Shown here in pieces: positions 1-64,000 of a stretch of 64,000 bases of DNA. The stretch's first letter is position 1, and each line of letters begins with the position of its first letter. The stretch covers positions 20,522,001 to 20,586,000 of the forward strand of contig NC_079166.1 of the NCBI RefSeq assembly GCF_947568905.1, given 5' to 3'. The notes below the pieces were generated by a model that saw only the letters and a list, made by a program, of their open reading frames with translations, ran no database searches and was not told the origin of the DNA. The position numbers and the translations under genes were made by a program. This DNA is from Ostrea edulis (taxonomy: Eukaryota).

Positions 1-1236
1 TATTGACCGGGTATAATTTATTTTTTGACGTAGGCCTGACCTTCCGATAAAAGTTTGATGTCGTCGTCGTTTTGAAATAAACGTAATAACGAATTAACGA
101 TCGATGAAAGTAATATTTTAATGCAGCGTTATTAGAATGTTCAACAGTTTACAATGAAAAGTAGAAGTGTTTGTGCATTTGGAGTTTATTTACGTAGTTT
201 CTTTGGATCTGAGGGCGAGAGGAAATCCTGAGGCACTTTTAATAGGCCTAGCCTAGTAAGTAAAGCTGTTGAGATTTGTTACATTTAATATGCTCCAGAA
301 AAAAGAGACTATGCTTATGAATACTTGGTACCGCAGCATGTCGAAGTACTTTCGATTAGGCTTGTCCAGTAGACGGTCGATTCCTTGTCGATGATAATAG
401 TGTGCACATATTTTTGTTTTCTGATGGTAATTTTTGATTAGTAACAGACCGAGTTGGCATTTTCGTGGCCGGTAACTTGCATTATATTTCAGTGGGGGCA
501 ACATCTTTTAATTTTGCTATAAAAGGAATTCTAAATAGATACAGAATAATAAGTTTTAAGCTTTATTCCATGCATGGATATGCATAAACACAAAAAATAT
601 GTCATCCAAGCGGGGACAGTGTCAAAAGTAGTTCGGACCGGAAGTGCTTTATCAAATGGGTGCTTTATCTCACTTTCAATATACACCACACGTATGAGAT
701 AGATATGTGCATCAACAAATTCCTCTTGAGGATAATTATACACATAATATATTATAACATTGAAGATAAGTGTGAACATTGTTAATTAAGTACAACTTTT
801 AAAAAACACCTTTAAAACATACATGGAGAGGGTTAACATAAAATCCTGCTGCGCTATCCCATTCAATATTGAATAAGATAATGGTTTAATAACAACAACA
901 ACCCCTTCCAGAATAAACAAGATCCTGGAATAACATCGATAACATTGTCTGAAAGTCAACTCTATAATCATCATAAACCTCATCAAGTTCAGCACAAAAC
1001 AACAAGGAACGAACCTTCCAGAAATTTATTTTTGCAAACATTTATTCAATTGTGTGATGGTACATTTACCATTGACCAATTTCAATGGCTAAGCACACTG
1101 AAAACAAATCTAATAAATATGCTATAACTTGCATTTGGCATGGGAAAACGCTAAGCCTTCTTTAACAATCCAAGTAAATTAAACATTGATCTTTTTAGCA
1201 AACTCTTTATTGATCAAAATATTACAAATGACTATA

Positions 1237-1240
<4 letters not shown>

Positions 1241-1286
<46 letters not shown>
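1241..1286. repeat. (TA)n microsatellite; others at about 10534-10576, 25824-25859 and 52827-52864
   Basis: Direct reading. Confidence 0.98.
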
Positions 1287-1292
<6 letters not shown>

Positions 1293-1389
1293 AAATCAGC
1301 CGAACAAAAATATCCTATCGTGCATGTTTATCATTTCTGTTGTGTTTTGTTTGTTGTAATAGGTCTACAAAATACATGTAGATGTACAA

Positions 1390-1889
1390 TAAACAAGATG
1401 CGTTTGTGAAACATTGATGCCCCTGTATGACAGCAAAGTAAGTCTGGTACCGTACCCAAAGAAAGGTCTTGTTACTAGGAATGCACATGTGAAATATGAA
1501 AACTCTATCACTAACCATTCAAAGTTTATGACCATTTTCTACTCTAAAAATTAGGTCAAACTCCAAGGTGACAGTCACAAGGTCAAAAAGTTTATTACTA
1601 AAAGAAAGGTCTTGTCACAAGGAATATACATGTGCAATATGAAAACTCTATCACTAACCATTCAAAGTTTATGACCATTTTCTACTCTAAGAATTAGGTC
1701 AAATTCCAAGGTGACAGTCACAAGGTCAAAATGTTTATTACTAAAAGAAAGGTATTGTCACAAGGAATACAAAACCCTATCACCATTCATTCAAAAGTTC
1801 TGGCCAAGGTTAACGTTTTTGCAAACAAACAGATGGACAGAATGAAAAAAAAAATGCTCCCAAATATCCGATTTCTGGGGCATAAAAAT
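1390..1889 (-). mobile_element. HINE/DINE-1-like non-autonomous rolling-circle element with internal ~143-bp tandem repeats
   Basis: atgcccc (about 1418) and ggggcat (about 1877) subterminal IRs, a terminal hairpin, aacaag and aaaaa ends, and repeats starting at 1458, 1601 and 1744. Confidence 0.7.
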
Positions 1890-3274
1890 ATTGGTCTCTG
1901 TTTTCAAGCCTATTGATACAGTAAAATGCTAGAAAATGCAAAGAGGTGATTGATCAGACGGTTTCTATGACATACATTATACCTGTGCATGTATGTAGCT
2001 CATGATTTCCCTGACCAACACACACAATTTATTTTGGCACCAAGGTGTTGGCTATCCTACAGAACTCCACGCTATCATCAATCACCATGGCTGATTATGT
2101 AATCTTAATGCATTTTTCTTCTTCACTTTTCATTTTCAGAAAGACATGTGGTAATACGGAACTTTCGGGATGTGTTGGAACGACCGATTATATTTGACGT
2201 TTATACATGTACATCACGGTCACGTGATAATAACCAATTGTAGGGCAAAGTTGACATAGATATAAATGGTGTTTCGCTAGCAGAAGGTCAGTAAAGAGCT
2301 ATACGCTGTCCTATGCTGACGATCCAAGTCACTATTGGCGCTTAGTACCTGGGTGTAAATTAGATGGAAGGGAAAAGGCGCATTTAGACGCATATCATTG
2401 GATGCAAGACATGAAGTTTTACCGATATCCTAAATATATTCCCTATGTTTATTTCCTTCGCCAACTCACATAATTTAATCAAATGCATTTTCCTTCAAAA
2501 TGGTTGTAGTGATTTCTTTCTTTCAAAGGTAGCATTTAAATGCAAGAATTTAATAACAAATTAAGTATCCATGCTTAATTACGTAGTTGTTATTGTAATC
2601 CGGAAGTGATTACGTTCAACGCGCGATAAAAGTCAGAGTGAATCCGTATCTCGAAAGTCCCGTATTGATATTGTTTTTCGCTATGAAACACAAAGCTCAG
2701 GTGTATATAGTCACTGTTTATTGAATGATACTATCAATGAAGTATGTGAAAATGGTGTTCGATTACGCCCGTTTGTTCTTCAGTTTCTAAAGCATAGCGT
2801 GGGTAATATATTGAACTCTATCCTCGTTTTAAAGAAATTCTTCATTTTCTGACGTCATACTAACGGTTACAGTCAGTTCTATATCCATTTATTTATCTCA
2901 GAGAGACACAAGTTTATACATAATGCAGTATTTTTTTTTTAGACTTTCGAATCTTATATCATCTATTGTCATCTATTTCTGTGATAGGACGTAGAATACC
3001 CAGATAACGCCATTGGTGGAAGCGAAGATTGGGTGCGATTTCTGACGTTTCAATAGACAGTACCTTTAATTAACAAAAATATACCTACTCGTTATGAAAA
3101 TCAATAAAATCAATAAATGAATCAATCATAATGATTTTAATTGCAATAAGGATGACTAACGTAGGAAGGTTTCTGAAATATAGAATTAGGTGTCTATGAT
3201 AATTGTCGATAGCGATATACCCTGACTTCGTATTTCACTGGGATTGGCTTTTAACATATATTCCATCTACAACA

Positions 3275-3397
3275 TCATGTTCTGTTCAGGACTAATTTAA
3301 CTTCTGCAATATACTGGTCATCGTTCTTTCTTTTCCTGAATGGACTTTTCAAAAAGTTCGCCATTGAGGGAATAGAAATCAGCCGTTGGTAGTATTT
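3275..3397 (-). CDS. GSTA: GST coding exon 6, terminal (KYYQRLISIPSMANFLKSPFRKRKNDDQYIAEVKLVLNRT*)
   Basis: 123-nt exon with acceptor tttttttcttgcag, ending in TGA. The spliced product is 218 aa with all phases consistent. Confidence 0.9.
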   Translation of the reverse strand, partial: KYYQRLISIPSMANFLKSPFRKRKNDDQYIAEVKLVLNRT

Positions 3398-4290
3398 CTG
3401 CAAGAAAAAAAATATAAACATGGAACGGTGAATATAAACATTGATCAATCTCGTAACTTCCATAACGAATACAGAATTAGGGGTAGGGCTAATACAGACC
3501 CCTGGGTACCTAAGAGGAGTAAGCATCCCCTGTTCACCTGTCACATCAGCCGTGAGTCCTACATTTCGAACGGGTAAACGGAGTAATTCGTAGTCAAAAT
3601 CAGTGTGTAAAGAATGACCTCAATTGGTATGCAAAATGTCAGATAGAATTTTACACAATGACAGGTTGCATTGGTATATTAGATCGGTATAACGACTTCA
3701 AAATGTGCAACATGCCGACTTTAAACGAGATAATTGAAACTCCTGTAACATCAGTTTATTTGTCATTAGTCTGCCTTTATTTAAACATGTCAAAGAACTC
3801 ATTACACAATTTTAAAAATCAACTTCCGATATGTACTTTGTGCTTACTCACCCCTTTCCAACTTTTAAAACTTTGTATCAGTCAAGCCGAAAGCCTACTT
3901 CAAAGAGGAGGCGAATTTTATTGATATGTGGTGACTTTCACGGGGCCTAAGATACCATTTTTAATTATTATGATTAAAGATCTCGGTTATATAATCTGTT
4001 TCGTTTCGGCATGTTTTGTTTCGTTTCGGCATGTTTTGTTTCGTTTCGATAGGTTTCGTTTTGTTTCATTTCCATTTCGGTTCGCACTTTACAGGCACCC
4101 GATTTTATGTAACAATAAATGTAAAGAAATAATAATGTTCTGAAGTACTTTTATAAATATCCTAACTTAAGATGTCCCTAATATATCGATAAACTACACC
4201 CTATGACGTCCTAATGTGATCTTAGGCTATTCCAAACTTTTTTCTTTTCTTCTTCCTCTTAGAATAGAAAAGAAAAGAAGATATGACTGT

Positions 4291-4563
4291 CATATCTTAG
4301 GATTAACCTTAGGACATATCTTAGGATTAATCTTAGGACATATCTTAGGATTAATCTTAGGACATATCTTAGGATTAACCTTAGGACATATCTTAGGATT
4401 AACCTTAGGTCATATCTTAGGATTAACCTTATGACATATCTTAGGATTAACCTTAGGACATATCTTAGGATTAACCTTAGGTCATATCATAGGATTAACC
4501 TTATGACATATCTTAGGATTAACCTTAGGTCATATCTTAGGAATAACCTTAGGACATATCTTA
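4291..4563. repeat. 24-bp minisatellite (catatcttaggattaaccttagga), about 11 copies, in GST intron 5
   Basis: Direct reading. It produces the spurious GHILGLTL ORF. Confidence 0.95.
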
Positions 4564-4611
4564 GTCAAGGTTCATGAACATGCCTACAGTGTATGTAAAT
4601 ATCATAGTCAC

Positions 4612-4746
4612 CTGTACTTCCACGTAGTCATCGAAGAAATGTTCACCTCCGTATTCTATACACATCAGAAGGACCTCCAGGAAGCCTACATCAGCCAGCG
4701 TCAGCGAGTTCCCTACCAAGAATCCGGTTCCATTTTCCTTTAACCT
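4612..4746 (-). CDS. GSTA: GST coding exon 5 (RLKENGTGFLVGNSLTLADVGFLEVLLMCIEYGGEHFFDDYVEVQ)
   Basis: 135-nt exon with the GST C-domain FLVGNSLTLAD motif, acceptor cttttacaacag and donor CAG|GTGACT. Confidence 0.93.
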
Positions 4747-5338
4747 CTGTTGTAAAAGTAGAAAAATCGTTATACTCTCCTGGGTACATTTCTAGGAAGG
4801 AATACAGAAAATAAAGTTTTGCGTAGTAGGTTCCTTTGGGGGTTGTACCCCCCCCCCCCCCCCCCCCCCCCGTTAAACACTTTTAACAAAAACGGATCAT
4901 ATTTTACCATAGTGGGGCCTTGACACACACACCCACCTCTTATTGGGCGGAAAAGGTATAAACATGGGTCGTAACCACCCCATCCCCCTTTGTAAATTTT
5001 CTGGATCCGCCCCTGTTGTATAGGGTTACAATTTTGTGTTTGAAAGAAATGGTAGTATTTGTTTAGTACTGTAATGTTTCATGCTTGGAAAGAATTCAAT
5101 TTCGTACATTGGAAATAGAAAAATAAACACCATAAAAATGTTGAATTCTACAATAGCTGGAAAAAAAGACTTGCTTTTCCCTCGGAATCAGATATAGTCA
5201 TTAAACAATTGGACTTTATAGGAGGCGAATGTAGGTACTTACGCAGACTACAATCACTAAAACAAAGTACTACATGTACTATAAGGAAGTCACAACATTA
5301 TGTGTAATAGGAGATTCATAGTACTATACACATTCTAG

Positions 5339-5490
5339 GAGAGTCCAGTGACTGAATGTACTGTAGGATAGTCAAGTGACTGAATGTACTTTAGGATAGT
5401 CAAGTGACTGAATGTACTTTAGGATAGTCAAGTGACTGAATGTACTTTAAGAGAGTCAAGTGACTGAATGTACTTTAGGAGAGTCAAGGT
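5339..5490. repeat. 28-bp minisatellite (ggatagtcaagtgactgaatgtacttta), about 5 copies
   Basis: Direct reading. Confidence 0.9.
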
Positions 5491-5923
5491 ACTTGTACTG
5501 AAATGTAATACAGGACAGTCAAGGTTGACTCTGTACTAAATTCACTATAGAATATTGAAGTGATGTACTGTAGGAGAGTTGAGGTACATGTACTATAGAG
5601 AGTCATAGTACCACGTGTACCACAGGAAAGTCCAGGTACTACACATATGATAGAAGTGTCATGTGCTATATAGGAGAGCGAAAGTAAAGCATGTAATAAA
5701 AGGTAGTCAATGAAAAAGTACTAGATTTATTTTAGGAGAACCATGATACTACGTGTAGGGGTAGTATTGGAGTGTCAAGTATTAAATGTAGTTTAGAGAA
5801 GTGAAGGTACTATAGGAAAGTCAAGATAGTGCATGTACTAAAGGAGAATATGTATGTACTACGTGTACTATAAGTGTTAGACATCTCATAGGAGAGCTAA
5901 AGTACTAATTGTAAATTCAAACG

Positions 5924-6258
5924 TACTACACATACTGTAGGAGAATAAAAAGTATTACACATACTGTAGGAGAATAAAAAGTACTACACATACTGTAGGC
6001 GAATAAAAAGTATTACACATTCTGTGGGAGAATAAAAAGTACTACAAATACTGTGGGAGAATAAAAAGTACTACACATACTGTGGGAGAAAAAAAAGTAC
6101 TACACCTACTCTGGGAAAATAAAAAGTACTACACATAATGTGGGAGAATAAAAAGTACTACACATATTGTGGGAGAATAAAAAATACTACACATACTGTG
6201 GGAGAATAAAAAGTACTACACATACTGTGGGAGAATAAAAAGTACTACACATACTGTA
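5924..6258. repeat. 29-bp minisatellite (tactacacatactgtgggagaataaaaag), about 11.5 copies
   Basis: Direct reading. Confidence 0.93.
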
Positions 6259-6638
6259 CTATTACAGGAATCAAAGTACTATACTCATTCATACATATGT
6301 ACGGTAGGACAGTCAGCGTACCACATAGGTCACTGTAAGAGAGTACGCCTTATCAATTACTTTCGTTGGAGACATAAAATTGTCACGGAGAGGTGATGAT
6401 GAACTACATTCATAAACTTTAATTTATGAGGGTAGATAAAAGATTTACTACACAAACACGGCTGTATATTGGTTTTTAAATCCTTTTGGCAAACACTACT
6501 TAAATTCAAAGTAAAATGCAGTAACTAAATCACTGTATGAGGTGGCACATTTTGCAAAAGTGATGTTTCGTTGAATTTCTTAACAATTTACGTATCAGTA
6601 GCAATATGGATGGATGGATAGAATAAATACATGTACAT

Positions 6639-6780
6639 NNNNNNNNNNNNNNNNNNNNNNNNNNNNNNNNNNNNNNNNNNNNNNNNNNNNNNNNNNNNNN
6701 NNNNNNNNNNNNNNNNNNNNNNNNNNNNNNNNNNNNNNNNNNNNNNNNNNNNNNNNNNNNNNNNNNNNNNNNNNNNNNNN
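6639..6780. other. Assembly gap (142 N) within GST intron 4
   Basis: Run of n characters. Confidence 1.
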
Positions 6781-6839
6781 GTGGCCTTGGTTGAATATGG
6801 AAGGTTTAGTCATTGTACATGTAGGAAGTAAAGTGTTAC

Positions 6840-6975
6840 CTTTTCCAGCGCAGGGAAATATTTGCTGTCTCCAGCGGCTTTGGCGTCCGCTATAACTTGT
6901 TCTTCGGTTTTCAAAAATTTCAAAGTTAAAAATATATACTGGAAATCTCTTGAGGCATCATAGTACATGTCAATC
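6840..6975 (-). CDS. GSTA: GST coding exon 4 (IDMYYDASRDFQYIFLTLKFLKTEEQVIADAKAAGDSKYFPALEK)
   Basis: 136-nt exon with IDMY and YFPALEK motifs, acceptor tttattcacag and donor AAG|GTAACA. Confidence 0.92.
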
Positions 6976-8134
6976 CTGTGAATAAATATGCCAGGAATTA
7001 ATTAATCAATCTTTCAAATATATGACAGAAGATGGAAGTTTATAAAACTACAGTCCTTCTGTATATTAGATAATTCAGACTATGAAAATATACTTCCACT
7101 CCCCCCTCCCCCCCCCCCAAATCATTTCAAAAAATTCACGACTTAACACTTAAAGTATGCAATACCAACAACAGTACATTTGTTGTTTTATTGAAAAAAA
7201 TATTATTAACGGTCACTCGTTCAAGAACAATAAACAAATCCCCTGCATATTTATACAAAAAAGAATTTTTGTTTTTAAAAATGGTTCATGAAGTTGTTTG
7301 AAGTAGAATTTAGGTGAACTGGCTGTGGATAAACCTCTGTTTCTGGTAAGTATTCAGAAATTATTTTATAAGCAAACACTAGAGAGAAAAGGGCACTTGC
7401 AAACTTTGAAGAATATCCCCTATAAATCTACAATCAAACAAAGGTGTGTGGTTAAATTAGCATATATCTGCATAAAAAGATTGTGAAGTTAAATTTCAAA
7501 CTTATAGGTAGAATCTGGGACTGACTGAGATGACGTTTTATTACCGATGGACTTATTAAAACATAAATAAGAGATCTTGTTTAAAACAAAGTTTTGTATG
7601 AAATTCAATTGTTCATAGGAAATATTTTACGCAGGTACTTCGGTTCCTCGCCTAACTATATAAATGTAAATATGTAGTTAAGGAATGAATCGTTTAAACA
7701 ATATAAAGTATGTTGAGGCAGTTTGCGCATTATAAACCACAAACCTGTTTTTATAAAATATTGTAAACTGTCCTAACTTACTTTAGGCCTATATCGTATA
7801 AAATGAATATAAATTACTTACATTTCTTATAATTTATTTTAAAAAACGGATTGGATGTAATTTGATAAACAGTCATGAATAAAGCATCATTTTTGTTGTT
7901 GATGCGGAGTAATATTGTCATGGCAACAGAATGAAACAATTCATGAATGACTTCATTTCACAATAATAACTGCATTGTGACATAAATCCTACGACATCAT
8001 ATGGCGCGATTTCACAACTTTGTTTAAACCATATAAAGAATGTCGACGAAGTAGAATTTAAATCGCGTTGAACAGGTAAAATCAAATTATTCTGTAATAC
8101 AATCTATGATAATGAAGTAAAACAAAATAGCTAC

Positions 8135-8267
8135 ATTGCTGCCATCTTGTCGTCTGCGCTGTAAAGCCCGCCTTTTCTCGCCACGTAGCGAACAATAGCA
8201 CCCGTCTGTACCAATTCCATGTCATCAATCCTCAGTAGCGGCACTTGCTTGAATGAAAGGGCACCAT
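8135..8267 (-). CDS. GSTA: GST coding exon 3 (DGALSFKQVPLLRIDDMELVQTGAIVRYVARKGGLYSADDKMAA)
   Basis: 133-nt exon with the G-site QVP..D..ELVQT.AI motif, acceptor cttttttatag and donor AT|GTAG. Confidence 0.93.
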
Positions 8268-8850
8268 CTATAAAAAAGGAAAAAGAAAGAAATATTAACA
8301 ATAATATTTAGAGCACAAAATTCATAATTACATTTTACAAATTGACAATATTTGTCAATAGAATATTGACAAAAATTACATCATTATTGCTGGAAAAGGT
8401 GAAGGTAACGAACAGTTATCAATCTCATACACTAACTTTCTAGAGAGTCCGCGCTGAGTTTACATCATTGGATTGTGACGTCAATGTTTTGACTGTAACG
8501 GATCTGGAAATTTTCACCCCTCTAGAAATCACTGTCAACCGAGGTGTAGCCGAGGTTGACAATGGTTTTCTCGGGGTGAAAATTTTCAATGTTACCCTCA
8601 ACTACATGCAATATTTATAAATACTTGCCATTTAATGTTCCGCGGTCATCGTGAGAGGGGACTTTTTGAATATTTTCAAATTTGTGAAAATTTAGAGGGG
8701 AAAAATCAAAGTATTGAATGTATTGAGTAAATCTGTGCGTGATAATTTTGACGCAAGAAAAATGCTTTTACTTTGGCAACATTAGCGGGGTGTAATATCT
8801 GTAATTTTACCAATTATTCCAAATGTGCGATCTATTACAAACTTGATTAA

Positions 8851-9015
8851 GTTATTACGACTGTCTGAAGTATTTCCGAGATTTTATCTCGTTATTACGA
8901 CTGTCTGAAGTATTTCCCATATTTTACCCCGTTATTACGACTGTCTGAAGTATTTCCGAGATTTTATCTCGTTATTACGACTGCCTGAAGTACTTCCAAG
9001 ATTTCATCTCGTTAT
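8851..9015. repeat. 40-bp tandem repeat, about 4 copies, in GST intron 2
   Basis: gttattacga occurs at 8851, 8891, 8931 and 8971. Confidence 0.93.
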
Positions 9016-9319
9016 ATTGATTTTTTATCTCATTACGACGTTTGATAGTCGTAAAATTTTACAAGTGATTCTCTCTCTCTCGTTATTACGACTTATTATC
9101 TTGTATTTACATTTTTTTTTACACCACTAGGCTTTCATAGAATTAGGTATTCTCCGTAAATGACTTTTTTTATCCCACGCGATCTACATAACTCGTACTG
9201 CAACGGGAAATTACAAACAGTGTGTGGCTGTAATTATATAGATATTTTATGTACTTTTAACAACTGATGTGTGAAATAAATTCAATGATGCAGAGAATTA
9301 TGTACGTGTATAAATTTAC

Positions 9320-9371
9320 CTTCTAACAAGTTCTCAAACTGTTTTCTCTCCGTTAAAAAACTCTCTGTAAA
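9320..9371 (-). CDS. GSTA: GST coding exon 2 (FTESFLTERKQFENLLE+G)
   Basis: 52-nt exon with acceptor tattatcag and donor G|GTAAAT. The frame joins both neighbouring exons. Confidence 0.9.
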
Positions 9372-9877
9372 CTGATAATAAAAAAGAAGATATTAGGACA
9401 TATTGTTTTAACACGACATACTAATTTGAATTTATGTAATTCTAAATTAATTACATGTCCTCAATGAGTTAAAACCATAATTATAATTAATTCACCAATT
9501 ATTACAAGAGAAGTGTACATTTCAATGTTGATACTGCACATGCCTATGTAGTAATGAATTAAAGATCCTGTTTATATGATTAATGAGATGAAAAATATTC
9601 TGAAGATTAATATACAATGTATTTAGTAAAATTATTTCTCTGTTTCAAGTCAATCACATGTACTTGAATCGCAAAAACCAAGTTAAAGAATATCCATGGC
9701 ATATCGACAGTGATCGAAGTTAACGTTGTAGATGTAAATAAAATAATGTATACATTGTATTCTTTCCTAGGTAGAATGTGTCCATGTCTTAAAGAATGTG
9801 ACATTTAAAAGAAACAGCTTTAATACACACCCCTCTCACCCTACCCCCCAACAAAAAGAAAACAATGTCAAACATAC

Positions 9878-9955
9878 CGGTATTTCTGAGGCAGCCAGCA
9901 TCATACGCACAATCTCTCCCCGACCACGTCCATTAAAGTACACGAGATGCGCCAT
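9878..9955 (-). CDS. GSTA: Glutathione S-transferase, alpha-class-like, coding exon 1 (MAHLVYFNGRGRGEIVRMMLAASEIP)
   Basis: The YFNGRGR motif carries the catalytic Tyr and the alpha-class Arg. The exon ends at donor CCG|GTATGT. An upstream acceptor ttttttttcag at 9990-9991 implies a separate 5'UTR exon. Confidence 0.92.
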
Positions 9956-10529
9956 ACTTGTAAATTTCTGGTCACTTTGCAAAGACGGCCTGAAAAAAAA
10001 CAACAACGAAGGAATTTTAGTCATAAGCGACACTAAATAATCCGCCGGCCAAAGCACACACATAAATCTTTCGTACACATGCACAGCGAGTGGTGAGGGT
10101 AATGTTTAGGTGTATTTTTAGATGGGGAAAAGCATGTCGATACATAAATATTTACACATCATACATGTCAAAATATGCAGTATTATAGAAACACTGACGA
10201 ATGCCTCCACGATATCAAGAACAAATAAATTGCACACCTGGTATCAAATACCCCCGCTTTGTTTAAAATGTCGTGGGATTTCAAATGTTACTTGTAAATA
10301 TGTACAACACCTGTTGAAATAACGTTGTTTTTCCTTATTTCCGTATTTCAATGGTTCATATATCAAAACAAATTGTTCGCTATTATAAGTTTATTACAGA
10401 ATGCGTGGATAAACATCTATACCCAAGTAATTATACGTACATAGATATCGTGAACATTACTTGCGTGTTTAAAATACTTTTGATATTTACACGCATGCTA
10501 ACGGGGCCTTTAATACACGGTCATGTTGG

Positions 10530-10580
<51 letters not shown>

Positions 10581-11280
10581 GACCGATCGCGGGGATCATT
10601 ATGACGCAATTCCTACCTCTTAATGTCTTACCTGTTCTGTAAATAACAGCAAAGGAAAAATTTACGATACAATGTCAATCCATATTGTGGCAGTTTAAAT
10701 GACCTAATGTTTACACCCATCCTTTATCAACTAGAAAGATCTCATTAATTGCCAAACGACTTATACCCGCTATATAATTACGACGTGAGACCCAGCAAAG
10801 TCATTTAATTCAGTTCAAGGTTTAACGAATCATAAGCTGATTAAGGATTTGAAATCTCGGACGGTCTACGGCTCTCGAGCTAAGGAAATCATATGCATTG
10901 TCAGAATAGTCGGCGCTAAAAAGTAATTCAAAAGACGGACCATGGTTAAGGCAGATGGGATTTAAAACATGTAATTATATTGATTTAAATAATCATTTTT
11001 GAAGCAAAAATCGGTGATACACATGTACATATATTACGATTCCAGATAAGTACATGTATATAAGTATGTACAACTTAGTAATGTTAAACGTTATCAGTTT
11101 ATCTATAGGTCCTCTGCACTATATAGTCCGCTCAGTATATTGTCATTTTAAACTAGAATAGGCACGATACGGTCGTTTATTTGCCAGTTTCAGATGATAC
11201 CATTTTCAAATATTCTAGAAAAATGTAGCTAAAGGTTTAAATACACATTCATTACGTAATTCTAATATAAAAACCGATAT

Positions 11281-11567
11281 ACTCTACCCCTGTGTAGTGT
11301 TTTGTAGTACACACACTCTAATCTCCCACACTGTTTACAATTTACTCTACCCCTGTGTAGTGTTTTGTAGTACACACACTCTAATCCCCTGTGTAGCGTT
11401 TTGTAGTACACACACTCTAATCTCCCACACTGTTTACAATTTACTCTACCCCTGTGTAGTGTTTTGTAGTACACACACTCTAATCCCCCACACTGTTTAC
11501 AATTTACTCTACCCCTGTGTAGTGTTTTGTAGTACACACACTCTAATCCCCCACACTGTTTACAATT
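11281..11567. repeat. 63-bp tandem repeat with one internally deleted unit
   Basis: Unit actctacccctgtgtagtgttttgtagtacacacactctaatctcccacactgtttacaattt. Confidence 0.93.
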
Positions 11568-12409
11568 TGAAGTGATGACCTAGATCTGAGATCATGGAAA
11601 TGCAAGTCGAAGAAACTGAAAGTATGCGAACTACTGCAAATTATCAGTTTCTTACCAGTCCAGATTGAGTAGGTAAATATATTTTAGAATTTAGGATATC
11701 GTAAGCTATATGTGTAAATATGAAGTTAATTGATTGAAACGAAACACATGTTGTTTGTCTAACTATAGTTCATGAAATGCAACAAGTTCGAAGTGTGACA
11801 TATGCTACGATAATAAAAGTTAAGATGAAAAACAGCAAGTGTACAACGAATGGGAAGAGAGAGAGAATGTTTCGTTTGGTATGGGTGTGTCATGTCCATT
11901 TTTTCTCTCTCTCATGGCCATCGATGCAATAAAAAATGTTGTGATATTGTATGACTACTTTTTGGCCATGTTCAGTTTGTGAAGAGAACATTACTAGAAG
12001 CGGCTATAAGATAATTATATGACGGCTGCCAGAAACCGGCTTCCATACTATATTCATTACACACACACAAATTAAATATCCACACTTTTTATGGCTTCCT
12101 TCATTAAGTTTGCACAATGACTTGCACAGGTCTTACAAAGTCGATAGTGTTTGTCATAAAAGAATTGAAATTGTAGTGCAATGCTCTATTTCATCGCGCT
12201 GTCTATTTGCGATTTCTTTGTAATCTTAAACGAATTCTAACCTTCGGTGTATAAAAAAACAGTTAAGAATTATACTTTGAAGATCGGTATAGTAATAGTA
12301 AGTAAATATATCGGCAAATTTCAACTTGCAACCTCTATCTTGATTTTTTTTTTCTTCAAATTAACAATATAATTTTTTAAAATTTTTTTTTTTTCAAATT
12401 TAGGGCACT

Positions 12410-13131
12410 TAATCTCAGCGAGATTCGTCGAGGTTGGATATTTGGACTGACGCCTCTACCGAATCTCAGACCAGTGTCACACAAAGTGAATCTGAAAATC
12501 TTGCCTGGACTTCGGCCGCTTTTTGCGATTAAAATGGATTAAACTGAATTCCGTGCCCGCTTTAACTTTCCGCCTTAGACATCCTATTAACTCCATATCA
12601 CAATGAAATATGCATTTCTTACCTTTACATGGTGTAAATCCCACAGTAAATAAATGGCCTCCATTTCATTTTTACCTTCTCAACACGGAAGAGTTCCGAT
12701 ATATATTTCATGATAGTTCGTACTCCGACTGGAGATACAGAATTCACTGATTGACAATTACTTTATACAAAGCATTTAAGCATAAAAATTAAAAGCAATA
12801 AAAAGAAAACTGTGTAATATTAACCAATCTATTTGAATGCGTCCTAAATTATCGGAACTTTTCATTGTTGAGAAGGTAGATATGAAATGGTGGCCATTTG
12901 CAACGGCTTAAAAAATAGCCAACATTATTTTCTGTGGAATTTACTGTGGAATTTACACTATGTAATGATAATAAATGCATAATTCATTGTGATAAGGTTT
13001 AACCCATTTTAATCGCAAAAAGCGGCCGAAGTTCAGGTATGATTTCCCGAATCACTTTGTGTGACACTGGTCTGAGATTCGGATGAAGCGTCAATCCAAA
13101 TATCCAGCCTCGACGAATCTCGCTGAGATTA
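12410..13131. mobile_element. Long-TIR foldback MITE with 9-bp TSD (Mutator-like)
   Basis: taatctcagcgagattcgtcgagg pairs with cctcgacgaatctcgctgagatta, and the imperfect IR extends about 290 bp. The flanks are tagggcact (12401-12409) and taaggcact (13132-13140). Confidence 0.85.
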
Positions 13132-13160
13132 TAAGGCACTAACTTCACGAGTTTCCTAAA

Positions 13161-13323
13161 AGTTTATAATTTAAATGATATTATATTCATCTGATTTCCG
13201 GACTCCACCATTTAATCAATTTATCAATAGAGGAAGGTTATGAGATAGAAATCAATATATCAACATGGTTAAATGGTGGAGTCCGGAAATGAGATGAATA
13301 TGATATGATTTAAATTATAAACT
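13161..13323. mobile_element. Short palindromic element, ~55-bp TIRs, no clear TSD
   Basis: agtttataatttaaatgatattatattcatctgatttccggactccaccatttaa is mirrored at 13269-13323. Confidence 0.7.
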
Positions 13324-14705
13324 GTTGCGTTGTACGATGAACTATATCACTGTGCACTATCTGTATAGTATCTTGTGGAATTACTCTCAAGGCTTTGTCG
13401 ATCCATGCTACAAACAAACTTAAAAATGATGAAAATGAATTCTAGATGTACAATTTTTTAAAGTGAAAAGAGTATAATTTACCACGTGTGGAATATACAT
13501 GTAGTTTATTTCCATGATTTATTTAGTGGGGAAAATCTTATAGTCTCGGATTATAATGGGGTGGGGAGTATTTTCCAAGTCTCTTCCTTATATCAAAGGG
13601 ATTTTTTATTTGTATGTATTACAACGATATACAAGTAGGTATGTGGAGACGCTATGTATCAATAATTTGATAAAACAGACTACAGGAACCTCATAGAAAT
13701 GTCTAGTGCTTAATTTCTGAAGTGTCAGGGTTCACACGTTATCTTAAACTGAAATTTACGGTGGAATAAATTCATAATTTCATTGGATGTATGATGGGCA
13801 CCGATTGGTGTAGTGTTCACCCTCCCTGAAGATTTGGACAGGAATTAAAGCACGAGGATGTTTTTATCTTTACAACTGCTGTCAAATGAAAATATGTATA
13901 TGTGTAAAGTTCCTTGTCAAATGATTATCTATCATTTATCTTTGGTATTTTATATATGTAAGTCTCCAATTCTAAATATTTAGTTTGTGTGACAATAATT
14001 TTGATATTTTATTGTGACCTTGAAAAATCGCCTCACTGCTGTTCTACGGCGCACACTATACATCGTTTGTCTTGTTTTGTTTTGAACATATTTTATTGAT
14101 GAAATCTGTTCAAAACAAAACAAAACAAACATCGTTTGTAAACAGCACGAACTGGTGTATTTGCTACATGTATATAACCAATGATACAATTGTACATTTA
14201 TTGAATAGATTTAAAACTTCTGGCCTAATTTATTAATGATATGGTACCTGTAAGAATGCAGGAATTTATACCTTACTACATGCATGTATATAATTAATAG
14301 TTCAGTTGGTAACCCATATATACATGGACATTTGCTTATACATGTAAGTAGAACATACTGGTGTTTTTAAAAAAAATAAAGCGTCACGTGATAATAAGCC
14401 GACATCAATGGAGTTATCGAGGTTGGTCGGTCGCAGTCAACATCTGGTGTTTAACCTTAACATGTTGCTGTCCTTTAGAAAAGGATTGTACAACACGTGG
14501 GCCATAGACATGTTTCTATCAAACGCTGGGGCTGTTCCGATATACATGTATGAGCTTAATGGATATGAAACATTTGTTGCTTTGGCCTTTATCCTCAGAA
14601 TTAAGAGTAATCCCTGAATTTGATCTGGATCTTAGACCGAGTTCAAACTCAAGGACACAAACTGGTCCACGATATAAGAACTAAAGTTAGAGTTGCATAT
14701 CTTAA

Positions 14706-14805
14706 TGCAATGATATAAATCTGGCAACAGAATACCTTAATTCAATGCTATAAATCTGGCAACAAAATACCTTGATCCAAGGATATAAATCTGGCAACAG
14801 AATAT
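14706..14805. repeat. About 35-bp degenerate tandem triplet
   Basis: tataaatctggcaaca occurs three times. Confidence 0.75.
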
Positions 14806-15068
14806 TGATTCTCACAAGCTTGATTGTCGTATCTCAGTGCAACTTCACAAATGATATGAGCAACAATATATTACCTTCTTTGTTGAGCGTTGTTAAGGTG
14901 AACGTGTTGCCATGTAACTATGTACAAATGAATAAGACTCGATATCATTTATTGTTTTTATCATCAATGCTAAAACAAACAAACGGAACATTTTGTTTTA
15001 AATTTCGCATAACAATTGTTTATCATATACATGTATTGCTACTTCCGATAAAACGTATTTTTGCATGT

Positions 15069-15072
<4 letters not shown>

Positions 15073-15119
<47 letters not shown>
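15073..15119. repeat. (TC)n microsatellite
   Basis: Direct reading. Confidence 0.98.
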
Positions 15120-15122
<3 letters not shown>

Positions 15123-15192
15123 GTGTGCCACAGTCCTTGCGGAGGAACATGACGCTGATATATCCAACGATAAGATCTATACCAACCAAATA

Positions 15193-15358
15193 CAGTAAAG
15201 CATGATTATAGCGAACATGCTTATAACGTACACATACAGCGAAGAGATTTTCCTTCCCTGCTGCTTTAGAAATATGATTATGAATTCATCTGACATTCCG
15301 AATTACGTTGATAACGCATCAAAATTGTTTGACACTTCGCTATAAGCTTGCTTGACTG
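15193..15358. mobile_element. Tc1/mariner-type MITE (CAGT...ACTG, TA TSD)
   Basis: ta|cagtaaagcatgattatagcgaa ... ttcgctataagcttgcttgactg|ta. Confidence 0.75.
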
Positions 15359-15853
15359 TATTCTCAAACTTTCGTTACAGATCAAATATTACGTTTCGTG
15401 ATTTTCTGATTTATAATCGCACTCATAACGGAGGCGATACGCCTTTATCAGTATCATGGAAACCATGTACTACTAGTCTATTCTGTATATTCAAGACAGA
15501 CCTCGAGATTATAAAGTTAGATACCTGCAGTCTAATTTGTCTCATCCGAAAAACCGCTCTATTTATTCACCTCTTACCACAAGCAAGGGGTACTGAGGAC
15601 TTTTTTCTAACCCATATCCCTACGGAAATCCTTTGTGGTACTTCACCTATTGCTGGTGGCGTCTCCATATGAGTGAACAATTCTCGACGGGACGTAAAAC
15701 AAACAAGCAACCAACCAATCAAAATCTACACCATTTTTGTGTGTGTTTTGTTGATTTTGCGACATATAGCCAGGTCACCAATACTACATAAAGGTTTATA
15801 AGTTTTATTTCTTTTCAATGCACGTGTAGGTTAGATACATGTACACTGTGACG

Positions 15854-15979
15854 TCAGTTTATCTTCAGTACTGGTGCATGTCCGCAGAAGTGGTGCAATC
15901 CGTGACTCAGAAGGTTTAGATCTTGCGCTGTGAATGCTACAGTTGTCGCGGGGGTGTCGACAAGATCTATCATGGTTTT
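15854..15979 (-). CDS. Secreted His-rich BRICHOS-like protein, exon 4, terminal (KTMIDLVDTPATTVAFTAQDLNLLSHGLHHFCGHAPVLKIN*)
   Basis: 126-nt exon with acceptor ccttcttttcgtag, the second Cys and TGA. AATAAA (tttatt on the + strand) lies at 15804-15809, about 45 nt after the stop. Confidence 0.78.
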   Translation of the reverse strand, partial: KTMIDLVDTPATTVAFTAQDLNLLSHGLHHFCGHAPVLKIN

Positions 15980-16500
15980 CTACGAAAAGAAGGTTTAAAT
16001 ATCTTTCGTTGTTTCCAGTGTATTTAAGACGAATGCAATATCATAAATCTAATACATTTAATATGCAAAATATTTATCGCTGAAATTATGTTTGAATCTG
16101 CATTCATTTATAAAGGGATGAGGCAATGCCAATTAGATTTCTTCAAATACAAAATTATACTAAACAATGAATTCAAACTTTACACAATGTTAAAATGTTC
16201 TTAATTTCAGCAGGTTGTAGACGGCACGAGACTGTGATGAATTTATCTGTCAGTAATTTTATGCCATAAAAGTCTCAAATAATCTGGCATTACGTAATAA
16301 ACAAATGTGGTTGAAGTGTTTTCTACAATAACACGTTCTTTTTGAAGACGTATTCAACAATTGATTTTTTTTCTAATTAATTCTTCTTGTTGAAATAAAT
16401 CTACAGTGAATGCCAACTTCAGCATGTTGTTAAGAAACGAATTTTTTCATTTTTGAAAATACATGAGTGTATGAACTACAACGTAAACTCCACACGGGCG

Positions 16501-17061
16501 TACTTCATGAAACTCTAACTACACATGTAACTTCAACAAGTACTTCATGAAACTCTAACTACACATGTAACTTCAACAAGTACTTCATGAAACTCTAACT
16601 ACACATGTAACTTCAACAAGTACTTCATGAAACGCTAACTACACATGTAACTTCAACAAGTACTTCATGGAACGCTAACTACACATGTAACTTCAACAAG
16701 TACTTCATGAAACTCTAACTACACATGTAACTTCAACAAGTACTTCATAAAACTCTAACTACACATGTAACTTCAACAAGTACTTCATGAAACGCTAACT
16801 ACACATGTAACTTCAACAAGTACTTCATGAAACTCTAACTACACATGTAACTTCAACAAGTACTTCATGAAACTCTAACTACACATGTAACTTCAACAAG
16901 TACTTCATGAAACTCTAACTACACATGTAACTTCAACAAGTACTTCATGAAACTCTAACTACACATGTAACTTCAACAAGTACTTCATGAAACTCTAACT
17001 ACACATGTAACTTCAACAAGTACTTCATGAAACGCTAACTACACATGTAACTTCAACAAGT
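16501..17061. repeat. 40-bp minisatellite (tacttcatgaaactctaactacacatgtaacttcaacaag), 14 copies, in intron 3 of the BRICHOS-like gene
   Basis: Exact 40-bp period from 16501 to 17060. Confidence 0.97.
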
Positions 17062-17166
17062 AGGCCGGCGTGAAGCGTCGCAGTCCACACACGTGTATTT
17101 TAAAAAAAAAATGAAAGTTTATTTATATATATATATAATTATTTACACTTTACTTTCATCTCTGAA

Positions 17167-17505
17167 GGAATACAAGTATCAACACTTCGCGAAAGTTACG
17201 TCCCTTGTCCGCCATCTCTCGGATAAAAATCGTATATCCCTACGTTGGCCTTTGTAATTTTCCTATCTGTAGCTTTGACATCTGTTATTTTTCCATCAAT
17301 TGCAGTCAACTACAATAATGTCCCAGATTGGGGCAACCCATTAACTTGTATGAAAACTTGGTAATTGGCTAAAATTCAAAGTAATAACATCTTACATGTA
17401 CATTTGGTAAGGTAAAGATGGAAAACTTGGTTTTTCACCGATTGACCTTTGGCTGACCCCACAAAGGGACGTAACTCGCGGCGAAGTGTTGATACGTGTA
17501 TTTCC
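17167..17505. mobile_element. MITE-like element with ~40-bp TIRs in intron 3 of the BRICHOS-like gene
   Basis: ggaatacaagtatcaacacttcgcgaaagttacgtccctt pairs with aagggacgtaactcgcggcgaagtgttgatacgtgtatttcc. Confidence 0.7.
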
Positions 17506-17798
17506 ATCTATTTAAACAGGAGTACTATATTCATAATTATCAAAATTCATACGCGCATTGTTTACAACTACCTTACATTCAAGAGGAAATGGCTATCGTT
17601 ATAATTTGTAAAGAGATCAAAGGCAACAGCATTGTAAACGTGATTATCCAATAATGCAGTGTGGTCTACATTCGACGTTATGTCTTGCAAGCCAGAGGAG
17701 AAAGAACACACTCTACTCCAGCATGCTCGAGCTCTGTGAATAGATTGAAACTAGTACTGTTATTGGTACATGTAAGTAAAGTATAAAACTTAACTTGC

Positions 17799-17900
17799 CT
17801 CGATAGCATGAAGACCCGTTGACGTATGGACGCTCTGTTGTTCAGCCCCAGACAGGACGTAGAGGTAGCAGTGATGGTTGGCTTTTAACGCCACGATATG
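17799..17900 (-). CDS. Secreted His-rich BRICHOS-like protein, exon 3 (HIVALKANHHCYLYVLSGAEQQSVHTSTGLHAIE)
   Basis: 102-nt exon with acceptor aaatgtag, a CY motif and the non-canonical donor GAG|GCAAGT (GC-AG intron). Confidence 0.75.
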
Positions 17901-18214
17901 CTACATTTGTATGAAGTCATGTGTAACAGTTTTAACGTGCAGAAATATGCTAGCAATAGATATACTGATTGATTAAAATATATGAAGGTCTTCAATTGTT
18001 TTTTTTTTATTATTGCTATTGCATTGTTATCGACTTATAAAAATAATTGATATTTCGAATATACAATTGTTTACATATATATATAAAGCAGTGCGTTAAC
18101 AATTAGAATTTGTGTTCATTGAAAAACTAATATTTGACTTCTGGTGATGATGTTGGCGTGACGGCGTGTTGTTGCTACCTTGTGAGATACCCCCTCATCA
18201 GGTTAGATATTTAC

Positions 18215-18295
18215 CGTTGTGTGATCGTAATGGAACGCAAAACCTTCCTCTATGACATTATGATGAGGATGTCTCGTGGTATGTGCTGCAAAAAC
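18215..18295 (-). CDS. Secreted His-rich BRICHOS-like protein, exon 2 (VFAAHTTRHPHHNVIEEGFAFHYDHTT)
   Basis: 81-nt exon with acceptor tttcgttttaactgcag and donor ACG|GTAAAT. It is open in phase 0 and completes the signal peptide (VFA-A). Confidence 0.8.
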
Positions 18296-19818
18296 CTGCA
18301 GTTAAAACGAAAGTGAAGTGTTACGTTGTATGTGTAGTTATATGTGAAGATCCGTTCAATTCTTTATGTCTCATCACACACTGTATGACTAAATTAATTT
18401 GCTGGTGATGAGATATTTCTAAGTTTCAGACAATGTTAGCTTGCAATACCTAGTCCATTTTAGAAAGACTACTTTTCATAGAATAATAGGATCTGTATCG
18501 AAACGATCCGCATGCAAGATAACATTATTGCAAGATAAGATGTAAACAAAGATGGCTGACTAGTAATCGTCAGTCAAACTCCAGAATTTCATCTATTAAT
18601 CATCAATTTGTTTTTGTAATGTTTCTGTCTTTGATTTACAGTTAAGGACCGGTAAATATTAATATTCACAATTTGAAATATTTCGCTAGCATTGATCGAT
18701 GTAAATGGATGAACGTTGAAAACATTACACGTGTGTACCTATGACATTACAAACATTCATATCAGTGACAGCAATGCTCCAGTTTCTAACCTCACGAGTA
18801 TAATACATAAATCATCAAAATAACCAACTGAAATATAGTTTATCAACATAATAAATGTATACTATCTAGATAGTTTAATATACTGATTTAAAATATGGAT
18901 GACAAAGAAAATAGCATTTCTTCTTAGCAAAAGTAATATCACAAGGTTCGCACCTCATTAGGGTTTACGTTAATGGACATTAAAGCCGATTTGGACAAAG
19001 TATATGAAGATCAAGCACATTCATATGCATCTGCTTCGGTGCACATTTCGTTTTCTATCAGGCATAACGTCACTAGATAGGCGTTCCTTTCTCAGGTTGG
19101 TCATAATCAGCATATACATGTAGTGGAAAAGGCGTTGTTGAGAAAAATTGCCCTTGTAACACACTTTCGCGCCAACACAACTTTACACAACGTGCCGTCG
19201 TGATGTCTTAGAATATACCGTTGCTCTAAAACAATTTAGCACATCTCGCTAAACTACTTTAATCAACTCATCGTCACACTGTCATTGCATTATAATTGTG
19301 TACAGTTGTATTGGCGAGACGGACAGCGAGACTGAGATTGCGTAAAGTTATGTGTCAGCGCAACAAAGTGGTCTGTGACCACGCGTTCTGTAAAGCTGTA
19401 TTAGTGCAAAGTCGTGATCTGTTATAATACAACGGCACATTGTCAAGTTTCGATAGCGCGACAGCGTGTTGTGTGACCATTTGCACATTTTCCCACGGCT
19501 CCATCACAGTTTGTAAAATGGCTCCTTGTCGCGACCCGGTTTCGAAATCATAACATCACATAATAATGTTGATAGTGCTACCGTTTGAGCGAAAGTTGCT
19601 ACATATATGAGTAAAGTACATTGCCGAACTAGTAGTGTAAAGTACATGTGCTATACCGAAATAATAGTGTTATAAAGAACTATACCAAAACTAGTAGCGT
19701 GATAAAGTACTATACGTGGGTTTTGATACCTAGTGCACGACCCAGAGGAGTGTTAAAACCTTATCGTTTCTAGAGAGTTTACTTGCGTGTACACACTATA
19801 AACATTGTTTGAACTTAC

Positions 19819-19860
19819 CGTGGAAAAAAGACCCAAAACGAAGCACGACCAAAGCATCAT
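19819..19860 (-). CDS. Secreted His-rich BRICHOS-like protein, exon 1 (signal peptide MMLWSCFVLGLFST)
   Basis: ATG-initiated hydrophobic stretch ending at the perfect donor ACG|GTAAGT, phase 0. Confidence 0.75.
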
Positions 19861-20377
19861 AATGGAATGTCCGATAGAAGTGTCCCAGTGAAACAACCTT
19901 CTTCGTGATTTTCCTATCGATACCTGGTTCTAGGTGCTTTTACAGATAACCTTTCGTAATGTTATCAAGAGAAATGAAAAGCCAGGTTATATTTAGAACA
20001 ATCAGAAGAATTTGTCTAATTAATGGTGGAGGGACAGCAGACATAGTGGTCTCAGTTTAAAAAGGTTATTTTTCGTTTTTAGCTCACCTGAACCAAAGGC
20101 TAGTGAGATTTTGGGGTCAAAATTTGTCCGGCATCTGTTGTTGTCGTTAACTTTTTCACATTTGCATCTTCTTCTCTGGAACCACCAAGCCAGTTTCAAT
20201 TAAACGTGGCGTAAGTTATCCTTGAGTAAAGGGAATTTGCTTTTTTAAGAATAAAGGATCGTTTCCCTTTCAAAAGGGGGAAATCACGAAAGGGCAAATA
20301 TAGGGTGGTGTAATCTAAAAAAAAAGCCATTGAGCGAGAAAAATGTAAATTTTCATGAGAGCTCATTGACATAGTGC

Positions 20378-20590
20378 AAATTAAAATCTTTTAGATCATG
20401 GTACTAGGGGTAGAGGGGTACATGTGTACCACAAATTAAAATCTGTTAGATCATGGTCCTAGGGGTAGAGGGGCACATGTGTACCACAAATTAAAATCTG
20501 TTAGATCATGGTCCTAGGGGTAGAGGGGTACATGTGTACTACAAATTAAAATCTGTTAGATCATGGTCCTAGGGGTAGAGAGGTACCACA
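20378..20590. repeat. 55-bp tandem repeat, about 3.7 copies, inside the HINE
   Basis: ttagatcatgg occurs at 20391, 20446, 20501 and 20556. Confidence 0.9.
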
Positions 20591-21337
20591 ACAGGGGATC
20601 AAAGGTTTGCATGGAAATATATAGGTAAACACTTCTACAAATCTTCATCTGAACAACAGCAGGGTCATGGTTAGTCATTCAATCATCCCCAGGTAATACG
20701 GGTTCATTTTTTGTTCAAATCATGACTTCCGGTAGGACGGGGCTACAATAGGGGACCAAAGTTTTGTATGGGAAGATATAGGAAAACATCTTCAGAAATT
20801 TCTCAAGAAAAGCAAGATCCGATCTAATTAAAAAGTAGACCCTTTGTTCTGTTCATCTACAAAGTAAGGTTATGGTTTGTCATGTCAGTATCCAAGCATC
20901 TTCAGGAATTAAGTTCAAATTCAAGTTTGTTCAATTCAGGAGCTGCGGGAAAAGGGTTGGGCCACATAATGAAATGAAAGGGGGGATATATAGAGATAAT
21001 TAATTAAAACAGATTCTTTTCAAGAGTAGCAGGGTCACACTAAATCTTTTCAAAATACAAGCGTTCCTCATCTGTGTGGATTCAAGTTTTTGTCATGCCC
21101 CTGTGACTGTAGTCGGGGGTGGGGGTATATTGTTTTTGTCCAGTGTGCCTGTTTGTCCAAAACTTTAACCTTGCTCATAATGGTAATTGATTAGGCTGCA
21201 ATATTCCATGTGTAAATTTCTTGTGACAAAACCTTAAACGTTTGGTACCAAAGTTGTTGACCTTGTAACCTTGACCTTGGAGTTTGACCTGCTTTTAAGA
21301 AAACTTAACCTACGTAATATCTCCTGCACTATTTAAG

Positions 21338-21762
21338 AAATAGGAAATATTCATATCTAGTGATCAGTCATTCCAAAACGTTGTTAAACACCACGCTGAT
21401 TCCACGCACAAGTGATCTGAAGTTGAAATAAACATAATATGCTAGAGTTCCTCATTGACAATATCTTCGTGGTCTTTGGTGATCAGGTCTTCCAACAGTC
21501 TGTTGGAATTCCCATGAGCACGAATTGTGCTCCTTTTTAGCTGACCTGTTTTTATATTCATATGAAGCAGAATTTATTCAAAAACTTCTACGTGAGAAGA
21601 AAAAATATCTTCAATTCGACATTTAGATATATCGATGCTTACTCCTCCTAGGCACCTGATCCCACCTCTGGTGTGTCCAGGGGTCCGTATTTGCCCAACT
21701 TTCTATTTTGTATTGCTTATGGGAGTTATGAGATTGATCACTGGTCGTTATCTTCACCTTTC
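21338..21762 (+). mobile_element. Internally deleted Penelope-like retroelement fragment nested in the HINE
   Basis: Degenerate RT segment MLEFLIDNIFVVFGDQVFQQSVGIPMSTNCAP..ADLFLYSYEAEFIQKLLREKK joined to the common 3' repeat. It is flanked by the direct repeat atttaag (21331-21337 and 21763-21769). Confidence 0.75.
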
Positions 21763-24700
21763 ATTTAAGGTAAGACTTTCATAATTTGAATATGAAGTCC
21801 ATATACATAGATCTTATTTTGGAAACTATGATATTTGACTTTGTGATCTTCATATTGGAGTTTGAACCCAATTTTAAAAATTCGACTTTAAAAACATAAC
21901 TTTTGAATGATGTGCATTAGTGTCTCTCATATTTCACATTTGAATTTTTGTGACAAACCTTTCCCTTCGCACCAATATGTTTAATCTTGTTCCTTCTTAC
22001 TTTTAATCAAATATAACCGAAGTAAGATCTACTGAATTTTTAAGTTAGGGCTTTCATATTCTGTATCACGGCTAAGCCGTGATCCATTTGAGCTAGGTTT
22101 GGGCCATACTATATGGTAGACATTAAGATTAAAACAAAAAAACTTTTAAAAATCACATCAACTGAACAATAGTAGTGTTATCGTGACACAGGTGAGCGAT
22201 GTGGACCTTGGGTCTCTTGTTTATTTCGTTATTTTCATACATGTATGATATATAAGTATATTTATAGCATCATGATATTGAACATCGCACTTAAACTGTT
22301 TTAATTAAGAACATACACATGTAGGATATCCCGTAAATGTTATAGAATTTTGTAGAACTATTCGTACATGTATAGGTTTTATCATTACTAGACACCCATA
22401 TTTACCACACAATCCCTCATGAAATCACCTCTGTTTGCATTATTCACAAATCTTTACTTGAAAAGTCAACGGAAAAATACCCCCAAATCCTTTAAACGCG
22501 TCTTTTATTGGCACATTCCGTGAATCAATCATTGATTGGCATAGTTGTTTGTTCTAATAATAGCCAATTCCACGTCAACTCAACGAACTTCTACCTCATT
22601 TAATGTGTCCAATATCTTGGGTATACTAGTTGTCGTTTAAAGTGAGGTCTTCGCTCACGATCTGATGAGCAACACTGTGTGTTCCTTGTATCTATTAATG
22701 CAATTATTGTTAGGTCGTTCTTGATACACTGATTTTGACTACGGATAACTCCGTTTACCTGATCAAGATATAGGGCTCACGGCGGGTGTGACCGGTCAGC
22801 AGGGGATGCTTACTCCTCCTAGGCACCTGATCTCACCTTTAGTGTGTCGAGGGAACCGTGGCTGCCCTACTCTTGGTTTTGTATTCTTTATAAGAATTAT
22901 CAATTGATCACTGCTCGATATTTTCACTTTGATACTTGTACTTAACTTAGGGACGTCGCTGATCAGCGTCAATTTCCCCGAGAACGTAAATCAAGGACTC
23001 AGATTGATCTCTATAAATTAGTGATGAATAATTAAAAGTAAGGGATCTGGTTTCACAAAAGAGGTTCGTCGGGAATTAGTCCGAATATTCATTTTCATCA
23101 CAAAAAAGTTAAAATGAAACTAAAGATGAGCTCATCTCATTGCTATGACCCGATAGTTAATGAAATTCATCAATAAAACATTCTTCTATTACAACCCACA
23201 TGACAACCTTGTATTTTCCTTTGGGATCAATGAGACATTTACATTTTACATGATTCATTCGGAGTCAAAATTTACAAAGCAAAATTGGCTGATGTCTGGG
23301 GCTGTGCAGTGTAATAATCTCGAGTTTCTCATAAACGATTGGCATTTATATAATATTTATATATCTGAATAGTCTAAACATCTGATATTATATTTTTAAA
23401 GATATATTCATGATTTACTATCACGTTCGTGTGGGCGAACAAATCCCCACAATACTACTGTAAAATACCATTGTGACTTTTGCAACCGGAAGGTCAGGTG
23501 TTCGAATATCGACCCCGACACCGCTGTCACACCAAAGACGTTTAATATTGGTAACAAGTTGCTGTCCTTTAAAAAAAACTACAATACGTGACAAAGGCAT
23601 GTGTTTCTAACAAAAAAAAAAAATAATATTCTAAGTTGAAATAAAATGTGTTTTAAAAGGTTTTTTTCTTCAAAACTTGAAACATGCCAATATTTCATTA
23701 TATCTACATTTGTAATGTAATTTTACCAATTGAAATGATAGCCATTTCCTCATGAATGAAAGGTGAAGATGCACCAGAATGTGAGCATTGTGCATATCAA
23801 TCTTGTTAATTACTGTACGAGTATATTAAGGGCTAATAATACTCTGAAATAAATAAAAGTAAAATGAAACGCTAACGCGACTTGACGGTAAAGGCCGAGC
23901 GATGTTCCGATTGGCTCCAGTACGATTGTTCACGCGCAAGCAGATTTTTCCCATGACATCCGGTTTAATCTCGCAGGTATATTTTCTTGGTGGATCTCAG
24001 GGTCCATGCAAAGACTGTTCCTTCGCCAATCGGCCGGTATTAAAAAAAATGTCACATTCAGGTTGTTCGGAAGTGACGTTAGATTTGTGTGACGATAGAC
24101 ACATGATGACTAAACTACACTGCCACGGTCGTAACCACCAAAATTAGGTCAACAGGAGAAAACAGATGGGGGATCTTAATTGTGGCATTTCACTAGAGCT
24201 GCTGACGTTTCCACATTTAGATGAAAAAGTGAAGAAAAAATTGATCAATTTTAAAAAAAAATCTTATAAAGCTAACAAAATTAAGACAAGAGCAAACACG
24301 GGCCCCTTGGTCATACCAGAGGTGGAATCAGGTGGGTAAGAGGTGTAAGCATCCCCTGATGACTGATTACTTCCGTGGTATTTATAACGACAAAACAAGA
24401 CTGTTGAGACCCATGTAAAATCAACTTATTCGTAATTAGCCTGCTTAGATCTAAACATGGGTCATACGGGGTCAGAACAAGCTCTCGTGTACATGCATGT
24501 ACATGCATGGAATTAGTTGACAGGGATTAACACCACAAGCGGGATATGATGGAATATTGCTACATAAAAGTTGACAATGGAGAAGCGGAAGTTATTCCTT
24601 TTGTCATAAAGTTGAGTAGTTTGCTGTTAACGCTAATACGCTTCACGAAGTACCTGTATGCAGGTGTAAAATGTCGAAGCTTATACCTTCATGTTTATTT

Positions 24701-25821
24701 CAAAAATAAAATTCCTTTCTTGAGAATCCATCGATGTTGGTGCATTTTTATAAGAAGTCTCCATCAAAGACATTATGAAAAAAAATGAGATATTATCACA
24801 GATGATATGAGATTGTAGGAATAATTGTGATTACAGTAGCTATTAATACTATCTTATGAACAAGCTCTCTATATGTTCATGACCTCACAATTGCCATTTT
24901 AGTAACTGTGGGACTGTAGCGCTACACACACAAATGAAACGTTGAGCAATTTGCATCTATTGATATGAAAATAGTATAGAAATTTACAAATCTTAAAGTA
25001 AATCCGTCAAAACAACATGTATTCAAACGTGTATCACTATCTTTGATTGTCCTTGAGTTAAACATAGACTGTACATCTTCTTATGATAATGGTCGCCGAT
25101 GAAGATTCTTCGCAAAGCTGTCCATCCGCAACACTTTGAGTAACTGAAAGAAATACCATAATAGTTTCTATATATTGCAATTGAAAGGTCAATTTTTTGT
25201 ATCGAAATTAGAATTAGCATAATCGTTTATCACGTCGTTTCAGGATTGTTATATGAAGTTTTAAATCGAATGCCAATGAAGATGGTTCAGACACCCCCCC
25301 CCCCTCTCTTTCCCCTTCGAACTAAGTACTCTAAATTGGGTTGTTGTGAATACGAAAATTGCAACATGTCTTATATTTAATAAATATAATGGGCAAAGGT
25401 ACCCAGAAAAACAAAGAGAAATTCGGGTACTTATTACCAAATATACTTGCTTCCAGTATTCTAATCCTACATGTAATGACAATTCGTTCCTAAATAATTC
25501 CCTTGACAATCCAAAACAACTGTATTTCTACTTCATTATGTATGAAATAACATACATATAATGCTTTTTATAAAGTTGAATCAAAGAATCTTCTTTAAAC
25601 TTTCTCCAAGATCTAAAGAAGTAAAAAACCAAGTCAGATCACTAGTTATACCAAAGTAAGTGATCTAATATTAACAATACCAAAATGCAAAATTTAAAAT
25701 AAAATAGTTGATCAAAATAAATTTTTTTTATATTCCACTCCTCTACCATACACTGCAATACTTGTATTAATTGTGGAGGAGCGGAGTGTACAGGCCTGGT
25801 CTAATTTCAGATTGAAAATAC

Positions 25822-25862
<41 letters not shown>

Positions 25863-25908
25863 ATTGTATACAATTTCTTACGAAGGAGTACAGTACGAGT
25901 GTGAAGTA

Positions 25909-26131
25909 AATGAACTCAGCACCTCCAGATGATTAAATTCAATGAACTCAGCACCTCCAGATGATTAAATTTAATGAACTCAGCACCTCCAGATGATTAA
26001 ATTTAATGAACTCAGCACCTCCAGATGATTAAATTTAATGAACTCAGCACCTCCAGATGATTAAATTTAATGAACTCAGCACCTTCAGATGATTAAACTT
26101 AATGAACTCAGCACCTTCAGATGATTAAACT
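25909..26131. repeat. 32-bp minisatellite (aatgaactcagcacctccagatgattaaattt), 7 copies
   Basis: Direct reading. Confidence 0.95.
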
Positions 26132-26334
26132 TGAAGGAAGGAACGTGCCTGACTGCAATACTCTGCACTTAAACAAGCAGGACCGGGGGACTAGTAAGTG
26201 ACTGAAACTATAGAAGGGGCGAGATCAAAAGTTCAATGTCTGACAGAAAAGTAAATTCACTTAGTTTTCACCAAGACCCCCCCCCCCCCCCCCCCCAATA
26301 GATATGATGAATGTTGAAAGTAATTAATTAACAT

Positions 26335-26606
26335 GTTGATTGGTTGATTGTATATTGTTTAACGTCCTTCTCGAGAAATTTTCACTAATATGGAGACGTC
26401 ACCATTGCCGATGAGGGGCTGCAAAATTTAGGTTTATGCTCGGCGCTTACGGCCTTTCAGCAGGGAGGGATCTTTATTGTACCACACCTGCTGTGACACG
26501 GGACCTCGGTTTTTGCGGTCTCATCCAAAGGACCGCCCCATTTTGTCGCATCTTACGTCAAGCAAGGGGTACTGAGGACCTATTCTAACCCGGATCCCCA
26601 CGGGGT
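26335..26606 (-). mobile_element. SINE-like interspersed repeat ending in an (AATC/AACC)-type tail; partial copies at 15440-15720 and 40185-40245
   Basis: Shared blocks caagcaaggggtactgaggac and cactcatatggagacg are found at three loci. Confidence 0.6.
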
Positions 26607-27001
26607 GAATTAACATGCAAAGACATACCAGTATGCATGATACTCTGTATATCTTGTCTACTGTTTATTCACAAATGAAAGTGTACATCAAAACTATTAA
26701 ATGCTTATCAAAATGTAATACTATTATGTAGATTTTAATAGTCACTCGGTGGGTTTTTTTCTTTTTCCACTAAAGTGTAATCGATGTCGGATGAAAGAAA
26801 ATTACGGGAGCTTTTACTACCCGACTCCCCCAACTATTTGAATTAAATTTTTTATCCGATATTGATCTTTTGATCTCTCCCCTAAATAAAATGAATAAGC
26901 AATCTACAAAAAATTATGATTTTTTTTCTTCAAATTATGTTAAATTCTTAAAACATATTTTGAAAAGGCATCTTTTTTTTTAAGGTAAATGCATTTAACT
27001 A

Positions 27002-27170
27002 CAATAAATACCATGAAACAAGCTTATAAGGAATTCATGCATATTTCGAAGTGATATTTATTCCCCAATGATAGGAAGATAAGGAAAAAAAATATTGGAT
27101 ATAACGAAATTTGGTTATAACGAACTGTTTTTCGCTGGCCCCGAAGGTTCACTATAACCGTGCTTTACTG
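27002..27170. mobile_element. Second, more degenerate copy of the Tc1/mariner-type MITE
   Basis: It ends ctataaccgtgctttactg|ta and starts ta|caataaa, with internal tataacgaa motifs. Confidence 0.55.
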
Positions 27171-28504
27171 TATAATGATACACATATTATAACCCTTTAT
27201 CAAAAATCAAAGACAGATTATGAGAGTTAATTTGATAGAGGAATCTTAATCATGAATGGTTAATCTTTTTAACATAGGGTATGTTGTGTTCTTAAGTTGT
27301 GAATATTGAGTTCAACAGGTATTTACAACATATTTCATTAGATATACTGGTTTATTGTGGGGTTAAGAATAACAAATTCGGATAGAAAGAGATAATTACG
27401 GATCACAGAATCAGGACCAACTGCTCAATGTTAAACTAAAACGATAGCAATGCGTAAAAAGTACAGAGGACAATCACTTCAATTTCCAAATGGAAAGACA
27501 GAATTATTGTTCCCACGGGAAGATTATCATTGAGTAAACTGACACAGTGGAGAAAAAATACGTTGGATAGAATTTCAAATTCTTTAATGAAAAATAAAAT
27601 ACTCATTCATCTGTTTTACATTTTGTTGAAACGGCATGGAATTAATACGTTGGGTATTTTATGAATGCTTCAAGAATTGGTGGTGTGAAATATAAGAATG
27701 TTTTCCGAATCTGTTAAATATTCCAATTTCTTTGAGCATTTATCATTTAACAATTACTTATCCATAGAATACGTAATCCTATCTACAATAGAGAAACAAT
27801 CCATTGTTCTCTTGCACACTGTATAACAGTTGCGGATCTAGAGGGGTTGAATTTTTCAACAAAAAAGGTTAATTTTAATTGGTCAATCTATTTTTAACCA
27901 ATTTTAACCAACCAATGTTAAAAAGTCAATCTTAAATTAATTGCTTTAAATTAAGCGCTTAAGGGGGAGGGGCACAAATGAATTCATGCTGATGGATTAT
28001 AAATTTTTATCATAGAAATTTACAAATCTGGACGTTAAAAGAACATCGATTTACTCAAACAGTCGCAAGAATTCTATGATCATTGATATTGATATTGTAA
28101 ACATGCATAAATAACACCATCTTCTTTAATGATTCACGTTGAAACGAAGAATTGATAAAATGATATGCAGCATTTCAGAAGTTGTGAGCATTCGCACGAG
28201 AATGGAATCGTACAGAAGCCACAAACAGGATCTCTGTAGGGAAGTCCTTCATGAAAAAGTGAGGATAAGGAACAGTGATCAATCTCATAATTCTAGAAAA
28301 ATAGTACAAAATTCCTCCGTGATCCCTACATCTTGATCAACTAAACGAAGTAATCTTGATAAGTTGAACAGAGTAATCCGTAGTCAAAATCAAGAACGAC
28401 CTAATGCAAATAATTCTATTTCCCCAATCCTGCTCACCTTTAATGGATTTCACGGTATGTTTAAAATATAGATAGCAAGATAGAGTGTATAGAAGACCGT
28501 TATT

Positions 28505-31500
28505 TAATGAATGTAGAATGAGACTGAATACCGTAGTTGTAATAATGAATGTAGAATGACACTGAATACCGTAGTTGTACTAATGAATGTAGAATGAGAC
28601 TGAATACCGTAGTTGTAATAATGAATGTAGAATGACACTGAATACCGTAGTGTAATAATGAATGTAGAATGACACTGAATACCGTAGTGTAATAATGAAT
28701 GTAGAATGACACTGAATACCGTAGTGTAATAATGCATGTAGAATGAGACTGAATACCGTAGTGTAATAATGAATGTAGAATGACACTGAATACCGTAGTG
28801 TAATAATGCATGTAGAATGACACTGAATACCGTAGTGTAATAATGCATGTAGAATGAGACTGAATACCGTAGTGTAATAATGAATGTAGAATGACACTGA
28901 ATACCGTAGTGTAATAATGAATGTAGAATGACACTGAATACCGTAGTGTAATAATGCATGTAGAATGAGACTGAATACCGTAGTGTAATAATGAATGTAG
29001 AATGACACTGAATACCGTAGTGTAATAATGCATGTAGAATGACACTGAATACCGTAGTGTAATAATGCATGTAGAATGAGACTGAATACCGTAGTTGTAA
29101 TAATGAATGTAGAAATAGACTGAATACCGTAGTTGTAATAATGAATGTAGAAATAGACTGAATACCGTAGTTGAAATAATGAATGTAGAATGAGACTCAA
29201 TACCGTAGTTGTAATAGTGAATGTAGAATGAGACTGAATACAGTAGTTGTAATAATGAATGTAGAATGAAACTGAATACCGTAGTTGTAATAATGAATGT
29301 AGAATGAGACTGAATACCGTAGTTGTAATAATGAATGTAGATTGAGACTGAATACCGTAGTTGTAATAATGAATGTAGAATGACACTGTATTAATGAATG
29401 TAGAATGACACTGAATACCGTAGTTGTAATAATGAATGTAGAATGACACTGAATACCATAGATGTAATAATGAATGTAGAATGACACTGAATACCGTAGT
29501 TGTAATAATGAATGTAGAATGACACTGAATACTGTAGTTGTAATAATGAATGTAGAATAGGACTGAATACCGTAGTTGTAATAATGAATGTAGAATGACA
29601 CTGAATACTGTAGTGTAATAATGAATGTAGAATGACACTGAATACCGTAGTGTTATAATGAATGTAGAATGACACTGAATACCGTAGTTGTAATAATGAA
29701 TGTAGAATGAGACTGAATACCGTAGTTGTAATAATGAATGTAGAATGACACTGAATACCGTAGTTGTAATAATGAATGTAGAATGACACTGAATACTGTA
29801 GTTGTAATAATGAATGTAGAATGACACTGAATACCATAGATGTAATAATGAATGTAGAATGACACTGAATACCGTAGTTGTAATAATGAATGTAGAATGA
29901 CACTGAATACTGTAATTGTAATAATGAATGTAGAATAGGACTGAATACCGTAGTTGTAATAATGAATGTAGAATGACACTGAAAACTGTAGTGTAATAAT
30001 GAATGTAGAATGACACTGAATACCTTAGTGTTATAATGAATGTAGAATGACACTGAATACCGTAGTTGTAATAATGAATGTAGAATGAGACTGAATACCG
30101 TAGTTGTAATAATGAATGTAGAATGAAACTGAATACCGTAGTGTAATAATGAATGTAGGATGACACTGAATACCGTAGTTGTAATAATGAATGTAGAATG
30201 AGTCTCACTACCGTAGTGTATTAATGAATGTAGAATGAGTCTGAATACCGTAGTTGTAATAATGAATGTAGAATGAGTCTGAATACCGTAGTTGTAATAA
30301 TGAATGTAGAATGACACTGAATACCGTAGTTGTAATAATGAATGTAGAATGAGACTCACTACCGTAGTGTATTAATGAATGTAGAATGACACTGAATACC
30401 GTAGTGAGTTAATGAATGTAGAATGAGACTGAATACCGTAGTGTATTAATGAATGTATAATGAGACTGAATACCGTAGTGTAATAATGAATGTAGAATAA
30501 GACTGAATACCGTAGTGTATTAATGAATGTAGAATGAGACTGAATACCGTAGTTGTAATAATGAATGTAGAATGACACTGAATACCGTAGTTGTAATAAT
30601 GAATGTAGAATGAAACTGAATACCGTAGTTGTAATAATGAATGTAGAATGAGACTGAATACCGTAATGTATTAATGAATGTAGAATGAGACTGAATACCG
30701 TAATGTAATAATGAATGTAGAATGACACTGAATACCGAAGTGTAATAATGGATGTAGAATGAGACTGAATACCGTAGTGTAATAATGGATGTAAAATGAG
30801 ACTGACTACCGTAGTTGTAATAATGAATGTAGAATAAGACTGAATACCATAGTTGTAATAATGAATGTAGAATGACACTGAATACCGTAGTTGTAATAAT
30901 GAATGTAGAATGACCCTGAATACAGTAGTTGTAATAATGAATGTAGAATGACACTGAATACCGTAGTTGTAATAATGAATGTAGAATGACACTGAATACC
31001 GTAGTGTAATACTGAATGTAGAATGAGACTGAATACCGTAGTTGTAATAATGAATGTAGAATGACAATGAATATCGTAATGTAATAATGAATGTAGAATG
31101 AGATTCAATACCGTAGTTCTGATAATGAATGTAGAATGAGACTGAATACCGTAGTTGTAATAATGAATGTAGAATGACACTGAATACCGTAGTTGTAATA
31201 ATGAATATAGAATGACACTGAATACTGTAGTTGTAATAATGAATGTAGAATGACAATGAATACCGTAGTGTAATAATGAATGTAGAATGACACTGAATAC
31301 CGTAGTTGTAATAATGAATGTAGAATGACAATGAATACCGTAGTGTAATAATGAATGTAGAATGACACTGAATACCGTAGTTGTAATAATGAATGTAGAA
31401 TGACAATGAATACCGTAGTGTAATAATGAATGTAGAATGACACTGAATACCGTAGTGTAATAATGAATGTAGAATGACACTGAATACCGTAGTTGTAATA

Positions 31501-32242
31501 ATGAATGTAGAATGACACTGAATATCGTAATGTAATAATGAATGTAGAATGACAATGAATATCGTAGTTGTAATAATGAATGTAGAATGACACTGAATAC
31601 CGTAGTTGTAATAATGAATGTAGAATGACATTGAATACCGTAGTGTAATAATGAATGTAGAATGACACTGAATACCGTAGTGTTATAATGAATGTAGAAT
31701 GACACTGAATACCGTAGTGTAATAATGAATGTAGAATAAGACTGAATACCGTAGTGTAATAATGAATGTAGAATGACACTGAATACCATAGTGTAATAAT
31801 GAATGTAGAATGACAATGAATACCGTAGTGTTATAATGAATGTAGAATGAGACTGAATACCGTAGTGTAATAATGAATGTAGAATGACACTGAATACCGT
31901 TGTGTAATAATGAATGTAGAATGACACTGAATACCGTAGTTGTAATAATGAATGTAGAATGACACTGAATACCGTAGTGTAATAATGAATGTAGAATGAC
32001 ACTGAATACCGTAGTGTAATAATGAATGTAGAATAAGACTGAATACCGTAATGTAATAATGAATGTAGACTGAGACTGAATACCGTAATGTAATAATGAA
32101 TGTAGAATGAGACTGAATAACGTAATGTAATAATGAATGTAGACTGAGACTGAATACCGTAATGTAATAATGAATGTAGAATGACACTGAATACCGTAAA
32201 GTAATAAAGAATGTAGATAGACACTGAATACCGTTGTGTAAT
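28505..32242. repeat. Satellite array 1, 37/38-bp monomer (aatgaatgtagaatgacactgaataccgtag[t]tgtaat), about 100 units
   Basis: Direct reading: period 37 (for example 28621 to 28658), with a 38-bp variant. Confidence 0.98.
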
Positions 32243-33033
32243 ACCGAGCGAAGCTCGGACGGGCCGAATGCCTGTCCGCGAAGCAAGGCTCTAAAGGTAA
32301 CACGTATGTAAAAGAAAAAAGTCAAAATCAGCAAAAGAAAAAGAGATAATCTCTATATACGTTCACTGAAATTTTCGTGATCCATATGGGCGCCGCCATT
32401 TATTTTTTCATTACCTGCTTCAACAGTTATTCGTGTTTTATTTTGAATGCCAATAATAGAAGACTCTGACGTGCAATTCGTAATTTAAACACTCAGTTTG
32501 TTCAAAGTGAATAGTATAATTATCATTGTAACAGGTTTTAGCAAATAAATACATATAAAACCGTAATACGACTAAATAGATGAACGAGTTCATGAGTTTC
32601 TTTGAATAAGAATATACGATAAAATTACGGTTACTTTTTTTTCACCACAATTTTGAATCCATTGGTTAATTTTGTTTAGTTTTAACCGCCTTTTCATTGC
32701 ATACGGAATGTATTATTGTTGTTTATGATTGTTTGCTTTGAAAACGAAAAAGTCGAGCTAAATGTGACGTCACGATGCACTGTTTACGTCGTCTTGCGTT
32801 TTATTTCCCGCGTTCAATGAATAGGCGGATCCCGTAAAACTGTTGTCCCCATATAAACCCCTTTAATACTGAGATGTTACTGCGTGTTTAGCGCAATGAA
32901 AATTTCATTCAAAATATATATTTTTAAATGAATCATAATCTATTGTACTTAACGGAATTATGATTACCACTTGGGACACTCCAATGACCAGTACATTCTT
33001 CGCTCGGTCCAACGGTCACACCGTATACATATT
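32243..33033 (+). mobile_element. Non-autonomous Helentron/HINE-like element inserted within a satellite monomer
   Basis: 5' hairpin ccgagc-gaa-gctcgg. Subterminal IR accgagcgaag (32243) pairs with cttcgctcggt (32998-33008). A 3' stem-loop acggt-cac-accgt follows. There is no TSD, and the monomer gtgtaat|aatg rejoins across the insertion. Confidence 0.65.
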
Positions 33034-36000
33034 AATGAATGTAGAATGACACTGAATACCGTAGTGTAATAATGAATGTAGAATGAGACTGAATACCGTA
33101 GTGTAATAATGAATGTAAAATGACACTGAATACCGTAGTGTAATACTGAATGTAGAATGACACTGAATACCGTAGTGTAATAATGAATGTAGAATGACAC
33201 TGAATACCGTAGTTGTAATAATGAATGTAGAATGAGACTGAATACCGTAGTTGTAATAATGAATGTAGAATGACACTGAATACAGTAGTTGTAATAATGA
33301 ATGTAGAATGACACTGAATACCGTAGTTGTAATAATGAATGTAGAATGACACTGAATACCGTAGTGTAATAATGAATGTAGATTAAGACTGAATACCGTA
33401 GTGTATTAATGAATGTAGAATGAGACTCACTACCGTAGTGTATTAATGAATGTAGAATGACACTGAATATCGTAGTTGTAATAATGAATGTGGAATGAGA
33501 CTGAATACCGTAGTTGTAATAATGAATGTAGAATGAGACTGAATACCATAGTGTAATAATGAATGTAGAATGACACTGAATACCGTAGTGTAATAATGAA
33601 TGTAGAATGACACTGAATATCGTAGTGTAATAATGAATATAGAATGAGACTGAATACCGTAGTTGTAATAATGAATGTAATATGAAACTGAATACCGTAG
33701 TGTAATAATGAATATAGAATGACACTGAATACCGTAGTTGTAATAATGAATGTAGAATGAGACTGAACACCGTAGTTGTAATAATGAATGTAGAATGACT
33801 GTAAATACCGTAGTGTAATAATAAATATAGAATGACACTGAATACCGTAGTGTAATAATGAATATAAAATGAGACTGAATACCGTAGTTATAATAATGAA
33901 TATAGAATGAGACTGAATACCGTAGTTGTAATAATGAATGTAGAATGACACTGAATACCGTAGTTGTAATACTGAATGTAGAATGACACTGAATACCGTA
34001 GTGTAATAATAAATGTAGAATGACACCGAATACCGTAGTTGTAATAATGAACGTAGAATGACACTCAATACCGTAGTTATAATAATGAATGTAGAATGAG
34101 ACTGAATACCGTAGTGTAATAATGAATGTAGAATAACACTGAATACCGTAGTTGTAATAATGAATGTAGAATGAGACTGAATACCGTAGTGTAATAATGA
34201 ATGTAGAATGAGACTGAATACCGTAGTGTAATAATGAATGTAGAATGACACTGAATATCGTAGTGTAATAATGAATATAGAATGAGACTGAATACCGTAG
34301 TTGTAATAATGAATGTAATATGAAACTGAATACCGTAGTGTAATAATGAATATATAATGACACTGAATACCGTAGTTGTAATAATGAATGTAGAATGAGA
34401 TTGAACACCGTAGTTGTAATAATGAATGTAGAATGACTGTAAATACCGTAGTGTAATAATAAATATAGAATGACACTGAATACCGTAGTGTAATAATGAA
34501 TATAAAATGAGACTGAATACCGTAGTTATAATAATGAATATAGAATGAGACTGAATACCGTAGTTGTAATAATGAATGTAGAATGACACTGAATACCATA
34601 GTTGTAATACTGAATGTAGAATGAGACTGAATACCGTAGTGTAATAATAAATGTAGAATGACACCGAATACCGTAGTTGTAATAATGAATGTAGAATGAC
34701 ACTCAATACCGTAGTTATAATAATGAATGTAGAATGAGACTGAATACCGTAGTTGTAATACTGAATGTAGAATGAGACTGAATACCATAGTGTAATAATG
34801 AATGTAGAATGACACTGAATACCGTAGTGTAATAATGAATGTAGAATGACACTGAATATCGTAGTGTAATAATGAATATAGAATGAGACTGAATACCGTA
34901 GTTGTAATAATGAATGTAATATGAAACTGAATACCGTAGTGTAATAATGAATATAGAATGACACTGAATACCGTAGTTGTAATAATGAATGTAGAATGAG
35001 ACTGAACACCGTAGTTGTAATAATGAATGTAGAATGACTGTAAATACCGTAGTGTAATAATAAATATAGAATGACACTGAATACCGTAGTGTAATAATGA
35101 ATATAAAATGAGACTGAATACCGTAGTTATAATAATGAATATAGAATGAGACTGAATACCGTAGTTGTAATAATGAATGTAGAATGACACTGAATACCAT
35201 AGTTGTAATACTGAATGTAGAATGAGACTGAATACCGTAGTGTAATAATAAATGTAGAATGACACCGAATACCGTAGTTGTAATAATGAATGTAGAATGA
35301 CACTCAATACCGTAGTTATAATAATGAATGTAGAATGAGACTGAATACCGTAGTTGTAATACTGAATGTAGAATGAGACTGAATACCATAGTGTAATAAT
35401 GAATGTAGAATGACACTGAATACCGTAGTGTAATAATGAATGTAGAATGACACTGAATATCGTAGTGTAATAATGAATATAGAATGAGACTGAATACCGT
35501 AGTTGTAATAATGAATGTAATATGAAACTGAATACCGTAGTGTAATAATGAATATAGAATGACACTGAATACCGTAGTTGTAATAATGAATGTAGAATGA
35601 GACTGAACACCGTAGTTGTAATAATGAATGTAGAATGACTGTAAATACCGTAGTGTAATAATAAATATAGAATGACACTGAATACCGTAGTGTAATAATG
35701 AATATAAAATGAGACTGAATACCGTAGTTATAATAATGAATATAGAATGAGACTGAATACCGTAGTTGTAATAATGAATGTAGAATGACACTGAATACCG
35801 TAGTTGTAATACTGAATGTAGAATGACACTGAATACCGTAGTGTAATAATAAATGTAGAATGACACCGAATACCGTAGTTGTAATAATGAACGTAGAATG
35901 ACACTCAATACCGTAGTTATAATAATGAATGTAGAATGAGACTGAATACCGTAGTGTAATAATGAATGTAGAATAACACTGAATACCGTAGTTGTAATAA

Positions 36001-38052
36001 TGAATGTAGAATGAGACTGAATACCGTAGTGTAATAATGAATGTAGAATGAGACTGAATACCGTAGTGTAATAATGAATGTAGAATGACACTGAATATCG
36101 TAGTGTAATAATGAATATAGAATGAGACTGAATACCGTAGTTGTAATAATGAATGTAATATGAAACTGAATACCGTAGTGTAATAATGAATATATAATGA
36201 CACTGAATACCGTAGTTGTAATAATGAATGTAGAATGAGACTGAACACCGTAGTTGTAATAATGAATGTAGAATGACTGTAAATACCGTAGTGTAATAAT
36301 AAATATAGAATGACACTGAATACCGTAGTGTAATAATGAATATAAAATGAGACTGAATACCGTAGTTATAATAATGAATATAGAATGAGACTGAATACCG
36401 TAGTTGTAATAATGAATGTAGAATGACACTGAATACCATAGTTGTAATACTGAATGTAGAATGAGACTGAATACCGTAGTGTAATAATAAATGTAGAATG
36501 ACACCGAATACCGTAGTTGTAATAATGAATGTAGAATGACACTCAATACCGTAGTTATAATAATGAATGTAGAATGAGACTGAATACCGTAGTTGTAATA
36601 CTGAATGTAGAATGAAACTGAATACCGTAGTGTAATAATGAATGTAGAATAACACTGAATACCGTAGTTGTAATAATGAATGTAGAATGAGACTCACTAC
36701 CGTAGTGTAATAATGAATGTAGAATGACACTGAATACCGTAGCTGTAATAATGAATGTAGAATGACACTGAATACCGTAGTGTAATAATGAATGTAGAAT
36801 GACACTGAATACCGTAGCTGTAATAATGAATGTAGAATGACACTGAATACCTTAGTGTAATAATGAATGTAGAATGACACTGAATACCGTAGTTGTAATA
36901 ATGAATGTAGAATGAGACTGAATACCGTAGTTTTAATAATGAATGTAGAATGAGACTGAATACCGTAGTGTAATAATGAATGTAGAATGAGACTGAATAC
37001 CGTAGTTTTAATAATGAATGTAGAATGAGACTGAATACCGTAGTTGTAATAATGAATGTAGAATGAGACTGAATACCGTAGTTGTAATAATGAATGTAGA
37101 ATGAGACTGAATACCGTAGTGTAATAGTGAATGTAGAATGACACTGAATACCGTAGTGTAATACTGAATGTAGAATGACACTGAATACCGTAGTGTAATA
37201 ATGAATGTAGAATGACACTGAATACTGTAGTTGTAATAATGAATGTAGAATGACACTGAATACCGTAGTGTAATAATGAATGTAGAATGACACTGAATAC
37301 CGTAGTGTAATAGTGAATGTAGAATGACACTGAATACCGTAGTGTAATAATGAATGTAGAATGAGACTGAATACCGTAGTGTAATAATGAATGTAGAATG
37401 ATACTGAATACCGTAGTGTAATAATGAATGTAGAATGAGACTGAATACCGTAGTGTAATAATGAATGTAGAATGACACTGAATACCGTAGCTGTAATAAT
37501 GAATGTAGAATGACACTGAATACCGTAGTGTAATAATGAATGTAGAATGAGACTGAATACCGTAGTTGTAATAATGAATGTAGAATGAGACTGAATACCG
37601 TAGTTTTAATAATGAATGTAGAATGAGACTGAATACCGTAGTGTAATAATGAATGTAGAATGAGACTGAATACCGTAGTTTTAATAATGAATGTAGAATG
37701 AGACTGAATACCGTAGTTGTAATAATGAATGTAGAATGAGACTGAATACCGTAGTGTAATAATGAATGTAGAATGACACTGAATACCGTAGTGTAATAAT
37801 GAATGTAGAATGACACTGAATACCGTAGTGTAATAATGAATGTAGAATGAGACTGAATACCGTAGTGTATTAATGAATGTAGAATGAGACTGAATACCGT
37901 AGTGTAATAGTGAATGTAAAATGACACTGAATACCGTAGTGTAATAATGAATGCAGAATGACATTGAATACCGTAGTTGTAATAATGAATGTAGAATGAG
38001 TCTGAATATCGTAGTGTAATAATATATGTAGAATGAGACTCAATACCGTAGC
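33034..38052. repeat. Satellite array 2, same 37/38-bp monomer, about 134 units, with higher-order repeats
   Basis: Same monomer. The diagnostic variant gactgtaaat recurs at 33797, 34435, 35036, 35637 and 36275. Confidence 0.98.
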
Positions 38053-38769
38053 TGCACGAGAGTTCGACCACTGCCTTTGGTTTTTTCTGTTCATTTTTCC
38101 TCTCTGAAAATGAAATGTTTGAAAACGTTATTTTCATTTCAAGAAATAATGGCGGGTGGTATAATGTTACTGCTACGTAGAGCTACAATCGGCAATTCTC
38201 GGATGATTCCGCTACACTTCATACAATGTGAAGAATACAAGGATATTATTTGGTGTGAAGCGTGCAGAAATCTTCTGAGAATTGGCGATTGGTACGATGT
38301 GAAGCTTAGCGGAATCATCCGAGGATCGGCTAGCGGAAAAAATAAAAACAAAGACCGAATGGGTAATCCTTCAACAACTCTGACAAAGAGGTGATCACTA
38401 ATCTGCAAAAGTATGCTTTTCTTTAGAAAACAAATAGCAATTAATTATGCATATGAAATGAAGTTATACAATTTCCAAGAAATTTCTAACGCTAACGGCC
38501 GTGGTTCGCTTTGTAACCGGGAAGTCATGAGTTCGAGTCCTGCTTGTGCCATGACCTCTTCAAACTTAAGACATATCCAGTGTAAATTAAATGTGGATTT
38601 AAAAAAAATTCTGAAGAGCTTTAAGTACATCTGAAATGACAAAACTTTTCTCAAATCAACATCAATACGAATGACTTTTCAACACTTTACACAACCATTC
38701 CTCGCCACGAATTAAAGACTAGATTTCTAAACATTATAGAGAGTTGTTTCCTCAATAAAAATGGAAAAG

Positions 38770-40175
38770 ATAAATATTCATATCTTGTGATCTGTCATTC
38801 AAAATAATGATACTTTGTCAAATACCACTGTGATTCTACGCACAAGTACTCTGAAGTTGATATAAAAAAGATGCTGGATTTTTCACAACATCTTCGTAGT
38901 CTTTAGTGATATGGCCATCCAACAGTATTTTCCAATTCCCATGGCCGCGAATTGTTCCTTTATTAGCTGACGTGATTTTGTATTCTTACGAGACATATTT
39001 TTCTTCAAAACCTACCCATGAAGAAAAATCATTATATGCACCCAGGGGTGCATGAGCCGAGTTGCATGGGATACATTGTAAAGTCAGGAATGATGTGGCA
39101 TATTTATAATTGTGAAAAACTAATTTCAGTTTTAAACTTTTCGAGTTACTGTCCAGAAACCATATTTGTCTGAAGTTTTCAATCTATTTTCGGTCAATGT
39201 GACCTTTGACCTTTTTCTCCAAAATCAATAGGGGCATTGCTTTGCTAGTATCCAACAATATATCCAAGTTTCATTTGATTCAAATTATAAATTTTCAAGT
39301 TATCCTCCAGAAACCAAATTGTTTTTGGAATTTTAAATCTATTTTCGGTCACTGTGACCTTGACCTTTGACATATTTTCTCCAAAATCAATAGGGGTCTT
39401 TCTTACCTGGTACATAACAATATCGTTAAGTATCATTTGATTCAGATTTAAATTTCCTGAGTTATCATCCGGAAACCAAATATTTCTGAAATTTTCATTC
39501 TATATTCGACCACTGTGACCTTGACCTTTGACCTTTTTCTCCAAAACCAACAGGGGTCTTCCTTACTTGGTACCCAACAATATATCAATGTTTCATTTGA
39601 TTCAGGTTTAAACTGTCTGAGTTATCATCCGGAAACCAAATTTTTCTGAAATTTTCATTCTATTTTCGGTCACTGTGACCTTGACCTTTGACCATTTTTC
39701 TCTAACATCAATAGGGGGTCTTCCTTACCTGGTACCCAACAATATATCAAAGTTTCATTTGATTAGGTTGTAAACTTTTTGAGTTATCATCCGGAAACCA
39801 ATTGTTGACGCCCAACCGCCCAACCGCCCGCCTGCCCGCATCACCAAACCAATAGCCGAGTTCAACTTCGTTGCAACTCGGCTAAAAACTCTCTTGCTGT
39901 TGTCATCAACTCAACATTTGGATATATCAACGACATTTTATCTATTAACAGTAATTATTTTTCATTCATATGCCAATTCGATATATCCCAGTGAACTCAA
40001 AAGAAAAGGCACCATAAAATCTTCCACATATGCTTCATACTTAGATATTTTATTGAACATAGATGTACCAGTACAACCTGCCATTGGGAAAAATGCTGTC
40101 TGACATGTTTCACGCCAATTAAGCCCGTTCTTTGCACACGAATTTTGACTACAGATTACTCCGTTTACTCGATCG
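38770..40175 (+). mobile_element. Degenerate Penelope-like RT fragment split by a HINE insertion
   Basis: 38770-39028 resembles the RT segment at 21345-21600. 39889-40075 continues it (LAVVINSTFGYINDILSIN..IYPSEL..SSTYASYLDILLNID) and is followed by the 3' repeat. Confidence 0.7.
39029..39888 (-). mobile_element. HINE-like element with 4-5 internal ~155-161-bp tandem repeats
   Basis: Hairpin agccgagtt..aactcggct (39854-39883), subTIR agccgagttgc (39055), terminal stem atgcaccc-ag-gggtgcat (39036-39053) and a (ccgc)n tract. Repeats start at 39196, 39351, 39512 and 39672. Confidence 0.78.
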
Positions 40176-42111
40176 AGATAAAGGTTGAATTGATTGTATA
40201 TTGTTTAACTTCCCGCTCGAGAATATTTCACTCATATGGAGACGTTCGATAGATCAGGTAATGGGGAGTTTTCCATTACATTATAATGTAAGGATACCTC
40301 CAACCACCCTTAAAGCATTGAAGCATGACATTGACTTTGTGTTTTACAATAGTTTGGTTTTCTAATGTGATAAAATCGCTTGATATTGATATACTTTTCT
40401 ACAAAGAAAGAGAAATTCTAATACCGGACTAGTGTCGTCCAATTGCAAAAATGAACAAATGACCGAATAGTCTCTTACTTTTGTTTCCATAGTTTCACTC
40501 CGTTTACAAGGTCCTGAACAATACGGATCTTCCATTGGCTCTTGTAACTTTGACTCCAAATATTTGAGCTCTAAGTAGATTTCGTGAATCTGATGGTATG
40601 AAAATGATTTGTATTTGACAACAGGAACAGGAGTTCACACAGTCAATTCATATACATGTAATTATAAGTCTACAGATACAGCTAAATAATGTATAATTAT
40701 AGCATTTATTTAAACCAAATTCTCTTGGATGAAAAAAGGAAAAAGGCCAGATTGGGAGATTTGGGTTTCGTACGTAAGTCCATACTACAACGAACAGACC
40801 CCCCACCCTAATAATTCTTCCAAAGTCATCAGGATGCATGCATAGCAGACACAATGTATAACCAGCAGGTTATGTGATTTTTTCTGCAATGATTATAACC
40901 TTCATCACCCGATGAAACAGCAAAGAAAGACATTTTATTGTTTATATTTATATTTTTATGTATTTTTAAAAATACAAACTAGATTTAAGTACTAAAATAT
41001 CACATGGTTGACTCATTCGTTACGTTAAATGGAACAGACAATGCACCCTTTGACCTTGATGACACTCCATATTTGGTAATGGTTACACAAACAGGTGTTA
41101 CTAAAAACCTGGATCGAACTAGCTTGCAACAAACATGCATTCATTGTCGCAGATGAAAGCAATGCCAATTTTAAAAGAAACATAAGAGAAAAGATTTAGT
41201 AACTGTAAAGATAACAACATTAAGACCTGGTTTGCAAGCACTAAAGCAATGAATGGTCATCTACCGTTTACAACAATTCCACGAAAATTACGTACATACT
41301 GTAGTCTCCTTATTTTACGCGAGGATTTGATATGGAAAAATACATGTAACTAGCAGACGTCAAATCGCATGAAACATGAATTCACGTGAAGTCAAGAGTT
41401 TTAGCAACGGTAATATAAAAGAAAGTAATTTTATTATTATCTACATTTGGAAATCTAAACTAATCAATTGATAAACAGATGAAAGTTGCGCCTGCGTTTT
41501 TCGTAATGTGCAATATGATGAATTATATTAAAGAGGCACATACACTGTGAATGCATTTGGTATAAAGTAAAAACAAACTCCTCTAAGAAATTTTAATGAA
41601 AACGTCATTATTGATTGAATCTAGTAAGGAAAAGAACAAAAGGAATAGAAAAAAATATATATGGTGTTTTGTTTTTTTTTCTCAAAGGACAAACAGCTCA
41701 CAAAACATAATGCATCTGAAACCGAGTCATAATAATTTGATAGTATCTCTTCATTTCTATAGTAATATGCAAATTATAGCATTCGTTATGACTTAAGCAT
41801 ATCCAGTTTCCATATAGCCGAATAATCTTCCGATATAATGTCACTAAATGTTAAACACAACACGTACAACGCACATGTAATATGTTCGTGGTTTTGCAAT
41901 ATGTAAGAAAGGTTGAAATCTGTAATTTGAAAACAATCTATTGGCTAAATTTTCAGCAATATAAGGATAGCATTACCTGTTACAATACACTCAGTATTAA
42001 ATTCCGTCATTAAGGACAGTAATATTATGGAGACGGTGTCACGACGCACCTACTGGGTATGCACCGTTATGTAGACATTATGTCATACAACTACTGCCAT
42101 ACGTCACCTAG

Positions 42112-42117
<6 letters not shown>

Positions 42118-42173
<56 letters not shown>
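42118..42173. repeat. (GA)n microsatellite
   Basis: Direct reading. Confidence 0.98.
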
Positions 42174-42177
<4 letters not shown>

Positions 42178-43020
42178 TTACATTGTATTGAAATTACAAA
42201 TCATTAGTGAAAAATGAAGATTAAAGAAATGCAGAAAATACATTAAGATGATTGTTTTATTTTTGTGGGGAAAGAGAGTTGATGGTAAAATATCAATTAA
42301 CGAGGAAATCTAATACTCCATTTAACATTTGCATCTGAGTTCCGGTAAGCACAAAATGGTTCTTTTTTACCCACGCTTATTAAATCATCTGAATAAGAAC
42401 ACATTTACTATAATTTATCGAAGAGAAACGGGTGTGGATCTAGAGGGGCGTTTGGTGAACAACCCACTACTTATCATTTTGGTCTTAGTTTTGACGAATC
42501 CATTCTTTGCATTGTATTCCACATTCGTATCTTTGAACACGGTCTATTGGTTGCATTCGAGACTGTGAGACCAATCAGCTAGCGGTTTACATTTCAGTCT
42601 ACAAGAAGGAACCCTGTCCCTCGCGTGGTACCCTGTGTGCAGCGCAACGGAATCATCCGAGGATTGCCGATTGCTCTGTATAACACAACGAAAGGTGACT
42701 AATTTACCTTTCAAATGCAGAATCTTGGGACAACAGTTAGTAAAAAAAATCACCTCTTTCATGTTAGATGATTGTCAGAAAATGACAGAACGGCGTCTGT
42801 ATGTCTGGTGTCTTCTAATAAAATTAGTTTCAATGAGTTTTGCGATGTGTGACGTGTTTATTGACTTGTTTGGTCCCGCAGTCTCGAACGGAGCCATTTC
42901 ATTGGATGAATTACTTTGTTTTACGAAATTGTGTACCGGTAATGTTAAGTGCAAGCAGCAAAGGCTATCAAGGGTTCGTATGCGAAAAGCAAACATTTGA
43001 CGTTGACTTGAAGCGACAAT

Positions 43021-43079
43021 TGAGGCTCGAACTCGTGACCTTGGGTCACAGAGCGAACGCTCAAACCACTGAACCAACA
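43021..43079 (-). mobile_element. tRNA-derived SINE head (Pol III A and B boxes); similar B-box fragments at about 38490-38545(+) and 23487-23520(+)
   Basis: The minus strand reads TGGTTCAGTGG ... AGTTCGAGCC but does not form a complete cloverleaf. Confidence 0.5.
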
Positions 43080-46000
43080 AGATCAGTTATAAAACATGTA
43101 AAAATAAGTGAAACGTACAACAAGGAAAAATGTGACGAGCATTTTCAAGTTACCAAACAATATTTTTAAAACCACTTACCATGCAAAAGACCACTGTTCC
43201 CAGGTTTTCGCCGACTAGGTGAGCTTTTTGTAAATGGATACTGCGGTAAAATTCTGGACGTTCTGGCAGAGAATGGTTGACATAGGATATCGAGGTATCT
43301 GCACAAAGCACGGTGTATTTGATTAATACCTGCACAGGTACCACAGTGACGGTGTCAAGTAATATATAATTTAAGAAATAAATTTCACGCCGGCATATTT
43401 CATGAGGGGCGTTAACGCTTCGTGAAAAATATGTCGATGTGAAGCCTCGCAGTACATACTCTCATGTATTTTCAAAATTGATTTTTTTTTTTCATATTTA
43501 CATTCCACTTTTCTTTCTGTCGCAATCTCTATCTTTCCCTTTGAGGAAGTTAGCTCCTGAGCTTTTGAGAACAACTGCGCAAGATGCTACAACTAAGTAT
43601 TTACTGGTTCAATACTGATCCCATTGGTGCACACACATTACACATCTATTACTGAACCCTATCCAGATGGAAAAAAAATGTGCCAGTTCAAATTTTGATA
43701 GGGTTTTGCAGGGATTATATTTTGTGACGAAAGGATTGATTAATCAAAAAGTTCTAAATCTGCATGATATTACAGTTTCTGTTTCATCTAATATATCTTC
43801 TATCTTTATACTCCTATACGTGTAATTCAGTTTTATGATTTATGATACATTTATTTGAGACTTCAAACTAGATCCAAAGTTGCAATTTATTAATTTGGTT
43901 GATATATTCTTTTCAAACAGAACACCAATTCTTAATAAAGTTTACATTAATTTACTCGAAATTTTATATAAAAAAAATTCAGTATTTTCAGACAAGACCT
44001 TAAAAATTATATGAAGTTTTAGAAATTGACAATATCCCTAATATGTCTTTTTAAACTCTCAAATTTGATATCGTTAATTTTTTTGTATCATAAATGCAAA
44101 AAGGTCATTATTCCTTTCCATTACTTGTATTAAGCTTTTTTCCCTCTGTATTGTTAGAAGGCGTGGTTATGTAGCTATTCTACGTAGTGAATGATTGGTA
44201 TTGCTTATATCGTGTTGACACCAGACAAATCAAGTTTAATTAAATAAATTTTAACTGTACCTCAATAACAAGCATTGCGACCCCAGTTTTTTTTCTTTTC
44301 AATTTCCTAATTCTCCTTCAACGTAGAAATTGAAAATATACTTCCCAAAAAATTGACATTACTCCAAATGTCAGGCGCGAACCTCTTTAAGTAGACGTAC
44401 TATATTTATCAAGATTCATACGCGCATTGTTCACAACTGCAGCGCATTTATGAAGAAAAGGCTATCATTACCATTGGTAAAGACACATAGGAAATGTAGA
44501 TGTAATGTAATATGTGTTTTTTCTCCAACTGACACCGTCAGTTAAGAGAAACTCTCTTTAAGAGAAAACCTAGCATTGAAGCCCATTGATTTTAATTACA
44601 ATCTTCTTACAATACATGCATTTTTATAGAAGTTGCTTTAAAAAGTTTGTTTTCCTGACCAGAATGAATACAACATCTACACTTATATGTACATATTAAC
44701 ATCATCGAAACTATTGACAAAATTACTAAATAGCAGTGATCTTAAAGAAAACTGAGCTCACAATATTAAAAAACAAACACCGATTACTGTTGATAAAAAT
44801 AACGTATACGTACCAAATGAGATACTATTATCATTTGCAGGTATTTGATAAAGTTGAAGCAAGTATTCGAGAAATATGAAACATTGGATAGTTGTAGATA
44901 TTTGCATTAAGTAATTTCATAAATCAATACGTACTACAATCATCAATTTGAACAACAATGCTGTACCGAGCTCCACAAAGTGACAACAACAGTCCTAATA
45001 CAATCTCCAACTGCATTGTATTTCTTCTGAATAAATTTGTACATCTACCAAAATCCCACCTCTTTATATATACTAGGCTTACTTGTTGTTAAGAGAGTTA
45101 AAGATTAAAAGCTTTTTGATTGGTTGAATTCATTTCACTACTTTGACATTACGATATCAAATTTTCCTGAATTTGTCAAGCCTTAGCTTCTAATGCAAGA
45201 TGTAAAAAAAAAAAAATATGAATTCGACTGCTTTTCCAGCTACAATTACAACAGTATTGCTAATGTAATATACACGTCCATTACCGACGATTCAATGGAG
45301 GAAGCCAAACTCTATACCAATGCATATGTGATTCATAAAAGCTATTAACAAAAAAAAAAAAAAAGTTTTAGAAATAAAAAAGAAGAAAAATAGCACAAAC
45401 AATTATTTCTAATCTTGAAATGAACTTTGACTTTTGTTACACGGGTCCACTATGGTGGGGTATTGCGGTGGGATCTCAGTAGTTTCTTTTTTTTTTTAGG
45501 AAGCTAAACATCTGCCAGAATAGTTATAAGTTCGCATACGATGTTTCAAATTCATGTTGATTCTGTAGGTTAAGATGTATCTGATGACAGATGACTCCGG
45601 TTACCTGATCGGGATGTGGGGCTCACGGTGGGTGGGGTCGGTAGGCGGTGATGTTTTCTCCTCCTGGGCACCTGATCCCATCTGTGGTGTGTCCTGGGAT
45701 CCGTGTTTGCCGAACACTCTATTTTGTATTGCTTATAGGAGTTATGAGATTGATCACTGTTCGTTATCTTCTCCTTTCATCTGGAGGTTCTGTCGGTTAA
45801 GATTTATCTGGAGGTTCACGGCGTCGAAACATGGCCGACAGAAAATAATTTCTGGAACTTTGCTTGTATTATTGGATTTTCCTTAAGAGGTAGGCTGTCC
45901 AATTTTTTGCGAGGTGTATTTTCAAGTATATGATTTGATATTTTGAGTAAAAACATTAAAGAGGGATTTGGATACTTTTTTTAATGTTGTAGATGTGGGT

Positions 46001-48462
46001 GATTTGACTTTTGACCAGCTGATTTTGCACGTGCTTGACAATGTAAAGAAACTTTCACGCCTTGCTAGATGAGTGTATATTTTTAGTATTAAAATGCTCA
46101 CTAAGAATAGTACTACATTATGTGAAAGTAAAGCGTCTGAGAAGTTTACTTTAAGGGAGCAGGGACAGGTCAAAGGTGAATAATTTCTGTAAAATTGATA
46201 GAGTGGTGTAATCTTACAGGTGTGTCAAGGTGAAAGTAGTGCATTATCTAGCTCCGCCATACGCGCGTGATACATCAACATATGAGCATTAAAAACAAAA
46301 CAAGATAATACGCATCTTGTTCATGACAGATGAATTTAATTCCTTCCAACATTCTTACATATTGAAAGCTACGGTGGAACTTTTCCATACAGCTAGGACT
46401 TCTGAAAGTGCAACTATGCGAACAGTCGTATCCGACCTTGCGTGGGATGTGGGATTTTTCAAAATTGAATATGATCAAATTACGCATTGCGCTCTAGACT
46501 CTAATGTCACCACCATTTGCAAAGCTGTTTAATGTTTTGTGATAAAGATTCCTTTCTGTATTAACAGATGTTCATTAGACCATAAATAATTACCTTTATT
46601 CCCAGATATATCCTCCAACGTTCTTTCCACTCAAATCTATAATTACATAATTTCAAGACAGACGGTAAAGGATGAAGGCATTAGATACGAATAATAAAGT
46701 TTAGTTAAATTCAGAATTAAATTTTCAAGGCTTTAACTATCGACTCGTCTAGAGTAATACCAACGCCGTGGAATTGACTCTTCCAATATGGCGAACGTCA
46801 TGCACTGAAATGTGATCGGCTTGGAAATCAATCCTTCTCAGTCAATGAGGATGCATGCCTACTAGACAATTCATTTCTCCAACTGATGATGGAAATTGAT
46901 GAATTTCAAGTCTCAATGGGCATTATGAAATGAATTAAAAACACGTCCAGATGGTTAATGGTACATGTACATGTAGGTCATTGGTTTTTAAGTCACAGGT
47001 CGGCTCTATAAAATGTTACAAGTTCAGTTGATCCAATGGTGCCATGTGCCAATATACTGACACTGTCGACTACATCAGATAATACATGTAAAGCTTGAAT
47101 TTTTTAAATATGTTTTTCCGTTCAGTAAACGTATCTCGGTTTTGTCTATGTCCATAGTTATGGCCAAGGTTAAAGCAATACAAGCTGCAACTGATGGCAT
47201 TATTTCAACTATCCAATTATATAAATGTACCAAATATCACCCATCAGTATAACTGATATAATCCCCAAGATCTGAAGAAAAAATCAGCAAACTAGGGAAT
47301 ACATTGTTTGAGAACACACCTACAATGAGCATTGCGTATAAACCGCCATTGTGCCTTGCGCAAGGACATGGGAACGATGATTGCCGAACACAATAGGATT
47401 GCTGAGACTGACATCATATATGAAGACGGTAATTGTCTTGAGTAACTTTGTTTGTTTTAATCATTTCATGAATGACAAGAAGTACTATAAGTGTAAGAAA
47501 ATAATAATTACTCAAATGAAATTTTGATACTGAATTTTCTGTAAAATTGGCATGTTAAATTGTTTACAAATCTGACACGTGCTCGGTGTCTCTCTTTCCC
47601 TTTTTCCGAACTGGTGACCTTGGGGGTCCATGCACATCGGCGATTACGAGCAGGAATTACTGACAGGATGACAATTATTTATGAATCGACATTTTCTGCT
47701 AATTTGATGGTTTTATTGTTTCAGATTCACTCATCATCTGTAAAGCTATATATATTATATCGCAAATATGTTTAATATTTGTTCTTTTATTTCTCAATTT
47801 ATTTACCGTCAATTATAGTTTGTATTGCTTTAAAGTTGCTAACCGAAATACACAATATTAATGGGTAGATAGATACAGATATATGATTATGACTTTCAGT
47901 GTTTGGTAAGATGGAATATCGATTTCAAGGACACTAAATTCGAAGAATTGATTGTATTGCTGAAGTAAGGCAGCGAACACAATAGCAGACAATATGAAAT
48001 ATGACACACCTGAAGACACCTTATATATAGAGGAGCTTGAGGACTATCATGACGACAGGTTACGGAAAATAGATACACTGAAATTTCACTACATGATGCA
48101 AGTGTAGTTTAGAATCAAACTGAGGCACTGCCGATGTCGTACCTACAAACTGTATATGTACATGAAAGATGGTTGGCTAGAGACAATACATTTCTTAATC
48201 AACGTCTTAAAGAAAAAACAATGCCTGATCGCTGATCAAAAATAGGTGGGTTAAAACCTCTCTCACTAAATATGAATTTGATGCACAGTCAAAGCCAGAG
48301 AAAACATACATGTAGTAAAAAGCGTTTGGTTTCAATATCTACTCTGCGTCTGTTCTGTGTCTGCTAGAGTTGATGCATAGACAAGTCAAAGCAAATGCAG
48401 AGCAGACGCAAAACAGACGAGGATCAGACGCAGAAGGCTGACACGGCACACGGCTGATCCTG

Positions 48463-48746
48463 GATAGTAAACTGTATTCCCCGGCCAGTGTAAACATTGT
48501 CCGTCTGACGGTAGTAAACTGTAAACCCCGGCCAGTGTAAACATTGTCCGTCTGTCGGTAGTAAACTGTATACCCCGGCCAGTGTAAACATTGTCCGTCT
48601 GACGATAGTAAACTGTATACCCCGGCCAGTGTAAACATTGTCCGTCTGACGATAGTAAACTGTATACCCCGGCCAGTGTAAACATTGTCCGTCTGTCGGT
48701 AGTAAACTGAATACCCCGGCCAGTGTAAACATTGTCCGTCTGACGG
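48463..48746. repeat. 47-bp GC-richer minisatellite, about 6 copies
   Basis: ccggccagtgtaaacattgtccgtctg occurs at 48481, 48528 and onward. Confidence 0.95.
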
Positions 48747-50474
48747 TGTCGATTTAACGAATCTGAAATGTACCGAAACATGTGCAAACCTGATTCATCC
48801 AAACTCTGCATCACAGCAAATTATCTCCTATACAAACCGGACCCCCCCCCCAAAAAAAAAAAATCACCAATTCTACAATAATCAAAATTCCGCCTAGCTT
48901 CCAAAATATGTAGATATCACAGAGAAAGATACATGTGCGCAGAATTTCAGCATCCTTATACGTACGATTTGATGGTCATCCGTATTTTGTCTGCGTTCCA
49001 ACTTACATGACTGTACATGTAATTGCTGTGGTGTAGTGATGCTGTGGCGTACTTGATTATCAGTATAGGGAAGTGTTCTTAGGTACTGTCGCCATGTTCC
49101 TGACATAACATGTAAGTATATTATACGGAACTCATAGACACTTTTGTATTATCCTTATACTGCTTATCTACGAAAGCTTATCTAAATCAACGTACAACTG
49201 TTTCACCAGCGAATGGACAAATACACATACAGATAGATCAATACAACGTTTGGACGTTCAGTGGTATATCCATCTCATAACATATATGTAATATACATAT
49301 GTACACAGACACTCGACTTAATACTATAACAATAAAAAAAAATATCTTCCTATAAACAAAATATTCACAGGGTAACAGGAAAACGAAGATGGAGGCGTGA
49401 TATACCTTGTTCATATTTTGTTGTGTACTACTTGCACTCAAATTGACACCTGCGACCTAGATTGTTCTAGAGCCGCATGCTATGGTTAGCAGAAAGCTGA
49501 CGTAATGGTTGCATCATTGTCTTTCAAGATTGTACTAGAAAATTCAGTACTATCATAAATACACTGGAATTCTTCTGATTAAAAAAAGCTCTGGTTAGAC
49601 ACTTTCTATGCATTTGGATTTTTTTTTTATTATATTGGGACCTCGGATTTGGGAATTACTATTTTTGTGTGTGTGTAGATGCTGTTCGGGTGAATTGTTC
49701 AACTATAGTAAGTTGGTATTTTGCTACTGTTACAATTTTCTTTCAATTATTAATTGTAAACAAATATTATGAATTGTTTAATTGCCTTGTGTTTGTAAAT
49801 TCTGCTGCACTGTATTAAGGGTTTGTTCTGACCAATAACCCTTTTTTTTTAAATTATAGATATTCAAAACGTTGAGTGCCTGTGTACACATACTATCATA
49901 TGCAGTTACTTGACCACTCACCCGCAAATTCCTTCTGCAGAGTTTCAGTAGCACTTTAGATAACTGGTGAACGCGAAATCTCTCTAGATCTGAAAGGTCG
50001 ACTTTCAGGAAGAACATTAAAAGAAAGATAACCCTTGATGGAAATCATTGGTAATTACTGGTTTAATAATTAGAAATACAATGACACGGTTACCCAACCA
50101 TGAAGCTTAGACTTGGGGTGTACCAAGTTATTTGATACATGCAAACATATTTTGTTCCAGGTGTGAAACATGTACTAAATATTGTCAGAAATTCGCATAC
50201 ATGTTGTTTTAATATAAATTTTAACGGTGAATACTTATCAGTGAGTTCTACTTTTTGAACAAACAATCGCAGGTAAAAACGAGAAAGACAATCCTGCATT
50301 AAAACATGTTTTCCTTTAAGAGTTGTCTCTGATTGCAAATACTGGAGTCGCCATTGGGTGCATATTTTAACAGAAAGCTATTTAACCTCTAATTTTAAAA
50401 ATAAACCAAAATTGTCACCCCACGGAAAGAATCCGCTATACGGTACTTCATCATCCCCAATCTACATCGTATAA

Positions 50475-52505
50475 CGTGTAATTATTTACCTGCATGTAAT
50501 ACGTATAATTATTTACCTGCATGTAATGTGTATAATTATTTACCTGCATGTAATGTGTATAATTATCTACTTATATGCCATGTGTATAATTATCTACTTA
50601 TATATAAGGTGTATAGTTATCTACCTGAATGTTAAGTGTATAATTATTTACCTGAATGTTATGTGTATAATGATCTACTTGTATGTTATGTGTATAATTA
50701 TCTAACTGAATGTTATGTGTATAATTATCTATCTGTATGTATTGTGTATAATTATCTACCTGAATGTTATGTGTATAATGACCTACCTGAATGTTATGTG
50801 TATATTTATCTACCTGAATGTTATGTGTATAATTATCTACCTGTATGTATTGTGTATAATTATCTACCTGAATGTTATGTGTATAATTATCTACCTGAAT
50901 GTTAGGTGTATAATTATCTACCTGAATGTTAGGTGTATAATTATCTACCTGAATGTTATGTGTATAATTATCTACCTGAATGTTATGTGTATAATTATCT
51001 ACCTGAATGTTATGTGTATAATTATCTACCTGTATTTTAGGTGTATAATTATCTACCTGAATGTTATGTGTATAATTATCTACCTGTATGTATTGTGTAT
51101 AATAATCTACCTGTATATTATATGTATAATTATCTACCTGAATGTTATGTGTATAATTATCTAACTGAATGTTATGTGTATAAATATCTACCTATATGTA
51201 TTGTGTATAATTATCTACCTGAATGTTATGTGTATAATTATCTACCTGAATGTTATGTGTATAATTATCTACCTGAATGTTAGGTGTATGATTATCTACC
51301 TGAATGTTAGGTGTATAATTATCTAACTGAATGCTATGTGTATAATTATCTACCTGAATGTTATGTGTATAATTATCTAACTGAATGTTAGATGTATACT
51401 TATCTACCTGAATGTTATGTGTATAATTATCTAACTGAATGTTATGTGTATAATTATCTACCTGTATGCACTGTATGTGATTATCAATGTCTATATAATA
51501 TGTAGAATTATATATATGTGAGTAATATGTTTAATTATGTACCTAAATGGGGTATATTCAATACCTGTATGCAATATTTTCTAAATATTTACCTATATGT
51601 AATATGCATTATAATCTACCTGTAATATGTATGGTTATATACCTACATGTATATGTAATATGTAATATGTATAATTATCTACCTGTATGTAATATTTATA
51701 ATTATCTACCTATATGTAAAATGCATAATTATCTACCTGTTTGTAATATGTATAATTATCTACCTATATATGATATGCATAATTATCTACCTATATGTAA
51801 TATGCATAATTATCTACCTGTATGCACTGTGTATAATCATTTACCTGTATGTACTGTGTATAATTATCTGCCTGTATGTATTATGTATAATTATCTACCT
51901 GTATGTATTATGTATAATTATCTACCTGTATGTATTATGTATAATTATCTACCTGTATGCAATGTGTATAATTATCTACCTGTATGTAATATGCATAATT
52001 ATCTACCTGTATGTAATATGTATAATTATCTACCTGTATGTATTGTGTATAATTATCTACCTGTATGTACTGTGTATAATTATCTGCCTGTATGTATTGT
52101 GTATAATTATCTACCTGTATGTATTATGTATAAATATCTACCTGTATGCAATGTGTATAATTATCTACCTGTATGTAATATGCATAATTATCTACCTGTA
52201 TGTATTATGTATAATTATCTACCTGTATGTATTGTGTATAATTATCTACCTGTATGCACTGTGTATAATTATCTACCTGTATGTAGTATGTATAATTCTC
52301 TGTCTGTATGTATTGTGTATAATTATCTACCTGTATGCACTGTGTATAATTATCTACCTGTATGTATTGTGTATAATTATCTACCTGCATGTAGTATGTA
52401 TAATTCTCTGTCTGTATGTACTGTGTATAATTATCTACCTGTATGCACTATGTATAATTATCTACCTATATGTATTTTGTATGATTATCTACCTGCATGT
52501 GTATA
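50475..52505. repeat. 27-bp satellite (gtgtataattatctacctgaatgttat and variants) with two subarrays and a degenerate middle
   Basis: The 27-bp period gives the 9-aa repeats in the spurious ORFs at 50636-52720. Confidence 0.96.
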
Positions 52506-52821
52506 GCAATCTGGCTCCATGTACTGCTGCATTTTTCATTGATTGGAAATTATTTGGATTTGGATTTTTGTGTAATTTTAGATCTTTGAAACAAGACAGA
52601 GATTTGAACATACGCAATCTGTTATGTACATTATATTCAAATAAAAAACTTACATTTCAACAAAAAAAGTCAACAATTTTATTATTATCATCATTATCAT
52701 CATCATCAACAACAAGGTAATGTGCTTCTCAAACATGTGAACTAAACAAACTTTTTATACAGTAACATTTACACCTTCTGTGTGGCTCTTTGAGAGGCGA
52801 CCACATATGCACAAAGACTCC

Positions 52822-52866
<45 letters not shown>

Positions 52867-53278
52867 CCACAGAAACTGATGAAAAACTTTGTAATATTTA
52901 CTTATATGATTTTATACTCGTAATTTATAATCATTACATTCTACTTAATGCAACGTTATACATTAGTTCTTGTCCTATATATATAAAACATGTATACTGA
53001 CAAGGGGGCTCAATATCTAAAATTTAGAATCGGACTTGACTTTCCCAAATGATTGGATTGCATGTACATATTTAAACAAATGAGCCTTTTTGTCGGTAAG
53101 TGGTTTTTCATATATATACACCACAATATTGCCATCTTTAAAACAACACATAGTTTTAAAGTTTATGAACAATGTTTTTTGTCACTTTTGTATTTTGCTC
53201 TTTCTTATTTACTATTTGCTCTTTCTTACTCTGGCTGAATTTCCTTAAAAAATTTGAGTCATGGTAGATGTATTTTAA

Positions 53279-56200
53279 ATGTCAATGGATGAGATAAAAT
53301 TTGTGTCAGTAAATTGTCAAGGTTTATGTAGTCAAGAAAAAAGGAGAGATGTCTTGAAATTATTAAAAACAAAAAAGTATGATATATATTGTTTACAAGA
53401 TACCCATTTTGTTGAAGATCTTCATAATATTGTAAAACAAGAATGGGGTTATGACAAATGTTTTTTCAGTTCATTTGCAACAAATGCAAGAGGTACTGCA
53501 ATTCTTTTTAATAATTCATTTAATTTTACTTAACATAGAGAAAAAAAGATATCAATGGTAATTTTATTATATTAGATGTGGCAATTGAAGATAAAAGATT
53601 AACATTGGTGAATTTATATGGGCCAAATAGAGATTCACCGGATTTTTTAAAAAAATGTTGTAGAAAAAGCAAAGGATTTTGAAAATGACGATTACATTTT
53701 TTGTGGTGACTTTAATTTTGTTATGAATCCAAAGTTAGACTGTAAGCATTACAAAGAAAATACTATAAACAATCCTAATGCGAGGAGAACTATGATAAAA
53801 GCCATGGAGGAGTTAGATATTTTAGACATTTTTAGAGAATTGCATCCAGAAAGGCAGCGATACACATGGAGACATAAGAATCCTACAAAGTTAGCGAGGT
53901 TAGACTATTTTTTAGTGTCAACTTCCTTGTTTAATAGTGTCCATGATGGTTATGTTGAAGCAAGTTACAGGTCAGATCACTCTATGGTAACTTTTTCTAT
54001 TAAACTACAAGAATTCAAAAAAGGAAAGGGCTTATGGAAGTTTAATAACTTTCTTTTATATAATAAAGAATTTGTTGAACAAGTGAAAAAGACAATTAGT
54101 AACACGAAACAGCAGTACGCGATTCCAGTGTATACATTTGATAATATTAATAATATACCTGACAAAGAAATTTGCTTCAAGATTAATGATCAATTATTCT
54201 TGGAAATTCTTTAAATGGAAATAAGAGGGCAATCTATATCCTTCTCCTCATATCTTAAAAAAAGTAAAACCCAAAGAGAGGTGGAATTATCAGAAACTAT
54301 ACAACAGTTAGAAGAACAAGAAGGTGTTATAGATACACAGGATCTTGAAAATGCAAAGAAAGAACTAGAAACTATTCGATTAGAGAAATTAAAAGGGGCT
54401 ATGATTAGATCAAAGGCCAAATGGATTGAAGAAGGTGAAAAACCTAGTACCTATTTCTGTAATTTGGAGAAAAGAAATTATGTTAATAAAATAATTCATA
54501 GAATCGAGAATAATGATGGTCATACTATTACCAGTCAAGAAGAAATATTAGAAGTGGTATGTGATTATTATGAAGAATTATTCAAGAATAAAAATACTGA
54601 TGGGGATTAAAAGGCATGGGAGAATGATAATATGTTTAAGGAAGTCCGAAAACTGTCTTTTGAAGAAAGCCAAATATTAGAGGGGGAATCACGTATAGTG
54701 AAGCCACTGACACTTTGAAAAGGAATGAATAATGACATTAGCCCTGGTAGTGATGGTTTTACAACTGAATTTCTCAAGTTTGTTTGGAAAGATTTAGGTC
54801 AATTTGTCTTACGATCTTTGAATCATGCATTTGTAAATGGTGAATTATCTATTACTCAAAGACAGGGTGTTATCGTCTGCCTTCCAAAGCCAAACAAGCC
54901 TAAACAATATTTGAAGAACTGGAGGCCTATTACATTATTAAATACAGTCTATAAACTTGGGTCAGGATGTATAGCCAATAGAATAAAAAGAGTTTTACCT
55001 AAGTTGATAAATGGGGATCAAAGTGGTTTCATACCAGGGAAAAATATATCAGAAAATACCAGGATGATATATGATATTATGCATTACACTCAAGTCAAAA
55101 ATATTCCAGGTATGATCCTGCTTATTGATTTTGAAAAAGCATTTGACACAGTGTCTTGGGATTATTTATTTAATATTTAGAGTATTATGCTTTTTTAATT
55201 TTGGAGAGGGCATTCAAAAATGGGTAAAGTTATTTTACACAAATATTATGACAACAATAAACCAAGGTGGGAATTTATCAAGATGGTTTTTGAATAGGAG
55301 AGGTTGTAGACAAGGAGACCCAATATCCCTTTATTTATTTTTACTATGTTCAGAAATTCTAGCGATCAAAATACGAAGTAACAAACAAATTCAGGGTATA
55401 CACATTAATAATGAAATGTTTCTTATAACACAATTAGCAGATGACACTTCTATTTTCCTTGACGGTTCAAAAATGTCATTGGAAATAACACCACAAGAGC
55501 TTCAGGATTTCAAACTTCTGTCGGGTCTTGCAGTTAATTATTCAAAGAGTCAAGTTATATTGATCGGTAGCAAAAGGTTTTGTGGGGAAAAGATAGTGAA
55601 CAACACGGAGTTGGTTTGGGGAAGTAAGACATTTCAAGTCCTGGGAATTGAATATGATATTGATTTGGAACAAATGGTTAAAACAAATTATAACAAAATG
55701 GTCTTGTCTATCCAACTTTAATTAAATCAATGGAAAAGAAGAAATTTAACACCAATAGGACGAATAACGGTTGTTAAGTCCTTAGCAATTTCCAAAATAG
55801 TACATTTATTCATTTCTTTACCAACTCCTACGAAAGACATCATAGAAAAGTTAAATAAATTATTTTTTTGATTTTGTATGGAAAAGCCCTGTGGCTAAGA
55901 TTTAAAAAAAAGTAGTTACTCAAGAATACATAGATGGGGGTTTAAAAATGGTAGATATTGAAAACTTTGATGCAAGTATGAAAATTTCATGGATCAAAAA
56001 ACTGTTACAAACTACAAGTACACCAAAGTGGCAGAAGATTTTAGGAGCAAGCATAGATATTTACAAAATAATTAAATTAGGACCAAACTTTACATTAAAA
56101 AACATTAAAACCTTTAACAATCATTTCTGGATGGATGTTTTTAAATCCTGAAAAAAACTCTGCATATGTTTTGATAAAAACAATGCTACTAAAGAAATGT

Positions 56201-57094
56201 GTAAAAGTGTAATATGGTATAATGACAATATACAAGTAGATAAAAAACCTATTTTTTTAAAATCATGGTATGAAAAAGAATTTTTTTTTGGTAAACTCAT
56301 TGATAAATGAGAATGGAACATTTTTATCATGCGATCAATTTACAAATATTTATGTTGGGGTGCATACAAACTTTTTAGAATTTTTTAGTGTATTACAAGC
56401 AGTTAAGAAACATTGTAAAAATGTTGCTCTTAATCATTTGAGCAAAGAAGATGAACCTATTATGCCATTACATATTTTACCATTTGCCTTTGCTAATGCT
56501 GGAAATAAGAAAATATATAAGATTTTCAATTATAGTGGTGAAACACCAACAGGTCAAAAGAAATGGAACAAAAAAATTTACAATTACAGACCAGGAATGG
56601 AAAACAATTAATCTAAATGTTTTTAAATTTACAAATGATAGAAAAATACAGTGGTTACAATATAGAATAAACCAAAGAATATTAAGTACAAATACTTTCT
56701 TGAAAAAAAAAATAAAATAATCAATCATGACATGTGCAGTTTTTGTGTTAGAGAAAAAGAAACACCAGAACATATTCTATATGAGTGTGAAAAAGTGCAG
56801 AATTTTTTATGTATTGTTTATAATTGGTTTTTTGAATCTTTTACATTTGATATTGTCACAGATAAGAAAGCATTTTTACTTGGCTGTTCAGAGAATGAAT
56901 TGATTAATATCATAAATTTTCATTTGAAACATTATATATATTATTCTCGATGTAAAGAAAGTCCACTGCTTTTAGTAAAACTTAAGAATATCTGGATAAA
57001 TGTATATCATATTGAAAGACACATAGCTCTTAAGAAGAGTTGTATAGAACTATTTGAGGAAAAATGGAAATTGTTTAAAAAACTGAATGAATGA
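53279..57094 (+). pseudogene. Disrupted ORF2 of an L1/Tx1-clade LINE (APE endonuclease, reverse transcriptase, C-terminal CCHC)
   Basis: Endonuclease motifs: SVNCQGL, CLQDTH, LVNLYGPN, GDFN, RLDYFLVS, SDH. Linker: KWIEEGEKPSTYF. RT motifs: PGSDG, NWRPITLLN, DFEKAFD, GCRQGDPIS, QLADDT. C-terminal CSFC..ETPEHILYEC. The frame is broken by several frameshifts and stops. Confidence 0.93.
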
Positions 57095-57488
57095 TTTTAT
57101 ATTACATTGTGTATAAGAATATTATAGGCATATATGCTACATTACATCAGCATAATTTGTGCATGAATATATATTTCTACTGATTTTGATACCAAAATGT
57201 TAAGACTTTTAGATTGTGCACAGGGTAAACAAAACAACATCACCTATGTTGGCAATTATTTCCCATTATTTTATGTATTTGTTCAGCAGCCAGAGTAACT
57301 TTTCCCTCTATCTTCTTACTCTTTACTTCTATCTTTGGTATGAAAGCCTATCATTAGTATGAAAGTGAGTGTTTGTGTAAATAACATTGAGTCCCCATAC
57401 CCGCTGGTCAGGTTGGGATGTAGGGGCAGTTGTAAAAATCCTGACTAAAAGAATTGAATAAATGTGTTGAACCAAAAAAAAAAAAAAA
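53279..57488 (+). mobile_element. L1/Tx1-like LINE copy with 3'UTR and poly(A); 5' boundary uncertain and ORF1 not seen
   Basis: ORF2 remnant, AATAAA at 57457-57462 and an A15 tract at 57474-57488. Confidence 0.85.
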
Positions 57489-57715
57489 GGCGCAGATAAC
57501 GAACAGTGATCAAGCAATATGAAACTGAAAGTTGGGCAAACACGGACCCCTGGATATACCAGAGGTGGGATCAAGTGCCTAGGAGGAGTAAGCATCCCCT
57601 GTCGACCGGTCACTCCCGCCGTGAGCCCTATATCTTGATCTGGTAAACAGAGTTATCCGTAGTCAAAATCAATGTGTCAAGAACGGCCTAACCATTGGTA
57701 TGAAACAAGTCAGAC
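57489..57715 (-). mobile_element. Penelope-derived 3' interspersed repeat; further copies at about 3478-3650(-), 8395-8430(-), 22705-22930(+), 24285-24360(-), 28253-28410(-), 45585-45780(+) and 58400-58580(-)
   Basis: Shared motifs gatgcttactcctcctaggcacctgatc, gagattgatcactg.tcgttatcttcacctttcat and gattttgactacggataactccgttt. The repeat is physically joined to RT remnants at 21650 and 40090. Confidence 0.75.
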
Positions 57716-59076
57716 TGACCATCATTAAATTTTGCTCGTCCAGTAAATGTCAGTCGGTTGGATCCCCTCCTGACAATAATTCCTAGATCCGTTCGTGTAG
57801 CTTAAAAAACAGAAAACACTGATGGGTTAATAAATGTTCACGAAAATGAAAATGCAAAATGAATTATTGTAAATCTGAAGCGGTAATTTATATTGTGAAT
57901 TCGAACAGAACAAATCTGTGTTGACAGAAACAAGAAAACAAAAACCAGACCGAATAATGGAATGAATAAAAACAGAATTCAGAAGATGACAAGTAAGATA
58001 CCATGATACGAGGAAACTAGACAAACCGGGCACCTGTAACACGTTAAGCAAGTCAAGTATATAGAATGTGTGTTGGGCGGTAGCAAGCGATTTTATGAAT
58101 GTTGAATAGGTGTATGTGTAGGTAATGAAAGTTTGATAATAAAACGTTGCAATACAATATGCGCAAAATAGCTCACAGAGGCGCATTGTATAAGTGTCTA
58201 CTTATTGGTCAATTTGTTAAATTTTAAATTGAACATGTTCTAAACAGATTGGTTAATCAAAGGGATCAAATTGATATTAGGATTCGGTTAAACGTTTATA
58301 ATGCGGTAGGGCATGTTCCAAACATATTATGATAAGAGCAGACTCTAATTCAAATCACACGAACTGAAATTCAGTTCAATTGGGTTTCTGTATGAAATGT
58401 AAAGATAGCGAACAATGTTCAATCTCATAACTCCTGTACAAAATTAGAAGTAGGACAAACTCGGATCCCTAGACACAACAGAGGTGGGGAAAGGTGTCTC
58501 AGAGCCGCAAGCATTCCCTGTTGATTGGTCATTACCGCTGTGAGTCCTATACCTTGATCAGGTAAACGGAGTAATCCGAAGTCAAAGTTAATATAACTAT
58601 ATTTGTAAATTAGAACGTTGTAACAAATATATCATTTATGAAATGCTGACTTTAAACGAGACTGTCGAAACCCCTGAAATATCACCTTATTTGTCAGTAA
58701 CCTTTCTCGATTCAAAAGCTGATCATAGGCAGTCGCCATACATATACGTATCTATCTTTTCTTTCTCCTTAGGTGCATTCGGGTCAAGTAAAGTGTGCTC
58801 ACAAATGACAACAATAATTTAGCTCAGATAAAATGTATGTACTTTTTCTGAAGGTACCTGTAATTACTGCAAAATGTTCTGTATGAAACGAGGTTATACC
58901 AGAGTGAAGTAAAGGATTGTCGCATCTTGTCTAGAAATCGATAAACCTGTGGCCAGACACGGGAAGTGATTGTAGTGGAGTCCGTGATCTCTGATTTAAC
59001 GGATAAAAATAGAAAGTACATGTACACTGTAGATCCGTTTATCGGAATTTAGGTAGCAATCGAGAGGAAGAACTTT

Positions 59077-59280
59077 CAGTGACGGATCTAGGGGGGGGGG
59101 GGGGGGGGGTACTCGTTCTGGAACATCCCGTCTCCCTTACGGCGGAATATTTTAAAACAAAAATGGTTTTTAAATACCATTTTGACCTCTTTATCTACAC
59201 CTTTGTAGCGGAAAAGGGACAAACATGAGTTACAACTTCCATCACACCCTTCCTTTTAACAATTTCTGGATCCACGCCTG
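59077..59280. mobile_element. MITE with GGATC-containing TIRs and an internal poly-G; a related partial copy lies at about 4835-5015
   Basis: cagtgacggatctag pairs with ctggatccacgcctg. The gcggaaaagg..aaacatg segment is shared with 4948-4966. Confidence 0.6.
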
Positions 59281-59935
59281 GTTTTTACTTTAATTCTTAC
59301 CATTTCACTGACTGTATATTATTAAACTTTTTTTAAATAATGTAAACTCTCTCTGATTATATGTATTTAGTGATTTGTTCATTTTACCAACAACAAAAAA
59401 ACAAAAACAAAAACAAAATCCCTTTTCATTTATACACGTTAAGAGGCTCCCTGTCCTATGATTGCAGTTTGAGAAATAAATTCACCAGAAGTGAATTTAC
59501 AGAAAATATTCTATCAAATGTGAGCAGACAATCTTTCTTTTGTTCTTGTAATAAAATATCGCCGACGGAGCAGAATGAATCAGATTTATCAAAGTCTGGG
59601 ATATGTAGTGTGTATACGACATTGCCGCATGCATTATTTCCATTTTTATAAGATCGGGGTCGTTATCTAAATTAGATATGACAAACAGCATGCGCATAAC
59701 GGTCACCGAGAATCGAGATATGCACAATACTGAATGCTGGGTAATGTCGTGCATTCCAAGTTGTAACGAAGACTGTGTCAATAGAAGTATTGTCGTGCAT
59801 GGTGGACATTAAGTACTAAGTGAGAAAATATTCCGATTTAGCAGTTCCGTTATTTCGTTTAAGCTTTATTATGTCGGCTTAAAGTACATTTGTGAAGTAC
59901 CAATATGTTTGAATGCAAGAGTAAGGACTTGTAGG

Positions 59936-60910
59936 ATGAGAGCCCGCAGCGGAACCGGAAATGATACACTGCTAGATGGCTTGAAAGGCTGTACTCATCA
60001 GGAAGTCGCTGTTCTGACCATAGCCGTGCTGATACTGGTTCTGGGAGTGTTTGGAAATATTGTGACATTCTTCAAAATAGTACTCAAAAGAAAGTTACGG
60101 AAACCAGTTCAAATTTCAATCGCGTGTTTGTCTGTTGCGGATTTCTGCAGTTTGTGCATGCAGTTTATTAGGATACCTATTGCACCGTGCAGCAACACGC
60201 CCCGTGTAGTAAGTGTGCAACAATTTGTACTCAATATTACAGCAGTGGCGATAAATTCTTCAACCATGCATATCATTCTATTGACCGCCATTCGTTACGG
60301 TCTGATCGTTCATCCGTTTCAGATGATATCTCGGCTGACTTCCTCCAAAGTGATAGCCTGTTCCTGTGTTTCTTGGGTCATCAGCATCGTTTTGGGAATT
60401 TTGTACGGAATATACAACCGGAAGTACTACAATCACGAAATAGAACAGGGTACAGACACCATTGTACAACTGTCAATCGGACTGTACGTTCTGTTGGTAC
60501 CATTGACTTTTTTCTTGATTTTCTGGATCATGGAATTACGCGCCATGAAGAAATCTCTCCTTCCTCAACGGACGTTAAAATCTATTAAAGGTGTTTCTCG
60601 GATGATAACGATGATTCTAATTCTTTATGCTGTATTCATGTCTCCGTACGTGATAGCAGACATCTGTCGCTATCTGCATCACCACCACGACATTGCCCTT
60701 CCACAACACGTCATTTTACGTCTGTATACCGCGGCACAGATCACAATACTGATGAACTACGCAGTGAACCCTTTTATTTACTTTTTGTACTTTAGAATTG
60801 TTTTTCAGGTGAAGGCTTGGTCGTGCAGGGCCCAAAGCAGATTATCCATTTTAAGGACACGTGAATATCATGAGAAACAAAACACCACTGTACGAGTTAA
60901 TCAAGAATGA
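59936..60910 (+). CDS. Intronless class A (rhodopsin-like) GPCR, probably a peptide-receptor-like orphan, 324 aa from the first in-frame ATG
   Basis: Seven hydrophobic segments with GN (TM1), LSVADF (TM2), AIRY as a DRY variant (TM3), W (TM4), FMSP (TM6) and NPFIY (TM7). There is an N-terminal N-glycosylation sequon (NDT). Confidence 0.9.
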   Translation: MRARSGTGNDTLLDGLKGCTHQEVAVLTIAVLILVLGVFGNIVTFFKIVLKRKLRKPVQISIACLSVADFCSLCMQFIRIPIAPCSNTPRVVSVQQFVLNITAVAINSSTMHIILLTAIRYGLIVHPFQMISRLTSSKVIACSCVSWVISIVLGILYGIYNRKYYNHEIEQGTDTIVQLSIGLYVLLVPLTFFLIFWIMELRAMKKSLLPQRTLKSIKGVSRMITMILILYAVFMSPYVIADICRYLHHHHDIALPQHVILRLYTAAQITILMNYAVNPFIYFLYFRIVFQVKAWSCRAQSRLSILRTREYHEKQNTTVRVNQE

Positions 60911-63900
60911 TCAATAGTGATATGGTAGCAGGGGACAGTTTCGCACTATAGGCCCGGTCAACTTTTTCAAAAAATGGAATTACCCCGTATTTGAAGTGAT
61001 ATTACATGTGTAAAAATGTATACAATAATTTTAGGATGCATGTCAAATGTAGCTGAGTGCTTAGTAAAAATGTTGATATACAACATGTAGGTGTCACCAT
61101 GATTCCTAGCATATAGATGGGTGCAAATACGAAACTAAGACACGTGGTCACTTGCTGAAGAAATTCCGGTGAAAACATGCAGGGTCTAGCAAAAGGTCTG
61201 TAGCTGTGAGGGAAGGTGGATGGCCCCATATGAGAGGTAGATTTTTGAGAAGGGCAGATAGGGTTCTTGATTGTGCACAGTGTCTAAATCCCCATGTTTG
61301 GTACTGTGATGGTGTGGGGGTGGTGCGGATTAGCCCAAATGAGGGAAAAGCAAAGCAAAAAAGGGGAACCTGCTCAGAGCATGTTTTGTGCACCAGCACC
61401 AGTATTTATAGATTGCATGTAATTTAGGGTCGTAATTTATTAACTACACTAATATGAAATACAAGTATTGACATAAAAGGGAAATATGAATTTTCATTAG
61501 TCTGTCATAATCTGACTTTGGTGTATACCCCCTATCCACAAGTTTCAAAACCAAAGAAACTGTCCCCTGCCACCTATCCATCCTTATTTATTGCAGGTAA
61601 ATTGTACCCACATGTACAATGTAAGTACATTAAATGGCGGACGATATAAGAATGACCAGTTTTTATCCATAGTTTCGAATTCCTCAATTGTTTTTGTTTA
61701 CCCTCAGTTTAACTAGTAAGTGAGTTAATGGTAGTTTATTCTGTGGGAGACAATATTGACCAGATTGTATTATGTGTAGTAGTATTTTAATAGACCACGT
61801 GAATCTGTTTTATTGTAAGAGGTCAGTAGATTGTTGTATGGTGGAAACTTTGGGGATAAAACAGTTTTTATAAAGTTTGCTTTTTTGTGCCAGTTCTTTA
61901 TGAATAGCGCGGTCTGTTTTTGTTGTACAAGATTCATAAAATATCTGTAAGTCTGTTGTGTTTGTGCTAGTTCTGTTAATCACTGAGTTGAAAATTCTTG
62001 GATATATGTTAGTTACTTGTAAGTATACACGTGTTGCATCACAAATGCATAACATTTGTAGTTTTATTAAATAAAAATTCCATATATTATAATGTTACAT
62101 ATGCGATTTTTGCACGATGTCTTCGGTGATATGAATTATCAGTGTCCGTACAGTAAAGTGTAAATAGACTTAGAATTTTCAAATTGATGTAATCTATAAA
62201 ATATTGCTTTTTATAAGTCAACGGAATCCATTCATGTTCAGGTGCTACATCAAACAGGTTCGAACCTGAGGTTTATAGCTTTGTCAATTCCATTGGTAGA
62301 AGTATATTTATAATATTTACATTGAAGGAAAAATACAAAAATAAGAAAGAAAACAATCGGGGGGGGGGGGTCAGGTGTCATTTTATTTGTTGTTGGATTA
62401 CAGTGTATATCAAACTTGACCTCTACTTTTGATTTATTTGCATCATCTCGTTTTGTCTGGTGGAATCAACACAACAAAACGACAAAAATAATCATTATAT
62501 TACACTGATAAATACTCGTGCCTTCTATCAATATACTATAGGGAAAAAGCTTATTGCATGTCAAATTGGAGTGGCTATTTGCACTTGAAAATGTGGACAA
62601 TTTCCTCATGTAAAATTAAAAAGTTTAAAAGAACGTACCGGTACCGTCGTGATATGTCGAGGTATTACAATGGCTAGCTTCTAACCAGTTATCTTTTGAT
62701 TTTAAGTAGGAAAACATAGGTTTCCTTTTATTTGTTTCTTATTACAAGACAACTGTATAGAACCCACGCCTCGATATATCAGAATAGGTCGCAATCATTA
62801 TGCATTTTTCTGAAATATCGTGATACATCGTGATATTTTATTACTTTCGCGATACAGTTCTACCAAATATATCATACATTCAGTACTTCAACCTATCCAA
62901 TAGAAATTGTTATGTCAAGTCAAATATTTAAAGGAAAATGAAAAGGATTACTTATATTGGCGTAAGGACTTTTTTATTTTGAAAAAAAAACTACATATAT
63001 TAATCTGCACAATTTTACATGTCGTATATTGTCAGTATATATATATACCCCTAATGTTCAGACCAATAAAACGAGATTAATATTGAACTAGTACCGACTA
63101 GAACTAGTACCGACACAGATGCATGCTGAGCTGTTGTGTTCAAAGGCTGAGGAGTTAATTTCCTTAACTATAATAAAATATGTCAATGAAATATTTGACT
63201 AGCACTTCATGGAATGTTTGCCAACATGAAGCACCGCAATCCATATCTTCATGTATATTTACATATATTTTCATTTCTTTCGGGTCGGGATTCCCAATCG
63301 TTAAAATAGACGAACTATATTGATTAAGATTCATACGCGCATCGTTTACAACTGCTATGCATTCATGAGGAAAATTGAAAAAAGAAACATTGGAAATGTA
63401 CATACATGTATCTAGATATAAACTTCAGGGAGAAATAGTTTTACTAGTTGATTTGAACATATTTTATTGTCTAGATACGTATACACAAACATGTATATTG
63501 CGATATAAAGTACGTGAGCGGATCAAATGATCTAATCTTATTTATATTGGGAACACTCTGTACTGGGGCGCTTTTTCAATAGGGAAAAATTGGGCACGAG
63601 TTATTTTTTCTTCATATGGGAAATTGTATGCCAACCTCCTTTTTTTCTGGGGTGAAATCTGACCAGGCTAGTTTTTCCGGGGACAAAGACTTTGCCGTGA
63701 TACAGTTTACGCTGTACAACAGGGACGACTTCCATACAGCAACTATAACATTATCCGGAAAAGTTGTAAGATATAGCAGTGTTTAATTACAACGAATTCC
63801 AATTGGGATTGTGAATCCAGAAAGTGTGGTTACACATGGTATTGATATTGAATTATTACCATGGTTGAATTCCGCCTGGTATACCGGTATCTAAATGCGC

Positions 63901-64000
63901 CATGGTATACATATACACTGTTTTGGGAAAAAAATCACATAACTTGAATTGGAAGCTGATGAAACATAATAAAAAGAAGATATTGCTTCGAAGAAGACGT

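What the first reader, a model, noticed from the sequence alone, without database searches (positions are those of the whole stretch)
15854..19860. Hidden four-exon gene for a small secreted, histidine-rich, stand-alone BRICHOS-like protein
Seen in sequence: four minus-strand exons, all phase 0, splice into MMLWSCFVLGLFSTVFAAHTTRHPHHNVIEEGFAFHYDHTTHIVALKANHHCYLYVLSGAEQQSVHTSTGLHAIEKTMIDLVDTPATTVAFTAQDLNLLSHGLHHFCGHAPVLKIN. This is 116 aa with 15 His and a poly(A) signal 45 nt after the stop. None of it appears in the ORF track. Established: BRICHOS domains (proSP-C, ITM2/Bri, gastrokines, annelid antimicrobial-peptide precursors) have a conserved Asp, a CY-type motif and a C-terminal Cys forming one disulfide, and they act as anti-amyloid chaperones. 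Inference: the FHYD..., CYLY... and FCGHAP spacing matches that pattern. Here the domain would stand alone behind a signal peptide with no client segment, and it is unusually His-rich. That suggests a secreted chaperone, or a metal-binding or pH-responsive mucus, shell or defence protein.
Basis: partly seen in the sequence, partly recalled or inferred. Interest (0 to 1): 0.8.

Follow-up and report, generated by a model that had tools for sequence, protein, structure and literature searches.

The report
Oyster secreted histidine-rich stand-alone BRICHOS protein
This is a real, expressed four-exon flat-oyster gene, already annotated only as "uncharacterized", that encodes a small secreted histidine-rich protein consisting almost entirely of a divergent BRICHOS (anti-amyloid chaperone) domain and belonging to an undescribed family found across molluscs.

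Summary
RNA contigs from two runs cross all three junctions at the predicted bases and end in poly(A) about 15 nt after the AATAAA. The gene is not hidden. It is NCBI's "uncharacterized protein LOC125675273 [Ostrea edulis]".

The BRICHOS reading is supported by four lines of evidence:
- **Transitive sequence link.** The oyster profile finds Solemya proteins at E 2e-12 and 1e-9 that pass Pfam's BRICHOS cut-off. hhalign gives 96% probability, with the Asp and both Cys in register.
- **Confident model.** An AlphaFold model has domain pLDDT of 94-98.
- **Unique fold match.** Among 48,161 PDB chains, the only match with Z of 5 or more is the proSP-C BRICHOS domain (Z 6.5).
- **Conserved residues.** The two Cys are the only invariant residues across 70 relatives. 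The Asp is D or E in 65 of 70.

The family is mollusc-wide (bivalves and gastropods), unnamed, and usually 110-160 aa. Its layout is signal peptide, Thr/His-rich tail, then a BRICHOS domain ending at the C-terminus, with no client segment.

Function is inferred, not shown: a secreted chaperone working on other proteins, with pH- or metal-sensitive histidines. Neither disulfide geometry nor tissue of expression could be tested here.

The parts
15790..19920 (-). Whole transcribed unit as far as the RNA contigs reach (5' end at or beyond 19920; poly(A) site about 15790)
   Evidence: RNA contigs of runs X1 and X2 span it in four pieces with no mismatches (table 8)
19861..19920 (-). 5' UTR (at least 60 nt)
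   Evidence: The X1 contig reaches 19920 and the X2 contig 19908. The ATG is at 19860
19819..19860 (-). Exon 1 coding part, residues 1-14 (most of the signal peptide)
   Evidence: Sequence. The joint to 18295 is seen in two RNA runs
18296..19818 (-). Intron 1, GT-AG, phase 0
   Evidence: Joint 18293/19817 with cut +2 and ends CT..AC on the + strand
18215..18295 (-). Exon 2, residues 15-41: end of the signal peptide, the short Thr/His tail (HTTRHPHH), BRICHOS strand beta2 and the conserved Asp38
17901..18214 (-). Intron 2, GT-AG, phase 0
   Evidence: Joint 17900/18215 in two RNA runs
17799..17900 (-). Exon 3, residues 42-75: strands beta3 and beta4 with the invariant Cys52, the VHTxxGL motif and the start of helix 1
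15980..17798 (-). Intron 3, GC-AG (donor GAG|GCAAGT), phase 0. It holds a 40-bp x 14 tandem repeat at 16500-17062 and a high-copy interspersed repeat at about 17140-17570
   Evidence: Joint 15979/17799 with ends CT..GC in two RNA runs. Tandem repeat. DNA-run depth of about 40,000 against about 35 in the flanks (table 2)
15854..15979 (-). Exon 4 coding part, residues 76-116 plus TGA: helix 1, strand beta4', helix 2 with the invariant Cys107, and strand beta5. The protein ends with the domain
15790..15853 (-). 3' UTR with AATAAA at 15804-15809 and poly(A) addition at about 15789-15791
   Evidence: Sequence. Loose ends made of T runs at 15789/15791 in X1 and X2 (table 7)
15857..18256 (-). Genomic span encoding the BRICHOS-like domain (residues 28-116), interrupted by introns 2 and 3
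   Evidence: Domain limits come from alignment A2, the AlphaFold models and the structural alignments of model 22..115 / 30..115 to proSP-C 95..197 / 97..197

Best explanation
**What it is.** This is the Ostrea edulis gene LOC125675273. It is a transcribed, correctly spliced four-exon gene for a 116-aa precursor.

**Layout of the protein.**
- A cleavable N-terminal signal peptide of about 18 residues.
- A short Thr/His-rich tail.
- One divergent BRICHOS domain (residues about 28-116) that runs to the C-terminus.

There is no transmembrane anchor, no furin site and no attached amyloid-prone or antimicrobial 'client' peptide.

**Family.** It belongs to an unnamed family found across molluscs that shares this layout.

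**Most likely mechanism (inferred, not shown).** The mature protein of about 11 kDa is secreted. It acts as an ATP-independent BRICHOS-type chaperone on other aggregation-prone secreted proteins, rather than on a segment of its own chain.
- The conserved Cys52-Cys107 pair would form the helix2-strand4 disulfide.
- Asp38 would be the pH-titrating switch, as in proSP-C and Bri2.
- The many histidines (15% of the mature chain) would add a pH or metal (Zn/Cu/Ni) dependent change of charge or assembly. The calculated net charge is +7.7 at pH 5.5 and -5 at pH 8.1.

**Odds.** Real expressed gene: about 0.99. BRICHOS homology: about 0.93. Secretion: about 0.85. Chaperone mechanism with a His switch: about 0.4.
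For: **Gene model.**
- Exon borders read directly.
- Spliced product identical to P0001.
- RNA contigs cross all three junctions and carry poly(A).
- The exact protein is annotated by NCBI.
- A paralogue on another chromosome has the same exon borders, including IE|K.

**Homology.**
- Pfam BRICHOS is the only family hit repeatedly among family members: 3 of 10 and 5 of 55, best E 2.6e-8.
- Profile A2 hits Solemya P0037 and P0045 at E 2.1e-12 and 1.4e-9 in 1.84 billion proteins.
- Both score above Pfam's BRICHOS cut-off, 27.9 and 34.4 bits against 25. In P0045 the Pfam match lies on the same residues that A2 matches.
- hhalign of A2 against the Solemya proteins gives 96.4% probability and E 1.5e-9.

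**Fold.**
- The AlphaFold model built on 70 sequences has domain pLDDT of 94-98, and all five models agree.
- The element order is b2-b3-b4-a1-b4'-a2-b5. This fits the BRICHOS topology described in PMC9714404.
- All top 7 Foldseek PDB hits are BRICHOS.
- In an exhaustive comparison with 48,161 chains, the only Z of 5 or more is 2yad_A: Z 6.5, 2.8 A over 67 of 77 residues.
- ESM Atlas gives TM 0.60 to the SP-C cluster and 0.52 to the ITM2 cluster.

**Hallmark residues.**
- C52 and C107 are the only invariant columns in 70 sequences. D38 is D in 56, E in 9 and N in 3.
- The ends of the structural alignment (30->97, 115->197) put D38 on proSP-C D105.

**Secretion.**
- Every full-length member starts with Met plus about 15-20 hydrophobic residues, followed by small residues and TT.

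**Histidines and charge.**
Against: - Pfam does not detect BRICHOS in the window protein itself, even at E of 10.
- A profile search of PDB sequences found nothing.
- Foldseek E-values are weak (0.013-0.5). Z of 6.5-6.9 is in the range the tool warns can be a common arrangement.
- The link to canonical BRICHOS therefore rests on the transitive sequence step plus the uniqueness of the structural hit.
- No signal-peptide predictor was available.
- No coordinates were given, so the Cys52-Cys107 distance was not measured.
- No functional, tissue or metal-binding data exist.
- The RNA evidence comes from one study of small libraries labelled 'mollusc metagenome'.
- In this particular protein the His tail is only about 9 residues. 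Any tail-based function would be weaker here than in paralogues with 25-35 residue tails.
Confidence: 0.75

Rival explanations
1. It is primarily an extracellular metal-binding, buffering or transport protein for Zn, Cu or Ni. The histidines are the working part, and the BRICHOS fold is only a stable scaffold with no chaperone role.
For: - 15 His in 116 aa.
- The T-T-x-H-H-x-H-H tail is conserved in about 49 of 70 relatives.
- Several His inside the domain are conserved: H66 in 56 of 70 and H42 in 49 of 70.
- Paralogues carry 25-35 residue poly-His-like tails.
- From my own knowledge, not tested here: oysters accumulate very high Zn and Cu.
Against: - No metal-binding family is matched. The only such hit is a chance-level Csp1 match at E 0.034 in one paralogue.
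- The most strongly conserved residues are the BRICHOS hallmarks C, C and D, not the histidines.
- The tail in the window protein is short.
- There are no binding data.
Confidence: 0.25
2. It is a precursor in the style of proSP-C or the annelid BRICHOS antimicrobial-peptide precursors. The N-terminal Thr/His-rich segment would be the cargo, a histatin-like antimicrobial or bioactive peptide. The BRICHOS domain would be its intramolecular chaperone and would be removed by processing.
For: - BRICHOS domains normally accompany a cargo peptide in the same chain. In proSP-C that cargo is N-terminal and the domain ends the protein, as here (PMC9714404).
- Annelid BRICHOS-AMP precursors exist in a sister phylum (PMC9756803).
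- The tail is a conserved family feature.
Against: - No dibasic or furin-type site lies between the tail and the domain in the window protein or its close homologues.
- The tail is only about 9 residues here.
- The tail is hydrophilic and not beta-prone, so it has no obvious need for an anti-amyloid chaperone.
- AlphaFold does not dock it on the sheet (pLDDT 50-58).
Confidence: 0.12
3. It is a type II membrane protein. The N-terminal hydrophobic stretch would be an uncleaved signal anchor, as in ITM2/Bri, tenomodulin and proSP-C, with the BRICHOS domain displayed on the cell surface or in the lumen.
For: Most characterised BRICHOS proteins are type II membrane proteins (PMC9714404). No signal-peptide predictor could be run.
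Against: - The hydrophobic core is only about 14-16 residues.
- It starts at residue 3 with no cytoplasmic or positively charged N-region.
- It is followed by small residues (VFA-A, AVG-M, VLS-T) typical of signal-peptidase sites across the family.
Confidence: 0.08
4. It is not a BRICHOS homologue at all. It would be a small alpha/beta protein that resembles the fold and the D/C/C pattern by convergence.
For: - Pfam gives no hit for the protein itself.
- The PDB profile search is empty.
- Structural Z of 6.5-6.9 and Foldseek E of 0.01-0.5 are modest.
Against: - The transitive sequence link has strong statistics.
- BRICHOS is the top hit in four independent structure searches. The next unrelated chain is about 2 Z units lower.
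- The hallmark residues are in register.
Confidence: 0.05

Closest known systems
proSP-C BRICHOS domain (human SFTPC, PDB 2YAD)
   Same: - It is the best structural match: Z 6.5-6.9, rmsd 2.6-2.8 A over 67-70 residues.
- The domain is the C-terminal end of the protein in both.
- A hydrophobic N-terminal segment, then a linker, then BRICHOS.
- Asp at the end of strand 2, and a Cys in strand 4 paired with a Cys in helix 2 by position.
   Different: - In proSP-C the N-terminal hydrophobic segment is the mature transmembrane surfactant peptide, which is the client. Here it looks like an ordinary cleaved signal peptide.
- Sequence identity is 17-19%.
- The oyster domain has the extra strand between b4 and b5 that proSP-C lacks. 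It has no long disordered loop.
- The His-rich composition is absent from proSP-C.
Gastrokines (GKN1/GKN2), secreted vertebrate BRICHOS proteins
   Same: Both have a signal peptide followed by a BRICHOS domain, are secreted, and have no membrane anchor. The nearest named cluster by language-model features is GKN1 (score 0.89).
   Different: - From my own knowledge: gastrokines are longer (about 180 aa) and have a C-terminal extension after the domain.
- They have no Thr/His-rich tail.
- No sequence-level match was obtained here.
Solemya velum tandem-BRICHOS hypothetical proteins (P0037, P0045, P0106, P0107)
   Same: They are the closest Pfam-validated BRICHOS relatives. hhalign gives 96.4% probability and E 1.5e-9. 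They are also secreted-looking, His-containing mollusc proteins.
   Different: - They have two BRICHOS domains in tandem (about 218 aa).
- They pass Pfam's threshold, which the oyster family does not.
- They are themselves uncharacterised.
Annelid BRICHOS antimicrobial-peptide precursors (arenicin, alvinellacin, capitellacin, nicomicin)
   Same: They are lophotrochozoan secreted precursors with a BRICHOS domain (PMC9756803).
   Different: They carry a Cys-rich beta-hairpin antimicrobial peptide C-terminal to the domain. The oyster protein ends with the domain and has no such peptide.
OAF (out at first), a BRICHOS member recognised only through structure models
   Same: It is a precedent for a BRICHOS member that sequence models missed and that was found through AlphaFold models plus profile comparison (PMC9714404). 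OAF clusters also appear among the Atlas neighbours.
   Different: OAF has a furin site and a 70-residue disulfide-rich mature polypeptide. Neither is present here.

Membership tests
BRICHOS domain (Pfam PF04089) | Significant match to the family's sequence model | tested here: inconclusive
   **Direct test fails.**
- The window protein gives 0 hits at E up to 10.
- Close homologues give at best E 0.032.

**Transitive test succeeds.**
- Family profile A2 reaches Solemya P0037 and P0045 at E 2e-12 and 1.4e-9.
- Those proteins reach PF04089 above the gathering score, 27.9 and 34.4 bits against 25.
- hhalign gives 96.4% probability.
BRICHOS domain (Pfam PF04089) | Fold: a central sheet of consecutive antiparallel strands plus a final strand, with two helices (PMC9714404; PDB 2YAD) | tested here: met
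   - Model with domain pLDDT of 94-98: E34-38, E43-48, E51-56, H59-83, E89-91, H93-107, E112-114.
- 2YAD is the unique hit with Z of 5 or more among 48,161 chains.
- The top 7 Foldseek hits are all BRICHOS.
- Strand b1 is not confidently modelled.
BRICHOS domain (Pfam PF04089) | Two conserved cysteines, one in strand 4 and one in helix 2, forming one disulfide | tested here: inconclusive
   - Conservation and placement are met. C52 lies in strand E51-56 and C107 at the end of helix H101-107.
- They are the only invariant columns in 70 sequences.
- They align with the Cys of the Pfam-positive Solemya domains.
- The bond itself, or the S-S distance, could not be checked because no coordinates are returned.
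BRICHOS domain (Pfam PF04089) | Conserved Asp at the end of strand 2 (proSP-C D105, Bri2 D148; PMC9627735) | tested here: met
   - D38 ends strand E34-38.
- It is D in 56, E in 9 and N in 3 of 70 sequences.
- FHYD aligns with FLYD of the Solemya BRICHOS proteins.
- The structural alignment offset (30->97) places D38 on D105.
BRICHOS-containing proproteins (typical architecture) | N-terminal transmembrane or signal segment directing the domain into the secretory pathway | tested here: met
   An N-terminal hydrophobic stretch is present in the window protein and in all full-length relatives. Whether it is cleaved or acts as an anchor was judged by eye only; no predictor was available.
BRICHOS-containing proproteins (typical architecture) | A proprotein-convertase site and an attached beta-prone or amyloidogenic 'client' or mature peptide | tested here: not met
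   - The protein ends 2 residues after strand b5.
- There is no RXXR or dibasic site.
- The only extra segment is a hydrophilic Thr/His tail of about 9 residues.
- This is why it is called stand-alone. proSP-C also departs from this layout.
Histidine-rich metal-binding proteins (generic class) | Demonstrated or model-supported metal site | not testable with these tools
   Only composition (15% His in the mature chain) and conservation of H42, H66 and the tail histidines are shown.

The most novel reading that the evidence does not exclude
Molluscs would possess a dedicated family of minimal BRICHOS chaperones with no client of their own, secreted into extracellular fluids such as mucus, haemolymph or gut. 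Anti-aggregation activity or oligomeric state would be switched by histidine protonation or by Zn/Cu binding. That would be a natural 'stand-alone' BRICHOS working on other proteins, with a built-in pH/metal sensor added to the conserved Asp switch.
Probability: 0.25. Interest if true: 0.65.

Novelty: new variant of a known kind. Interest (0 to 1): 0.45.

Why it matters
BRICHOS domains are studied as natural anti-amyloid chaperones. Almost all known ones sit in the same chain as their aggregation-prone client.

A mollusc-wide family that is essentially a bare, secreted BRICHOS domain with a His-rich tail would be a natural example of the domain acting on other proteins. It might also offer a compact 89-residue scaffold whose activity responds to pH or metals.

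For genome annotation, it gives a domain assignment to dozens of 'uncharacterized' mollusc genes that Pfam currently misses.

It is not a new fold or a new kind of system, and its function remains untested.

Tried and rejected
- **Pfam on the protein itself.** No hit at E up to 10.
- **NCBIfam.** Nothing meaningful.
- **Profile search of PDB sequences.** 0 hits at E up to 10.
- **Paralogues in the 64-kb window.** tblastn with ten family members found only the four exons. The next best hit (3718-3831, E 0.057) is taken as noise. So there is no local array.
- **Literature.**
  - No paper holds any of 12 LOC or UniProt identifiers of family members.
  - BRICHOS combined with oyster, mollusc or bivalve terms returned only reviews of annelid BRICHOS antimicrobial peptides. 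One Mytilus digestive-gland table listed an unspecified 'BRICHOS domain-containing protein'.
- **Earlier notes of this scan.** Nothing by place or by words.
- **Word-search hits P0019-P0025.** These are exon-plus-intron read-throughs on short unspliced contigs, so they were left out of the alignments.
- **Big-search hits P0044, P0079 and P0091.** A Cys-rich repeat protein, a 5886-aa protein and a collagen-like protein were treated as spurious and left out.
- **Cys-Cys distance and clustering of conserved His in the model.** Not possible, because model coordinates are not exposed.
- **Signal-peptide prediction.** No tool was available; it was judged by eye.
- **How the protein was entered.** The 116-aa protein was typed once each into, copied from the finding. 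A script then verified it as identical to the spliced window sequence. All later calls used P0001.


Full report
**1. The observation**

- Exon 1: 19860-19819, followed by GTAAGT.
- Exon 2: 18295-18215, preceded by CAG and followed by GTAAAT.
- Exon 3: 17900-17799, preceded by TAG.
- Exon 4: 15979-15854, preceded by TAG and ending in TGA.

The lengths are 42, 81, 102 and 126 nt, so every intron is phase 0. A script joined these coordinates. It has 15 His. AATAAA sits at 15809-15804, 45 nt after the stop.

With a 20-aa minimum the ORF list holds only fragments of exons 1, 3 and 4 (34-47 aa). Nothing would show at the default 60 aa.

One detail was missed. The donor of intron 3 is GAG|GCAAGT, which makes it a GC-AG intron.

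**2. Is it a real gene?**

Yes.
- The word search returned an exact, full-length match: 'uncharacterized protein LOC125675273 [Ostrea edulis]'. The window is therefore European flat oyster, and this exact model is already in RefSeq. The gene is hidden only from a prokaryote-style ORF track.
- Four small RNA-seq runs of one study hold about 10% of the sampled words of the 4.3-kb stretch. That is about the exonic fraction.
- Laying two of them gives single contigs of 474 and 462 nt at k-mer depths of 164 and 143.
- The contigs lie at 15791-15979, 17799-17900, 18215-18295 and 19819-19920 with no mismatches.
- All three joints are at the predicted bases. The intron-3 joint has ends CT..GC on the + strand, which is GC..AG on the gene strand.
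- T-run loose ends at 15789/15791 are poly(A) tails 13-15 nt after the hexamer.
- A DNA run (X5) covers the region continuously and shows no spliced copy, so this is not a retrogene artefact.
- A paralogue on another chromosome (P0015, LOC125680795, locus L001) has the same exon borders, including the invariant ...AIE|K... junction. It has an ordinary GT donor at that site.

**3. What the protein is**

*Sequence evidence.*
- Pfam finds nothing in the protein itself, even at E of 10.
- Close homologues exist in Crassostrea virginica, Magallana gigas, Saccostrea echinata and S. cucullata, at 47-74% identity. All are 'uncharacterized' and none has a Pfam domain.
- Scanning members one by one, BRICHOS (PF04089) is the only family hit more than once: 3 of 10 members, best E 0.032.
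- I cut the domain out of 16 oyster proteins (alignment A2) and searched 1.84 billion representative proteins. This gave 74 clusters at E of 1e-3 or better. Nearly all are 110-160 aa with the match at the C-terminus.
- Twenty of these clusters were looked up. Eighteen are named records and all of those are molluscs. The bivalves are Crassostrea, Mytilus, Pecten, Argopecten, Mizuhopecten, Pinctada, Mactra and Solemya. The gastropods are Patella, Haliotis and Gigantopelta. None has a functional name. The other two (P0029, P0092) are unnamed marine-transcriptome records whose organism was not determined.
- Two of the hits, Solemya velum P0037 (E 2.1e-12) and P0045 (E 1.4e-9), pass Pfam's BRICHOS gathering score at 27.9 and 34.4 bits against 25. 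In P0045 the Pfam match (38-106) overlaps the stretch matched by the oyster profile (29-104).
- Profile-profile comparison of A2 with four such Solemya proteins gives 96.4% probability and E 1.5e-9 over 76 columns. FHYD aligns to FLYD, HCYLY to ACYLA and HFCGH to EMCAH.

*Structure evidence.*
- With 10 sequences AlphaFold gave pLDDT 77.8.
- With 70 sequences it gave 85.7 overall and 94-98 for residues 31-116. All five models agree.
- The elements are E34-38, E43-48, E51-56, H59-64/68-83, E89-91, H93-99/101-107 and E112-114.
- This is the BRICHOS order b2-b3-b4-a1-b4'-a2-b5 as described in PMC9714404. It includes the extra strand between b4 and b5 that most BRICHOS domains have and proSP-C lacks.
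- Foldseek against the PDB ranks seven BRICHOS chains (2YAD A-F, 8OVI) first for both models. The E-values are weak, 0.013-0.5.
- VIA-align re-scoring gives 2yad_B Z 6.9, with 2.6 A over 70 residues.
- An exhaustive comparison with 48,161 representative chains finds exactly one chain with Z of 5 or more: 2yad_A, Z 6.5, 2.8 A over 67 of 77 residues. Another BRICHOS entry is second at Z 4.8.
- The ESM Atlas agrees. By structure it gives surfactant protein C TM 0.60 and ITM2 TM 0.52. By features it gives a GKN1 BRICHOS cluster at 0.89. Three unnamed mollusc clusters rank above these.

*Hallmark residues.*
- PMC9627735 states that only one Asp and two disulfide-forming Cys are strictly conserved in BRICHOS.
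- In the 70-sequence alignment the only invariant columns are C52 and C107. D38 is D in 56, E in 9 and N in 3.
- D38 ends strand 2, C52 lies in strand 4 and C107 at the end of helix 2.
- The ends of the structural alignment (30->97, 115->197) put D38 on proSP-C D105.
- I could not measure the Cys-Cys distance, because coordinates are not returned.

**4. Architecture and what is unusual**

Residues 1-18 are a short hydrophobic segment with small residues before the likely cleavage site (VFA-A). The same pattern is seen throughout the family.

Next comes a Thr/His-rich tail. It reads HTTRHPHH here, and up to about 35 residues (TTxHHGHHHSHxTHVHGHHTGPTHEP) in paralogues. T19/T20 and H23/H25/H26 are conserved in most members that have the tail.

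The BRICHOS domain fills the rest, and the protein stops two residues after the last strand. There is no furin site and no C-terminal peptide. Two of the five features usually listed for BRICHOS proproteins are therefore absent.

The layout most resembles proSP-C, where the domain also ends the protein, and the secreted gastrokines.

Within the domain the family has its own conserved motif, VHTxxGLxxxE. The counts are H66 in 56 of 70, G70 in 61 of 70 and E75 in 66 of 70.

The predicted mature chain is 98 aa, 10.9 kDa, pI 6.4 and 15% His. Its calculated net charge goes from +7.7 at pH 5.5 to -5 at pH 8.1.

**5. Mechanism**

What is shown: the gene is transcribed, spliced and polyadenylated, and it encodes a BRICHOS-fold homologue.

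What is inferred:
- It is secreted.
- It acts as an ATP-independent chaperone on other proteins, because it carries no client of its own.
- The Asp and the many histidines make it sensitive to pH or metals.

I put about 0.4 on this mechanism. The rivals are as follows.
- A metal-binding protein that only uses the fold as a scaffold: 0.25.
- A precursor whose His-rich tail is the cargo: 0.12. The lack of a processing site and the 9-residue tail here argue against it.
- A type II membrane protein: 0.08.
- Convergence rather than homology: 0.05.

**6. Genomic context**

There is a single copy in this window. C. virginica has three family genes within 21 kb. O. edulis has at least one paralogue on another chromosome.

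**7. Novelty**

No paper in the library mentions any of twelve identifiers of family members. BRICHOS in lophotrochozoans is discussed only for annelid antimicrobial-peptide precursors.

The finding is a divergent, Pfam-invisible, mollusc-wide subfamily of a known domain with a minimal architecture and a His-rich tail. That makes it a new variant of a known kind. It is of moderate interest, and its function is unknown experimentally.

Noticed in passing
window 17797-17798 (minus-strand donor of intron 3); L001:12597-12603: Intron 3 uses a GC-AG donor (GAG|GCAAGT) and is spliced accurately in RNA. The O. edulis paralogue on another chromosome has GT at the same position (GAG|GTAAGA).
   Followed up: yes
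window 17140-17570: Part of intron 3 is a very high-copy interspersed repeat. Summed contig depth in a DNA run is about 40,000, against about 35 for the flanks. Many loose ends and false joints occur at 16445-16477 and 17501-17569.
   Followed up: no
window 16500-17062: A 40-bp unit repeated 14 times at 98% identity lies inside intron 3.
   Followed up: no
window 28505-38051: A 9.5-kb satellite array of a 37-bp unit (about 255 copies, 86% matches) has strong GC and AT skew. It generates long spurious ORFs on the minus strand.
   Followed up: no
window 50479-52500: A 27-bp minisatellite of about 75 copies gives repetitive Cys/Tyr-rich pseudo-ORFs.
   Followed up: no
window 53723-57094 (+): Fragmented non-LTR retrotransposon. 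Two adjacent or overlapping ORFs match the reverse-transcriptase family RVT_1 (E 2e-14 and 2e-10), split by frame changes.
   Followed up: partly
window 59909-60910 (+): An intronless 333-aa ORF matches the rhodopsin-family 7TM receptor model over its full length (E 8e-16). It is likely an orphan GPCR gene.
   Followed up: partly
window 6639-6780: A run of 142 N (assembly gap or masked). It was left untouched.
   Followed up: no
P0033, P0036, P0038, P0043 (Mytilus and relatives): Some predicted proteins carry the same BRICHOS-like domain at the C-terminus of cadherin-repeat proteins (Cadherin E 1e-39 and 8e-15). These could be real fusions or merged gene models.
   Followed up: partly
L002 (Crassostrea virginica CM130313.1, 10.86 Mb): Three family members (141, 121 and 133 aa) lie head to tail within 21 kb, forming a tandem array that O. 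edulis lacks at the window locus.
   Followed up: partly
P0026 (257 aa): One representative holds the N-terminal half of the domain three times. It looks like a mis-assembled or mis-predicted model rather than a true repeat protein.
   Followed up: no
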